Notes under the pieces: generated by a model
The model's input: the letters and a program-made list of their open reading frames with translations, nothing else
Databases searched by the model: none
Told to the model about the DNA's origin: nothing
Position numbers and translations under genes: made by a program
NCBI GenBank assembly: GCA_030704615.1
Contig: CM060731.1
Location: 79,918,001 to 79,982,000, forward strand
Direction of reading: 5' to 3'
Length of the DNA stretch: 64,000 bases
Source of the DNA: Takakia lepidozioides
Taxonomy: Eukaryota > Plantae > Bryophyta
Part shown: positions 1-64,000 of the stretch, piece after piece
Layout: the number at the start of each line of letters is the position of its first letter
How positions within the stretch are numbered: the first letter of the stretch is position 1

Positions 1-259
1 GCCCCCCACAGGTAATCATCCCATTATCACACATAATACAACACCCTTATGCCTTTCCCTTTATGCAGCCTCTCCCTCATTTGGGCGTGAATGGTCAAAA
101 CCGAACGTCGCTCCTTCCACTCCTCACTCACTCCTTCTAAAACCACAATCAGATCTTGCATGAGTACTACTCTCTCAACCCTAAACTTTGTGGAATACAC
201 TTTACATGCATTGAGAAGATTAAATAAAATAATTTCCATGCGAGGGGGAATGACGCTTA

Positions 260-858
260 TACCTTGCGTGGTACTTTTTTCCCTTGGACATCATCCCGAT
301 ATCGGTCTTTCCTCTGGGCACTTGGTGAGACGCAAATCCTCTCCGTAGTATAGGGTTTTATCACATGGACATGCATGAAAAATCTTATAGTGCATCCCCA
401 CAGAGTCCAAGACTTCGCGCGCCTCTTTCCGCGACCGTGGCATCTTGCGGTTTCAAGTGTGGAGCAATGATGTAGTCTGCAATAGTTTGCATTATGACAG
501 ACATCCCAACATTACTTATGCCAAATCGAATTTGAAGATTGAGCAAAAGTAAGATTGTTGAAAGTCGACTCACTTTCGCCCTTTCGTACAAGGGAGTTCT
601 CGCCTCCCTCTCCATGTCATTTGAGGGGGCCATTTCAGGATCATCGATTGGTCGGGTTCCCTCTCCATGGGATGCATCAGCGCCCACATGATGCATTAAG
701 AGATCCTCCATGGCTTGCACATCCTCCTGGTTAATTCCATGCTCATTGTTGTTGTCATTGTCATTGTCACTGTCATCGTAATCGGAGGTCCCAATCATCC
801 CCGGGGAACTCGTAAGATGCAAATAGTTCGCTGCCAGCCCTAATAGTCCTACTAGCAC
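260..858 (-). pseudogene. CACTA Tnp2/TnpD-type transposase N-terminal region, frameshifted
   Basis: Acidic stretch, then TPLYERAKVSRLSTILLLLNL; after a frameshift MPRSRKEAREVLDSVGMHYKIFHACPCDKTLYYGEDLRLTKCP...VPRKV. This matches the PLY..SKLS / IHACPNDC.LY..CP.C / P.KV pattern of CACTA transposases. Confidence 0.8.
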
Positions 859-1273
859 ATGTCATCACAAACATGTGCATCCCCTCACAGTATACCGACG
901 TATGACCACAAAAGCTCTCATGCCCATCGCTTCGCTCGTCCCATACTACATTGGTTCTCCTAGGATGACCAAAAGAACTGTTGACCAGCCCAACAACATT
1001 GCCGAAGATGTCGGGGTCACCATCACAAAATCTGATCTCGATGGGAGACAACCCCCGTCTACGTACATCCTGTCTTTTGACACACAAAGGTAGGATATAT
1101 GGGGCTTCGAGGCGTAATGTACAAAACTCCGCGGAGGTGTAGTGAAACGAGTCCACCATGTTGTTTCTCCGTGGATGAACCACAATATCATTGACCGTGA
1201 ATAAACCCCGACCCATAGCAGGGTCTGTAGCAGCTCTCACAACATACCGTCTCCCCCAATACTCGAACTCCAC
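773..1273 (-). CDS. SET-domain (lysine methyltransferase-like) ORF inside the CACTA element
   Basis: GRGLFTVNDI (GxGLFA motif), GNVVGLVNSSFGHPRRTN (GN..RFINHSC.PN motif) and ASRTIRAGSELFASY (A.R.I..GEEL..DY motif) in canonical order. Same frame as the Pro-rich ORF 1313-1570, separated by one TGA. Confidence 0.7.
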   Translation of the reverse strand: MEFEYWGRRYVVRAATDPAMGRGLFTVNDIVVHPRRNNMVDSFHYTSAEFCTLRLEAPYILPLCVKRQDVRRRGLSPIEIRFCDGDPDIFGNVVGLVNSSFGHPRRTNVVWDERSDGHESFCGHTSVYCEGMHMFVMTCASRTIRAGSELFASYEFPGDDWDLRLR

Positions 1274-1519
1274 ATTTTCTCGGATGGGGGTGGGAGGGTC
1301 GAGATGATTCCCTCAATAACGAGGGTGGACGGTCCTCAGTAACATAGTCCTATGCGCTTCCCATCGGGGGCGAGGATCCGGCTTAGGCCGCCCAAGCCGA
1401 AGGGGAGGAAACCTAGGGCGAAGCCGACCCCTCCTAGGGGTTCGGGGGGCACATGCACGTGGAGGTGGAGGTGGTTGAGGATGTAATGCCGGAGGTGCAA
1501 CCGGGTGTACAACGTCCGG

Positions 1520-2440
1520 ATCGGGTGCACACTCTCCACATCGTCGGCGTGCTTTTTGAAGGTTAGCCACGCCCGCTTCTCGGCAAGGTTGCGGACATCT
1601 TGCTCCAACAAGAAATCATCTTGTGTCTATGCATCTCCCAACCCGGTGTTGTTCATGATGTGCTCTTTATGTTCCATCATGATTGGGGCAACAGACAGGC
1701 CTCGGCACAAACATTCAACGACCCAAGCTTTCAATTCTTCACTAATGTGTGGGTGCATAGGCATGGCGGGTGTTCCTGAACTCAGCCGCCTTCCCATGTA
1801 AGGTTTTCTCTTTTGGGTCTGTATGCTCCATGTTGTTGTAGTACGTGAGGATACATATGTCGGGGGCGAGGTAGCTTTGCTGGACCTTGAAACAACATTA
1901 GCAACCACGCTTGTAAGACTCTCCATACTCGGACTTATTTTTCCTTGGGCCTTTATGAAGGTGAGATGTTCCAGCACCCACAAGAGGTCCTCTACGCTTC
2001 AGTTTTGGATCCTCCACTATTGCATTGTTGGTGCGCTTGTCATCCGGGCCGTAGCAGCATTGATACCTGGACATTAAATTCAAAATCGATATCCATCACA
2101 GTAGATGGGAAACAAAAATGGCAACACACATGCAATGATTGTACAAAAGGACTGTGAGGATGGTGTACACATAGTACTGTTCATGAATGTATTGCCTATG
2201 GGCTCTTTTCGCATGTCGGGTTGCACTTTAGTATGGTCACTAACCCAAAACTGAGTGGGGTAGTCCACCAAACTCTCCTCTCCAAGGATGAAGTCATCAA
2301 CTCTATCCCAAGGTATGTAGGCCTTCTAAACATTCACTCGCACACCCGTATACCCATATTGCGTCTCACTCTTCCAATGGAGGTCATTCGTGTTGAAAGC
2401 TCCTGGTTTTCGTGTTTTCAAACATTGTCGAAGAGGCTGT
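1520..2440 (-). pseudogene. N-terminal fragment of plant SWIM zinc-finger / MULE-transposase-related protein (At1g60560/At4g13970-like)
   Basis: Stitched frames give FNTNDLHWK..AYIPWDRVDDFILGE..YPTQF, YQCCYGPDD, ESYKRGC*CCFKV, PHISEELKAWV..L.RGLSV, DDFLLEQDVRN..ADDVESV. These are colinear with motifs I recall for that family. Contains stops and frameshifts; truncated after DDVESV. Confidence 0.65.
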
Positions 2441-4261
2441 ATAAGCGGGCTTTCCGTTTCCAGTCTGTCGTGGCATTCTGCTTGCACATCCATGCCCTGT
2501 ACAGTGTAGAGGACATGCTTCAAAACCTGCAAGAAACGTGCGCAGTGCCCTGGATACGAGGGACAACGTGCAAGAGCAACAGTGCGCACGTTTAGGGTTT
2601 TGGCAAATGGCAGGCGCCAGGGATAAGGTTTGGGTTTAGGCCCTAAAAATGGAGGGCTCAGATGGGATTTAGGAGCGGACGGTCTAGATCAGGCCTCGTC
2701 GGCGGACTGGAAGTTGGGGAACTGTTGCAGCAGATTGGCGGGCAGATTGACAGGGTGGACGTGAAGAGACTGGCACAGCAGACCGGCCGCAGCGGGCGCG
2801 GCTGGGGACCGCGCGGGGCGGCGGGCGGGGGGGGGGGGGGGGGGCGCGTCCGTGCGTAGGGCCCACCGCTCAGGCCACACGTGCGCCATAATGTCGCTAA
2901 TATTGTAAAATGAGAGGCGCCTTAAAGCACGTGCAAGAAGGCGTGAGGTACACGGAGGCCCTGCCATTGTTTTTACTGATATGAAGTTTTATGGAATGAT
3001 GTTATGGCTAACAAGGCGTGATATACACTTAAGCCCTGTTGTTGACTAATTTGGTATTTAATAGGAGTGCATATACCGTGCACATATCACTCTTTCACCT
3101 ATATACTAGTACAACATTGGTCTCTATTTAAATAAATAAAAATAAAAATAAAAATACTAAAATATATGTACTATTTATTATAGCATATTACATATATATA
3201 TCTTCATATTATATTATGTCCTCATTCATAACTTATCACAAAATGGCATTGTGGGCTTGAGTAGAACACATAAAACATGAGGAACCTTTGATCACTTGGG
3301 ATATAAACACATATTACCATTTGATCTATGAACAAATGAATATACATGATAGACAATCAGCCATGAATAGAAAAAATTAAAAACATAAGGAGCATGTGAC
3401 CCACTTGAGGTATAAGGTACTTCACGTTGCATATGCATGCATACTAATGTAGTCACTGCTCAAGGCCAACAAAAAAATGAGTGTAACATGTGCCCAATTG
3501 GGATCTAAAAACTTTCATGTTCCCAATAAGTCTCATGGGAACAACCCATGATATAAGGTTAAGGTCACTTTGGCCAACTTGATGCGTAGTTCCTACCCTG
3601 TCGGGCAAGGCCAACAAAAAAAAGGTCTGGTAGTGCATTCCACCGGAGTGGAATGCACCGCCGTGGCCAAGCGCGCCAATATGCGCTAGAAGGAGCAGAT
3701 AATAACAAAGAGAAAAATCTCAAAGTGCTTTATGTCCATTAGAACTGGTGAGCACGCAGTCAAACCCACCCTTTATCCAATCCAAGGGTACCATTGGGTT
3801 TCACCTTGATGTCCCCCCTCCTAGGTCCCACGCTCCTACGGTCCCTTCCTCCCTCCCTTCCTCCTCCTTCCTGCTTCGCCGTTCTCATGTTCCTCAGCTC
3901 CCCCGCTCCCATGTTTTTGGTTCCCCTGCTTCTTGCTCTTGTAGCTAGGGAGTGTGGAGAAGTGATGTGGATTGGTGGAATGGAATGAACGGCACGTAGT
4001 CGCACTGACCCAAACGGCTTCGCAGCCGTATACAGGTGGTAAAGAATAGAATAAAGATTAGCTTTGCAAGTACCAAGAGGACGCAGCCTGGTATATTACC
4101 ACAATGAAACTACCATTTATTTTTTGTATTCGGATAGGTTTTAAAATGGTGCCGTCGATGAAGACGACAGCTGGGTAGAAGAAGAAGGAAGCCAAAACAA
4201 AAGACAATTTAACACAATAGAATGAGAAATCATGGAAATGAACATTACTATTAGGATATGT

Positions 4262-7200
4262 GTTTTATAGTCATCATGCCCATATTGGAGAGCTTACAGT
4301 TGTTCAGTCAGAAGTAGATACGCGTCAGGGTGATCCATTAGGGGGACCTCTTTTTGCCTTTGCCCACTTCCGAGCAACGACGCGACCGCGTGAGCCTGGC
4401 GTGTGAGCGTGTGAGTGTACGCTCACACAATGGTGATGTGGCGTGAGCCTACACTCACAGCGCTGACGTGGCGCTGGTGCTGATGTGGCGTGAGCCCATC
4501 CAAGGTCGTGCCACGTCACCACAAAGATGGTGGGCCTATAACCGTGGAGCCTATAACTGTGGGATTTCACCATCTGAAGGTGAGATGGGTTAAGGGTTTA
4601 GGGTGTCCCCAGAGATCAACCTTGTGTTAACACGAGGTTGATTTCAAGTTCTCGAAATCAACCTTGTATTAACACGAGGTTGATTTCCGAGAATGTTCAT
4701 TTGAATGTGAATTGATGTGTTCGCAAATGAACAAATGAGTTTGAGGAACGAATGCAACAAATGGTAGACGCACGCACAACACGATTGATGACGTGACATA
4801 CACCGACAGACATACGATTTCATTTTATTTTTTATTTATTTTTTCTCCCTGGGGGGGTGATGCAAATCAACCTTGCGTTGACGCAACTTTGATTTGAGAA
4901 ATGAAAGCATCATTTTTTTGAAGTTTTGTTTTGTTTTTTTTTTTGGTTTTTTTTTCGCTCTCTGGGGGTGATGCAAATCAACCTTGCGTTGACGCAACCT
5001 TGGTTTGAGAATGAAAGCATCATTTTTTGAAGATTTGTTTTTTTTTTCCTCCTTGGAATCTTGCGTTGACGCAACCTTGATTTGAGAAATGAAAGTTTTT
5101 ATTTTTATTTTTTTTTTTTTTTTTTTATCCTGGGAGGGTGATGCAAATCAACCTTGCGTTGACGCAACTTTGATTTGAGAAATGAAAGCATATTTTTTTT
5201 TAGGACTGTTTTTTGCATTTTGTACGGTTGCTGGCCCTGTTGTTCTTCGTTTCGTGTCTTGCATTGCAACTCTTGCCAACCTGTTCTGCACCATGTTTTT
5301 TCATAAACCACAAAGACGCTTTAGGGATTTCATGGTGTTTGTCTGGAGAACATCTATCAATGAAAAGTGGATGTGAATTGGGGGGAAAGAACTTCGTTAG
5401 AACAAACTCATTCTCCTTCGTGTTCATTACGCAACAGAACATTGTACTTTCTGAAATATCCTATGCCCGTGGACAAAAACCATCCACAAACCACCTGTGA
5501 TTTCTCATCCGACCAAGATTTGGATGAGGGATGAGATTTCTCGGAAATTAAAGTTGGCAAATCTGGGGCGTGGTAGTCGCCTACAGTTCCGGGGAAATAG
5601 GTGGCATCCGCGGAATTAGGTCTTGCACGTGGCAAACCTTGCTGACGTGGCGTGAGCCTGGCTGGGCTCACGCGGCAAGGCTCACGCACAAGCATTCCCC
5701 ACTTCCGAGCTCTTTGCTCTTCTGCCCAAGCCTTCCCATCCTGCATATTTCCTTCTATTGCTGATGATACACACATCACTGGCCCTACTAGTGATATCCT
5801 GTTGGCTTTACATCACTTTGCTGACCAACTCCACTCTCTAGGGCTCACTGTTCAACCCTGCAAGTCCACAGTTTGGTCACCCTCTGGTCTGCCTTCAGAT
5901 TTTGTGCCCCCTACCGACTTTCTAGCAGCATCTGAAGGTGTTAGGTGTTCCTCTTGGCACTATCTTTTACACAACATCTTTCCTTCAAGACGCCTGCCTA
6001 CAGGATACCAGTCATATAGAGCTTCTTCCCAAACTAGGGGATATGCAGGTAGCCCATGGCATTCTCACCAAATGTTTTCTAAACCGACCTTCTTATCTCT
6101 TACGTTGTTTCCCCCCAAGTACCCAGTTTTTGGAGCTTCTGTCTTCTTTTGATACGACTGTTATGGATTTTTGGTCGTCTATTAGGCTTAGGTGCATTTG
6201 ATAATGAGGAGGGTTCCTTGGCATATCGTCAAGCTACCCTCCCGATCTCTTCTAGGGGAGTGGGCTTATTATCCACAGTTGCAACTGCCCCTGCTGCCTT
6301 CTTGGGTAGCTGGGCTCTAGTTGCTCCAACCTTGGCATCTCTATTTTTGTGTCAGCAGCACCCTATCCTCATGGAAGTGGTTGCCCACATCGACGATGGC
6401 TCTTTGCCCTTCCAACAATATCTTCATGCAGCACGAGACCTCATCCCGATACCAGCACAAGCTTGTCTACGACGAACAATTGGTGACTCAAGGCCTGGAG
6501 CACTTACAGGATACCATCATTGAACGCGTGCACTGATATTCCTTTCCAGCATGCTTTCCGATACTCCTTCAGATACACATCGGGCCAGACTTCTCTCTTG
6601 TGCTAGGCCTGGAGCAGGCGCCTGACTCACAGTACGACCAGCCATAGCACCATTCCGTATGTCCTCAGCTGTGTTTACCACCTCCCTTCGGATTAGACTT
6701 GGTCTTCTGCATCCCTCTGTGTTAGGACTACAGCGGTGTGTTTGTTGCCATCCTATCGACCCACTTGGTGTCAATCTTCTTCGTTGCCATTGCGGCGGAG
6801 AACGCACTGCGACTCATGACGTCGTCCGCGATGCAGTAGCTGCGGTTGCTTGTGATGCAGAGGTTCATGTCTTTCGAGAGCAGATGCACGTACTTCCAGC
6901 CCACGATCATTGTTCCAAATGACGGCGCGTTGACCTGTCATCTCTCATGACGGGCTGCGTACATTGGCGGACGACGTGGTCATCACTGATCCTACTAGGG
7001 AAAATCTCCTTCCACGCACAGCCTCATCACAGGGAGTTGCTGCTTCGGTAGCCGTACTGGGGAAGGAACGCGACTATCGGGAACGTCACCCCACAGACAC
7101 ATTCCTCCCTTTGGCGGTCGAGATCTTTGGTTGTTTGCATCATCAGTTCAACAACTTCCTTCGTACATTCGTACATGTGCCCATCGCGCAACTAAAACAA

Positions 7201-7406
7201 AAGCCTTGGAAGCCCATACGTCTATGTTCTTACAACTTTATTTAGACAGCGAATCTCTCTTGCTTTACAAAAGGCTCAAACTCTATCCATTTTGCATCGG
7301 GAGAGGTTGTCGGGGCAGTTTCATCTCGCCTCCTGGCACTTTCTGACCTACCCTCTTTCCTGTTGTCTGACCTTCTTCAGGCAGTAGGTGATACTACAAC
7401 AGTTTG
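4262..7406 (+). mobile_element. Decayed non-LTR retrotransposon with RT, CCHC and restriction-like endonuclease (CRE/NeSL/R2 group, most CRE-like), 5'-truncated and interrupted
   Basis: RQGDPLGGPLF (4322-4355), SIADDTHI, LGVPLG, QATLP..GVGL, GAGA*L, LRIRLGL, CVC..DPLG..LLRC..THDVVRD, DVVITDP, KERDY, FLPLAVEIFG. Many frameshifts. Confidence 0.8.
4376..5697. mobile_element. Non-autonomous insertion (MULE-like?) in the LINE RT
   Basis: CCCACTTCCGAGC is duplicated at 4363-4375 and 5698-5710; removing the insert rejoins AHFRALC. GCGTGAGCC motifs near both ends; internal palindromic tandem units. Confidence 0.7.
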
Positions 7407-7806
7407 ACTTCTGTTTATCATTATATCTAGCTCTATAAGATTTTGCTTCTCCCCTTTGGGATAGTTTTACCCATTTCGTACAGTCACCCCACTTGGGTCT
7501 TTTTATAAAGCTATACAGGTTAAATTCTTGATAGGTGGAGGGGATGTGGATGTCAACTGCTTGATGGAAGGGCTGTTAGATGGTTGGGTTGTTACATGTG
7601 ACAATCTCATTATGGTCTGGCAGGGTCTTCATGTATTTTTACTCATGGGCGTCATTTCTCATGGTGTCCAGGAGTTTATGGATGCCTATCAACTAACATC
7701 AACTCAGGAGACAAACTTCTATCAAACGGCAAAGCTGAATTCTGCAATTTCCCATGAATTCTGGTCAGCCGAGCTGGTCACCAAGAAAATGCGGCACAGT
7801 ACAGAC

Positions 7807-8468
7807 CAGTATTGGGCGGGTATTACTTTTTCTAATACCAGCCGGGTCTTGGTGTTGAATGAAAATTAATTTTCAATACCAGCCGGTTCCATAGTATTGG
7901 AAGATTCTCTTAATTTTAATACCCGCCAGTTCTCAATAGTAGTATGATTTTTGATTTGCAGATGGGTATCAGTAGGGTGGATATTCCAATCTAATACCAG
8001 CCGGTTATCAACCTCAATTAAAGTTAAAAATAAAATAACCATTAAATAACTAGTATGTCTTTAATTGAATTTAGAAAATTTCACTTGATTTCACAAAGAA
8101 GTTAATTATTATTTTGCAAAATTCAGACTTTGCATTGCATAATAAAAAAGAATAGGGGCGGGCCTGCCCTACATGTGCTGAGAAACAAATAATAGTGGCG
8201 GGCTCTTGGGGCTGGACATGCCCTCCCTCACATGTGCACCCTCTTACCCTTGACCCCTGCAATCATGTGCACCCGCCCAATGTCCTATTCATACCACGGT
8301 ATAGTCCTTGTTTTTGCACATAATACGGGTCCGGATCCGGGTATTGTCTTGGCAATACCAGCCGGGTCGGTTATTAACCATAGTATTACAAAAGCCAATA
8401 CTAGCCGGGTCAGTTATTCAATACCTTGGTTGATACCCGGCTAGACCCTATATACCAGTGCAACACTG
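7807..8468. mobile_element. hAT-type MITE
   Basis: 8-bp TSD GTACAGAC (7799-7806 and 8469-8476). Imperfect TIR CAGTATTGGGCGGGTAT / ATACCAGTGCAACACTG. Many AATACCAGCCGG subterminal motifs. Confidence 0.85.
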
Positions 8469-9039
8469 GTACAGACCGTTGCACAACGGATGAAAGTTTC
8501 ATATTTTTGAGCATGTTTGGAATCTGACTTGGTAGAGAGGCTCGAATTCCCCTAGGGACGCAAGTGCATTACAAATAGTTGGTCACGAATACATTACCAG
8601 TATCCAGTAGTGTTTTTATTTCTGGCGAAATTTCGCACATTTTCGACCTAAAAAAAATTCGAATATTCTGTCATAAAATCCATATTTTCTCATGGATGAA
8701 ATCGCCAAAATTCTCCAAAAAAAATAAACTGAGGATAAATTCGCCTAATATGGTTCCCTTATATAGCCTCTCAGGGCCAGTGGGACCCTTCTAATATGTT
8801 TCCCTTATATAGCCTCTCAAGCCGGTGGGACCTTGGGACCTTCTAGAAGGCCTAGACACATGTCAACCCCACAACACTTCTTATTCTAAATTTAGCCAAT
8901 TTCTCCCTTCTTTTTTTGGACCCCCTCATCTCATTCCTTAATACGCGTGGCCTTCCTACATAGGCGCCCCACTCTAATTCCTGGGCCACAGTAATTCCTG
9001 GACCACTCTAGAATCAGGGCCCGAATGAAACTGCTCTAG

Positions 9040-9170
9040 ATATTCATATTCATTGGAATGGTGGGTTATTGTCCCAAGGATATCAATGAGCCGGATTTTC
9101 AGTTTGCAAACAATAATGTGAGTACACAAGATATGCAACAAGGACTAGATGAGTACATTAAGTATGGAGT
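9040..9170 (+). pseudogene. Possible Replitron-type HUH endonuclease fragment
   Basis: FIGMVGYCPKDINEPDFQFANNNVS..DMQQGLDEYIKYG resembles the GM.GYC.KD (YxxK) segment I recall from plant Replitron transposases. The HUH motif itself was not seen. Confidence 0.45.
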
Positions 9171-9478
9171 TCTTACATTATTCCTAGTGTTCTGCATTTC
9201 AACATTATGCAAAACGCCAGCTCTAAATGCAGAAATTCAAAACTTCCATTACAAAAGCTTCCACAGACCTCTCAAGTTCGCACAACAGACCGTCAAGCAG
9301 TAGTAGGTAGGTAGCATACCTATGTTCGGTAGTAAACCCTAGCATATGAAGTTGGGTGCAAGTGCCCATGACAAGGCCATCTGGGAAGAACGATTTCTAG
9401 ACAGCTTTTGCTCGAACGTCTCGAACGGCCCCCCTTACATGACGGAATTGCAGGAAAAGTATGTTTACTCCAAGATTC

Positions 9479-12400
9479 TTAGCTGAATAGACTTTGCAAC
9501 CTTCCTGGCTGGTAGTCAGGAGAAGCAATGGGCTTCAAAGGTTGAGAGATGGCAGCCCCCTCAACCACCACCCTGCCCTCACTATGTAGGGTGTATGCCA
9601 CGTTGATGCCCTCCAGAATCAGATGATAAGTTACATTTTCTAAATTGGAGTTTGGCATGCCTCCACCTTTCTGACTCATATCTGGACCACTAGGTTGTTG
9701 CAAAGGTTCCAACTCCCCTGTCTTTCTCTCCCCCTCATCTCTGTCTGCCAGTTTGTCAAACTGGGCTAAATTTCCCTCAGCATCCTTAGGAGGGTTGTCT
9801 GAAAGCTGTGTGTGAGGTCTATCTACCCTATTGGAAGTGATTCCCATTTGGGCACTCATGTCCACTTGTTCTTTGACACTGACGATGCTGCTCAGGGCTG
9901 ATTCATGGAGAGTGCTCAAGACTCCAACGTGGGGTCTCTGCCGTTGGCTCAATGAACGAATATCTCTTGAAAGCACTTGCTTGATAAGAGCCCGAACTTC
10001 ATCACAGCTGGAGTATAGTGATTGCTTGCCCTGTACATATAACAAGCTCAGTATTTACCACCACAGCTAAGAACAGATGTCTGAATCTTGCTCCGGATAG
10101 AGATAGGCAATGCAGCACAATTGTAGCGCAGTGCCTCACAATGTGAAAATGCATTGCTTGAGGGTTGGAATGCAGACTATCCACACCCTACAGTATTGAA
10201 CACAAAAGCTGACAAGGGCCAATGTTTGTTTAGGAGATAGGTCACAATCCCCTGGTGATAAATAGATGACTCACCATCACCTCCCAACATTGTATAATAT
10301 CCCGCGAAAAGTTCCCAGTGAAACTGACTGATGTCATTGCTATCACATCATCCTCCCCTCCTGCCTGGACACAACAAAGGAGTTGTTGAAGTCCCTCCGT
10401 CTGGTGGTTCATATCCAGGGGGCCACACAAACGAGGAAAGAAATGAAAGGAAATGAAAGGTTCCTTTATGGTGTCTGCGGAAAGCTCAAAGAGCTTATTG
10501 GACAAGGGAAAGCATGAAACAAGAAAGAGAGTGGCCCTCAACAAGCAGCCCAAAAACAAAGGGATCGTCTAACAGTCAACCACTCACACAGGAAAGAATG
10601 TACTCATAGAAGTTGTTTGCCGTAGCCTTGATGCCATTGACCCCGCGCTCAGTTTGAACGGAACACAAAGGGACAGAAACTACCTTTGTCAGGGGCTGAC
10701 GCCGGTAGTATGACTAACCTTGGAACAGACAATTAATCTGAGTTTTCCAGATATCCTCTAGAAATCCCATCAATCTGCTGTGTGTGGTTTGCGCAATAAC
10801 TAGGCCCCAAAGGGGCCTGGGCTTTTGGCTCAGTCTCTGAGACTTTCAAAGTTGGTAAACAGAGGTTCAGACACAATTCCCTTGATGGATTTGAAGAGGG
10901 CGTCTCTCTCGTGAGAGTATCCAGGACAATGAATCAGAAAATGAATATTGTCTACAGGTTGCCCGCACAATGGGCAATTGCAATCCCTCCTTCCTCTCTG
11001 CATCTGTTTGCTGTTAAAAGGTAGGCTTACCGCCCTGACTTTAAATTTCAGTCTAGTGCCGAGGGTGGGTAAACCCTTGAGGTCATCCATGATGGCGTCT
11101 CCCATGTCACAGACTGGAAACAAGTTCAGGGAAGTTTTCTGCCTAACTTCATTTTCATCAGACAATTTCCTGGCATTAGACATGGCTTTGGACACTACAG
11201 AAAAGGCAAGAAAAGAAAGAGAGGGCGAAAGGAAGAAAGGGATTTTATAACGTCCATGCAAGCCAGGGCTCCTTATGGGGGGAAAGAGCGAGAACCTTCA
11301 CCCATGATGGCGCTGAAGCTTCAGGAACAGCATCGCAATAAGGAAGATATGGTTTCACATCCAAAACTGGCTGCAATACACTCCAACCACACATCTCAGC
11401 AATGATTCATTCACTGCATAAAGTACAACAAACAGTACTTGGAGAGCCTCTGAGAGAGAGGACATATATGCTCACATAATACATGGCTTGTGGCCTTAAA
11501 CTTCTGCCCCCAGTGTGAATGGACCAGATCTGATTTCAAGAAAAAGAAAGAGATGTAGTTCTCATTAGACTTCACTTTCAATAGCCTGGGCCCCCCACTG
11601 TTTCAGCAGAGTGAAAAAAAAATGGTGGAGAGGCTTGCTACGATGAAAGGGGAGAGGGTGCCTTTACTGCTAAGAACTATGACAGCGTTCCAGTTCACAC
11701 TATTATTAAGTCTATTATAGCACTTCTTGATGCTGTCTACCAGGATAAGAGGTTGAACTGTTAGATCACTATGTCCATCACCACCAATGGCTTGCACAAA
11801 TACTTTCACAGTATCCTTCAGTTTAGTGCAAAAACACTGGTAAGTGGTCATGTTTTTGTTTCCCAGCTTTTTATAGCGACAATCAATCTTATTAGTAGAT
11901 GTCATTAAGCCTCAATTCTCACTTTCCAGGGGTTTCACTTGTTGGCTGCTCTTAGCGCGAAGGCAAAATGCATTACTACTGCGGACATGAACCAGAGAGA
12001 GAAACAAAGACCTGTTTAACCACCAACAGTCATATTAGCGTGCAGTATCAGGATCAAAATTCAACGGGCTATACTGACGCCAGCATAAAATTCCAAGAGA
12101 AACACAAAGGCTGACAGGACCAGTGAGCAAGGACGGGGAATAGTGATGAACAACCGTGCCATCCACTAAGTCAGCGCCAGAAAGCAGCAGAGTTGGCCCT
12201 TGCACACCTTCCACCTGGTCGGGTATACATCCAAGTTTTAGTGTTGGATCGATAAGAGGCACAGTACAGGGGATAAGTTATACGTAACATTCTTCTGAAA
12301 CCTATTTTGGAGAAATATTCAGACCTCGCACACAATTCTTTAATGCCAACATACCAAGGCAGGGTCAGTCCATGCTAGAAGTGAGGTTCTTGCTGACAAT

Positions 12401-15400
12401 AACTCCGACCCTAGATGTCACCTTAAGAGAGAGACAAGACTGCCAAACTAACCTTGGCAACCGTAAGCCCAATTGGGCACGGGCGATGTGGTGTGCGTGT
12501 AGCAAATACTCCAAGTTTGCCCCCATCCAGCCTTGGCACCCGCACCTAACTACACACAACACAACCCATTTGCAAGAAAGATGAGAAAAAGATTTTTTTG
12601 TCTAGTTGGCTTCAGTTGTCATGGACTAGGTTAGCAAGACTAGGTTAGTGAGTAAGCAAGGCTGGAAATAGAAAGACACATCAGAAGCCGAAGAGACTTA
12701 TCACTAAGCAAGGGAAGGTGAACAGTCAAAATGGCGAAGGCCAAGGGTTAGGCCTTTGGGTAGCCAGTAAGGGAATACCAAAGGTATTCTCAGAGCAAGG
12801 GGGAATCCTTGGGGAGTATTTAGGAGGACCTGATGTTGAGACTCTGGGAAGGAGATACACAGGCCTGTCCTTAATGCGTAAGGATGAGAACATGGCAAGC
12901 ATGGCAAGCATGGCAAGCTATATGACTTGGAGAGTACTCCTTAGCCAGTAGCAAGATGAGGACAAGGTTGGGTGGTTAATTTGCTATACGCTGTTGATGA
13001 AGAGACTAGTTTACTAAAAATAAGACTGGACTGTGACATCAGTGGATAATAATCTTGCTCTTGCTCTTGCTCTCTTATTCTCCCACTTGCATCAACCTCT
13101 TCTTTCTGGTGTGTTTTCAATTCCAGCACATGAATGAACTCTTCCCTGTAGCTGGATTGCTGCTGGCTATCTGCAAGTGCTATGGCAATTCTAGGTCGAT
13201 CCTATGTGCAATGGTTGGCGAAGACCCCCCTCTTGGCTTTGGAGGTTTACTAGAGGTTTAGGATGCGGTGGAGTGTCTAGCCAAGGGTGCTATCTCTCTC
13301 TCTCTCTCTCTCTCAACCTCAAGACAGGACCACCCTGTCAAACAGGCTAAGTCCTGGCAGAAGAGAGTAGAAGAGATCCTCAAGGACCTGGACCTGGATC
13401 CGCAAGTCTTGACCCTGCTGGATAAATCTGACTTAGAGGCTGTAGTGTCCTCAGCCATGTCTGTTGCCATGAGATTGTCTGATGAAAATGAAGTTAGGCA
13501 GAAAACTTCCCTGAACTTGTTTCCAGTCTGTGACATGGGGGAGGACATCTTGGATGACCTCAAGGGTCTACCCACTCTCGGCACTAGACTGAAATTTAAG
13601 CTCAGGGCAGGAAGCCTACCTTTGAACAGCAAACAGAAGCAGAGAGGAAAGGGAGAGTGCAATTGCCCGTTGTGTGGGCAATCTGAAGACAGTATTCATT
13701 TTCTGATACACTGTCCGGGGTTCTCTCACCAAAGAGACGCTCTCTTCAATCTATTAAGGGAATTGTGCCTGTACCCCTGTTTACCAACTTTGAAAGTCTC
13801 GAGGCTGAGCCAAAAGCCCAGGCCCTCCTGAGGCCTAGTTTTTGGGCAAATCACACACAGCAGATTGATGCTTGTGTGAAGGGATTTCTAGAGGATATCT
13901 GGAAAACCCGGATTAATTCTTTATATGGAGGTAAGTCTTACTACCAACGTCAGCCCCTGACAGACGTAGGTTCTGTCCCTTTTGTTCCCGCTCAAACTGG
14001 GCGCGGGGTCAATGGCCACAAGGCTACGGCAAACAACGTCTTATGAGTACAATCTAACCTCAAGGGCCTTCCTACCGTCGGCACATCTGTTCAACCCTCA
14101 AAATCTTGAGGCTGAGCCTAATGCCCCTTGATGGGGTCTAACCGCTGGGCAGATCACACACACCAGATTGATGCTTGTATTAAGGCCTTTCTAGAGGTAA
14201 TCTGGAAAGCTCACACATTGTTTATATCAAAGTAAGTCCCACTACTAGAGAGTGTCTGTTCTGCCCATACTGGGCACGGGGTCTATGGCCAGAAGGCTAC
14301 GGGAAACAACGCTTACGAGTACATTCTCCCTCTTTTCTGCTCCCTCATATTGGACATAAGCTGCGTGCAATCACACAAATGGGGATGTTGTTGCCTGTGA
14401 AAGAGCTTAGGCAATTCCATAATAAGGTCATCACCCATTTATACTGAGGTTTTTAAATAGGGGAGGCACTGGCCACAAGGCTACAGCCTCATTCTAATGA
14501 CCATTACAGCTATACAGCAACCTTCTGATTTTATGGGTACGTTAGCTCAGAGAAGCAATGTTCAGAGCCCAAACCTTATGGCTTTCACATCGAGATAGAA
14601 GTGGGCCTTAACCCTTACGGATACAAGAAATGGGTCAGAAGTATCCAATGTCTGAGATAAAAACCTTAGCTTTGAAATCCTTGTGGGCTGGCTGCTTCCA
14701 AAGACATGGCAGATCTGTGTTTTCATGAAACACGTACAGCAGCCAGCAGTGTGAATATTGTGCCAGCCCGTGGAAGGCCTCTGCAGGCACCCCCTTGCTT
14801 GACAACACTAGGGTTGCTCTTGCTAGAGAAACCAGCATTGGTTGCCGGGGCGTTCCATTCCTGCCATGAACTAGTAACTTCAGGAAATGGAAAACAAGAA
14901 TCAGATAGAGATGGAGGGAATCTTCTGTAAAATGTTATACAGGTAGTGTTTTTGTGTGTATGTGTTTGTGTGTGTGAGAGACAGATGGGGCTGCACCATG
15001 ACTAAACAGAGCTACTAAAATAAGCGAAATGTGACTTTGGGGAAGTCTTTCAACCTAGACAAGCTAAGAACCAAAACTCGCCGTATGATCACCTGGTGGA
15101 AAAGCAAGAACGAACAGTGCCAATGGGTGTCATAGGATAGGCCCCCACGTTCCCTTCCTTCAAGTCCTTGCTGCTCAGCAAAGCTTTTCTCAGCTCCTGC
15201 ATCAAACATACCCAGTATCCACTTATTGGCGACAGTGTTTTAGGACTTAGCAAAAAGAGAGATACATGGCAACTATTCTACTCAATCACAGTGCAACTTA
15301 TTCAGTAGTCGCCGGGGAATTGCAGGATTTCAGAGATTTCTTTCTATAATAATATTTGTGGTTATGTACAATTTAGGTGTCCCAGTGTGTAACATCTTAT

Positions 15401-17101
15401 AATTTTATTTCGAAGTACAGACAAAGAACAAGTAGATATGGGTGGGGCCAAAGTGTGGGAAGAAGATTTTGTTAGAGGTTGGGGGTGGGATTCCTGCTGA
15501 AAGGCTGGGATAAAACTAACAATCTCTCCAAGGATTGGCCAATCCAAACACACAGCTTATCTTCTGCTTCTCCCTCTCTTTCTCTCGTTCACTGTGTAAG
15601 CTGCCGAGTAATTGTGTGTGTGTGTGTGTGTGTGTGTGAGAGATATCTGGAAAGCCCAAACTAATTGTCTTTATCTTGGTACCAGAGTGAGCCCCTCACA
15701 AAGGTAGTGTCTGTTCCCTTTTGTTCCGACCAAACTGGCTTGAGTCTATGGTCACAAGGCTACGGCAAACAGCATCTTAGTACATTCTCTCTCACAGACA
15801 CACAAACACACACAGTACGAACTGGCGGTGTGTCACAGCCAATCACAAGTACTCTAAAGCAGCCAAATAGTGTTGGTATCAATATCATGCTTTTTGTATG
15901 ATGTCAATGGCAGCCCACAAATTTACAGGCAACCCCCAAATTTACACTCAACCCCATGTTCTGGGTGGTGGTTGTGATAAGTCAAAGCTGAGCCTAAAGC
16001 CCTGGCACTGTTGGGGTCTAACCGCTGGGCAGATCACACACAGCAGATTGGTGCTTGTGTGAGAGGCTTTCTAGAGGAAATCTGGAAAGCCTAAACAAAC
16101 TGTTTATATCATGGTAAGTCCACTACTGGAGTGAGTCCCTCAGAAAGGTAGTGTCTGTTTCCTTTGATTCCACCCAAACTGGGCACGGGTATGTGGCCGC
16201 AAGGCTATGGCAAACAAGGTACTACGGGCACATTCTCTCTCTCTCACAGGGTGTGGGGTCTAAAGGCCACAAGGCTATGGCAAGAAAAGGCACAGGACTA
16301 CAGTTGTCCTCCTATCCGTCTATTTCTCTTGAAGCGAGCATACTCTCACAAGATGCATCCTCGATTATCTCATTCTCATCTCGAAGGCTAGAGCATCCCG
16401 CTGAAGGATTAAACCACGTACCCGCTGCGCACGAATGCGGCCAGTGCGCTCTGCTGCACGCTGCTGTACAGCCGTCACCAATGCCGCCTCTAGCTCTGCC
16501 ACCCGACGCTGCACCCGTCCCTTCCATCCCTGCACTGCCCCAACTGTCCCTCGACACTTTTCTTCTCAGCAATCCATCCTTCATCTTCCTTCACTACTCC
16601 CTGCTTGTTATCCGTCAGTATTTGACAATAATGTCGTTCTACTTGCGACCAGCGAGATTATACCTCGGTCTCAAAATCTGACAATGTTGACAGTTATACG
16701 ATTTTCACACGAATGGGAGGAGAGAGTGGTAGAATCTTGGTAAACTCTTGAGCACCTCCAAGTGTCCCCTGTTCTTGAAGGTTGAGGCAATTGCAAACAA
16801 CATGAGCCGTGTTCATGAGTGTCTTCTCATGAACTATTTCTCTGCAGGCTTCAAGATACAAAATTTGAATCCTAGCTAAAAAAAAACCCACATTTGATAT
16901 CCCTCTACTAAACCCTGTGCGATACAAGATGCTAACGCAAGACGAGGGAAGTGAGCATGGTGCTTTCTCTCTACGCATCGAGGATGATCACAGAAAAAAC
17001 CCAATCCCATACAATACACTGAATTTCGCACCTGTAAGCACAGTGGCAGCGACAGCAGCAGCTGCCACAAGGGGCACAAGCAGGGACCAAGAGGGACCCA
17101 T
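9479..17101 (-). CDS. TRMO: tRNA (adenine37-N6)-methyltransferase TrmO/YaeB-like, multi-exon
   Basis: Approximate exons: 17032-17101 (MGPSWSLLVPLVAAAAV), 16421-16530 (AERTGRIRAQR), ~15093-15195 (YPMTPIGTVRSCFSTR), ~14665-14858 (NAPRQP..YSHCWLLYVFHENTD), ~12452-12547 (GVFATRTPHRPCPIGLTVAK), ~12154-12213 (LLSGADLVDGT), 11296-11370 (PVLDVKPYLPYCD), ~10280-10364, 9479-10031 (LIKQVLSRDIRS). Start codon is tentative. Confidence 0.88.
10596..11200 (-). repeat. LINE 3'-end fragment (C-terminal CCHC domain), dispersed family copy
   Basis: LGTRLKFKVRA..CNCPLCGQPVDNIHFLIHCP; same 3' tail as the other copies; lies in a TrmO intron. Confidence 0.8.
13150..14055 (+). repeat. LINE 3'-end fragment, longest copy of the dispersed family
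   Basis: RLKFKLRAGSLPL..CNCPLCGQSEDSIHFLIHCP..FLEDIWKTR, then tail GGCCACAAGGCTACGGCAAACAACGTCTTATGAGTACA. Shorter copies at ~14057-14326, 15640-15790, 15985-16240, 17978-18232(-), 21420-21480(-), 26715-27093, 31317-31382(-). Confidence 0.8.
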
Positions 17102-17532
17102 ACCGTGAAGTCTTCCGAAAGTCCCTTTCAATCCTTCAAGCTTCCCCATATTTGCTTGCCCTAAGAGTTTTTGCCTCTTCCAGCGTCCCATCTGCACTTG
17201 GAATTCTGGCCTCTGAGCTTGATCCAAGTTGACATCTTGCGTCCTCAGTACTAGATCCTGTTTAGTCACTTTTACTACTTTTGCGAAAGTTTTTCAGATG
17301 TTGTCATGACCTGTCGCAAAAGCATCATTTCAACAAATACCCAGCCCGTCCAGCAAGCTAACCCGTTTTCTCACACTACAGTATCGATACATGCACGTCA
17401 CATTCTGACTCGGATTTATTATCCGATCATAGTGAACAATGCTATATATACACTTGGCCCATTGTATGTAGCCTAGCTTCGGTGTGTTTGAAAGTTTTAG
17501 AGGATAAAGAGGAGGTGATCACCTCGCTCGCT

Positions 17533-18233
17533 ATGGCGGCATTCTCTCTTTGCACACCCCGGCAGCTGGGCTTGGCAATTCTCCCCTCCTTGCTCACTTG
17601 TCAACTGCCACCATGTCGCCGTCTCATTCCTCCACAGGGTATATCATCACGGCCGGATTTGTCCTCAAGTTCTTTGTATGGCTCATACATGAAATCGAGG
17701 TCTCGGAAGCCAGCATTGTCCGGGAGACAATGTCAGGTTGTTTTATGCTCGGGGAGTGGAGTGATGGGGGCCACCCCCTCTGAGTCTTGGCAGGCAAGTA
17801 ACAAATTATCTTGTTTAGAATTTTCTTTCTCGTGCTCCTCCTATGTTTGGCTCAAGAATATCCATGCTGAAGGGTTCATATCCACTTTCTTGTTGAATTA
17901 TCCTGTATAGCCGCCAATGCAAATGAACTGAGTAACAGTGGTCGTGATGTGGGCATGCACAGGTAGTGTGCCGAGAGAATGTACTCATAAGACGTTGTTT
18001 GCCGTAGCCTTGTGGCCATTGACCCCGCGCCCAGTTTGAGCGGAACACAAAGGGAGAGAAACTACCTTTGTCAGGGGCCGACACCCGTAGTATGACTTAT
18101 CTTGAAATAGACAATTGATCCCGAGATTTCCAGATATCCTCTAGAAAAACCTTCACACAAGCATCAATCTGCTGTGTGTGATGTGCCCAATAAGTAGACC
18201 CCAAAAGGGCCTGGGTTTTTAGCTCAGCCTCAA

Positions 18234-18297
<64 letters not shown>

Positions 18298-21200
18298 CAT
18301 GTCAAAGCTAGACCAAGGAAAAATCCAAACACAATGTGTTGTGTTTACCTCTTTTCAACTACAGACAGCCTACTTTAGCCAGATCTGCCTCCATACCTCC
18401 CTTTACATATCCTTACTGGAAAACCAGTTTTTAGGTGTTCTTAGTGGCAATCAAATGCACACTAGGTAGGCCCTCTCACAAACGGATCTTTCGCCTCACT
18501 TTCATATTCAAGGAATCAACAATAAAAGTAGGAAGTGCACTAGGGTCTCCTTAAAGGCAACTCCTTTCCATGAAGGTACAAGCTCATAGATCCTTCAACC
18601 CATTCAGAGCAAAACTGCAGGAGTATGTGTACAAAATCAACACGTACAAACAGATTTGATGTTTGAGAGAGCTCAAAGCCTCACTCCCTTAGTCTCTTGC
18701 CCTTAGTGGCATTTCCTACAACAAAAGAAGGTGAAGTGGCCTCACCAGGGTCCATCACAGCCAACCAACAAACCAACAGGGTAGTGATCCCGTTTTTCAA
18801 GTGTTGAAAGAGCCTCTTGCTTGTAGCCGTAGTTCAGTAGTAACTACTGCTTCTTCAGCTCTTGCCTGTTCATCTTCCAAATGAGAAGAGTGGCTGGGCT
18901 TCCTTTTGAGGTAGCTGCTGTAGGTTAAGACCTAGGGAAAACACTAATGAGTCACCCATTTCCCCTTTCTATTCTAGGTGAAATATTCTGAACTGCATAA
19001 TGGGATCAGGCAATTCCTGAGTGCTGTCACAAAGACAACCATTTTGTGAGAGAGAGTGAGAGAGAGAGAGAGTATATGCATTTGTACAATGAAAGTATTC
19101 AATTCTCGAATTTGTGCAGGGCCCCCTAAATTCGTCCGATGTAATTGCACTCCCAGAAAACACCACCAAGAAGAGGCTAGTCTGTGGAATAGACCAGACA
19201 GACCGGGTGGATCCATGGTTGCTGGCGGATAAAGACAGTCGGTTTGCTGAGTTTTATGGTGTGCAAATTCACTATAAAATGGCCCCCCCCTCCCCCCTCT
19301 CAGGTTTTTGCATCCTCCCTACCTGATGCCTCTCCTTTCTGCAATGCTTATGGTTTGCACTCAATTTTCTTCTGTATCTTACACTCATGCACACACACAC
19401 ACACACACACTCACCTACCGCTCGATACATAACAAAAGTGTCTTGAACATGCACGACGTTCATATTTAAATTTTCAATGTCAGTAGTTTTGGAGGGCAAT
19501 GTCTCTGATCCGTATCGTGTTTTATCTAGACACTTGGAAAGCTGTTGCAATTCGTTTATTTGGAGGGTGATCCTCCTTTCTGAAGTTGCATATGTAGCTC
19601 TGGCGCTCTGTAAATGCCATCTGAGACTCGATACAAATGTATCCCTGCAACTTGGGGTCACAAAATCAGTTAAAAGGACATCTATTTACTGCACGTGTCT
19701 GGACTTGGAACCTTATACACAGAAGGGGAGTTTTCGTGGAAATGAGTTGTGTATAATACAGGAAGAGCTTCTTTAAGAATAATTGCAACAGATCCCAGAC
19801 TGGACATAACATCAGCTGGTCATCACTGTGCAGTCTTCCTTGCTGAAGGCAGCCAGGGTCACCTTTGTAAAGATGACACTGTATTAACTGTGACCAATTT
19901 CCTACGAGGGGATTCATGTAACTGGGTTACTGTAGACTAATGTGATTGAATGAAGTGCCCCAGGTACAAGTACTCATCTCCTGGGTTTCACCCATATTTT
20001 TCTGCTGCTACAGATTCACGGGCTCCCATGGTGGAGTCAGGGGGGAGTCAAACACATCATCCTGTGAGACTTCCAGCAATTCTTTTGCACGGGTTTGGGG
20101 CATCCATTTTTTCATGGGAGAGGGTGCTTAAGCCCCTTGCAGCCATCATGGACTCAGTTGTGGTGGCATTTGACAGGCCTGCATTTGGCCTCACATCTCG
20201 CACAAAACACAGAGGTGAAAATGGCAATTTTACTTCCTTTCCTTTCCTCTAATGTGACATTGGTATTGAGGACAGCGAGAGTAAAGCTCAACTCTGCAGA
20301 CGAGAGCTTTCAGAGCTGAGATTGCCACGGTTGCTAGATGCATTCACTCTTCCTGCCTTTCAAGTACACATTAGAGTTGTTTTACAGTCTGCATTGCATT
20401 AGTTGCTGTCAATTTAAGTGTAGTGGATGGATTTTGCAGTGGCACAAAGGGTGGAGGAGGGGGGTCCAACCCCCGACCTCAACCCATTTGGCGTTGAATT
20501 CTCTGCAGCTGCAACGCGGGCGTTTATTGATTTTCTCCATGCCGAGAAAGCTGTTCTCATTGGGTAAGCTCAGGACTGTTCTTTCTTAAATCTTTTCCAG
20601 TTGGATACAACACTGAGTAGAGCAATACATGTAATACTTTTTTTTCTTCTCTCAGACTCTCATCAAACTGTAGGGCAGGCACTCAACAGGCACTCCGCAG
20701 GCTGCATTGTTGCATTGCAGGCGTTTCTAGAGGCGCCTGAGCGTGTGGCCGGCCTGGTGTTGGTGGCTCCTGCACTAGCAGCACCGATTGTAATTGGTGA
20801 AATTCAGGCATCGGCTGAGACGGCTGAGGGTAGGGTCGTGCTCTACAACATTTTTTTCCTTTGTTAGTCTCGATTTGAGTCTTATGTCTCGGCACTAGAC
20901 TGAAATTTAAACTCAGGGCAGGAAGCCTACCTTTGAACAGCAAACAGAAGCAGAGAGGAAAGGGAGAGTGCAATTGCCCGTTGTGTGGGCAATCTGAAGA
21001 CAGTATTCATTTTCTGATACACTGTCCGGGGTTCTCTCACCAAAGAGACGCTCTCTTCAAATCTATTAAGGGAATTGTGCCTGTACCCCTGTTTACCAAC
21101 TTTGAAAGTCTCGAGGCTGAGCCAAAAGCCCAGGCCCTCCTGAGGCCTAGTTTTTGGGCAAATCACACACAGCAGATTGATGCTTGTGTGAAGGGATTTC

Positions 21201-23988
21201 TAGAGGATATCTGGAAAACCCGGATTAATGCTTTATATGGAGGTAAGTCTTACTACCAACGTCAGCCCCTGACAGAGGTAGGTTCTGTCCCTTTTGTTCC
21301 CGCTCAAACTGGGCGCGGGGTCAATGGCCACAAGGCTACGGCAAACAACGTCTTATGAGTACAATCTTATGCTTGTATGAAATGTGGGCGATGGCTACAA
21401 GAGAGAAAAGGGAAAAAAGAGAATGTATTTTGTTGTTTGCCGTAGCCTTGTGGCCATACACGCCATGCCCAGTTTGGGTGGGGGAAAGGGGGAGAGAGAG
21501 GCGAGAGCAGGGCACTAGAATTGACATAAACTCAGATACCGAGTGAGGTTATAAGGATGAGAGAAGTTTGAAAGCAATTTAAAAGCAGTTCTGCTAGCTA
21601 TTTTAAAGGGACTGCAAAGTTTTCTTTTTGGCACCTGGTGACTGAGTTGGGCAGTCAGACGGATGGAACAGATGACGGAAAGCCGAGACCTGCTTGGAGG
21701 GCTGCCTTTGCATGGCTGCGGACTTGCCTTATGTGGGTGTTGGGTCGAATTGCAAAAATGCTACAAATTTTGAAAACTGCTGTTCAGGCATTGTTTGAGG
21801 CAGTTGTTCCAGGAAAAATGATAGCATCTGTGAAAGCCACCGTCCGCGCAGGCTATGAGAGATTGTTGGTGACAAGTCTCCGAACAGTCCTTGCAATTCG
21901 GGCGGTAATCTTTGTTGCTTCTAGATGTGCTTCTGTGTCCCCTACCTGTGGTAACAAAGAGAAAGAAGAAAGAAATAGTTATTTTATGCACAGTAGCTCA
22001 GAGAGAGAATGACATATGACATCTTTTTTCTCGACTTGTAAGTTTATGATCAAGGTTCATGAAGTTATAGCACATTGGGTGGTGATTTGTGGACCAGCGT
22101 AGACAAAGCATGCTCCTAGCCACTAACTTGCAACAAGTGTGCACATTTAACCTTGGTTGAGCTGGCAGTCACAAGTTCTGATGGTAGGCAGGCAGAGAGT
22201 AAGGAAGGAGCTCCACATAGACAGTTTGTCGTAGGCTTGTAGATGGAGCAGAATAGGAAGAGATCATGATGGAGCCTTCTCCAGTGTGGAAAGCTTGCTA
22301 TTGAACTTCAACAGATGGATCTGCTGACTTGGACATGAATCTTTGTCCATCTGTCCTCATTGCCAAGGGTGGGCCTTGCCGTTTATCAATGCATATGTAA
22401 CACACAGACCTAGTTTTACTGAACGAGACTCTTTTTCTTTGTGAGAAAATTCTTTCAGGTACAGATAATTATGGATAACCTCGGGACGCGGGCAGTGCGT
22501 TTGGCATGGTATGATACAAATAAAGCTAACAAGTATGTGATCGATGGCTATACCAAGGTAAAGAAGATTGGCTGATGTTCTTTGTGTTGAGTGTAACTGC
22601 TCCCTTTGAGAGTTGAATGGCCTGACAAATCTGTGTGAAATCCGGCTATGGTGATGAGAATGTCTACAGTCCTTTTTGAGCTTTGCAGCATTGTTTTGCA
22701 TTTGTAATATGTGGGAGCAGCGTGTCTTTGCCAGTACTGTACTGTGCAGCAGTTTGAATTCTCAAGCTGAGAACAAGACTTAAGATGTGATGTTTGTAAG
22801 GTCCTTCTTTTGAGTGATTTATTGTTCTAGCATGCTTTCACAATTCTTAAGAAGAGATGATTGTCTCTCTCTTTTGCCTTCTTCTTTAGCAATGGGACTG
22901 GCAGCACAACCGCAGCTGCCTTATCACTTCTGAGGGGGAAAGCACCAGTGCTGAAATTAACTTAGTACAATTTCAATGTCAGCAAGCACATCAGCTCTCT
23001 CTCTGTAACCAGATTGTCAGCAGATGTCCGCGAGTGCTATGCCGGTTTGGGGTGGTCAATGAGTACATTTCTGTGGGTGTGTCTGTGGCTTTTCATAGCT
23101 GCATGTTTAATATATGAGGTGACGCGGGGCTAAAGTAGTAGTGCTGGACCTGGACATATTTGAGTGCTGGCCAGGCATACACTCCCTCCTCTGTGCCGCT
23201 GTCCCAGATTTGAACCATACTTGTGCCCAGACTAGCTTTGGAACTCAACTCTTGCAAGCTTAATGGGTACTGCTAGTATTCAGAGGGAAATGGTAATGAC
23301 TGCACTTTATTTTTGATACATATTTGGCAGCCGTTGAGGTGCAAGGACTGGGAGAAAGCATTGCTTGAATTTGTGATTGCACTGTTGGTAAGTCCGACAG
23401 CTGGCTTGCAACCGCAACAACCACTGGGCCGACGTCTGAAAGATATCTCTTGCCCAGGTAATGTAGTGGCGAAACTTCAATGTTGTTCCTTAGCCTTGCC
23501 CTTGGACCGGTCATGCCATTGAGGTCCTTTAGTTGATGATAAATAAGGATATGTGAAACTGGTGTCCACATGATGTTGCACTGGCTCCAACCTTCACCTG
23601 AGTGCAATTTGGGAAGCCTTGACAATGAATACTTCTGGAGAATTTGTGAGTGTCTATCACTTGAGTGTCTATCACTCAGTTGATGTACAATGGAGGTGAC
23701 TGCATGAGAGAAGACAAGAGGACCTAATTTGAATGCATGTATTGATGCATGGCAGTGCTGGTGATTACCGGGGATACTGATCGGCTAGTGCCGTCATGGA
23801 ATGCCAAGCGACTCGCAGATGCTTTACCACAGGCGCATTTTGTAAGCATCAAGCAATGTGGGCATTTACCCCATGAGGAGAAGCCGGAGGAGTTTCTCTC
23901 CCTTGTGCAAGATTTTGTTGCACAACTTGATCCAAGAGCCGGAGTTGAGCTTTGCACCAGCATGAATAATGTTTTTGCACAATTCTGA
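17533..23988 (+). CDS. Alpha/beta-fold hydrolase (esterase/lipase-like), multi-exon, probable N-terminal transit peptide
   Basis: Exons: 17533-17793, 19120-19303 (LADKDSRFAEFYGVQIHYK), 20014-~20213 (LLHGFGASIFSW..AFDRPAFGLTSR), ~20440-20563, ~20690-20830 (G-HSAG nucleophile), ~21640-21904, ~22459-22557, ~23331-23457, ~23756-23988 (ITGDTDRLVP; CGHLPHEE). Ser-Asp-His triad motifs are present. Confidence 0.9.
18235..18297. repeat. (GA)n microsatellite
   Basis: Direct reading; abuts a LINE-end copy. Confidence 0.95.
20887..21366 (+). repeat. LINE 3'-end fragment, near-identical to ~13577-14055, in a hydrolase intron
   Basis: Very few differences from the 13.6-14.0 kb copy; same CCHC peptide and tail. 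Confidence 0.85.
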
Positions 23989-25556
23989 TCACATAACATG
24001 GTAAAACAAGGTCTTATAGGTGCACTTCTGTCGTGACATTTGGTTCCCTTCTGAATTGAATTAATTTATAACTGGGAGTCCCATGTAGTCATTTGGTGTT
24101 ACAAAATCTGAGAAGAGGTCTCTTGGTGCTCACTAGACTCAACATCTTGCCACTGGTCAGTTCACAACTGTGCATTTCTGAATGTACTTGTTGAGCAGTA
24201 TATAGGTCCAACCATGTTGAGTTGTCCATTTGCTTGCATTAGAGGAAGAATACTAGCCAAACAACCAGCACTGCCTTCCCCGACAGACCACTGACCTCAT
24301 GTCCCGGGTTTTAAATATCCTTGTCACATGTATTACAGTATACCCTGCAGCTGCACATGCTAGTTGTTTGATAAGAAGATTGAGAACTACAGCTAGCCGG
24401 AGTGGCCAAGAAGCTCCTGCAGCAACTAGAAGAATGCAAGCCTGGCAAGCCACTGATTGCACACAATGAGAAGCATTCAACCACACTTGTCCCCGCATAT
24501 GTTGTGTGTCAGCTGTTGATTCAATTCCAGCACCTGTGCAGACTAGCAGGTGTCATGCCACAGGCTTCAGCCATCGAGAGTCACACCTAGTCTGACTCCT
24601 GTTTCTGTCTCTTTTGGAAAAGTATGTGCTGGGTTTCGTACAAACTCCAACGCAGCCACACTCGCCCAGAGGAAGTTCAACAAAACAGCTAGAGAAGACC
24701 ATATCTGGAGGGCAAGAAAATGGATGTGCTCATCCCTAGATTGTAGGAGAGCGAGGCAGAGTTGGGCCCACGCATGCGACAAACGTTGGTGTGTAAGTAA
24801 ACCTAATGATAAGTAGGCTAAATGTGGTTTAGTTGCGCTCTTGGTAACGCCGATCTCGCACTTCTCTCTTTGCCGCTCTCCATCGCTGCACATGCCACGT
24901 TCTTGATTGGGAAGTCATCTAGGATGCGCTGCCGCTAGATTTGCGTCTACGTATTAGAGGAGACAGCTGCGGACAAGTTAGCATGGCTGTTTCTTTCTTC
25001 TCATCGATCGATTAATGCTGCTTCTTTCTCTGCTGCAAATCGAGGCAATCAGTGCACTGTCCTCTCCCTATTTCCAAATTATGCCTGGATTGGTGGCCCT
25101 CATTGGTGGTATTACATCGATTTGGTGGTCCTCACCAATGTTGTGACTGATGCAGAACTACAATTTCGCTGAAACGTTTAACCATTGAGATCTTCCCAGT
25201 AGTTCCATACATATGCAGCAGCACGGAGCGTCCTTGAACTCGAGATAAAGCCATTCTCTGGTTGTAGCCTTTCCTCCGAATGTGAAGTTCAGCGAGAAAA
25301 GAATGCCTACAAGGGGCTAGAATAAGGAAAGGAAGGGAGCGACCAAGGATCTATACACACAGAGGCACTTCAGTAGAGCAGCTCTGTGGATCATATTCGA
25401 GATCTTTCCAAAATTGTTGGACAAAAGTTCTGAAGGCGGCATTGGTAGTGCTCAGGGTAGAAAGTTACTTTCAGTAGTAACGGACCAAGAAGCAATTTGG
25501 CCTCATGCAGTTTCAGAAGTGGACCAATAATTTAGTCGGTAAACGTAGTTTTGGAA

Positions 25557-28500
25557 ATGGGGGAATGGATAATTGGAGCTGTGATCAATGTCACAGGAAG
25601 CGTTGCTATCAATTTTGGGACTAATCTACTCAAGCTTGGACACAATCAGGTAATTCCCTGCCTAGTTCTTTGACAGTTTGGAGCATTCCAGAAATTTCTT
25701 TCAGATCCAAAGCATTATGAACACCTTCTGTAGGTTGCCCTGTGGCAGGGTTTCATGTCCTCTATTACTGCGGCTCTATGAACATCTGAGCAGTAGCTAC
25801 CGACTTTTATGACATGTACTTGGTAGTATCACAATCTTTCATCAATGATTCGACAGGTGATGAACACTTGACTATAGTCAGGAAGTTGCAAGGACTTCCT
25901 CAGGAAGCAAACGGGGGAAACATAAATCTTACGAAGCTTCAACTGGAGGGCTAGAATAGTCTTGATCGATCAACTAACTCTATGACGAGCTCTAAGGAGG
26001 GCTCAGTTCAGTGCCTGGCTTGTTTGCTGCTTCTCCTTCTGCACAACAGGACAGTGCTGGTTGTCTGGTGCTCCCTAAGCAGTCCTGTGGGGAATTCTAG
26101 AAAATTTTCCAAGTTTTCAGAGGCTGCCAAGCAACAGTCAAAACGGTTGTGGATGAACAATGCAGTGCACTACTTCCATGACCGACATCTGGGTTACTTC
26201 GCTTGTGTTGCTACAGAGAGAAAGACTAGCATTGGTGGAGGCATCAGAGTCAGGGGAGAAGAGTGTGATAAAGAAATCTATCACACAGTTCCGAGCATGG
26301 CGAATTGGTACATCTCCACCCTTCTTCTCTCTCTTCCCCCCTCCCCCTCAGGTTTATCTTGTGTCATCACCTTTGGGAGAGAACTATATGCCAACAAGAC
26401 AGCCTTATTCAGGCAGCTTTTGAATGCAGGTTCAGCCTGGCAGGTAAGGCCTACCATGGCATCTTCTTTCTGCAAGGGAAAGATTATTATAATTGCATGT
26501 GTGCATGGTTCAATCTCAGAGACTTTAGAGTGAAAGTAACTTAACTTGTGTTATTGCATTACCGTCTTGTCGCACAGGGGTGGTTGTATTTACTCTGGGG
26601 AATTGCCTCAATTTCATCTCATTTGGTTATGCCGCTCAGGTAACTCTTTGAATCCTGGACATCTAGTTATATGTAGTGAGTTTGCTTCAGAGACATCATC
26701 AGCTGTCAAAGGACTAAACTCAGGGTGGGGAGTCTACCTTTGAACAATAAACAGATGAAAATGCCCCAATTGTGGGTGGCCTGAAGGCAACATCCATTTT
26801 CTGATACAATGTCCCGGGCATTCTCATCAGAGAGACCCTCTTCAGGACCATTAACATAGTCCCTGCACCTCTGTTCACGCCTGTCAGGATCTAATTGCTG
26901 GGCAGCTCACATTGATGCTTGTGGAATGGCTTCCTATAGGAAATCTGGAAAGCCCGACACATTTGTTTAACCCTAAAACCCACTACTGGAGTGAGCCCCT
27001 CACAAAGGTAGTGTCTGTTCTCTCTTGTTCCGCCCAAATTGGGCGTGGGGTCTATGGCGACCAGGCAGCAAATAACGTTTTGAGTACATTCTCTCTGTCA
27101 ATTCTCTCTGTGAAACTTCCAGAAGGCAGTCAGTTGTGCTTCATACCAGAGGCTACAGTGGATTTAAGCATGCTTTCACCACCATATTTGTGTCGTGTTT
27201 GTGTTGTTGCAGTCACTGTTGGCAGCATTGGGCTCAGTGCAATTTGTTTCCAACGTTTTCTTTGCCTATGTGATGCTCAATGAGATTGTAACAAGCTGGT
27301 AAGCTTTTATTTTCACATTTCAGGGTTTTGGATTTGATCTTTTTCAAGATTTGCACATATACGGTGTTTCATAAGTCTAACCAAGAGTCTGAAACTCTAA
27401 ACTGCATTGATGAACCACCAATGGGTAATATATATATTAAAATGAGATGAATTATTTATGATGTTAAGACCTCTACACTATGTCCTAAGTGTTGTAAAGC
27501 TTCACCTTTGTCAATACTCGAAATTATGCAAGTAGAGTGCGGAGGTCAGATTTGAGGACCTGAAGGGAATGAGCTTACATCTGCAAGGTTGTAGTTATAT
27601 CAGTCAGCAGAGTACTGGGCTCTGTATCAGAGACAGGAGCCACCTCTTTGCGAGGACTAGGATTTGAAGCACTTTAAGATGCACTTATATTCAACATTCA
27701 GGGCATTTCCTGATTGTTATGAAACCATTCTTATAGTAATTGTACCAACTTGGCAATGAATGATGCCACTAATTCTAATGCTCCATATCATGGCAGTGTG
27801 TTGTCTGGAGGTCTACCCTAGTCACCACCATTGTCTTTGTATCATTGAAGCTAGACAAGTGGTAACTGAAATTTGGCTGGTGGGGTGGCATGGGCAGGAT
27901 ATTGTTGGCCACACTGTGTATTGTCATAGGGAACGCATTTCTTGTTGCATTTGGCAACCATCAATCTGCCAGTAAGATCTCCTTGTTGACTCCCTGCCTT
28001 CTGGCTTCCACTCGTGTGTGTTCTTGGCTTGTTGTAATAATGACAGGGAGTATGGGCAATAACCTGATGACATTGGTCTGTATCATGAACAGGGCAATAT
28101 TGCATCCAAAGAAATTTTACAGTCAGCTAGTGAGCTACTCCTGATCATAACCTATAGAGCCGCTCACATGCCAGTGGGTTCACGCTATTTACTCCAAAGG
28201 TCTGACGTCATTGAAGACCGCAATATTCCCATGAGTTGTTGGGCCAAGTAGAGTGCTTTTTCCAATCTCTCAATCAGTATATAGCCAACCCAGGTTTGGT
28301 AGTTCATCAATCATCTTTAGAGCTAAGTTGATATTAATGGAAGAGTCAAAGCTTTTGGGAAACCAGTAGGTTAGTCTGTAGCAGTTACCGCCGCTAGTGC
28401 CTTGTAATTGTAAAATGAGCCCGTAAGCTTTAATGGTTTCTAGGTGATGGATCTTTATTGAAAGCCAATGCTTTAAAAGCATCCTGGGGAGTTGAGTACA

Positions 28501-31500
28501 ACAGACTGGCTTTACAGGTGAAAGATGTCCAAGAGATTATGCAGACTATGCGTTCAAGTCCCACTAAAAGCATTTTAGGTGGGGGTTATTTCTGCAGTTT
28601 ATACCCATGAGCAATTATTGGCAAGCTACAAGGGAAACGTTTATCTGGTTTATTGTGCTGTCCTCATTCTTCTGGTCATTATCCACCATGCTATTTACAG
28701 GTCAGTGTTTACCATGTCCTGGGGATTGGCAGATGATGGGATGCCCAGATTTGTCTTTTTATCCACGACATTGTTTATTGCATGCAACCCCTGTGCTAGC
28801 CAGCCGGAAACCAGAAGGAAATAAAGAAACAAGTTTTAGAATGTCCACTGGCCCCCTAGAAAGAGCATGTGATGGCAACGTGATCATTTTGAGTGCTAGG
28901 TGCTGTTCGGCTTTGAATAATGTAGGCCCAACTCTCCAGGGGACTTCTGGATACCATTTTGGTTCAGATCCCAGAGAAGTCCAGGTGGTTCATTTGAGCT
29001 TTTTGGCTATATGTGGGACTGTAAGCAGGCCACCTGAGTGTCCCACTCTACCTGCAGTGCTAATGGACAGAACTAAACTACTGCGAAGTTGGGTTTGTAC
29101 CTGTTTTTGTGCACGGGTCTGGCAGGCGGGGGAGGAAGTTGATCTCTTCGCGGGGGGAGGATGGGGTTGGGGCATGTTGGCGGATGTTGTTGCCCTTCTC
29201 ATATGCAATTGTTTCGGGTGCCATTGGGACTCATTCGGTGTTGTTTGCCAAGTCTCTGTATGTGTGTTCTCCCTTTGTCCCTCTCCATCTCTTTTCTTTT
29301 CCCCTAGAGGTTGAAGTAGCAGTGTCAGCGCATCTCAGTTTAGCTTTTTACTTATGTGTGATATGCAATTTGCCTACACTGTAAGTAGGGCAGGTCAATG
29401 CCTGAGCACTAACCAGGAGAGACTGTGAGGGATTGAAAACAAATGCAGACATCTAATGTGGGTAAGCTATACTGTGTTGAACAGGTCGATTCTCCTCCGG
29501 TTGACAATGAATGGGGATAGCCAGCTGGATGGGTGGTTTACCTATCTTGTTTTCTTTCTGTTTGTGGGAACAGCATCGTTCTGGGTACTTTGCTGTGCAC
29601 CCTCTCTTTGCTTCACACTCTTCTTGTTGCAGTAGCCAAACCCTTATAACAACAAGAACACTTACTGAGGATCAACTTTGGATAGAAATTTGTGTTGCAC
29701 TGTCCATAGTAAAAGCATCCTAACTCCACTGTGCTTGCAAGTTTGTCTCCATTCTGTCCCCCTTCCAAATAGAAGTAAAATTTGGCAGGGTTATGAGATG
29801 CTGCAAGGCTTAGGATATTGTGTTGGTTATCTCAATTATGGCCTGCTGTGAGGTGACGGCATGGTATCAACAAGATTGTGATAAGATAGTGTTGGATTAT
29901 TTGTGTGTCAGTAGACTTTGGTTCTATTGATAGTGAACTTTGAAAGAACACCAGAGAACCTTCTATATCTGATCAGTGTTTGGCATCTCTTTTGCTGGTG
30001 GGGTACATGCAGATGGCAAGACTGAATGATGGGTTGGCCATGTTTGATGCAATTCTTATTGTGCCCATGCTACAAATTGTGTGGACTTTCTTCTCTATTT
30101 TCACTGGGTTCATCTACTTTGAGGAGTACCTGGTTCGTGCTCATCTCTCTTCCTTTTTCTCCTTTTTTGAGAGGTAAGGTAGAAAGAAGAACAAACTTGA
30201 TAAACCAAACCTAGGTCACAACCTTGACGAGCCAAGGAATGGTGACACTGGCAGGGCCACCAGTCGGATAAATGCAGCAGACACAGACAAACCAGTTGGA
30301 GAGGGGTCAACCCAACCCTTTTCCAAGAAAAGAATGGGAGAAAAGGCAGAAACCACGAGACACAAAGCATGAGACAGCTTCGGAGTCCAAATACTATGAC
30401 ACTTAAAAGCCTGATCTCTATCTTACCTAGCGACCCTGCATGAGTCAGTCTGCCTTTGTGTGAAACATTGGGTTCCCATGTTTTCCTAATGTGTGGCCCT
30501 CTGGCCTCCAGTGGACGTTATAATTTTTTTCTATTCTTTCTTCCTCCCTCTCTCTCTCTTCCGCAACAACAGGGAGATACAGCGCAGATCAAACTTTATG
30601 ACCCGGATTCATCTCAACTTAGCCTTCAATCTCATCTGCATTTTTGACCCAGCTCTTGTTCTTGTCCATTGCAGACCCTCTTACTCTTAGCATTTGAACA
30701 GGATTTAGCAAGTGAGACGGATGCATTACCAAAATTGTTCCTAAGAGCATTTTGGTTGTAAAACAGGTGTTTGATGGTTTCCAGGCCACTATGTTTGGTG
30801 TGGGCATCTGTGCACTATTTTTGGGGATGTCACTACTGGCTCCCCAGGGTTCCAAGGGTGACTCTCTCACTTTCTCTCTGCCCTCCTTTCTAGACTGGCA
30901 TGGAATTGTACAAGTAGACACCTGGCTGTATATGTATATGTGAAGGCCTTCCCACAGCCTCTTCTTGGTGCGAGATTCTCAGAAGGACATGGCTGAATTT
31001 ATGTGGGTGTGATGCAAAAGTAGTCTGGCATTGACCTTCATGGGTGGTATATTGCTAAGGAATGTTTTTCTACTTGACCAACTGTTTGTGTAGGTGCAGG
31101 TTCTGGAACAAGGATGATGGCAGGCTCTAATGAGACGGAATTCGTGCCTTTAATGGGTGTCGGGTATGGCTGCCTGTCTTATTGTATGCAACTGTCTTTA
31201 ACTGCTAGAAGAGGTCATATGTTTTGAGGTTATTTGATATGTGTTCATATCTTTTACTTTTACGCCCATGATATTCATGCCAATGACTGGCAAAAGCAGC
31301 TTTCAGAGCAGTGAGATAATGTACTCGTAAGACGTTTGCTGTAGCCTTGTCGCCATAGACCCTGTGCCTAGTTTGGGCAGAAGAGCATTGAGAGAAGAGA
31401 GAGTGTGTGTGTGTGCATATTTACGAAGGTGGACCTTTATATTGTTGATCGTAGGCTTCCATTTGTCTTAGCCTCTAGCAATGTAGGCATGGATGGTCTC

Positions 31501-32038
31501 ATGGAGAGTACTTGTCTCTTACAGGTCTGCGGTGCCAATAGAGCAGCGAGAGCCAAACCGGAAAAGCTTGGTGCAGCATGTGTGCACAGATGCAGCTAGA
31601 GTCGTGGGGCGTGCCAAGGTATACACACCTGCACTTCCTTTTCATTAATGAACACTAAAACTTGTACCGGTGCAGCTAGATCGGCCGACGGCAACATAAT
31701 GTTTGCTCCATGCTGGGTCTTCCTTGAGGCAACTGCCAGGGATCTTTCTTGCTAGATCTTGACAGCTGAGCAGTGGCCAGCTACTCATGTGTTCTGGACC
31801 CACTATAGGTAAGTGAGAGGGCTGAGGGGTATTCTGGCATGTGCAGTCCGCGTGCCGAATGTCGCTGGGACTTGGCCAGGATGGCATCCACACCTCATCT
31901 GTGTTTGCCATGCCCATGATTGCATCATCACGAATTCAGTGGCGAACACCCACCTTGAACTCCGAGTGGCTTGCCAGGCTCACGGATCCTCCCACTGAGG
32001 TGGATGTCTCTGCAGGCATTCCTATTGTAAGATTGTAA
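25557..32038 (+). CDS. NIPA8: NIPA/DUF803 probable magnesium transporter (NIPA8-like), multi-exon
   Basis: MGEWIIGAVINVTGSVAINFGTNLLKLGHNQ (from 25557), FRAWRIG, FLVAFGNHQS, LLPFSYAIVSGAIGTHSVLFAKSL, MARLNDGLAMFDAILIVPMLQIVWTFFSIFTGFIYFEEY, ACRMSLGLGQD..SSVFAMPM. GT-AG bounded exons. Confidence 0.9.
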
Positions 32039-35000
32039 CACATGCACTGTGGGTGTAAACAAGTTCACCCATGTCACTCTGCTTACTCTAGCCTTGTGCC
32101 CCTTTGGATGGAGCAGATTGGGCACCAAGCAAGAAGTGCCAGGGAAACAGAAGACTGTTGGACAGGGATTGTATGCAAGCAGGTCATTGTAAAGTGCATG
32201 AGAGATCTAAAGCGAGAATTTGTAGGAGGGGGGAAGGCAGGGGGCGCGGGTTATTATTTGCGGGGAACGTACCCCGTTTGCTTATTTCTTGTACCCTGCA
32301 GTTGGTAACAGGCACAGAAGAAAGTACTGGATGGGTGATCTTGGCACATTTGACCAAGGGGCCGCAGCCCTTTCCTGGGTTTTGATGCACAGTACTCTTG
32401 GCTAGGTGAATTTCTGTTGACATCAGGTCAACTTAATGTCCCATAAAGCATTGAAGAGATAATCTCGGCAGTGCAAGACTTTGTTGGTTAGTGTTGGTGG
32501 TCTCTGTGCATGATTGTTATGTGAGCAAAGAACAACCAGTTACCTTTTTGGCAGTCGTAGTCCAACCTGACTACTCTTACTGCCACCCTTACCGCCCATG
32601 GATGTTGCAGATTGGTCATTATTACATCCTCTGAAGAATCTCTAGTTGGAGTTGTTCCATCCGAGAGACCAGAGAGAGACCTTAGGGGCTGTCAACAATA
32701 AGTAGGTCTTATGTATGGATCTATCAGGCTTTGAAACCTCATCTTTCACCATAGCCTCCTCCCCACCAGCAGCCTCCATCATGGTCAGTACAAGCTCAAC
32801 TCTTGTCTTCGCACGATTTCCCTGGGCTTAGTCTGGTTCTTCTATTTACGTATGGCAAGTACATGTGAATATGGTGGCATGAAAAGAGTGCACGGAATGT
32901 CCATTGGCGGGCCCCCAAGCAATCAATTGGAACCCTGCTTTTGACAACCTCATCTCCGCATGCAATCCTACTCGACAATGAGATGAAGAAGCAACCAACT
33001 GGCCATGACCATCGCCCATTGTTTCGGAACAAGATCTCCAATTACAAACCAATGGCGTGTCAATTGTGCTCAACTACGATAAGGCTGAAATGATCCAATC
33101 TCTATACATCCAAAAGAGGAGTTGTGTATAAGCCAAGGTGAGCGCCAAAGTATGTCTCCTTCATTCTCTTCACGGTCAGTTTTGGAAGCATTGTTTGTCA
33201 TCACTTATTGTGCAAGCACGGCAGAGTCCCAAGCCTGTACCGCAACCGTGCAGTGTGGTTTATGAATTGAAGGAAAAGTGGAAGAAGGTGTCAGTAGGTA
33301 GGTCGCAGGGTCGGGGAGGACAGAGGCAGCAGCATGATGGGTGGGGCCAAAGGGGGGTGGGGCAGAAGCGGGGCCCACGGGACGGGATGGGACAGGGGAC
33401 TCACGGAAGGGGCACGGTCCGGTACACAAGTCAGGCGTGCCAGGACTGCACAGTCGGACGGCATCGTACGGCATCGTGACTGGGCGGCAGTCCGACACCG
33501 CACTGACGGCATGACACGGCCGGTCCAGCACCTCCGTGGATGGACAAGTACAAAACCGTGGACGGAACGGTACACTCGCGGACAGAACTGCACAGTTCAT
33601 ACCCGTTTACCCCCTGACTCATACTTCGGTCTGTTTACTTTTGGTTTTCTTGTGTTTTGTTTCGAAAAGGGGGGAGGACCACAAATCGATTCCGGCCTTT
33701 TGGTTGCAAACTCCAACATCTTCTTGTGCACATCCCGCGGACACATTAGCACCTTTGAGAGCTGCGACGGACTAAAAGAATTGCCCACTTCCATCGCCCA
33801 CGGCATTCCAATTGGTGCAGCACACAGCCCTCATCAATAACTCGGGTGCGAACGTAATAGTGTAAAGATCCGATCTCCTTGCATAAAAATTCCCATATTA
33901 CGACAAGTGACCCACAAACTCGGAAAGGGCCAACAATGGCCCACAATTTGTTTTCCTTGTATGAATTCTGGTCCTTAAGGATAGGCTCTCTTATCAACAG
34001 ATAAAGTCACGGTCGGCAAATGATCGCCCGGGTAGAGTCGGCGGTTGGTTACTGGTTGCGTGCATCTTATTTACGCCGCCTACCCCCAGAGTCTTGACTC
34101 TCTCTTCCCACAAGAGACTGTTTGTTCGTTAAACAAACTTTTACTTTTGCACAAGAGGCTCGAGTCCTCGTGGCCAACGTGCAAGTTCCCAACTGTGGGT
34201 CAAACTTGTCGCCCCCATTCCCGTATGTTCGGTAAGTAGCCGAGGGTGAAACGAACTGAAGACTTTCACTAATGCCTGCCAAATTATTTCCGCGGGAAGC
34301 GGCGCCGCGTAGGATAATTTGTACAGGTTGGCTCCGTATGAATACATCACTACGGAACGTACACGGTCACGTACAGCCTGCAGGTACGGGCAGGCGACTC
34401 GGCGGTCGGGCAGGCGGACGGATGGGCCTCCCGTCCAACGGTCGCCGCGTTCTGTGCAGGTGCAGGGACCCACCCCCTACCTAACCATGGTTAGCGGCCG
34501 CTAAGTTAGCTGCCAGTAACGTGGCCCGTCTGACGCATGCGGCGCGGCGCCCCTACGCCGTATCGTAGGGTGTATGTAGGTATTACCTACCTACAACGTA
34601 GGTCGGCCTGTTTTGGACTGCATTGTCCAATCCCGGATTTTGTTCCACGTTTGAATAACTTTATTACTGCGAGTGAGGGAGGGAGTGACTCGTGGTGTGG
34701 AGAGGGAGTGCCAGGCTGGCAGCTTCCACAGTCTGTGCTGTGCTGCTCACACCCAACGTATGCCTCCAACTTTTATTTTGGGCCAATCATAACAAACCTC
34801 TTTTTCTTGTTTCCTTTGTTCTGAATGGGAGCGACCTCTCACAAATCAGGCCCCTTAATAAGGGAAGGGGGAGAAGATTATACCACACCCAACAACGTAC
34901 CAATATTTGAACCCAGACTCACATGAATCTATCCACTGGCGATAAGAAAAAAGCTCTAGAGTAGAACTCTCATGTTTTCTAAGACCAGTAGAAGTGTAGA

Positions 35001-36073
35001 ACTTGACCAATTGTGGGTGCTGATATTCATTTTTGGAGTTTTTCGAGAACAATGTTTTCTTACTGGAATAGGCACCGTAAACACCGGTGTTTGGTTTGGT
35101 ATCGCGTTTTGGAGATACCAAGAGGGTCATGGTAGTATAAGAATTTAGAGATGTCCCAAACACGGGTATGCAATAATAATAATAAACCCGGATTTTGTTA
35201 CTTGTAGGGTATCAATAATGGTAGCATTTCACTTTTGCCGACCTGGTATCAACAAGGGTATGAAAACCTTGATACCTGCTGATATCAACTTCGGGTAAAG
35301 TATCAAAAATTTACATTTTAGAGAGAAACACACACTGAATATTGTAGCATACATATGGAAATTTTTGGCCTTGCATTTATAACTAATTTCACTGCCACAG
35401 TTTTTCTTTCAAGCCACAAAGACTAATGTTGAATGCGACAGAGCACTAATACAAATAGAAACAAAGCAATTGAAATTAGGAACTGCCATGAGCTTATGAC
35501 ATTTCTCCTGTTGAGTTATGCATATGTGAAGCTTGTCAAATGATCTACTCTACTCTATGCCAGAATCTCTTTGGTTGCTGTCAATTTCTTGTCCTCGCCA
35601 ATACCAGCATGAGCAAAGTTAAGAACCAGATGACAGGGCTAAAAAATCAACATTGCAATGGAACCAAGGATCCCAAAATAAAAGCAAATTTGTGGTCACT
35701 CAAACACTGGCTAATTTGCAGGTGACTGGGTACGTTGGTTGGCTACTCTTGCGATGCCTAAGTACATTAGCTGATCTCCACCTCAAGTGATAGATGGTGG
35801 TGTGCCATGTCTTGAAAACTCGCACCTGAGAAGAGAGAGTTAGACCTCGAAGGTCAAGTGGATGCGGAGTATAAGCATTGGTCAATATCAAACATAAACA
35901 ATCAGCATTTTAAAAATACTTATCAAATCTGTTGATGCAGCCCAAACTCCAGCACTGCAACAACTCCAACACCTGCAAGAAAGCAATCCTAGATTAAAAC
36001 CACATACATTCAAAGCTGGAGACTCAGCCAAAATGCAGAAAATAAATAAATTTTAGAGTTCACAAGCCTACCC

Positions 36074-36628
36074 CTACTCGTCGTTCTCAAACAGCCCTGC
36101 CTCCTCAATCAGCTCCTCGTTCTCGTCAACTAGTATATATGTCCTCATCCTCCAAGAAGTCCTTGAACTTTCCTGCTTCGACTAGCTTACAATCAACACG
36201 GGCATCACTGGGCCAATTTTTGTAAACCATTACCAATTTGTCCAGATTATCCACCCCCAGACGACATCGTCTAAGAGCAGTCAACACACCTGCCACGGAG
36301 AAAATTCTCTCCGTCTCAATCTGAGAACCAGGTATTCCAAGAATTTGACGAGCCAACCACCCAACATTAGGGAACCTTGTCTCATGCTCAAACCCCATTT
36401 CATTGGATCCAGTTTCTCCTCATTGTCAACGGGAAAGCGTCGGAATAAGGAAAGCGTCGGAATAAAGAAAGCTCAGCCTTCAATAAGCACTCACTGGCCT
36501 CCTCAGTGGAGGCAGCCCTACCAAACAATCCATGCGAGGGTAGCTCAGGAGTGGGTGGATGCGGAGCTGTGCCACCTTTAGGGTTCAAGTGCTCAATCAC
36601 AGTGGTCAATAGTGGCAGCAATACAACT
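36074..36628 (-). pseudogene. hAT transposase C-terminal part (dimerisation domain)
   Basis: VLLPLLTTVIEHL...HETRFPNVGWLARQILGIPGSQIETERIFSVAG..RRCRLG..NLDKLV..KNWP; frameshifts and a 17-bp internal duplication. Confidence 0.9.
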
Positions 36629-36942
36629 TGTCAAGTTATTTTACCACTAGTGTGAAACTAGCTAGGAAATAGCTAGCTTTTACATATTGACATTTGGGAT
36701 TGGCCCAAGTGTCAATCCAGGGGTCAAGGCAGATTTAGGCCCTGGAGTGGTTATCTTCACGGCAAGCGCGGGAGGCTCATCTTTCTCGAGTTGAGCCTCA
36801 CCGCGCCTAGCTATGGCGCCGTAGTGTGGATTCCCATGGCGTGGGGTGCACTTGGCTTGACTTGTATTGAGTGATGAGGTTATATATGCATGAGTTTATG
36901 CTTCAGATTGTGAGCTCGTGCTTGTATTCTTCTTCTTTATCA
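36629..36942 (+). repeat. Terminal repeat A1 (314 bp; second copy A2 at 46981-47296)
   Basis: A1 and A2 differ only by four single-base indels in short homopolymer runs; no substitutions seen. Confidence 0.95.
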
Positions 36943-37629
36943 CTCGAGAAAGATCAGCTCGTATCTGTGAGTGCCAGATACGAGTTAGTTGTAGCACTTG
37001 TGGTTTTTGCTTGAGAATGAGAGAAACCAAGTTGTTATGCAAGGAGCACCGTGGAGCTCTTGGTTGTTAGAAGCGGAGGCGATGTGGGTTACGAGGTGGT
37101 AAACCTTGGCATTCGATCTTCAGCTTCAGAGATGAAAGCACCATACTGTAGGTAATTCCAGAGCACCTTGATGGTTTCAGATTGTGTACATGCATGAGCA
37201 AGCACGATTGGGAAGAGGACCAGTCAAGAGCAGGTTATAGTGGCTTTGGTGGCAAAGCTGAGAACTGGACTTGGGAATGCGAGCTGTCATTGTATGAAGG
37301 ATTGCAAGACCAAGCGAAAGGGCTGATTTGGCTTGGGGCAAATCAGTGCACTTTGTGGAGTATGGTGAGATTGGGTTTCAATCTCGAGCTTCAGCATTGA
37401 GAGGGCTCTTGTCATGGCGAGAGCAGGGCTGGAACAGGAGCTAAGAGGTGCGGCAAGGCCATGGAATGTGCACCTAGGGTTTCAGAGCTTGGAAGAAGAG
37501 CTCTTGCACCACAAGAGAAGTGTCTTGTGGCTGGAAATGTAAGCCTTAGGGTTTCAGGAGCTTGGCAAAGGCTATGGAGTGCTTAGTCTTGTCTTAGAGA
37601 GCATCAAGGAGCCAAGGAGCCAAGATAGG

Positions 37630-38030
37630 GGGCTGATATCTCTTGTGTGAAGAGGTTGCATGTGTGGAGCATGTATTCAGCTCATTGAAGCTTCCATCTT
37701 CAAGCTTGGAGGGCAAGCAAGGAAGAGGGAAGGGCTGACTTCCCTTATGTGAGGGCAATGCATGTGTGGAGCATGCTATCAGGCTTGAACTTTTTCAGGT
37801 GTGGGAGTGCAAGAAAGGAAGGAAGGGGCTGGTTTCCCTGTAGGGCATGTGGAGCATGCTTTCAGCCTGCTGAAGCTTGTATTTTCAGGTTTGTGGGTGC
37901 AAGAAATGAAGCAAAGGAGCTGATTCTCTTATGGTGAGAGTGGGGCATGTGTGGAGCATGCCTTCAGCCCATTGAGGCTCTTGTTTTCAAGCTTTAGAGA
38001 GCTAGAACGGAAGGTCTAGGGCTGGTTTCC
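37630..38030 (+). repeat. About 4 degenerate ~95-bp tandem units in the retroelement leader
   Basis: Recurring core GCATGT(GT)GGAGCATG..TCAG at ~37658, 37760, 37845, 37945. Confidence 0.75.
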
Positions 38031-38467
38031 ACTTGGAGTGAAAGAAAAGCACTTGTAGGGCCTATGTGAGTTGGGGTTTCAACTTCAAGCTTGAAGGGAG
38101 CGCAACTCTTGAAGCAACAGGTGTAGGGGCTGGAATAGGCTCTAAGACAGATGCTATGGCCAAGGAGAGTGCTTGAATGAGTGCTCACAAGGGCTGGGAA
38201 CCAGCAGGGCTTGGTTGTTTGCCATTGAGTTTAGTGGCGTGTTTGGGGAGGCTAAGTGAGAAAGAAGGCTTGGTTTGTGGCAACCACCTCATGGCTTAGG
38301 GCTACTATGGTGGTGTGTGGGAGCCGAAAGAGCAAGGATACCTTGCTGATTTCCTCACAGCCACCATAGCTCGGTGGAAAGAAGCCTAGAGTCCAAGAGA
38401 CACAAACCCTAGCTTGGCGTGGCTAAACCCCTTGGAGAAATGGCTAAACTGCCAGAGCGGCCATGTG

Positions 38468-39060
38468 TGGGGCTGTGACAGGCTGTGGCAAGCTGTGACG
38501 GGCTGTGACGGGCTGTGACGGGCTGTGGCAAGCTGTGACAGCTTGTGATGGGCTGTGACAGGCTGTGCCCTGTGGCCTTTGGGGCTGTGACGGGCTGTGT
38601 CAGGCTGTGACAGGCTGTGCCCAGTGGCCTTTGGGGCTGTGACGGGCTGTGCGGGGCTGTGACAGGCTGTGCCCTGAGGCCTGTGGGGCTGTGACGGGCT
38701 GTGACAGGCTGTGCCCATGGCCTTTGGGCTGTGATGGTGTGAGGGGCTGTGACAGGCCGTGGCCTGATGGCCTTTGGGGGCTGTGATGGGCTGTGAGGGG
38801 CTGTGACAGGCCGTGCCATGGCCTTGGGGCTGTGAGGGCTGTGAGGGGCTGTGACAGGCCGTGCTGAGGCCTTTGGGGCTGTGACGGGCTGTGAGGGGCT
38901 GTGACAGGCCGTGCTGAGGCCTTTGAGGCTGTGACGGGCTGTGAGGGGCTGTGACAGGCCGTGCCTGAGGCTTTGGGGCTGTGACGGGCTGTGACCAGTG
39001 AGCTGTGTGGGCCTGTGCTGGTCTGTGGTGGCCCGTGTTGACCTGTGGATGGCCTGTGCT
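38468..39060 (+). repeat. 10-bp minisatellite (GGCTGTGACR) with a higher-order ~45-55 bp period, in the retroelement leader
   Basis: Dozens of GGCTGTGA(C/G)(A/G) units interspersed with GGCCTTTGG. Confidence 0.95.
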
Positions 39061-39260
39061 GACGTGGGACTGGCATGTGGTCTGGAAGGCCGAATTTTGA
39101 AGCTCGTGGAGGGCGGTTTGAGGAGTATCTTCATGATATTCCCATGGTCAAGTTCAGGTGTAGGCTATGTTAGGAACTTAGTATTCCAAACCATAAGCCG
39201 CAACAGGTTCTCTACCCGGTTACCTTGTGGAGAGGGGGTTAGGGACATGTTCATGACCGG

Positions 39261-41204
39261 TTGAGTGTCAACACGGAGGTGCCACTAGTTGCTGGGGACA
39301 GTGCCGGTTCGAGCACTAGCGATACTAGTGGGTACACGAGACGAGGTGTGCGGTTTAGGCCACCTTCACCTCCTGTGTCTTCCACGGAAGGTTCTGATTC
39401 GGATTGTGAATCAGGAGGGCTCATACCGGCGGTGCAAGTTGTTTCTTTGCCATTGTTGTGGGACACAATGGAGGAGATGTATGGAGCTACCAAGGGGCCA
39501 CGAAGGTACTCTGGGGCGGTGGGCACCATTGAGTTGGATGATTTTATCCAAGAGTTTGATAGTTGGTGTGATTGCAGCAAATGCGCAATCCACAACTATT
39601 TACGCCGTTCATGGCATGGAAAGGGCTGTTTCAGCACCTTGAGGGGCCGCCTATGGATGATTACCATGAGTTCAGGCGGGGGCATGAGGTTGAGATCGAG
39701 GAGTGGAGGATGTACTGGTCACCCGACTATGTCTCCATCACTAGGGGCACTAGAGCCACGAGGGCAGTGGCTACACCTGCCGCTGCACCGGCAGCTTCAG
39801 CAAGCAGCAGTGGGACTGGTGGTACAGTAGCTACGACGTCCACCCAAGCCACTACCGCACCAGCACTAGCACCCGTGCCTGCCTTCAACCCTGTTGTGGA
39901 GTTCTTCGAAGAGTTGAGAGGGAACTACCAAGGGGTGAGGACAGAGAAGTTGCGGAGCTTGCAAGAGTTCCAACGGAAGCCGACCGAGAGCTTGAGGGAG
40001 GCTTTCACTCGCATGAGGCGCTTGATAAATGTAACCCAAGGGGTTACGGAAGCTCAGGCAGTCCAATTCTGGTATGGGATATTGGACAAGGAGCTGAGGA
40101 GAAGGGTGCGGGATGCAACTCTCCTACAAGCGGCCCAACCCACCTTAGCAAATGTGTTTTTGCTGGCAGAGCGGATAGAGCTCAACATGGTGGAGGAACG
40201 AGTGGTCATGGTGGATTTGCTAAGGAGACACCACGGGGGTAGTGGTGCTCCTAGCCAACCACTACCTCAACGTGCTCAAGGCAACAAGGGGGCTCAGGTG
40301 AAGCTCAGGGAAGGGCAGAGAGGACCTCAGATGCAGGGGTCTCTCCCTTCATTTGCTGGCCAACAACGGGCGGATGTGGTGTGCTGGACATGTGGAGGAC
40401 CCCATGTCAAGAAGGATTGTCCAGAGGGAGGCAAAGGGCCGGCACATGCACAGCCTGCACAGTTACAGTGTGGGCATTGTGGCAAACACGGGCATGGAGA
40501 GGCCAGTGTTATGGTTTGCATCCTGAGTTGCGCCCAGGCCAGTTCCAAGGGAACAATGGTGGCCGGGGGCGAGGTGGAGCAGCCCAGAGGGACGAGGTGG
40601 CCAGCCACGAGGCCAAGGGCAAGCTCAACGTGGCCAAGGACGCGGAGGTCAGGGTGTTGACCAAGGCATGGCCAACCGGCTTCAGCAGCTAGAGCAGAGG
40701 CTCGCTGCCATGGCTACAGCTCAGGTGGTACCGGCTCTAAGGCCGGATGGTCCACCTCCTGCTCCTGAGGGAGGAGATATGGGAGGCATGGGATTCATGT
40801 GTGGAGCAGCACTACCACTAGTGCAGGTGGAGTCTGCTGCAGCCGTGACTCGAGGAGCAGCACGAGTTCCTGAGCCACGAGGTGCAGAGGTGGAGTTGGA
40901 TCCACAGCGTGGGGAGGCAAGCCGTCAGGCTAGGCTTCCTCAGTCATTCACATTGGCGGAGACAGTGTCGACGCCATCCATGGCACCTAGTTCTCGCCCG
41001 ACTGTTACCGAGGCGGAGGTTACTATGCCATTGGGGAGAGCTACACGGGTAGCACCACTACCTAGTGTTGCCAAGGCTACGGCAGCTAGTGTGCTGCTAG
41101 GAGCGGCCACATCTGTGTGCCAGGCTCCATTGTTCTCGGCTACCATGATTGCGACGCCGGGGGTAAGACCAGCTGAGGTTCAGGCTGGCAGCTACACTCT
41201 GTGA
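39261..41204 (+). CDS. gag: Gag with two zinc knuckles (frameshifted in this sequence)
   Basis: LQEFQRKPTESLREAFTRMRRL..FWYGILDKELRRRV capsid-like region; CWTCGGPHVKKDC; CGHCGKHGHGE.QC (across a frameshift) followed by YGLHPEL. Confidence 0.85.
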
Positions 41205-41238
41205 GAGTGGGGAGGTTACTTCATCTTCTGCGGAGATA

Positions 41239-41810
41239 GTGGGAGGTGTAGTGCCGGAGGGATCCTCGGATTTGAGGGTCAAGACTGCCACGGCGGCGCC
41301 ATGGCAAGCTGCAGCTGCCAGGTTGATGGAGCTGCCAGCTAGGCCAGCCATTGAGCGCGCCATGGTGACACCTGGAGTTGTCATGTTAGACAACCAGGAT
41401 GGCATTTTCTGTTTGAGTGGACCGGCAGGCAAGAGGTACCGGCCACTGCGGGTCTTGGACTCGGGAGCTCAGCCATTGATGCTGGGCAGAGCTGCTATTG
41501 CAGGCTTGGGCCTCACGGAGGCGGATATGGAGCCTTGTCCTTTCCAGATACAGACGTCTCTGGGAGGATCGGAGCAGGCTCGGGGCATGACACGGCGTGA
41601 GTTGGCTATCAGACTACGGCCGGATCACCCTACAGATGGCTCAGTGATGCGAGCCAAGGCCATTGTGACAGACGCAGTCTCATACGATGTCCTGGTTGGT
41701 GGGGCAGTGTTGTACCCCATGGGCTTCACCCTGGATTTTTGGGAGGAGTCAGCTTCCTATAGGCCTGCATGGCAGTCAGGGGAGGGCCGGCGTGTGCAGC
41801 TCCCTGTGAC
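41239..41810 (+). CDS. Retropepsin-type aspartic protease domain
   Basis: VLDSGAQPL catalytic DSG at 41458-41466; downstream YDVLVGG matches the (D)xILG motif. Confidence 0.85.
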
Positions 41811-42169
41811 GTTCATAGGAGGAGTTGCGGTTGCCCAGCGAGGCAAGATGCCGACACTAGCAGCATTCACAGCGGCAGTGAGTTGGCCTAGAGAGTTGCT
41901 TGAGGGCAATGCTCATTCAGAGGATGTACCACCTCCGGGAGAGCAGGATGACATGTATGGTATGGCGGAGTTGCCTACCATGGTTGCTCAGACTCCATTG
42001 TGGGGCACGAGCAAGGATTTGCAGCGGGATGCTGATCGACGGGTGCAACAAGCCTGGGTGGAGGCTTTTGTACCGTCAGGGAGAGGAGGAGAGTGTGGGG
42101 ATTGCACCAGGACCACCTCAATTGTCTCCATTGGACACCACACCTATTGTGTGGCAGTCTCCGGATGAA

Positions 42170-43110
42170 GGCATTTGTCTTCTGGACTTGTTTGGCGGGA
42201 TCAGCACCGGATTGGCTGCTGTGTTACAGGCAGGTGTACGAGTTCGGCGTTACCTGTATGTGGAGAGGGATGAGACTGCACGACGCGTTTCACTTCGCCA
42301 TGTTGCTCAGTTGGTGCAGCGGTACCCTGAGTTGTTGTCGGTGTCTGCAATTCGTGGATATCAGCAGGCCTTGCCAGCAGACATTTCGTTGCTGGGGGCG
42401 CAGGATTTGGAGCGGGTTGGCTCCATTGATCTGGTAGTGGCAGGTTGGCCCTGCCAAGGGCATTCATCAGCCGGGCATGGCAATGGATTGCGAGACTCGA
42501 GGTCGGGTCTGTTTTGGGAGATGGTGCGGGTTTTGCGCCACTTGCAGCTTCATCAAGCTGTATCTCCAGCATACATCTTGGAGAATGTGCCACTGATGGG
42601 CGATTCTCGGGCCAGGGTGATGGCCAGTGTGCATCAAGTCCGGTCGTGGCTTGGGTCAGCAGTGTTGCTAGATGCAGCTACAGTGGGGTCACGGGCTCAT
42701 CGTCCACGGCTATGGTGGACTAACATGATGCCACCCGCACTGCTCAAGCGTGCATTTGATGGGGTGCAGCGGCCAGCACATCTCACAGTGGATAACATTC
42801 TGGACACAGGGAGGCAGTCTCAACGTGTGAGACACGATGACCGTTCGCCTTTGGCAGTGGTCAACAAGGTGGGTCAACCACGAGCAGCATTACCTACACT
42901 GCTCAGCTTCCCAGGATCGCATGCTTTCCGGGATAGTGGACCTGGCCTCCTGTGGGATGCTCAGTTGCAGCAGTTAGTGGAGCCTAATGCTGACGAGCGT
43001 GAGGGCAATGGGTTTTACCACTGGTACCACGGCGGTGTCGTCTCTTTCTGAGGCATCACGTCGTCAAGTGTTGGGGCAAGCAATGGATCTCAATTGCTTG
43101 ACCTGGATTA
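42170..43110 (+). CDS. C5 cytosine DNA methyltransferase domain, DNMT3-like, within pol
   Basis: Motif I LLDLFGGISTG, II YVERD, III ADI, IV LVVAGWPCQGHS (PCQ 42449-42457), V SGLFWEMVRVL, VI YILENV (42581-42589), VIII LDAATVGSRAHRPRLWWTNM, IX EPNADERE.AMGF..GTT, X RRQVLGQAMD. One frameshift near 43000. Confidence 0.95.
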
Positions 43111-43570
43111 TCAGCTTGGCTCTGGCTGAGCAACGCAGAGTGCGGAATACACTTCCCTCAATGGTCTCTCTGCCTACCGAGACGGTACAGGCAGTGAGTG
43201 GGGGCGAGCATGTGAGGACCACGGGGTGCATGCATCCATGGCACACGTGGGAGGTGCTCGAGGTTCAGAGTTGGCAGCCAAGGCGGCTGATGGATGAGGT
43301 TGGGGATTCTTCTCGGGTTGAGGAGGTCCTCAAGGATGAGATGATGGGGCAGGATGAGGCCTTGTCATTGACTGAGCAGGCAGGGAGTACTGCTCAAGAG
43401 GTTGCAGCATAGCAACCACGGGACGCGTCCTCTACCTCTAAGCCCACTGGACTTAAGGTTGTAGTTACGGAGGACAATTGGGAGCCTGACATTGGACCAT
43501 TGTCACCGGAGGAGAGAGACGACGTATACGGCGGTTCCTGAGGGCTTACAGGAATTGCTTTGCCTTCAGT

Positions 43571-44900
43571 TTGAAGGACTTGGGAGCACTGAAGGGTCAA
43601 GAGATCCGTATTGAGTTGGCCACTGACACGCCAATCTTTCGGAGACCCTATAGATACAGTGACATGGAGAGGTCTTTGATTCAGATGAGGACTCAAGATC
43701 TCTGGGAGGCAGGTTTGGTGGAGCTCTCTGGTGGAGAGTATGCTTCAGCCACAGTGATGCCAGCCAAGAAGGATGTCTATGGCAATTGGACGGAGAGACG
43801 TATGTGCGATTACCGGCCTGTAAATCGTCAGACCAAGTCCGATAAGTATGCCATGCCAACACCAGAGGAGATCTTTGATGCCATCGGGCATGCTAAGGCC
43901 TTTAGCACTTTGGATTTACGATCCGGATATCACCAGTTGCCAATCAAGGAGGCGGACAAGCAGAAGACGGCATTCTGGGGGATCAATGAGCACGGCAAGG
44001 ATTGCCTATATCAGTGGCGGTTCTTACCATTTGGGCTTAAGAATGCTCCTGCAGAGTTTCAGAGAGTCATGGATAGGATTCTAGCAGGGGTGGACTTTGC
44101 TCGGTGCTACATAGATGACATCATCATCTTTAGTGTTACGATGGAGGAGCATGAGAGACACCTTCAGGTGGTATTGGAGCGCTTGAGAGCGCACGGATTG
44201 AAGTTGCATCCGGGGAAGTGCAAGTTTTTCCACAACCAGATTGAGTATCTGGGTCATGATATATCCTGGAGGATTGGGGGTACAGCAGACTAAGGTAGAG
44301 GCCATTGCACAAATTCCACGCCCCACGGATGTGAGCGAGTTCGAGCTTTCATGGGGTTGGCAAACTATTATAGACGGTTTGTCAAGGGATTTAGTACCAT
44401 TGCAAAGGCTCTAACCAAGCTGACCAAGGTGGACCAGGAGTGGCAGTGGGAAGATGAGCAGGAACGAGCTTTTCAAGAGCTCAAGGCGAGGTTGACCTCG
44501 GCGCCTATCTTGAGACGACCTATCAGGGGGCGTCCCTTTCAGCTGCATACGGATTGGAGCATGCTGGGGCTTGGAGCGGTGCTCACACAGGTGGATGATG
44601 AGGGAAGAGAGTTCGTAGTGGCTTACGCTAGCCGCTCGAAAACGCTGCAGAGGCTAAGTACAGCTCATATGAGGGAGAGTGCTTAGCTGCAGTGTGGGCC
44701 GTGGCACACTTCAGGTGCTATCTATACGGCAATCTTTTCACCCTTGTCACGGATCACCAGCCACTCAAGTGGTTGATGGAGTCAGACAAGCTTACGGGGA
44801 AGCTTGCACGGTGGGCACTTATACTCCAGGAGTATGACTTTCAGGTTGTGCATCGACCGGGTTTGGTCAATCGGGATGCGGATGGATTGAGTCGCAATCC
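43571..44900 (+). CDS. pol: Reverse transcriptase and RNase H (Gypsy type; frameshifted)
   Basis: DYRPVN, LDLRSGYHQ, LPFGLKNAPAEFQ, YIDD (44108-44119), KLHPGKC, YLGH; LHTDWSMLGLGAVL, VTDHQPL, KLARWALILQEYDF, ADGLSR. Confidence 0.97.
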
Positions 44901-45242
44901 ATGCATGAGCCAGCAGGATGACACTGGAGCTCGGTGGCATGGTGAGACGGACGAGGAGATGGTGCCGGGATGGCACGCATCTGCATTTTTGTGTATTGGC
45001 ATCGGGAGGTCAGATTGGACCTACAACAGGGATGACTGTAGACGGAGTGTCTGAGGACCCTGAGGCTAGTGATGAGCTAGGTGGTGCCAGAGATATACAT
45101 GAGGATTCGGCTGTGTTGGACTACCTCCGCACGGGAGACACGGCAGCCATTGTGACTGCCAGGGAGAGGGATCGGATCCTGCAACGAGCCAAGAGGTTCA
45201 AGTGGGAGGGGATACACCTACTTCGAGTGGGAGGATGGTCGG

Positions 45243-46380
45243 GTGAGGATTGTGCCTCACCCCACACAGCGTGCACGGTTAGTGCGGCATGCCCATGAGG
45301 AGTTGGGGCATTTTGGAGTGCGACGCACTCACAGTTTACTGCAGGGGCAGTATTGGTGGCGTGGTATGCATACAGAGGTGCAACAGTTTGTGGCTAGGTG
45401 CATGGTGTGTGACAGGGTGCGTGCTTCATTCAACGCCCCTACACCACAGTTGCATCCTTTACCTATCATGGGATTGGGCTACAGGTGGAGTCTTGACTTC
45501 GCAGGACCGTTGCCACTGACTATGCGCCACCACAGATATGTGTTGGTGATGGTGGAGCACTTCTCCAAGTGGATTGAGTTGGTTCCATTGCCTGACAAGG
45601 CTAGTGAGGGGGCTGCGTATGCATTCTTGGATCGTGTGCTTAGCCGATTTGGTGCTCCAGCTGAGGTACTCACGGACCAAGGGAGAGAGTTTGGGGGAGT
45701 TTCAGGCTTTGTGTGATAAAGCCTTGATAGACCACCGCACCACTTCTCGGGATCATCCTGAGGCCGATGGCTTAGCAGAGAGAGTTGTTCAGACGGTGAA
45801 GAGGGGTTTGCGCAAGTATGGCTTGCAGAAGGGACACCTAGGAGATTGGGATCTTCAGGTTCCTTGGTTAGCCATGGGCTACAGGTTCAGCAAACAAGCA
45901 TCACTTGCCTCCTTCTCACCATATTTCCTTCTCTTTGGCCGAGAGCCGGATTTGCCTGCAGCCATTCGTAGGGACACTGCTCAAGTCCTTAACCTTGACG
46001 ATCCGGACGTGTGGGTACGTGCATGTGATCAGCGTGCAGAGTGTTTCAAGAAAGTCATGCCCATGGCTTTTGAGAACCTTGCCATTGCACAGCACCGTGA
46101 TACGTTGAGGTATGCACTATACGTGGTGGAGGATATCGTCCTGGGGTTCGGAGGTTTAGCCCTGGTGACTATGTTTATTTGCAGCAGACTGCTCCTACGA
46201 CTCTGGATGTTACTGCAGGGCGTGTTATTCTGAGGGTTCGAGAGGTGTTGCCCTCAGGGGTCCTGATCTTGGAGGGTCGGGATGGCATGACTTGGAAGGA
46301 CCATGTGCGTAATTGTGCGCCATGTCACCTTCCCAATGTCGATGGCAGAGTTGACCCAAACTTGGCAGTGGTACCTGCAG
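45243..46380 (+). CDS. DDE integrase with HHCC zinc finger (frameshifted)
   Basis: HEELGHFG..CMVC; WSLDFAGP; VLTDQGREF; DGLAERVVQTVK; FSPYFLLFGREP. Confidence 0.95.
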
Positions 46381-46388
46381 GTTTGAGG

Positions 46389-46529
46389 TGCTGCTCTGTG
46401 GGTCTGCCAAAGGGGCAGCCACCATGCTGGTGTGTGATCGATGCTCAAGGGGTTGGCATATGGGATGCTTGACACCACCTTGAGAAGGTTCCTGACGGAG
46501 ATTGGTTGTGTCCACACTGCTTGGGATAG
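46389..46529 (+). CDS. PHD finger (C4HC3) at the integrase C-terminus
   Basis: Correcting two frameshifts gives C-x-L-CGSAKGAATMLVCDRCSRGWHMGCLTPP(L)EKVPDGDWLCPHCLG*. Confidence 0.9.
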
Positions 46530-46779
46530 TGGCAGTGGACATGACTGGAGGCAGCTAACAAGACATGGGAGGCCAAGCTCATAGGAGTCAATACATGAGA
46601 TCCCAAGCTCAAGTTCACAGGTTGCAAGACGGCGACTAACGATGGGGCAAACTCTTGCACCCGGCCTCTTGATCTATCGAGTTTGAGTGTAGTAGGGATA
46701 GTGGTGGAGGACTTAGTGAGGCTATGGTCACTATCACATCTTGTGGCTACCTGGACTTAGAGGGACCTAAGCACCAGCT

Positions 46780-46790
46780 AGGGGGGCGAT
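46780..46790 (+). promoter_or_regulatory. Polypurine tract (plus-strand primer)
   Basis: AGGGGGGCGAT immediately precedes TGTGTGG, the start of repeat B1. Confidence 0.7.
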
Positions 46791-47485
46791 TGTGTGGACT
46801 AGTGACTGCCATAGTGGGCAGCGTAGTGGCAGCCTAGTGACTGACTAGTTGTAGCCTAGTGGTTGGACTAGTGGCTGGACTAGTGGTAGACTAGTGGTAT
46901 ACTAGTGTGTGGTGTGCACATGTGTTGTGTGGTTTTGGACAGCGATGTAGTTGTGTAGCGATATGTATGCGCACGACAGCTGTCAAGTTATTTTACACTA
47001 GTGTGAAACTAGCTAGGAAATAGCTAGCTTTTACATATTGACATTTGGGATTGGCCCAAGTGTCAATCCAGGGGTCAAGGCAGATTTAGGCCCTGGAGTG
47101 GTTATCTTCACGGCAAGCGCGGGAGGCTCATCTTTCTCGAGTTGAGCCTCACCGCGCCTAGCTATGGCGCCGTAGTGTGGATTCCCCATGGCGTGGGGTG
47201 CACTTGGCTTGACTTGTATTTGAGTGATGAGGTTATATATGCATGAGTTTATGCTTCAGATTTGTGAGCTCGTGCTTGTATTCTTCTTCTTTATCATTGT
47301 GTGGACTAGTGACTGCCATAGTGGGCAGCGTAGTGGCAGCCTAGTGACTGACTAGTTGTAGCCTAGTGGTTGGACTAGTGGCTGGACTAGTGGTAGACTA
47401 GTGGTATACTAGTGTGTGGTGTGCACATGTGTTGTGTGGTTTTGGACAGCGATGTAGTTGTGTAGCGATATGTATGCGCACGACA
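46791..47485 (+). repeat. 3' repeat block: B1 (46791-46978), GC, A2 (46981-47296), T, B2 (47298-47485)
   Basis: B1 and B2 are identical 188-bp TG...CA units rich in ACTAGTG motifs; A2 copies the 5' end of the element. Confidence 0.95.
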
Positions 47486-49319
47486 AACTGAATCATATTC
47501 TTGCACCAGACGTTCAGCTGACATCCTACCAATGTAATCAGCAATGCACTGTAAGCCTTTGAACCGTGGATCCAACATTAAGGCTAGCATGTTATGTGCC
47601 TTGTTCTCAATGAAATATTCAGCAAATGAAAGAAATGGGTGAAGAACCTCTATGACTTGGAGGGCCATGCGAGCATAAAGCAACTTTATCTCCGCATCAA
47701 AAGATCCATATTGTAAGCGTGGCACATGAGCTGTCATTACTTCCACAATCTTCCTCGTCTCCGTCATGGTAGCCAAGCCAGCTAAGAAGGCATCTGAGAG
47801 CAGCCAGTAACCCCTTCGCTGGTTCAGAATGAGTTGGTGCACTACAGGTGTCAAAGTGTCATCCACGGCTCTGGCTATGGCCCATGTTCGCCCACTGGGA
47901 ACCCTGGTTTGCAAGGCAGCAGATTGCCGTGTGTAACAAATATTGATGGCATTAGCATACGCCAACGTCTCCTGAAACATAATGACTTTCGATGCAAATC
48001 TTGTCTTGACAGGGGTCCTGAGTTTTCTCTTGGGCAAGTCTGCATCCACACAGACCTTCTCCCATTCCAACTTGCCCTTACCACTTTTCTTCGTCCAAGT
48101 GATGGTTTTTTGCAAGGCTGCCTGAGCCTCTTTCAAGCTCACCTCAATCATACCACCACTGACCTTCTCCTCATTTGTTGCGTATTGGCATGCCTTAGAC
48201 ATGGCATGCCCAAAGCAAGACCCTGGATAGGGCTCTGATAGCTTCAAAGGATCACATTTCACCACTGAAGTTAGGGCAGATTGCAAAGTCGCAAGGTTAG
48301 CCCCTTCATCCTTTACATAAGCTATCACCTTGTCTGATAGCTTGAATTGAGCCAGCAGAGCTTTCACTTGGGCTGGAAGAGCAAGTCCAGATGTATCTGG
48401 AGCTTCAAAAATACCAACTGTAATATGGCATGGACACCAAACCTCGTTGATAAAGTTTACCACAAGTGCAAAGGTATCATGCCCTGATCTTGACATCCAC
48501 AAGTCAAAGGAGCAAGACACGGTGGATGCAGAGGCTATGGCAGGTAAAACATATGTGTCCATCGTTTTCTTGAACAAAGTAGGTAGATGGTCTTTCACAA
48601 GCTGTTTTCTGCTAGGGAATACAACCTGACCACACTGACCAAATGATTAATCTGCGGAGCCAGGGATTCTCAACAACTGACAGGGGCATGTACCCTTTAC
48701 AGACCAGAAGCACCAGATCTTCAATGAACCTCAGCTGGGCAGGATTATCTATCTTGTATGGCCTACAACTGCCAAAGAACGAAGTGATAGCACTTGGAGG
48801 CACAGACTGTCGTTTTTTGGGTTTCTGACGTTTATTGCTACCTTGATCTACAACAACTTGCCTATGGGCTTTGTATTTTGCAAGATCAGATCCATGCTCA
48901 TTAGAGACATGTTTCTTCATTGCAGTTATACCATGATCTGGATTGTAGTATACAAAGCCTTTTCTGGTTCTGGTTGAGTTACTAGAGCTGTGAGCATTCT
49001 CCACTGAATGACACATAATGCACCTCATCAATTGTGTCTCATTCATCTCTACCTTAGCACTTGCATCGTTTAGGACAAAAAACGCCCAACACTCAGAACC
49101 TTTATGATATGGGAGCCAAAATCCCTGATTGGTGACCAAAATTTGCAAGCGCTAGCGCCACAGAGCCTCCTCCTCGGCAATTCGGTCCTCTTCCGCCTGA
49201 TCACCAACTTGCAGGACCTCCTCGCTTGTCACGCATGTCTCCAAGTCCTCTACATCCTCCCCAGTAGATAGCAACAATGTTTCAGTCTCACTGATCTCTA
49301 ACGCATTGAAGAAATCCAT
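47486..49319 (-). pseudogene. hAT transposase N-terminal/core part (BED finger and DDE core)
   Basis: ATG at 49319; CWAFF..RCIMCH..AMKKHVSNEH (BED); SFDLWMSRSGHD, YVKDEGANL, CFGHAMSKAC, LMLDPRFK. In-frame TAG near 49152 and a frameshift near 48620. Confidence 0.92.
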
Positions 49320-51601
49320 CTCCCCTAGCTAACCTTGTCACAAAGTTGATGTGAATCCCATAAAACAAGCATTCAACACTCAACCGCATGTAACGAGCAA
49401 CAAATGGGCAAGAGGCTCAAAGCAATACCTAAATCGGCCTCCTTGCTTGATGCTGCATTGAAAGCCAACAAACCACCTTCATTGCGATCCCTTCCGCAGC
49501 CAAAACCAAAGCAAGAATCTCACAAAATCTGCCGCCATCTCTAGGCTACGCGCATTGATACCTGAACGGCGATACCACTAACCGAGTTCCAGCGGAAAAA
49601 AACAAGTAACAACATCAACAAAGGTGAGCCCAGACCAGTCGGCTAGGGTATCGGCCTCCCCGAAATCCTAATCATACACTACAGGTAGGTTACTCTACGC
49701 ATTTCCTTTCTATCTGGAACCGGCTGGTAGGGGCTTCCATACCCGGGTGCATAACCGGGTTGATACCCGTATTTTTGTACATACCAGACCAACACCGGTA
49801 AACACCTAGGTACATACGATAACCATTGTACGAACAACCTACCAAGGGAGGCAGTAACTGGTGATTAGGTATGGTGATTAGGTATAATAGGTAGAGAGTA
49901 TGTGTTGAGGGCTGAGTTTGCGGTGCAGGGTAGAGTCTACCCTCTATATGTGTTACACCTGGGGAGTAGAGGAAACGTAACACATATAGATATTTAACAT
50001 CATAACACATATAGAATAAGAATATTTCAAAAATCACACTTAAAGAAGGAACACTTATAGAGAGCTTGAAAACTGGAATGTAACATTTATGGGAAAAAAA
50101 ATGATTATATGTATTACATCGGGTCATCAACAACAAAGTAGGAATCCAATCCAATGTTGATTGTCGATAGTCTCAAACATGCAACTTAGTGATATCCTTA
50201 TTCAAAGGATCGGCATTTTTCATCACCTTGGTGACATCTTCATCCTGTTGCTCTAAAAAACTATGAATATTGGCAAAACCCTCTTGAACAATTGAATAAG
50301 GCACACCATAGGAACGTCAACCTCCATCAAGCTGTCACAAAAAATTGCTTATATTAATGAGAGCCCATTTCATTAGCTGACTGTTGCAATGATCACATTT
50401 TAGTGAAATTAAACAGCCGCTCATGTTAGTAAAATCTGTTTCAGTAGCTGACTGTTTTAATGGTCCCATGTTAGTGGAAGTAAAGAATTTGAATGATCCC
50501 AGCTGACATGTTTAATTGATATATGTCATGACCTTAAACTAAGTACTAGTCTTTTATATATATATATATATATGTTTGAAAAAAATTAACACTTATCGAG
50601 GGCCATTTAGTAAAGGAGGGAGTAAAAATCATCATAACACATAACACCTAACACTTTGCTTTGTAAAATCTTTGGGAGTAAAAAAAAGATAACAGATAAA
50701 GAGGGTTAACAGATATGGAGGGAACATTTATGGAGGGTAGACTGTAGGGCGTAGCGAGTAGGCAGGCAGGTACGTAGCAGAGGGTGACAGAGAGTGCGAG
50801 AGTCTTGTGGTTTTGGTGAGGGAATCCCGACAGTCTGAGATTTGATGATGGATATGTGGAGGGGCAGGTGGGGTATTTCTATTCGAGACTGGGCCCAGAA
50901 AAGTAATAAGTGAAGAGACGGGAGTGTACCGAGAGAGGGGGAAGGGATGAATGGAGGGAGGGCGCGGGGCGAGGCATGATTGTAGGGAAATGTTTTTAGA
51001 CGGAGGGAGAATTTAGACAGGATTAGATTAGCAGAGGAGTCTCGGGAGGAGGGGAGGGCTCGCTCATCTCGTTGTCGTTTTCGCAGCCGCCTTCCCTCTC
51101 GGCAGCCACCCACCACGCTGGGTATTTATCTGCACTCCCTCGCTGCTTCTCACACCCTCGCTTTCTCCTTGCCATACATTGCCCCCTTCGCCCTCTCTGT
51201 CCCTGTCTCTCGATGTTCTCTGTCTGTGTCTCACCCAGTCGGCTTCCATCCGGCTTCCTTCCCGCTTGATTGTCCGCCTGATTACCGTCTCTCTGAATGT
51301 CTCATTCTGGGGGCAGGTCTATCTGTCGATACTGTTCTCCGGTTTTCCTCTAACCGAGCCGCTTTCGTTGTCTTGTCTCTCCAGATTTGGCGGTTTGGTG
51401 GTCTTGTAGTGCAGAGCCTCCTACTTGGGTTTGGGTATATGCTGTGTGGCCCGCCTCCGCCGTGGTTTCATTGTGCTCCACAACGCATTCTTGGTCCAGA
51501 TCTCAATCATCGACATCCACAACTTGGCATGTACAATTAACGTCTTTCTATCGCCTTCCGGGTTGAAGGCCAGGCGGAATCAATCACCCGGTTCAGCCAC
51601 C

Positions 51602-52060
51602 ATGACGCCCACAAAGAAGTTTGTCAAGTTTGTGAAGAAGAGCCTAAAAATCTCACCGGCTGTGCTCAGCTTGGACAGATCTCGTAGCTACTCCAGCTTC
51701 ACGCGTCACACCTCCTTGGCGGACGAGCTGGCATCTTTGGAGAGCCCGCAACCGTCCTTCCAAACTGTGAGGTGGGAGTCCGACCTTGAGTGCACCTATC
51801 CTCCCACTGATGTGCCCAAGGGCTGCCTGGCGGTTTATGTGGGGCGAGAAAGAAGAAGGTTTGTTATCCGAGCTGGCTATTTAAACCACAATGTCTTTCG
51901 TGTTTTGCTCGCAAAGTCTGAGGAGGAGTTTGGGTTTGACAACCAAGGGGGTCTACGAATTGCGTGCGAACCTGATCTGTTCGAGCGGTTGATGTGGCGG
52001 TTTGAGGGAGGGCACTCCCATCACCTACAAGTGGAAGATTTGGTGGGTTTATCTAATTGA
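51602..52060 (+). CDS. SAUR: SAUR (small auxin-up RNA) family protein
   Basis: DVPKGCLAVYVGRERRRFVIRAGYLNHNVFRVLLAKSEEEFGF..QGGLRIACE; uninterrupted ORF. Start codon is tentative. Confidence 0.93.
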   Translation: MTPTKKFVKFVKKSLKISPAVLSLDRSRSYSSFTRHTSLADELASLESPQPSFQTVRWESDLECTYPPTDVPKGCLAVYVGRERRRFVIRAGYLNHNVFRVLLAKSEEEFGFDNQGGLRIACEPDLFERLMWRFEGGHSHHLQVEDLVGLSN

Positions 52061-53085
52061 TTAAGAGAGGAGAAGGAAAACTCGCAGGAGTTTGTGTGGT
52101 AGGGTTTCGAAGTGGCTCAGGACTCTGAAGGGTTGTATCGGCAGATGGGTGTCAGCCAGGCATGGTATAGTGTGAGCCATTCCAGAGATGAAAAGTCTAT
52201 CGACAAACTTTGTTGGAGAGCGAAAGAATAGAGACGTGAGAGGAGATTCACGTCATACTGTCGCAAACTTCGCCATGATGGCCGGAGCTTCAAACAATGC
52301 TTGTCACCAACCTTCTCTCGTTTCACTCCTTGAGCACTGTCTCCCCGCTCAAGATCTCCAAATGATAAATGCGGAATCCCGCAACAAATGCTATGTACGC
52401 GAAGACCGAAGGCCAATCCTGTCTCCAGTCATGGAAGTTGGCATGTGGCAAACTTCTTTCAGCAAAATGTGCTACCCTATTGAAGGAGGGAGGGTACCTG
52501 AATCTCTCACACGTGCTTTTGGCAAACATTGCTTCGATCTGCAATGGCAGTCTACTGAAACAAAAGTGCTTTGGGAGCGTAGCACGCTCCATGAAAGAAT
52601 TACAAAGGTCGTGATGTCTTCATGACTCCAGAAATCCTCTCTTTTTGTTAGTTTTGGTTAACATCGACTCATGAAGTGGTTCCCTCCACACATCAGTGCT
52701 TGGCTTCCTTAGTCAGCCGGTTTGTGAGACTGAAACACACAGCACCTATGGCTGTGTACTCTGCCCAAGTTCTTTCAATGAGAGGATGTTCACCTCTTAC
52801 AAGGTCAATCCGAAGAGCAGATATGAGCAAAAGCCCATAGCGCCACATTTACTGAAGCCTGCAGAGGGACTTCTAAGAGTACATTGTCTTTTTCCTAACA
52901 GATTTTTTTAGGATCTCATTGTTTATGAGGCCTTGAATGTAATTGTAACTGTCGCTCAGAAATATGGATAAACTCAATGGAGTTATTTCTGTGCTCTTTT
53001 CTGGGTGTTTGAGCCCTTTTGGCTCCTGTTTCATAGAGACTGCTACAGAATGTTTCCCTCTGCTGCCTGTTTTCCGAGATTGCTC

Positions 53086-53320
53086 TGTAAGCTTATTAGT
53101 TCCTGAAGAGCCTGGGGGTCATAAGAGGACAACCTTTGTGACGAACACTTGATAATGTTGACAGTCTTTTGACCCTTCTGCATGTGAGTGTGTTCATAAA
53201 TCTTTCGAGATTGCTAGATGTAAGCTTATTAGTTCAGAGGGTGGGGGTCATAAGAGGACAACCTTTGTGACGAGCACTTGATGATCTTGACAGTCTTTTA
53301 ACCCTTGTGCGTTGTTTGTG
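53086..53320. repeat. Local ~130-bp tandem duplication (2 copies)
   Basis: TGTAAGCTTATTAGTTC...GGGGGTCATAAGAGGACAACCTTTGTGACGA...TTGACAGTCTTTT at ~53086 and ~53219. Confidence 0.85.
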
Positions 53321-54279
53321 AGTGTGTGAGACAACAGTGTATTCATTGATCACTGCTTGCCAGTCATGAAGATGCTTTAAGTCTAGTGCAATCCGTCCTA
53401 CCGTCGAAAACTAGAACTTCAGTTTGCACTTTATTGCTGCATCCTTTGGTCCAATCTTTTAAGACTTCAACCCCGGCTACCACCAGTGTTCACCATCGAT
53501 TACCCCATAACAGAACCATTCCTGCATGTGTCGGCGGGACCAGGGAGTGGTCGGTACCCTACCATGTACATCTTGTATACAGAAAAGTGGCCATACTAAT
53601 GAACGGCTTTGCTTGTTTCAAGATAACTTGTCTGCCGTAGGTATGGAACGACTCATTTCTTAGTCGTTGCCTGCAAAATATACTGTTCCGTATCAATCAC
53701 ATGAGGGCCACCAATCCAGGCACAGATCGTGAAGTAGGTAGGAGAGAGTAATGCCCTGAGCTTTTTCCTTGATATATGCAGCAGAGAAAAGAGCAGCGTC
53801 AATCGCTCTCAGTGAAGGGGGAAAAATGGCCGGTGTACTTGCCCCCGAAGTTATGGCTGACTACCCGAGGTATTCTCCTCTCTTCCACGGACAATAAGCT
53901 AACTTAGCGGCACCCCATGAGAGGCTGCCCGATCAAGAACATGGCATGTGCAGTAATGGCAAAGAAAGAAGTGTGAGATCAGCGTATCAAAAGCAGAACT
54001 ACTTGTTCCCATCTACTCAACGTTTTCACACACTCAACATTTGTTCCTCGCTCCGTTACATTCCTGGCATGAGCACATCTTAATGCCCGACGCATCTAGT
54101 CTTCTTGAGCCGGCGCTCTAGTCTCGAGCTATTTTTCAGGGCTCGAACAAGGATTATTGATCCAACTTGATCTGAAGGTTTGGACGAAACCCGGCAGTGC
54201 CCTCTGTAAGCTGTCATATACGGCACTTGCTAGTCTAATTGATGGACAGGACACAACATATACAGGATTAGCAAGGTAA

Positions 54280-56212
54280 GTGTGGTTGAACGCTTCTCAT
54301 CATCTGCAATTGAATCCAGTCATATTTGAAGGTGCGCTTGGCTGCTCTAGCTGTTCCCAATCTTCTCAAACACAACTGCCAGTGCACCATTGTATGGCGA
54401 CATGTGACAAGGCTATATATTTTGAACCTGGGGCTTGAGAGGCAGCACTAGTCTGTTGGGCAAATGCAATGCAAGGTTGTTGGCTCGTACTAATCCTCTG
54501 ATGCACAAGCAATTGACGAGTCTATTCAACAGCGAACTCCTGAACTTCAAGGATGGCATTAAGTGATGCTTATTGCAAGGCTTCGTATTTCTACTGACAT
54601 ACATCACCCAGATTTCAGTGGCTCTAGACAACAGCTCTAGAATTGAGCACCAAATCAGCCAAAAGGAAAGCAATTTGATGCACAGAAATGAAATGAAATG
54701 GTTCTTTCTAACGTCAGCGGAAAGCTCATAGAGCTTATGGGACAATTTGATGCACAGAAAGAGGAGATTTGTCAGAAAGAGCTCCCTAACTCCAGGTGGT
54801 CAACGACATCTGTTTGGAAGTGTACATGCACTCAATCACCGTGAATGGAGCAGAAGAGAAAGGAAGGGAGATGTTCCTTTTTGTTCTTTTTCTGGTAACA
54901 TCCATGGGGTTGAAATTCAGAGTTTTGCTAGACCCTGATACTAGGTCGTACCACAGAGTGGCTGAGTAATGAGTGTTGTGTGTGAGAGAGCACTAAACGA
55001 TCTCTTCTTGGATACTTGTAACAGCAAGCGGACTACTTGGATTTGACACTTACTCCAAATGATCAGTAAAATTCTTCAATTAAGAAGGAAGTGAATGTAG
55101 AGTCACAATCGTGCTCATAAGACAATTATGTCTAGCATGTTCTGATCAAAATTGTGCAAAGCAATTTTGCACAGGGTTAGTGCAAAGCTTGACAGGTGAA
55201 ATCTTGTGCAGGATCCTTCCGCTTAAATTCCTTACAATCGATAAATATCCACATTGTTTGGTGCTTGCAAAATGCCGAGATTACCGCCCAACTTGCAGGG
55301 GCCATTCAGAGACTGGTCACCAACAATTTCTCATAACCTGCCCCCGAAAGGTGGCTTTGAACACGGATGCTACAAATTCTCCTGGCACCAGTACTGCTTC
55401 AAACAACGCCTGAACAAGATTTATAGCATTTTCGCAATCTGACCCAACACTCTTGGAAATTAGGTCAATTCGCACTGCGCAGCCATCAGCCGTCCCAGCA
55501 GGTAGACTCTGCTCTCCCTCATCTGTTCCATCAGTCCAGCACCCACAACAGAAATATTGCCATCCCTTTCAAAAAGCTAGGCATCACATCATGTAGTTTC
55601 CTGAGATTTCTATAATATTAACCTTCAAGCTGCAGGACTTGATGCCTTCCACCCCTCTAGAAACGCGTGCAACGCAACAATACAGCCAGCCAAGTGCCTG
55701 CGCTACTGTTTGATGAGGATATAAGAAAGAGGAAGAAAGATATAATTTATTACATGAATCAAACATACTGCAGAGAATCCCACACCAAATGGGTTGAAGT
55801 CTGGGGACCCCCTCTTCTACCCCTTGTTCCACTCGAAAGTCCAACCACAAGATTTCAATGTACAGCAATTACTGAAACATGCCACAATTCTTGACTGTAC
55901 AAAAACACCATTTTGTGTGTACATGGAAGGCAGAGAGATTATATGCATAGATCTACAAGTTTGGCCATCATAACATACTGTACACACCATTGCAGACGTA
56001 CGGATACATCTCCCCCCTTCCAATTGGGTTACAAAGTCTTTAGTACATAGCTGTACATATTCATTGCGAATGTCATGTGCATTAGAGGAAGACTAAGGAG
56101 CTTTTGAAGTGCCAGTTTTACCTCTGTGCTTTGTACGAGATGTGAGGCCAATGCAGGTCTATCGAATACCAGCACAGTCCATCGACGATGCTGCAAGGGC
56201 TTTCAGCACCCT
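54280..56212 (-). pseudogene. Decayed inverted duplicate of the alpha/beta-hydrolase gene (exon 3 onward plus 3' flank)
   Basis: Reverse complement matches exon 3 (GGCCTCACATCTCG..CACAGAGGT, ~56110-56212), exon 4 (TCAACCCATTTGG, ~55770-55833), intron/exon 5 (CTCATCAAAC..GCGTTTCTAGAGG, ~55655-55718), exon 6 (~55280-55540) and 3' flank 24350-24490 (~54280-54386). Confidence 0.85.
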
Positions 56213-56866
56213 TTAGCAAAACTGTTACTGTAGTCGTGTATTAGTGAGAAAACCATGTAGAAATAAATATAGACGTGGATAGTTGCCGTTCATTTACATG
56301 CTGTTACAATTGGTGCCACGGTCTGCAGATACATCGTAGAGCACCACCTCTGCTCGGAGAAAATCTCCCTAAGAGACAATTATGTGAAACTTTCCCGAGT
56401 ATCAAAAGATTGTCATATCTATTCTACTGCCAGCGAATTCTGGAGTTTGCTGATCCAAACTTACAATCTGATGTAGTCAGGTGCCAAATCAGGCTTGTTT
56501 TAAAACTTTGGTTTGTACTTACATCCCCGCAGGCATCCTTTGGTCCAATATTAACACTCTAGCGCCCGGCTAATACTGCAGTTCACTATGGATTGCCCCA
56601 TGCCAGACACAACTGAACCATCCCAGCAGCTGCCACTGGGGGCACGAGGAGGGGAAGAAGCGAAGGCGGGACGGGTGCTCTGTCCCCTACCATGTGAAGG
56701 CCAAACTAATTCATCATGCTACTATACAAGTGGCCTAACCCCTCTCCTCTAATGGGTCCAAGGACTTCATAGATTCTCCATTCCCTTGCCCAAGACGGTC
56801 TCCCTAGACTGCAACATGACTGCGCTCCGATTCTCCAAAGCGCCCGGATTCGCGAAATACGTGAAT

Positions 56867-57343
56867 TTACGAGTAGGCACAGAATCCAACAAGCTCATCG
56901 ATAGGCTTGGTGCGAAGAGAAGGATTATTGGTCTCAATCAGCCAGAGAAGGTGCTCAAACAAGGCGACTTCACAAGCAATTGGAAGACCCCCCTTGTGCT
57001 CAAAGCCCAATTCCTCCGCTGATTTCTCTAACAAAGCTTTGAAGACCGCATGACTCAAGTACTCAGCACATATTACAAAGCGTCGCCTCTGTCTCCCCAC
57101 ATACACAGCCAAGAAGCCCTCGGGAACATCACTCGGAGGGGAATCTGGGCTCTCGTTATCCGAGTCCGAATCACTGCTTGTCAAGCAGCCCGAGCGTGAC
57201 CTCGCCATCCTTTTTCTGGGGCTTTCTTTTGAACTTCTTGGAGATGATTCGAGATTGTGATACGGCTGGTTAGGGTTGGCAATTCTGTGCTGCAACTTCC
57301 TAACAGCCCGATGCATCTTTTCTGCCACTGCGCCTCTCGACAT
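56867..57343 (-). CDS. SAUR: SAUR family protein
   Basis: DVPEGFLAVYVGRQRRRFVICAEYLSHAVFKALLEKSAEELGFEHKGGLPIACEV. Confidence 0.95.
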   Translation of the reverse strand: MSRGAVAEKMHRAVRKLQHRIANPNQPYHNLESSPRSSKESPRKRMARSRSGCLTSSDSDSDNESPDSPPSDVPEGFLAVYVGRQRRRFVICAEYLSHAVFKALLEKSAEELGFEHKGGLPIACEVALFEHLLWLIETNNPSLRTKPIDELVGFCAYS

Positions 57344-60300
57344 TGCGACTCTTCAAACGAAGATTGCGGATCATGCACAACTTCGCTAAGGATGCTTCGC
57401 TAAGGATGCTTCTTCATTCGGATGGATAGAAAGAGAGAGCCTTGGCACAGGCTAAAAATATGTGCTTCACTCCAAAGAAAAAAGAGAACGCAGGTTCGGC
57501 TGCGCTGTATCACATGATTATATACATGACACGATTCACAGAAAGAGGGAAGGAAATCAGGGTCAACAAATAAGGTAGTCTCCCATTGTCCTATAAACAT
57601 CGCTAACACACCTCGGTGAAAGCAAGACAGTAGAAGAAGCGTGCCCCATTTACTTGGATTCAACAAGTAGAATGAAAGTGATCGCAGACCAACATAAAAG
57701 AGAGACTCAGAGTCTACTGTGGCGAAGCTATGGAGAGAAAACACCGTAGAAGCGCGCAGCCAGCAACTAGACAGTTCAATGGAGATCTAACCACAACAAA
57801 CGTTCGTGCGACAGATACATAATACTGTCCGACACTCAACTCTTCGCAATCTGGAGTCCGATCCAGAAAACATATAGACAATTAAACCACACAACCCAGA
57901 GATCAACGGAGTAACAAAACTGTGAGAACTCTCGGTAACCAGGCAGTACTCCGAATGTAAAACCGCAGCACCGGCAGAGCAGAGATAGATATACAGCGAT
58001 CAGCCGCCAGAAGAAAAAGAAACCCTAAGAAACCCAATCTGACCTCCAAAGCGGAGCTACCAGATCATGAGCTCCGCACTCCCACACCTAGCGACGCTCA
58101 CGCTGCCAGGCCTGCAAGAAGAGCGAGCGAGCGAGAGAGAGAGGGCGGAGATGGAAGACCAAGACAAGTGTCTGCCCGTTTTATCCTCCCTCCTCTCTTC
58201 TCTCTTCCCCTTTTTCCTCTCTCTTTTCCACTTTCCCTCTCTCAATTTTTCCTTTCATTTTCTATTTTTCTTTTTGTTCATTCTTATTTACATTGTATAA
58301 ATATTAGCATTATATATAATTTCTAATTGACTGGATATTCTTACAGGTGTGAACAAGTAGCGTGTGCCAATCCAAGCGTCAGTCGCAACAGCGGACGGGT
58401 GCCATCCTGCCATGTGGCGGACTGCGCCACAGCCGAATCGCGCTGCGTCCCTGTTCCAGGGGGAGCCTCCACCGGGCGCTTGGGGGGACATCAACCAGCA
58501 GTGCTGTGTTGGCGACATGAGGCGTGGGTACATGGAGCCAGGACAAAGACATGGCACTAGTAAGTTGATCTGTTTTGGACGGTGACGGTAAAAGTCGGTG
58601 GGGTGGGTGGCAGCCCACACATTGACTTGCGAGAATATTATGAAGGGTACATAGTACATACGCGCCACAACAGAGCAGCCACTTTTGAGCCCATTTCGCA
58701 ATGCGCTACTTACTCAAATTCCCTCCCAAGCGTGCCGGTGGAAGGCATAGTATTTTGACCACACTGCGGCTGCAGCCTTCCGCGACGGGATGCCTCTACC
58801 CTCTTCACACCGCAATTCTTCCGTCGCTGGCGTGCGGGGGACTGCCCGCCGGCTGGTTGTCCATTCATGGAAGGAGTGCGAGAGTGTGATGGGACCACTG
58901 CTATTACAGACGTAAGGACCTTGGCGGAAGACAAGTCACACCGGTCATTGGCAAGTGGATGCTTATGTCTTCATTACACTGTTTTAGCAGGCCTTTAGAA
59001 GTGGAAAGCAACACTAGAGGGACCTCCCGACTCCCAACCCATGCAACACGACATAACCAGGGTGACTATTACCATAAACTTCCAGTGGCTTGCGTCCATC
59101 GGCCTTTGCCGGCACAATCCCACTTGCACCCGGGTTTTTTGCTCTTTTGCTGTATATATAAGGTAGACGAACCTATAATGGTTACCATTCAAAATGTGAC
59201 CCCTAAAAATATTTGTTAGATTGGCTCAAATGTGAACTCAGAAATGTCCGCTCACATGTACTGATCTGAATTAGGTTCATGACATTAGATACTCGTTGGA
59301 ATTGGAAACTATCTGCACGGTAAAGATCTTATATGACGCCGACCAAAGTTAGCGTATATTGAAAAGACCCGAGCGAGAGACTCAAGAGTGTTCCAACTTC
59401 AGCAATTGAAAATGACGTGAAAGAAAATATCAGTTGGTTTCCGAGATTGAGATTCCGGCGGAGCACGAGTTTTCCAGGATTTGAGGACCCCGGGGGCCCT
59501 CATATGCTTGAGAGGAGACCTCACACAGTTAGCAGCCAGTGAGAAGCGACGCTGCCAGCCGACCCCCGATAAGGCACTAGAATCACCATCACTCTCATCA
59601 TTTGGACCCACCCGCGCCCATCCAAGTGGAGGCGAGAAGGAGCTTGTGAATAACATTCCGCTCGCGTGTCGTATGCCGTTGTCGTCGGCCGTCTTTTCGA
59701 ACAATGCATTATTTTGATCAGATTAAATATGTGAATTTGTTTCAAAAACATTAAAAGAAATAATAGATTTGACCAGCTAGGACTGCGTTGACTTGGACTG
59801 AATGAACGAAACGTGCACAGCATGGATGAAAACAGGGAGAGCCCGGGACGGTACGTGCGTGGCTGCATTGTCCTTTGCCACGTGCGTCTGAGCCGCGTTG
59901 TTTCGTGACGGCCAGGTGTCAGTAACCAGTGTGATTATTTTTCTGATAAGATGAATAACCAAAAAAAATGAAGAAAACAATATAGGCGGCTCCTGACTAG
60001 CCTGGTAGACTAGTAACTGTATCCTGATTGTGAGGACTCTAGGTAGGTGCTAGGTTTTGGGCACCAACTTGTTTCCTGTGTATTTGTGAGCCTCATTGGT
60101 CGGGCGCCTTTACAAGGCTCCTTTGTATAGGGGGAAGGGCAGCTGATAAGGCCCTTCCACCGATTAAGAATGTGTGAGCGAGCATAGTAGCCCGAGTTCA
60201 CGCGTTCGAGAACGACGGAAGGGCGGAGCAGCTGCCCTTCACCAGCGTAAAAAAAAAAAAAAAAACAATCTGCCCCTTCAATGCCTCTCCAAAATCGTCA

Positions 60301-60891
60301 TCTTACAAAATTCGTAAGGCCATAGGTTTCTTAGGCGGGTGTAAGGTTAAAGGTCAGGATGAAACTTTCCGGGTGAGAAGGTAATAATTTTAACAAAGGG
60401 AATTTCTAGGCTGTTTTTGATGTTGCGGGTATTGTAATGTGAGTTACATGGCGTCCACCTTCTTTCTAAGAAGCAAATTGCCAAACATGGTAAGAGCAAC
60501 GATGGACCAGGTAATGGGCCCCTTGTGTGAGTAGAAGCTTTGGCAGTATTATATGAACCCTAACATCTTGGGGAGGATAAAATGGAGCCCACAAATATTG
60601 TGATGGCAGCACCTTCTTTGCACTACCTATTAGAAAATATGTTTCCGGCTATGACTTTGAAGAGCAAGCTCTAAAATTATGGGATAATGAGCACCTTGAG
60701 AGTCCCTTACACTTTCCCCATCCATCGACGTGCATTATAAATATAGATGTATATCCTAACGAAACGCTTGCGTGATCCATGGGAGGGTTGCCTTTGCACT
60801 CCAACATTAGAGGAGGCTCTTATAGTTCTATTGAATTGAGAGGCCTATCTCTGGGAGGGTATATTGTAATATAGTAATTGAGGGTATGTTC

Positions 60892-61398
60892 CAGTGTTGG
60901 ACTGGTATCAAGTTTTTTACATACCAGTCTGGTCCTGGTACTAGGCATATCACAAAGTTTTCATACCAGTCTGGTCTATATAATGGTGGATGTATATTTT
61001 TCCAGATACTGGTGTGAGTATCAGTATCATGACCACAATACCAGCTGGTATGAGATATCAACTCTGGTATCATCCTTTATGTGTATTATATTTATTTTCA
61101 CTTGATACTTGCTATATGATAAACTTGCCATAATTGATGGCTTTAGAAGTTAATATACATAAATACAAATATGTAGGCAAATGTACACATAAATTAATAT
61201 GGTACACATACCAGAGTAAATGAGGTAGACCACGGGGGAGTAATGGTATTGTGGCTGGTATGAGAAAACTGATACCAGCCTGGTCTGGTATATGACCAAG
61301 TATTCTCCCAAACGATACCAGACTGGTCTGATATCCAATACCAGTGCATATACCAGTACTTTATACCAGTCCTTCACCTATATACAAGTCCAACACTG
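60892..61398. mobile_element. hAT-type MITE
   Basis: 8-bp TSD GTATGTTC (60884-60891 and 61399-61406). TIR CAGTGTTGGACT.GTAT. Many ATACCAG/CTGGTAT motifs. Confidence 0.9.
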
Positions 61399-61879
61399 GT
61401 ATGTTCCTGTTAGCTCGATTCTTTCATTTCTTTGACATCATTGTAACGAAGGTTTCCATTCACACATCCGCCACCCTTCAAGTGTCACCTTGACATGGTG
61501 TGGGTTGTCGGTGGGCCGTCTCCCACCCTACAGGCTATTAGTTTGCTTGCTCCAATATAAATACCACCATGAAAGTTCATGGTAGTCTTAGTTTGATACA
61601 AACATACTATTACATTTTTTTTTTTACTTTTCTTAACATAACATATTCCTAATATGCCTTCCAAATATTCTTCAGCGAAACGAAAATCGAGAAACTAAAA
61701 AATTTGCGAAACTATTTCTAACTGCTCACATAGGCCCTCACAGCAACACTCAAGAAACAAGGGGATAAACATGTTACCCTATAGGCGTACGCTATGCTCA
61801 CCCGATACTAGGCCCTTTCCATGATAGTCTTGAGAAAAGGGCGCTGAGTTGTCACGCCCCATGGATAATTTATCGAGAT

Positions 61880-62291
61880 GAAACTCTCTCCCAAAACTAC
61901 TACTTAATTTTAATTTCTCAATGCAAAATTAAAACTCTCACTCCCGAAACTACCACTTACTTTTAATTTCTCAATGCGAAAATGAAACTCTCACTCCCGA
62001 AACTACCACTTACTTTTAATTTCTCAATGCGAAATTGAAACTCTCACTCCCGAAACTACCACTTAATTTTAATTTCTCAATGCGAAATTGTCTCCCACCC
62101 CCCTCATATGGGCGAAGTGCCATGACCAAGGCCATATTCTTCTAAATTTTGACCATGCAAGTAACGCAGTCACTTTTTCACTCCCAGGTTCTCAATAAAA
62201 AAGGAATGGCTTCTTTCGTTTGAATCCATCCTTCCTCGCTCTCAATCCCCAAACTACTACTTAATTTTAATTTCTCAATGCAAAATTGAAA
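61880..62291. repeat. ~53-bp tandem repeat (4 copies plus a detached partial copy)
   Basis: AAACTCTCACTCCCGAAACTACCACTTACTTTTAATTTCTCAATGCGAAA units at 61880-62090; partial copy at ~62240-62291. Confidence 0.9.
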
Positions 62292-63499
62292 GATAGATCA
62301 GATATTTATCGTTTTGGTGCAACTGCACCCTATAAATGCACCATGCCTCAAAACAAGTAACTCCTATGACCACGGTTTAGAAACATACAACCCCCATGAC
62401 CGTGGGTTGTGCTGACGTGAGCATGCTCACGATATGCTCACAGGATACCAACCCCCCGCACAATGTTGGCGAGACAAAGATGAGCCACCAATAGTGGCCT
62501 AAGCTAAGAGACAATGAAATACTAGTAGCTTCGGGCTTGCATTTCGCATGCTCGTAAATCAACTAAATTTCCTATTGCGGAAGAACATACAATGGCGCTA
62601 GTTGACCTCATTCTCTTCACCATCAACAACAAAAAAGAGAAATGGGCACTATGAAAGCTCACCGCACGGAGGGGGGGCATCGTTCCAGGTAACTCAAGAT
62701 TCAGAATTCCTTGTGCACAGGGAACCTCCATTTCCTGGCCAGGAACTATCAAAGCCTTTGAATAATTTGATTCTCGATTTTTCGGCGCATCTACAAACAG
62801 CTGTATAAAGAGCCTGCCAAGACTTACAGCTAGCTTCAAACATAAATAAGAGTGAACCGTCTAATACAACAGCACTCTCAAACTTGGCATTTTTCCTTCA
62901 AATACTAAACCACATCTAAGTTTTCAAAGATAACACATGTACCATCAACATTACCCAAACTAGGCCATAGTATTCCCGAGTGATAGATTAACAAATGAAT
63001 AGCATTGCCGGTACTGCGCAGTACTAATCTCTAGTGTGCATAAAAAGAATCAGTTAGATGTCAGGATCTTTATGCCAAATGACAATTAAGTTGGTAACCG
63101 CGTTCAATAGGTTTTGTTTCTTGCAAACTGCAAAGATCACATACCATAGCAACAAGATTGTCACCACATACAGAAGGCCGCCACCGGAATGATCCTATTA
63201 ACTATTTTCCAAAAGAGGGCACTTAGCTTCGCTGCTCTATCATTTCTCCATATTCTAGCCCATATCACTCAGCCCATATCACTTTTAAGACCGAAGGGGC
63301 AGAAGATATATGTGATGCCCATTTCAAACTATACCACTTCAAATCCATCAAGTTTATGGGGACTAGAAGAGGGCATCTCATCTTATAAACTGTGCAAGCC
63401 AAAAATAGGTCATGGTCTTTCGACATCCATATCCATTCACATGGATCAAATTGCACTAGAACAATATGGGCATTAAAGATCAACCAACATAGGTTGTCC

Positions 63500-64000
63500 T
63501 TATAATACTGGAAAACATTGAAGGGTGTTCTCCGGCACATGGCATCATAGATGCCTTGGGAATGGCTACCCAATATAATACTAGCTTCAACCAGATTGTG
63601 ATGAGACTTTTCAAAGGCACTTGAACGTCATTAAAGGTCAATATTGCTATTCAAATATTGTACAGTGTAATTGCAGGGGGAAAAGAACATTCAATGGCAG
63701 AAGTGTTGTCCAGTTGAACTTTGGACCAACAACAAGGCATGTTCAAGTTAACTATGAAGAACAACGTTGCTGCAGCAATGGCTCCACCTTTTGACCTAAA
63801 TCCATTGACAAGGCTTTGGCGGATTGTTACCGCATCTAAGGTGTTGGTTCACATCTTTCCATAATATACTAAAATTACTGAGATTGCAATGGTGCAGGTT
63901 GTTGGCAGTGTGGAGGACGAAAGGTGCTTTAACACTTTGGGTTTTGTCATGTCAAAATTACACAACATGCTTACCACCCATTTGCCTCTTGTTGTGCACA
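63500..64000 (+). pseudogene. C-terminal fragment of a second hAT-family transposase, runs off the window
   Basis: PAHGIIDALG; NPLTRLWRIV..FP*YTKITEIAMVQVVGSVEDERCFNTLGFVMSKLHNMLTTHLPLVV, resembling the hAT dimerisation S..ER.FS motif; contains stops. Confidence 0.75.

Follow-up and report, generated by a model that had tools for sequence, protein, structure and literature searches.

A SET domain in a dead, internally deleted copy of an abundant CACTA transposon family of Takakia lepidozioides

Introduction

SET domains methylate lysines, often on histones, and plants silence transposons by DNA and histone methylation. Can a plant transposon then carry a SET enzyme of its own, or is a SET frame found beside a transposase just a piece of a host gene picked up by one copy? 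This question is raised by a locus of Takakia lepidozioides (Bryophyta; assembly GCA_030704615.1, contig CM060731.1, positions 79,918,001 to 79,982,000; hereafter the window, meaning the whole stretch of 64,000 nucleotides that was analysed). In it the initial annotation, made from the letters alone, had placed a SET-domain frame inside a CACTA transposon, leaving the choice between a family with its own chromatin writer and a one-off capture. The counter-measure described in plants, VANC, acts on DNA methylation (accessible parts of PMC8616336 and PMC12730594); if a SET enzyme is encoded within a CACTA transposase gene, a transposon of plants would itself be a writer of histone marks, by means of a small and directly testable enzyme.

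Results

The frame encodes a SET domain

The SET ORF measures 179 aa from stop to stop and 147 aa counted from the first Met; the 166 aa of the initial annotation could not be reproduced. Its motif reading is borne out: a motif scan recovers the GxG motif as GRGLF (1213-1199), the N(H)S motif as NVVGLVNSS (1000-974) and the ELxxxY motif as ELFASY (829-812), with the terminal Tyr in place. The NSS in lieu of NHS is the family state, with Ser in 34 of 35 relative rows, and two solved bacterial SETs show NFS at this position, so that the His is not universal. By itself the ORF stays below the curated cut-off of the Pfam SET model (PF00856; 13.9 against 22.4 bits, E 0.077), and neither phmmer against the PDB nor a word-indexed search with this single ORF returned a match. 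A SET identity is nevertheless given by the family profile, the Atlas assignment (0.96) and the predicted fold: the PDB sequences that a SET-family profile of 36 rows retrieves at E up to 1, 54 in number, are with few exceptions SET or PR proteins (best E 1.3e-4). An AlphaFold2 model built with the 36-row alignment reaches a pLDDT of 74.8 and a pTM of 0.73 (pLDDT 33.5 when folded without alignment), the top Foldseek matches to this model are to SET7/9 (E 3.8e-4, probability 1.00), and in VIA-align the SET/PR proteins make up 50 of 50 among the matches listed. The best VIA-align Z is a moderate 9.9 (rmsd 3.5, 108 aligned residues, TM-score about 0.46). While SET7/9 and SET8 are among the best fold matches, no SET class stands out, either by profile (that same best E) or by VIA-align, where the top Z values are tied at 9-10. 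By its motifs, profile and modelled fold this is a genuine SET domain, and the family is predicted to encode a protein-methylating enzyme.

Table 1. Features of the element, in window positions
Feature	Positions	Strand	Basis
CACTA (Tnp2/TnpD) transposase, N-terminal part	257..783	-	motif order against a published alignment, by eye
SET domain ORF, degenerate in this copy	773..1312	-	Pfam, relatives, AlphaFold2, Foldseek, VIA-align
Deletion join, 6-nt microhomology GATTAC	778..783		loose contig ends on both sides
Two in-frame deletions in SET: 6 nt at 1088, 15 nt at ~1138-1144	1088..1144	-	loose ends in X1, X5, X8, X9
Pro/Arg-rich linker and pre-SET extension, SET frame	1313..1522	-	contig variants
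Single-copy junction with a few filler bases; 5' part of the SET/transposase gene missing	1523..1527		bridging X1 contig
Second high-copy ORF (ORF-A), N-terminal part	1527..2490	-	reading frame
Candidate CACTA end (3635-3631) and 17-nt subterminal direct repeat (3461-3477, 3606-3622)	3461..3635	-	depth drop, repeats
Inverted repeat of 11 bp, without mismatches and with a loop of 4 nt, extending over the candidate CACTA end	3633..3658		repeat search

SET and transposase are amplified together

Downstream of the SET ORF, on the same strand, lie the pieces of a transposase with the motif order acidic tract, TPLY, SRLSTI, IFHACP, KCP, RY, VPRKV. The same order is found, by eye, in rows of a 64-transposase plant CACTA alignment (PMC4158355, accessible part of the supplement), in which the ordinary enzymes have a Cys/His domain directly before the acidic tract. 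A Pfam scan of the pieces gave no transposase family match, and Atlas offers a lead of 0.80, to the Transpos_assoc cluster only. The DDE catalytic core would lie past the left edge of the window. The two frameshifts of this copy, at 448 and at 313/314, are absent from other copies.

Contigs of four runs from two samples were aligned to positions 1-4400. In X1 the SET sites stand 359-1,184-fold and the transposase sites 1,070-1,731-fold over the depth of the single-copy flank, figures which, by the tool's own warning on Logan contigs, are not copy numbers; in X5, the second sample, SET and transposase contigs have matching depth (34-39). A total of 4,059 contigs aligned in X1, at hundreds- to thousand-fold depth, and together with the unique flank, which points to dispersal, they describe a dispersed multi-copy family, whose size we take as hundreds to about a thousand copies. 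Because SET and transposase are amplified together, the SET is to be seen as cargo of the family and not as a one-off capture: it is very probably borne by the transposon family, and the capture of a host SET in a single copy is excluded. Of the two options of the initial annotation, that of a family carrying its own SET is thereby supported, helped by a Riccia gene model of like order (see below), and that of a one-off capture is not. No RNA run is listed among those that contain the sequence. The classification of runs X8 and X9 as RNA is a guess, and no silent stretch served as control, so their linker and SET contigs were not counted as expression and their lack of coverage at 700-763 was given no weight.

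This copy is a deletion derivative

The locus itself is a dead, internally deleted copy of this abundant CACTA family. Loose contig ends at 783 (seven contigs of X1 and one of X5) and at 778 (one each of X5 and X9), which in X5 and X9 run for 65-99 letters, mark the GATTAC join, and none of the contigs listed spans it. Since other copies leave the sequence at both sides of GATTAC, the overlap between the SET frame and the acidic transposase start is a deletion product, and an overlap of the two frames by design was considered and rejected. We infer that the family has an extra stretch here, of at least about 80-100 nt, with the true SET end and the start of the acidic transposase exon. Within the SET, the 15-nt deletion takes out the P-Y-x-G motif of the family. 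The aromatic-x-G motif of SET domains carries the active-site Tyr; gone from this copy, it is kept in other copies and, as Tyr or Phe, in 33 of 35 relatives.

Elsewhere the TGA at 1313-1315 is a Trp codon, since 1313 T>C accounts for all the depth in each of the four runs X1, X5, X8 and X9. The linker upstream of it comes in length variants of +27, +33, +39 and +42 nt, and in another copy it continues beyond 1522 (a loose end in X9). At 1523-1527 an X1 contig covering 1470-1608 bridges the junction with no differences, at a depth of 76.2 against 61.4 for the unique flank, and loose ends at 1522, 1527, 1530 and 1539 in X2, X5, X8 and X9 show that other copies go on differently on both sides. 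The linker hence ends at 1522, and the frame from 1527 onward is that of ORF-A.

As a separate observation, contigs of X8 and X9 (depth 39 and 29) hold only the 79-nt piece at 1232-1310, with the same foreign flanks on both sides; a host transcript that has captured a fragment of the element is a possible source.

The upstream frame and the candidate CACTA end

Relative to single-copy sequence, the depth of ORF-A is about 960-fold at positions 1659 and 1959 and about 300-fold at 2348. It has no Pfam or PDB match; we assume a resemblance to the SWIM proteins that plants have derived from Mutator, of which At4g13970 is the type. X8 and X9, the two presumed RNA runs, both have contigs with related sequence (84-91% alike). 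No Cys/His motif was found in 1527-3635.

Beyond ORF-A, depth across 3529-3969 falls from 18,345 through 1,367 to 61, and the number of subterminal repeats varies among copies. The depth drop and the 17-nt direct repeat fit a repeat end in the vicinity of 3635. With 156 occurrences of CACTA in the window, once per 410 bases, the motif alone is at chance level. Moreover, the single-copy junction separates the candidate end from the SET-transposase part, so that it may or may not terminate the same element. The second end, and with it any 3-bp target-site duplication, would fall beyond the window. At 3685, just outside the hairpin, depth is about 15-fold, some other loci thus sharing the flank, which suggests a shared flank or a preferred target.

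These features bear on the first alternative, that the locus is a chimera in which SET and transposase belong to one CACTA family, with ORF-A and the 3635 end of a second element joined on by deletion. This we regard as rather unlikely; it concerns structure, and can be combined with our best explanation of the SET. A fusion would account for the single-copy junction, both sides of which continue otherwise elsewhere, for the fall of depth to 10-50-fold between ORF-A and the end, and for the presumed resemblance of ORF-A to Mutator-derived proteins. ORF-A and SET are, however, of about the same depth (in X1 about 960-fold vs 810-1,180-fold; in X5 contigs of 27-30 vs 34-39), lie on the same strand, and the end does read CACTA. 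A single family for ORF-A and SET is favoured by their equal depth in two samples, but not by the dip that separates ORF-A from the end.

Four of the features that the initial annotation had taken for element design thus turn out to be those of a broken copy. The overlap of SET and acidic start is present here on one strand, but as a deletion join; the Pro-rich in-frame linker is real up to 1522, but its stop is not the family state and 1527-1570 is ORF-A; and at 3635 the depth drop upholds a repeat end, which the frequency of CACTA and the intervening junction leave short of an end for the SET.

SET relatives in other land plants

A phmmer search with the SET ORF against 1.84 billion representatives found 37 proteins with E no higher than 0.001. 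Pfam SET matches 28 of these (19 pass the cut-off) and leaves nine without a match, and none of the 37 has a pre-SET, histone-reader or class-specific partner domain by Pfam. The best full-length identity is 27-38%, and no near host gene was found among these representatives. A profile search of proteins of 805-2,295 aa likewise gave no match and no fused SET form, which by the tool's own note is weak evidence. Riccia sorocarpa supplies five and Ginkgo one of the 30 relatives whose species was looked up, with two further Riccia members in the same clusters, and Ceratopteris richardii accounts for two of 22 SET profile matches. The seven Riccia proteins are spread over at least four large contigs and hence fit a dispersed repeat. 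For the relatives named here, no match to a host SET class stands out among the canonical plant classes (E(z), ASH1, TRX, SU(VAR), ATXR5/6 and SMYD).

Over 35 relatives, at 22-34% identity, the GxG Gly is kept in 31, the Asn/Gln in 34, the Glu in 33 and the terminal Tyr in 29, and the aromatic-x-G column has Y in 22 and F in 11. The Phe form characterizes proteins P0048-P0055 and P0029, a group with Ceratopteris members; such a replacement of Tyr can shift SET enzymes towards trimethylation. In most of the 90 collected relatives there is no sign of a transposase, and the group that includes the Ceratopteris and Ginkgo proteins may consist of host genes or of cargo of other elements. A SET tree by a quick method (60 rows, with 29 partial and two non-matching rows dropped and host SET rows absent) places the window copy on a long branch (2.05), and we therefore claim no origin for the SET. 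A metagenome locus (L001) was rejected as a relative, because the match arises by chance opposite to the coding strand of what looks like a bacterial gene, and a viral contig scan for SET gave no matches.

Order of the proposed gene

A CxCxxC...H motif precedes the SET in two of the 90 collected proteins, with an apparent tail of it (H-x-x-R/K-Y-G) in three more, and an acidic tract follows the SET in three of 90. In the Riccia gene model P0030 the order is SET, acidic tract, and a transposase-like stretch which is 31% identical over 62 aa to the transposase start of the window (pairwise E 0.012). Compared with Pfam Transpos_assoc, the Cys/His part of P0005 gives a weak match (E 0.074, ranked third) and that of P0008 none; when the 90 relatives were compared by tBLASTn with the remainder of the element, only low-complexity noise resulted. 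While these single matches are weak and come partly from automatic gene models, they suggest a family order of Cys/His domain, SET and acidic transposase. Since the relatives place the SET between two parts that adjoin each other in ordinary CACTA transposases, we propose one gene with two products, and consider it likely that the SET is nested in the transposase gene.

Such a gene would start with the Cys/His transposase-associated domain. A transcript that is read through, or that uses an alternative acceptor, would encode Cys/His part, linker and SET as one protein, and a transcript from which the SET segment is spliced out would encode the transposase. The Cys/His part would tether the SET to the element, whose own copies are the predicted site of histone lysine methylation by the SET as a means to resist silencing, and the mark may favour expression or transposition.

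Selection on the SET frame

Among the 40 rows listed out of 61, the changes between this copy and the majority are silent in 8 of 16 cases (5.1 expected; P 0.09, not significant), and the private changes in X8/X9 in 4 of 17 (4.5 expected), as in neutral decay. Seven of eight listed indels have lengths in multiples of three (P 0.003), or four of five with the linker counted once (P 0.045); some of these in-frame indels lie in a Pro-rich repeat prone to slippage by triplets, and the 3 nt at 1269 come from contigs with the 79-nt piece only. In X9, a presumed RNA run, the single long contig has lost the Glu of ELxxxY to another residue. For SET function, the deep conservation of the catalytic-motif columns across relatives is a stronger argument than these counts.

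Other features of the window

A Gypsy-type retrotransposon occupies 36629-47296, its terminal copies at 36629-36942 and 46981-47296 being 98.7% alike, and within it lies a C5 DNA methylase frame (41882-43051; Pfam DNA_methylase, E 4.4e-13). This agrees with the initial annotation, which had counted the SET as the second transposon-borne epigenetic enzyme of the window. DNA methylase capture by retrotransposons is in print for dinoflagellates and charophytes (PMC5890265, accessible part). A hAT-like transposase follows, in long frames at 47387-49151 on the minus strand (Pfam E 0.17 only; CpG strongly depleted, 0.34), and there are two auxin-inducible SAUR genes (51410-52060 and 56867-57352; Pfam E about 1e-27). 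The regions 4612-5212 and 5650-7350 hold an imperfect palindrome of 76 nt, a tandem array with three to four units, each about 110 nt long, and decayed frames that we presume to be LINE-like; a Pfam scan of 6934-7245 gave no matches. One repeat has three copies (10594-11200, 13440-14055 and 20887-21367), of which two are 99% alike, and shorter pieces related to it occur in other places. By rough ratios, positions 1-3635 are depleted in CHG (0.47-0.77 vs 1.02 for the window) and less depleted than the window in CpG (0.58-0.88 vs 0.51).

Discussion

The best explanation, to which we give somewhat better than even chances, is that the locus is a dead copy of a family whose intact members carry the SET, likely in the transposase gene, and methylate histones on their own copies against silencing. 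For its functional part, a histone substrate and an action on behalf of the element, we see the chances as evenly balanced; this part is proposed by analogy, because of the general role of SET domains and the precedent of VANC.

An alternative is that the SET cargo is active but has a non-histone substrate, such as the transposase or a host silencing factor, or sets a repressive mark by which the element damps itself. It is unlikely in our estimate, though several observations are in keeping with it: SET7/9, solved with non-histone peptides according to structure titles, is among the best folds along with SET8, the 37 relatives are devoid of histone-reader and pre-SET Pfam domains, and neither profile nor tied Z values bring any one class to the fore. 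Against this, the solved SETs among the matches are mostly histone enzymes, and published transposon-borne chromatin factors have been interpreted as counter-silencing (PMC12730594, accessible part).

It is improbable that the SET is a functionless host fragment of the Pack-CACTA type, passively amplified with the element: host gene capture by CACTA elements is known (accessible parts of PMC4158355 and PMC8616336), the selection test is not significant and both partial copies in the runs guessed to be RNA carry damaging changes, but against this stand the lack of a near host gene in 1.84 billion representatives, with at best 27-38% full-length identity, the (weak) absence of a profile match among proteins of 805-2,295 aa, catalytic residues kept across liverwort, fern and gymnosperm relatives, and a family frame that is open where this copy is broken.

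Returning to the SET as a histone-methylating cargo, we tentatively put forward a wider possibility, less probable than the best explanation itself: that an ancient CACTA lineage of land plants, extending over liverworts, ferns and gymnosperms, has within its transposase gene a clade of SET histone methyltransferases of its own, one gene giving either the transposase or a Cys/His-tethered writer that marks the element's own copies and helped it to reach about a thousand of them. If true, no earlier case of a histone writer encoded by a transposon would be on record for land plants. The literature searched, which did not extend to Repbase Reports, bioRxiv supplements and most subscription journals, yielded no land-plant CACTA element with a SET, and the accessible part of PMC11982613 holds nothing on one. 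Some Riccia and Ceratopteris genes annotated as 'SET domain-containing' may be transposon cargo, inflating the counts of host chromatin genes. As the present copy is dead, its value lies in the family.

Comparison with known systems

Maize TnpA and TnpD are two products of one gene, made by splicing, and the proposed design is like theirs in this respect. With the plant En/Spm elements (transposase plus ORF2/TnpA) the locus shares the N-terminal motif order and a candidate CACTA end; it differs in having a SET segment before the acidic tract, where En/Spm has the Cys/His domain directly before it (PMC4158355, accessible part). The functional model is the VANDAL/VANC system of Arabidopsis, in which a transposon protein alters the chromatin of its own family; VANDAL is, however, a Mutator element, and VANC is no SET protein and lowers DNA methylation (accessible parts of PMC8616336 and PMC12730594). 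In SETMAR/Metnase, according to the source material accessible to us, a SET domain also adjoins a transposase, but as a single domesticated primate host gene, in contrast to the mobile multi-copy family seen here.

SET cargo as such is known from HarbingerS and oomycete MuDR elements (PMC12730594), and from Helitron captures and the red-algal Plavaka elements of the CACTA superfamily (bioRxiv 10.1101/2025.02.11.637652), each source being accessible in part. HarbingerS, MuDR and the Helitron captures resemble the Takakia family as DNA transposons with a SET lysine methyltransferase; they belong to other superfamilies and hosts, and nesting in the transposase gene is not described for them in those parts of the sources (PMC12730594; bioRxiv 10.1101/2025.02.11.637652). 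The Plavaka elements of Bostrychia, with the accessory gene PAG2, share high copy number, membership in the CACTA superfamily, SET cargo and mostly degenerate copies with the present family (bioRxiv 10.1101/2025.02.11.637652, likened by its description in the accessible part). PAG2, however, is a gene apart from the transposase, and its SET forms a fusion with an adenine methylase, whereas in the land plant Takakia a lone SET stands directly before a Tnp2-type transposase, likely inside the transposase gene.

Follow-up and report, generated by a model that had tools for sequence, protein, structure and literature searches.

Self-priming of reverse transcription is known from the Tf1/sushi group of retrotransposons and has been predicted for Tcn1 and TAR in plants. 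According to the accessible parts of two reports on Tf1, the transcript's first 11 bases pair with the primer-binding site (PBS) and base 11 is followed by the RNase H cut (PMC7175516), and a third duplex, in which sequence 3′ of the PBS pairs back to the LTR, belongs to the fold called the 'pretzel' (bioRxiv 2022.12.06.519325). The portion of Neumann et al. available to us lists self-priming only for Tcn1 and TAR and gives tRNA priming for the non-chromovirus lineages Phygy and Selgy (PMC6317226). In 2018, KnitGypsy-Dnmt3 of Klebsormidium nitens was described as an element that combines gypsy domains with DIRS-like repeats in the order A-coding-B-A-B (de Mendoza et al. 2018, PMC5890265). No mechanism accompanied this description: the accessible parts of the text and of the supplement text hold nothing on priming, target duplication or the origin of the repeats, and the words 'primer' and 'PBS' do not occur in that part of the supplement. 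A description of priming in this lineage was not found in the literature searched, where the name KnitGypsy turned up in a single paper, with most subscription journals and Repbase Reports lying outside our reach. The locus analysed here is of this element type, which, as far as the accessible text of that report goes, is already known, and it apparently brings together a known priming mechanism and a known, little-studied element type, a link that is apparently not yet in print.

The element lies in a stretch of 64,000 nucleotides from Takakia lepidozioides (contig CM060731.1 of assembly GCA_030704615.1, positions 79,918,001 to 79,982,000), which is called the window here and to which all coordinates refer unless a locus is named. 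Its layout is as follows.

36629..47485, + strand: whole Ty3/gypsy element, 10.9 kb, in the order A1-internal-B1-A2-B2, with termini TGTC...GACA
36625..36628, + strand: left AACT copy of the 4-bp target-site duplication, with the right copy at 47486-47489
36629..36942, + strand: repeat A1, 314 nt, comprising promoter part, predicted start site, primer and R/U5
46780..46789, + strand: polypurine tract with B1 directly behind it, in the same position in relatives
46790..46978, + strand: repeat B1, 189 nt, identical to B2
46975..46984, + strand: junction of B1 and A2, palindrome GACA-GC-TGTC, made of two element termini and a 2-nt spacer; candidate internal integrase site
46981..47296, + strand: repeat A2, holding primer sequence and hairpin 1 for a second time, with no PBS behind it
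47297..47485, + strand: repeat B2, which starts right where A2 ends

Because B1 equals B2 and four single-base indels are the only differences between A1 and A2, the insertion is young. The left end (36629/46981) was also found with two other flanks in contigs of public runs. Several indels of the window are missing from most of the public-run contigs that cover those places, which suggests that the frameshifts of the window copy are probably read errors or private to it. The possibility that B is a separate small insertion was ruled out, as a single duplication encloses everything from A1 to B2 and the layout is common to relatives. The element interrupts a hAT-like transposase gene on the minus strand (47486-49151 and 36195-36624), whose frame continues across the insertion. 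Once the element and one 4-bp copy are discounted, this frame resumes in register at 36624 and is open for 74 codons, compared with 5 and 9 codons in the other frames; a weak match to the hAT dimerisation domain, below cutoff, lies left of the element.

Some further observations concern the element's family and its surroundings. Runs X6 and X12, the latter perhaps of RNA, contain a joint of 46794 to 47441, seemingly from a subfamily with a much shorter B repeat and the same ends. A contig of run X9 leads from a foreign flank through A1 into the leader and ends at window position 38457 in polylinker-like sequence, as is also the case in X8; judging by its look, we take this to be a cloning-vector polylinker, which would mean that somebody has cloned this piece of the element. 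Ahead of gag, a G-rich tandem array with a 10-nt unit (38460-39003) occupies part of the long 5′ leader. Elsewhere in the window another dispersed repeat family is found between 10608 and 31396 in both orientations, including a pair that is 99% identical (13576-14047 and 20887-21359).

The following coding domains were recognized between the repeats.

39572..40660, + strand: gag, with a weak Retrotrans_gag match below the curated cutoff and CCHC-like motifs found by eye
41167..42168, + strand: probable aspartic protease region, with a DSG motif found by eye and no Pfam match
41882..43051, + strand: C5 cytosine DNA methyltransferase domain in pol (PF00145, E 4e-13)
43490..45054, + strand: reverse transcriptase (RT) and RNase H, spread over several frames in the window copy (PF00078, PF17917, PF17919)
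45156..46530, + strand: DDE integrase (H2C2, rve) with a C-terminal PHD finger (PHD E 2e-6)

The domain order gag-PR-RT-RH-IN with a DDE integrase is that of gypsy elements, the protease being placed by its motif only, and the fusion of a methyltransferase into pol also occurs in homologues. Split repeats are a hint at tyrosine-recombinase elements, a class ruled out here by the DDE integrase and the target duplication; the 10 element frames scanned gave no match to a tyrosine recombinase and matched rve and H2C2 instead. After the integrase, a PHD finger stands where a chromodomain was looked for, and PF00385 was absent among the 120 homologues listed. Among the named matches listed, the closest RT relatives came from the liverworts Calypogeia and Marchantia, followed by Sphagnum, Closterium and Klebsormidium, from which a bryophyte host would be probable. 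In a quick tree the window RT falls into a clade of 52 rows (SH-aLRT 99) that also contains elements of K. nitens and Closterium, and it groups there with P0059 and P0067 of K. nitens, two partial proteins without a methyltransferase match. The one chromodomain element (L040) fell outside this clade in the same tree, which included no Tf1 or Tcn1 reference.

The probable start site of reverse transcription and the sequence it matches are these.

36779..36790, + strand: predicted transcript 5′ end and 12-nt self-primer
36943..36954, + strand: PBS, abutting the end of A1 and complementary to 36779-36790

A first-pass annotation of this DNA had reported that 36942-36954 is the exact reverse complement of 36779-36791. 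This proved correct, the match extending no further on either side. A match of at least 13 nt was reached by 1 of 10,000 dinucleotide shuffles of repeat A and at none of about 15,750 other 24-nt positions of the window. As A36942 is the last base of A1, the PBS proper is 12 nt long (36943-36954) and not 13. The same annotation had stated that a TGG-type tRNA PBS is lacking, and there is indeed no TGG within 20 nt of the A1 end; the DNA analysed yielded a single, doubtful tRNA call. Variants at a frequency of 5% or more were listed in neither 13-mer in three DNA runs, which represent the window's own family, and an Rfam scan of 36600-37200 returned a single match at chance level.

Relatives of the element were drawn from a metagenome scan, the best 80 of 560 RT-bearing stretches being taken as their source, and related loci were located by Blast, for which two A and two B sequences served as queries in addition to those of the window. 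In this best 80 of 560 set, 15 loci have a 5′ copy of A with sequence behind it: three form a near family, with RT 69-76% identical, and 12 a distant family, with RT 38-43% identical. Together with the window this gave 16 copies of A1 plus PBS from three families, which are to be read as three independent primer sequences and not as sixteen, because 12 of the 16 belong to one family. Pairs were counted as the best ungapped match of the 13-nt site, and the PBS was located by motifs that had been picked by eye for each family. A MAFFT alignment of A across families was left out of these counts, as the primer is misplaced in it.

The PBS sequences of the three families are unrelated, and each matches its own repeat A 121-172 nt upstream. 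Within families the PBS matched A at a mean of 11.1 of 13 positions and at 12 or more in 64 of 154 comparisons, while between families the mean was 8.3 and the maximum 10 of 13, with no match of at least 11 in 102 comparisons. In the near family, two positions distinguish L006 (primer taken from its A2 and A1) from L001, and the change is seen in both strands of the duplex. Relatives of the window copy are old and have decayed: of the 16 copies, 13 match their own PBS at only 10-11 of 13 positions, and in L003 of the near family the primer site has been lost by deletion. In L001 the complementarity is 17 nt long and reaches beyond the start predicted from the TATA box. The covariation check that the first-pass annotation had proposed for its idea of self-priming thus spoke in its favour: complementarity is kept with different letters, and since relatives keep the pairing through such changes, self-priming is likely. 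The window's family and the distant family belong to different subclades of the quick RT tree, and self-priming is therefore likely to be old in this gypsy lineage.

Two properties of the related copies may be added. L006 (2936-7400) is internally deleted, with the RT about 500 nt behind A1 and no match to gag, protease or methyltransferase, and retains the PBS and the split repeats. The 3′ part of the primer is palindromic in the window (36785-36790, 6 nt), in the distant family including L026 (8 nt) and in L006 (6 nt), and not palindromic in L001 and L004. Within hairpin 1 of the window this palindrome lies in the loop, and a palindrome in a hairpin loop resembles the dimer-initiation sites of retroviruses.

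A TATA-like box is located 32-35 nt above the matching site in all 12 distant-family copies of the best 80 of 560 set and 29-30 nt above it in two of the three near-family copies, the third (L003) having the site deleted; for the near family, looser TATA patterns were adopted once the sequences had been seen. The promoter of the window gave no TATA-like match with the pattern used, so that the spacing fits in 14 of the 16 copies. A distance of 29-35 nt is the ordinary spacing between TATA box and transcription start. Because the site sits at this distance in relatives, the primer is likely to be the 5′ end of the transcript, and the transcript of the window element likely starts at A36779. None of the reads of the one raw RNA run, X14, could be placed, which counts neither for nor against this start. 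In the two perfect copies (window and L026), the base at which the match stops is an A that follows a pyrimidine, and an A after a pyrimidine corresponds to the initiator-like consensus.

RNA folded from 36779 onwards gave a z score of -6.3, and three structures were predicted around the primer duplex.

36788..36863, + strand: helix beside the primer duplex predicted by folding, 36788-36797 paired with 36854-36863
36869..36945, + strand: long U5 stem-loop ending at the PBS, directly 5′ of it (z -5.4)
36956..36986, + strand: hairpin 2, directly 3′ of the PBS, with its core at 36958-36984 (z -4.2, 1 of 200 shuffles)

In the lowest-energy fold, primer bases 1-9 pair with the PBS with a probability of 0.67-1.0. 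Only 9 of the 12-13 pairs form; the last 3-4 are traded to neighbouring helices, and the full duplex costs 5.3 kcal/mol. The U5 stem-loop had been missed by the first-pass annotation. For hairpin 2, the closing-pair variants G36967A and C36975T occurred at similar depth in two runs, unphased, and a third run had only G36967A. An equivalent of this hairpin is weakly supported in relatives, with z of -2 or lower in four of the 12 distant-family and none of the three near-family copies. In the three-duplex 'pretzel' of Tf1, the sequences on both flanks of the PBS pair with the LTR; the central and the U5 duplexes are predicted for the window element, and the third, from sequence 3′ of the PBS to the LTR, scored no better than shuffles in any of six copies (best 16/300).

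Direct observations are the complementarity and the fact that three families keep it while their letters differ, as well as the RT and RNase H domains and the element boundaries. Tf1-type self-priming, in which the 12 nt behind A1 serve as PBS for the 5′ end of the element's own RNA, is in our view the probable explanation for this complementarity. The transcript would start at A36779, as suggested by the TATA spacing in relatives, and would fold back so that bases 1-12 meet the PBS. By analogy to Tf1, the element's own RNase H would then cut the primer off, and the primer would start minus-strand DNA. According to the predicted fold, the primer duplex would be flanked by the R-side helix, the U5 stem and hairpin 2.

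It is unlikely that the element primes itself from an internal copy of the primer, supplied by a refolded, longer 5′ leader, by A2 or by the second RNA of a dimer. Such a source would be at hand in the second primer copy in A2, the PBS complementarity of L001 and L003 extends up to 5 nt further upstream, and a palindrome is present at the primer 3′ end of the window, of the distant family and of L006. However, the match ends sharply at one base in the window and in L026, it lies at TATA distance in relatives, the copy in A2 is predicted to be occluded, and L001 and L004 are without the palindrome.

The first-pass annotation had proposed a different arrangement, in which the loop of a hairpin offers the primer or releases it by a cut.

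36766..36806, + strand: hairpin 1, 14-bp stem straddling the predicted start, with arms 36766-36779 and 36792-36806; its copy in A2 is at about 47117-47157

Both hairpins described there are real, hairpin 1 having a z score of -5.3 (0 of 200 shuffles), but its loop comprises 12 nt (36780-36791) and not the whole 13-mer, because A36779 is the last base of the stem. For the primer to be offered in this loop, the transcript would have to start upstream and hairpin 1 to form, which we regard as very improbable. The strength of the hairpin and the lack of a clear TATA box in the window promoter would fit such a start. Moreover, the window and the near family have the core GGCTCA/TGAGCC in common, their A repeats otherwise giving a poor alignment, and kissing-loop pairing is outside the model of the folding program. 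The predicted pairing nevertheless points the other way: adding 5 bases upstream reduced primer:PBS pairing in the window from 0.60 to 0.15, and from 7 bases on it was 0.02 or less, so that RNA with hairpin 1 has no predicted pairing with the PBS, and forcing the duplex in its presence costs about 15 kcal/mol. From A-form geometry, a 12-nt loop should be unable to enter into 12 bp of helix as long as the stem stays closed, and the stem already includes the first paired base. L001 lost the duplex only for starts at least 40 nt upstream, and part of the primer in its A2 is drawn into a stem. Three of the four distant-family copies folded kept the duplex at any start (0.50-1.00), L037 dropping to 0-0.6, and no consistent enclosing or blocking hairpin was seen among these four. 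The proposal of a primer offered by a loop, or cleaved out of it, is therefore not supported, and we return to a primer formed by the transcript 5′ end.

With such a primer, hairpin 1 appears in a different light. A start at the first base of the primer would leave the left arm of the hairpin untranscribed at the 5′ end; as hairpin 1 straddles the predicted start, it could arise only where the upstream part of A is transcribed as well, in A2 or in read-through RNA. Hairpin 1 and the helix 36788-36797/36854-36863 exclude each other because both use the right arm of hairpin 1, and the motifs of both are also present in the near family. The near family retains the core arms and in L001 A2 draws the primer into a stem, and three of the four distant-family copies folded keep the duplex, which places hairpin 1 outside the shared mechanism; it looks like an add-on of the window's branch and not part of the core mechanism. 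In A2 all of A would be transcribed, and based on the folding hairpin 1 most likely serves there to mask the second copy of the primer; its left arm may belong to the promoter.

Hardly probable, and the least so of the alternatives, is priming by a host tRNA, tRNA fragment or small RNA, in which case the match to A would be of use only in folding, in packaging or in strand transfer. Primers made of half a tRNA are found among plant copia lineages (PMC6317226, accessible part), but there is no TGG behind A1, the geometry of a site of 11-13 nt abutting the LTR end is that of Tf1, and a fixed host primer would not explain why each of three unrelated PBS sequences corresponds to the repeat A of its own family.

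With the primer site located, the start and the finish of reverse transcription are placed at the joint of A and B and not at the ends of the integrated element. Because the PBS stands behind A and the polypurine tract stands in front of B, standard reverse transcription would yield B-A-internal-B-A, of which the integrated order A-internal-B-A-B would be a circular permutation. The two ends of reverse transcription would be joined, A end to B start, and the DNA would be opened at the palindrome GACA-GC-TGTC between B and A, with two bases lost as in integrase end processing. A 2-nt spacer between B and A was found in all 13 related loci of the best 80 of 560 set that have this junction, and within the distant family the joint of A and B differs by a few bases. 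The spacer itself reads GC, AC, GT or AT in 12 of the 13 loci, a pattern expected from decay of a methylated CHG in the palindrome.

The related 3′ ends fall into several forms. Among 23 distinct ends, 10 are B-A-B and 9 have a single B, two contigs end inside A2, one end is B-A without B2 and one is truncated. The ends with a single B and no A2 (A-internal-B) are those of L003, L012/L013, L019, L020, L027, L032, L037, L043 and L056, and these forms could derive from one-LTR circles or from recombination between B copies. Both ends are available for eight elements, of which four show an exact 4-bp duplication, two show one that is a single transition off and two have none. Single-B forms carry it as well, with exact copies in L003 and L037. 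Canonical B-A-internal-B-A copies, or opening at the other palindrome, were also considered and rejected, as B lies upstream in none of the 15 related A1 copies; this argues against a symmetric 2-LTR circle that is opened freely.

As a tentative scheme, which we hold to be possible and rather doubtful in its full form, this streptophyte gypsy lineage has a replication cycle of its own: the element self-primes on its RNA 5′ end, hides the 3′ primer copy in a hairpin formed at that end only and joins its ends, and the DDE integrase opens an internal palindrome encoded by the template. If this is true, integration would routinely proceed from a circularly permuted intermediate, and the priming sites of the two strands would be uncoupled from the ends used by the integrase. 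The DIRS-like repeats of an element with a DDE integrase thereby become testable, the question being whether the integrase routinely acts on an internal site of a joined intermediate. Since the window's family is young and abundant, such intermediates could be sequenced. The origin of the permuted ends is a more unusual question than the priming.

PAT, TOC1 and Ngaro are tyrosine-recombinase elements with split direct repeats, from which the window element differs by its DDE integrase and its 4-bp duplication. The order A-coding-B-A-B and a B-A junction that rebuilds the joined termini are also found in SymbioDIRS-Dnmt3, as described in the accessible part of PMC5890265. Troyka, considered as a possible split-repeat element, was dismissed: the available text gives normal LTRs, CG termini and 3-bp duplications, in animals only (PMC12440569). 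A precedent for internal opening is provided by the integrase of foamy virus, which cuts the palindromic LTR-LTR junction of 2-LTR circles (PMC1180852, accessible part). In contrast to the window element, whose palindrome is a separate, template-encoded site in the B-A repeat, the foamy virus palindrome is made by the joined ends of reverse transcription.

With Tf1 and Tf2 of Schizosaccharomyces pombe and with the Tf1/sushi group including the plant Tcn1, as far as the accessible descriptions go, the window element shares a PBS that abuts the LTR end and is complementary to an LTR site of 11-13 nt, and also the lack of a tRNA-type start, an RT with RNase H and a U5 stem beside the PBS. Unlike Tf1/sushi elements it has a PHD finger in place of a chromodomain, a methyltransferase in pol and split A-B-A-B repeats. 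Where Tf1 has the third 'pretzel' duplex, the window element has a local hairpin 3′ of the PBS, and its 4-bp duplication and split repeats differ from the 5-bp duplication and two complete LTRs given for Tcn1 in the accessible part of PMC6317226. The element thus works like Tf1 but is not filed under Tf1/sushi, because it lacks the chromodomain and the pretzel and has split repeats and a 4-bp duplication. According to the same part of that source, the TAR lineage of plant Ty1/copia shares predicted self-priming outside Tf1/sushi, so that the mechanism recurs (PMC6317226), although TAR has the copia domain order and normal LTRs. With KnitGypsy-Dnmt3, as far as it is described in the text available to us, the window element has in common the gypsy domain set, the C5 methyltransferase in pol and the A-coding-B-A-B repeats, whereas its closest named relatives among the matches listed are from liverworts and not from algae.

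Follow-up and report, generated by a model that had tools for sequence, protein, structure and literature searches.

The window analysed here is a stretch of 64,000 nucleotides from Takakia lepidozioides (GenBank assembly GCA_030704615.1, contig CM060731.1, forward-strand positions 79,918,001 to 79,982,000), and coordinates below are positions within it. It holds a Gypsy-type retroelement at 36629-47485, which lies within a hAT-like transposon and whose integrase ends in a PHD finger. The parts of the element and of its host are as follows.

36629-47485, + strand: the whole element, laid out as B1-internal-A1-(2 nt)-B2-A2, with TG...CA ends
36629..36942, + strand: repeat B1 (TG...CA), the element's left end
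36942..36954, + strand: primer-binding site for self-priming, whose 13 nt pair with 36779-36791 within B1
38420..39003, + strand: G-rich tandem array of 10-bp units, in a 5' leader of ~2.4 kb
39336..42075, + strand: gag with zinc-knuckle-like motifs and aspartic protease (DSG near 41455), frame-broken; relatives P0078 and P0088
42173..43150, + strand: DNMT3-like C5 cytosine methyltransferase with FGG, PC, ENV and RxRxW motifs
43500..44970, + strand: reverse transcriptase (YIDD at 44108) and RNase H
45261..46116, + strand: HHCC zinc finger and catalytic core of the integrase, with DDE residues near 45495 (D), 45675 (D) and 45778 (E)
46155..46328, + strand: integrase C-terminal beta-barrel domain, just upstream of the PHD finger
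46389..46529, + strand: PHD finger (C4HC3) and stop, the integrase's last domain, with two frame breaks (near 46391 and near 46478-46481)
46780..46787, + strand: polypurine tract 5' of A1
46790..46978, + strand: repeat A1 (ends CA)
46975..46984, no strand: A/B junction, a 10-bp palindrome (CA-2 nt-TG) that agrees with both ends of the element as inserted
46981..47296, + strand: repeat B2
47297..47485, + strand: repeat A2, the element's right end, identical to A1
36625..36628 (left) and 47486-47489 (right), no strand: 4-bp target-site duplication
47486..48646, - strand: host hAT-like transposase, 5' part of the frame; the hAT-like transposon extends on this side to 49151
36129..36628, - strand: host hAT transposase, 3' part, with the hAT dimerisation domain (PF05699, 33.3 bits)

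The original prediction placed the element inside another transposable element, and it does interrupt the hAT transposase frame, which runs on across the empty site once the element is removed. The ratio of observed to expected CpG is 0.48 in the element and in its left flank, and 0.60 in its right flank. A SAUR auxin-responsive gene (PF02519) lies at 51410-52060, ~4 kb from the element, and identifies a land-plant host. Elsewhere in the window, a dispersed repeat family occupies 10600-31400 and 55278-56151 in both orientations and resembles the 3' ends of another transposon; its copies at 13576-14047 and 20887-21359 are 99% alike. A 53-bp tandem array and a cluster of repeats spaced by 77-111 bp are found at 61882-62291 and 4823-5229.

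At its C-terminal end, the DDE integrase is fused to a canonical PHD zinc finger, which forms its last domain. The finger runs from its first Cys codon at 46389 to the stop codon at 46527-46529 and is made up of three reading-frame pieces. All eight C4HC3 ligands are present in the window, spaced C-x2-C-x11-C-x2-C-x4-H-x2-C-x14-C-x2-C, and the tail reads PP...VP.G.W.CP.C, with the Trp two positions before the seventh ligand, so that the canonical finger with a Trp-containing tail that had been predicted is indeed what the locus encodes. Even unjoined, the middle piece (46355-46480) passes the Pfam cut-off of 24 with 28.1 bits against PF00628 (E 2e-06), and the finger of the relative P0002 reaches 40.5 bits on the same model. 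Read through with X at both breaks, the window finger reaches 94.8 bits against a profile of its relatives (60 fingers drawn from 121 proteins), on which three reverse frames give at most 0.2 bits; the two scores and this control rule out a chance motif. The domain order leading to the finger is integrase zinc finger, DDE core, beta-barrel C-terminal domain, PHD and stop, and it is in this sense, as the final domain of the integrase, that the PHD occupies the position of a chromodomain. An AlphaFold model of P0002 (18 sequences) places strands in the barrel region at low confidence (mean pLDDT 55.6), and an HHalign alignment of the C-terminal region with a Tanacetum Pol covered the end of the integrase core only and so gave no homology of the barrel to SH3_Tf2-1.

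Frame breaks are found along the coding region, including two in the integrase core (near 45690 and near 46114), and the breaks were compared with short-read contigs of four runs representing at most three samples. X5 and X10 contigs that otherwise show no difference from the window differ from it in length at exactly the two PHD breaks; four such contigs match the window apart from gaps at these positions. X1 contigs likewise show length differences at the two breaks (23 and 16 contigs), and one RNA run with the label of another species gave no matching read. Many other coding breaks also show length differences among contigs, in 12 listed rows of 26, including those between the integrase core and the C-terminal domain. 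The element family is multi-copy, so that contigs without breaks may stem from sister copies, and one run is possibly the window's own source. Because otherwise identical contigs of other samples differ in length exactly there, the two PHD breaks are likely assembly errors. Whichever copy these contigs represent, accurate copies do not show the finger out of frame. The repeats show the same kind of difference: B1 and B2 are separated by four one-base gaps and no substitution, and A1 and A2 are identical, a pattern of gaps only that points to a young insertion in an indel-prone assembly. Break-free contigs together with repeat identity rule out a dead element. Among sister copies, six of the nine listed variant sites in the finger are synonymous (each counted singly), and none falls at a ligand.

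The finger is a regular part of the family to which this copy belongs. With the integrase C-terminal domain as query, 48 of 58 matches carry PF00628. The original prediction named a finger out of frame with integrase in accurate copies as evidence that would count against it; what is found is integrase core and PHD within one protein in 25 of these 58 matches, and in the seven matches that have a core but lack a PHD label, the sequence stops short or the reading frame shifts, at the finger or ahead of it. Within the best 120 reverse transcriptase-integrase matches, the 77 relatives with a complete integrase and a tail of at least 100 aa include 72 with a PHD, and one further tail, that of P0131, is decayed and finger-like. 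The finger is likewise present in 17 of the 19 methyltransferase matches that bear an integrase. Among the organisms known to carry it are liverworts, Sphagnum, Klebsormidium, Haematococcus and Tetrabaena, and the named integrases nearest to that of the window belong to Calypogeia and Riccia, which makes a bryophyte host likely. Of 80 metagenome loci, most of them decayed, 46 have a detected finger; it shares its frame with the C-terminal domain in 34 and is stop-free in five. No Pfam chromodomain (PF00385) occurs among the listed relatives in three match lists, or in the window, where the stop directly follows the PHD; for 150 representative matches the chromodomain screen was a regular expression, and weak.

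The place of the PHD is also fixed. In all 142 proteins that hold both domains in this order, it starts 60-95 aa past the same integrase position, which rules out a captured fragment of a host gene. PHD similarity tracks integrase similarity (rho 0.27, reached in 0 of 200 permutations, with kinship not corrected for), and this, together with the fixed place, suggests that the pairing fits one old fusion. Mean identity is 0.49 for the PHD, 0.50 for the C-terminal barrel and 0.42 for the linker. In an integrase tree (FastTree, 133 sequences, three of them outgroup, deep nodes weak), a PHD-less clade of 16 members, 14 of them from Closterium, is nested among PHD carriers with a support of 0.99. 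Tails of at least 82 aa are present in 13 of the 16, two of which (P0167 and P0187) carry the methyltransferase in the same protein. Since this clade does without the finger, it is not needed for transposition. Three further observations concern tails and domain order. The PHD-less Closterium clade (P0165, P0167, P0187 and their kin) ends in a short basic tail. Distant members (P0050, P0051, P0058 and ~78 others) have more than 80 aa beyond the PHD, and the P0050 tail bears a likeness to Tudor/Spin-Ssty clusters (score 0.83, a lead only), perhaps as a second reader. In P0333, P0339 and P0357, which are more distant Pol proteins, a PHD stands before the integrase, possibly by a separate capture or shuffle.

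The presence of a methyltransferase in the same element raises the possibility of a parallel to DNMT3-ADD logic, as drawn in the original prediction. With reader and writer coupled in this way, the PHD would sense H3K4me0 and switch on or position the enzyme, so that the new copy or its site becomes methylated. Co-occurrence of the two is real and wide: among 150 best representatives (HMMER, representatives at 50% identity), 69 have a PHD, 52 have both PHD and methyltransferase, and the 73 with neither are mostly concatenated multi-RT proteins of other elements. The enzyme is DNMT3-like, its best PDB matches being DNMT3A/B/C (E 2e-09), and its motifs are collinear, that is, non-rearranged. The nearest solved PHDs read unmodified H3, and in many distant members, which run RT-DNMT-integrase-PHD, the methyltransferase could remain fused to integrase and finger. 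However, the methyltransferase of the window and of its near relatives precedes the reverse transcriptase, and the PHD lies ~1,100 codons (~3.3 kb) downstream, past reverse transcriptase, RNase H and integrase. Near relatives encode gag-protease-DNMT proteins (P0061, P0078, P0083) apart from RT-RH-IN-PHD proteins (P0015, P0040, P0122); methyltransferase and Pol share one ORF in P0042, P0154 and P0160, they occupy two ORFs in the nearest relatives, and the window is frame-broken at this point. The ADD domain of DNMT3 is built of an all-cysteine PHD-like finger and a GATA-like finger and immediately precedes the catalytic domain, on its N-terminal side within one polypeptide. In contrast, the finger of the element is of the C4HC3 type with its His ligand present, and no Pfam match to the ADD family was obtained at E 0.1 for the window piece or for 15 relatives.

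The two domains also part company in evolution. The methyltransferase sits at two places in the family, before the reverse transcriptase (in members named from streptophytes) or after RNase H and ahead of integrase (in Tetrabaena and numerous unnamed members), and the PHD stays fixed to the integrase; moreover, the Closterium-containing clade lost the PHD and kept the enzyme, as P0167 and P0187 attest. These two patterns argue that the finger behaves as part of the integrase, not of the methyltransferase. Because acidic residues that would sense Lys4 are, in addition, missing from the fingers of the window's land-plant clade, we regard a DNMT3-like coupling as doubtful, and the full reader-writer scheme as distinctly improbable, so that the parallel with ADD logic does not carry over from the co-occurrence that prompted it.

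What the finger could read was assessed from its closest relatives of known structure and from the residues at the equivalent positions. The best 60 of 72 PDB matches comprise CHD4, PHF12, KDM5A/B PHD1, ATXR5, PHF21A, BAZ2A/B, DPF3, UHRF1, AIRE and their kin, and ING, BPTF and TAF3 are not among these 60; by sequence, the finger is thus closest to PHDs that read unmodified H3, in keeping with the H3-tail reader type that had been proposed. The aromatic-cage Trp of H3K4me3 readers lies two positions before the His. At that position, Gly or Ala is found in 112 of the 113 fingers that could be parsed (of 123, with 10 left out; 35 from the near, land-plant clade and 78 others), and the H3K4me3 cage, formed by two to four residues in PHDs that read this mark (10.1101/715474, as far as available), is absent. 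Conversely, the window keeps the equivalents of KDM5A L309, V330, P331, G333 and W335, which line the Ala1/Thr3 pocket, together with D312. According to the available parts of the same source, L309, P331, G333 and W335 form the Ala1 pocket of KDM5A PHD1 and D312 binds Arg2 and is essential (10.1101/715474). These positions are also kept in the near clade (D312 in 34 of 35 fingers, P331 in 34, G333 in 32 and W335 in all 35).

The acidic contacts follow a different course. At the equivalents of D292, E305 and D315 the window has Ala, Ala and Ser, and Asp or Glu occurs there in two, none and none, respectively, of the 35 near-clade fingers; the net charge of this clade is +1.8, compared to -2.3 in the 78 other fingers, 51 of which have Asp or Glu right before the first Cys and 22 of which have Glu at E305. 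As the D292A and E305A substitutions each cost KDM5A ~6-fold in affinity (available sections of 10.1101/715474), binding of H3 may be weak, and the lack of acidic Lys4 contacts in the land-plant clade suggests weak discrimination at Lys4. Some exclusion of K4me3 may nevertheless remain, because in BAZ2A backbone carbonyls also hold Lys4 (PMC4291147, accessible portion). Taken together, these residues indicate that the finger is likely a reader of the free H3 N-terminus with weak K4 discrimination.

The loss of three acidic H3 contacts and the turn to positive charge in the land-plant clade could instead mean that the finger drifted off histone reading and became a basic structural or nucleic-acid-contacting extension of the integrase. 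The basic tail that replaces the finger in the PHD-less clade would suit such a function, and PHDs that bind DNA do exist (PMC6222470); these are, however, atypical C3HC2H fingers without histone-binding residues, whereas the window finger is C4HC3 and retains both the Ala1 pocket and the essential Arg2 Asp, so that we consider this drift unlikely. Less likely still, the finger could bind a host chromatin protein or a peptide mimicking the H3 N-terminus, serving nuclear docking or anti-silencing and not target choice: only the Ala1/Arg2 sub-pockets are strictly kept, and presumably any A-R-type N-terminus could fill them. Against this stand the lack of any candidate partner and the fixed fusion to the integrase, which matches the precedent of chromodomain targeting (PMC6673714, in the part available).

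On balance, then, we favour the reading that the PHD on the integrase of this young Gypsy-DNMT3 element tethers the integration complex to nucleosomes via the free H3 N-terminus, which we hold to be reasonably probable, and that it probably does so independently of the methyltransferase. The finger would stay on the integrase after protease processing and bind H3 Ala1-Arg2(-Thr3), and it would weakly disfavour H3K4me3, as expected of a land-plant clade without acidic Lys4 contacts; insertions would then be biased to nucleosomal, non-promoter chromatin, and the methyltransferase would act on cDNA as a separate mature protein. Steering of integration by the PHD is plausible, the insertion of the window element into a hAT being a single case with no background set. 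According to the available text of PMC6673714, the chromodomain is the sole domain shown to direct the integration of retrotransposons via a histone mark. The PHD itself is an expected kind of add-on, and, fixed as it is on the integrase throughout a large clade of the green lineage, it provides a second type of reader with which targeting can be tested. The residue pattern predicts dependence on Ala1 and Arg2, no preference for K4me3, and K4 sensing that is weaker in land-plant members than in distant ones. Moreover, the family is young and of high copy number in a land plant, so that a bias in insertion sites would be measurable from natural copies.

The ends of the element bear on how it integrates. 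The layout B1-internal-A1-(2 nt)-B2-A2 is flanked by a 4-bp duplication, with the self-primer site after B1 and the polypurine tract before A1. From these two priming sites, ordinary reverse transcription should give A+B at both ends, and the inserted form would accordingly be a permutation opened at the palindromic A/B junction. Of 60 loci with enough sequence on the downstream side, 18 end in A-B-A and 31 in A alone, and many of these loci represent one site met in more than one assembly. Where both ends were located (17 loci), 15 loci have a 4-bp duplication in which three or more of the four letters match (nine are exact), and the duplications share no sequence among loci, a result that is silent on chromatin; the A/B spacer is 2 nt in 17 of 19. 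The letters at the B/A join vary among contigs, which confirm this join in other copies. The permuted layout B-internal-A-B-A of the window recurs at L008, L015/L022, L075 and L080. Other copies (L020, L033, L034, L048, L051, L055, L062) have only B at the left and only A at the right, with 4-bp duplications; such B-internal-A copies would be insertions of one-LTR circles or products of A-A recombination. Recurrence of the layout at other loci rules out nested insertion as its cause, and a DIRS/Ngaro element is rejected by the rve and H2C2 integrase, the 4-bp duplication and the lack of any tyrosine recombinase match in 15 frames scanned.

We infer that the cDNA ends are joined and that integrase then cuts at CA-NN-TG within the repeat. 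HIV-1 integrase cleaves such internal palindromes in vitro, and so far only in vitro according to the available text of PMC3185514. A two-LTR circle cut at either junction would yield both B-internal-A-B-A and B-A-B-internal-A copies. No copy starts with B-A-B, compared to four distinct full A-B-A copies; this speaks against a simple two-LTR-circle model, though with too few copies to be decisive. The broader proposal, that in a distinct, deep green-lineage Gypsy group the integrase both reads the H3 N-terminus via its PHD and cuts CA-NN-TG in circular, end-joined cDNA instead of using the ends left by reverse transcription, is tentative, and we would call it possible and not yet probable. If it were true, the group would be a natural case of a DDE retroelement that integrates as a circle, encodes a methyltransferase of its own and chooses its targets by the H3 tail, and the window copy would show the circle route recently in use in a land plant. 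Permuted ends with 4-bp duplications bear on the old question of whether DDE integrases use LTR-junction circles in vivo.

The window element belongs to the Gypsy-DNMT3 family, described as KnitGypsy-Dnmt3 from Klebsormidium nitens with Gypsy domains, a Dnmt3-related enzyme and DIRS-like repeats (PMC5890265, in the portions available); 'Gypsy-DNMT3' of streptophytes is named again in the available part of 10.64898/2026.05.21.726589. The two elements share the Gypsy order RT-RH-IN, a DDE integrase, a DNMT3-like non-rearranged enzyme and DIRS-like repeats (A-coding-B-A-B in the lettering of PMC5890265). The best 120 RT-IN matches include four K. nitens proteins; among the relatives from this species, P0160, with a methyltransferase, falls in the tree ingroup and P0191 carries a PHD. 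Unlike KnitGypsy-Dnmt3, the window element resides in a land plant, and its 4-bp duplication, self-priming and CA-NN-TG junction are absent from the available description of KnitGypsy-Dnmt3 (PMC5890265). The accessible text of that paper also reports no activity of the enzyme in yeast, a result its authors call inconclusive, and proposes action on cDNA; its text and three supplements contain no mention of 'PHD', which the drawing in Fig. 4c may show. In literature outside subscription papers, Repbase reports and bioRxiv supplements, we found no description of a PHD-tipped integrase in this family. The Gypsy-DNMT3 family is thus already known, and the PHD on the integrase is newly shown in a young land-plant copy.

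Among captured PHDs, that of REM1 reportedly lies in a separate antisense ORF. PHD fingers are widespread in retrotransposons (PMC6673714 and PMC8557442, available portions), and fusions of readers to transposable elements have been catalogued (10.1101/2021.11.30.470311, likewise). REM1 and other Chlamydomonas elements, CR1 LINEs, Chlamys PLEs and cnidarian PYGO-type fusions resemble the window element in a retroelement-captured PHD with a proposed role in chromatin targeting, as far as these three sources were available (PMC8557442, PMC6673714, 10.1101/2021.11.30.470311). In contrast to them, the PHD of the window family is attached to a DDE integrase, keeps one position throughout a deep clade and has a methyltransferase alongside. 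Compared to KDM5A/B PHD1, BAZ2A/B, ATXR5, AIRE PHD1 and BHC80, its best PDB matches, the finger likewise lacks a cage and keeps the Ala1 pocket and Arg2 Asp, whereas the acidic Lys4/Arg8 contacts of these unmodified-H3 readers are absent in the land-plant clade and present in many distant members. EpiLTRs similarly unite a reader and a methyltransferase in one LTR element; in the available part of their description (10.64898/2026.05.21.726589) these are a chromodomain, DAM and a DNMT4-related enzyme, whereas the window element has a PHD and a DNMT3-like enzyme, with no DAM seen. In chromoviruses (Tcn1, Tf1/Sushi; PMC6317226), as in the window element, a chromatin reader ends the integrase and self-priming is predicted; the window element and its listed relatives differ in having no chromodomain, and there is a PHD without a methyl-lysine cage, together with permuted repeats and a methyltransferase.
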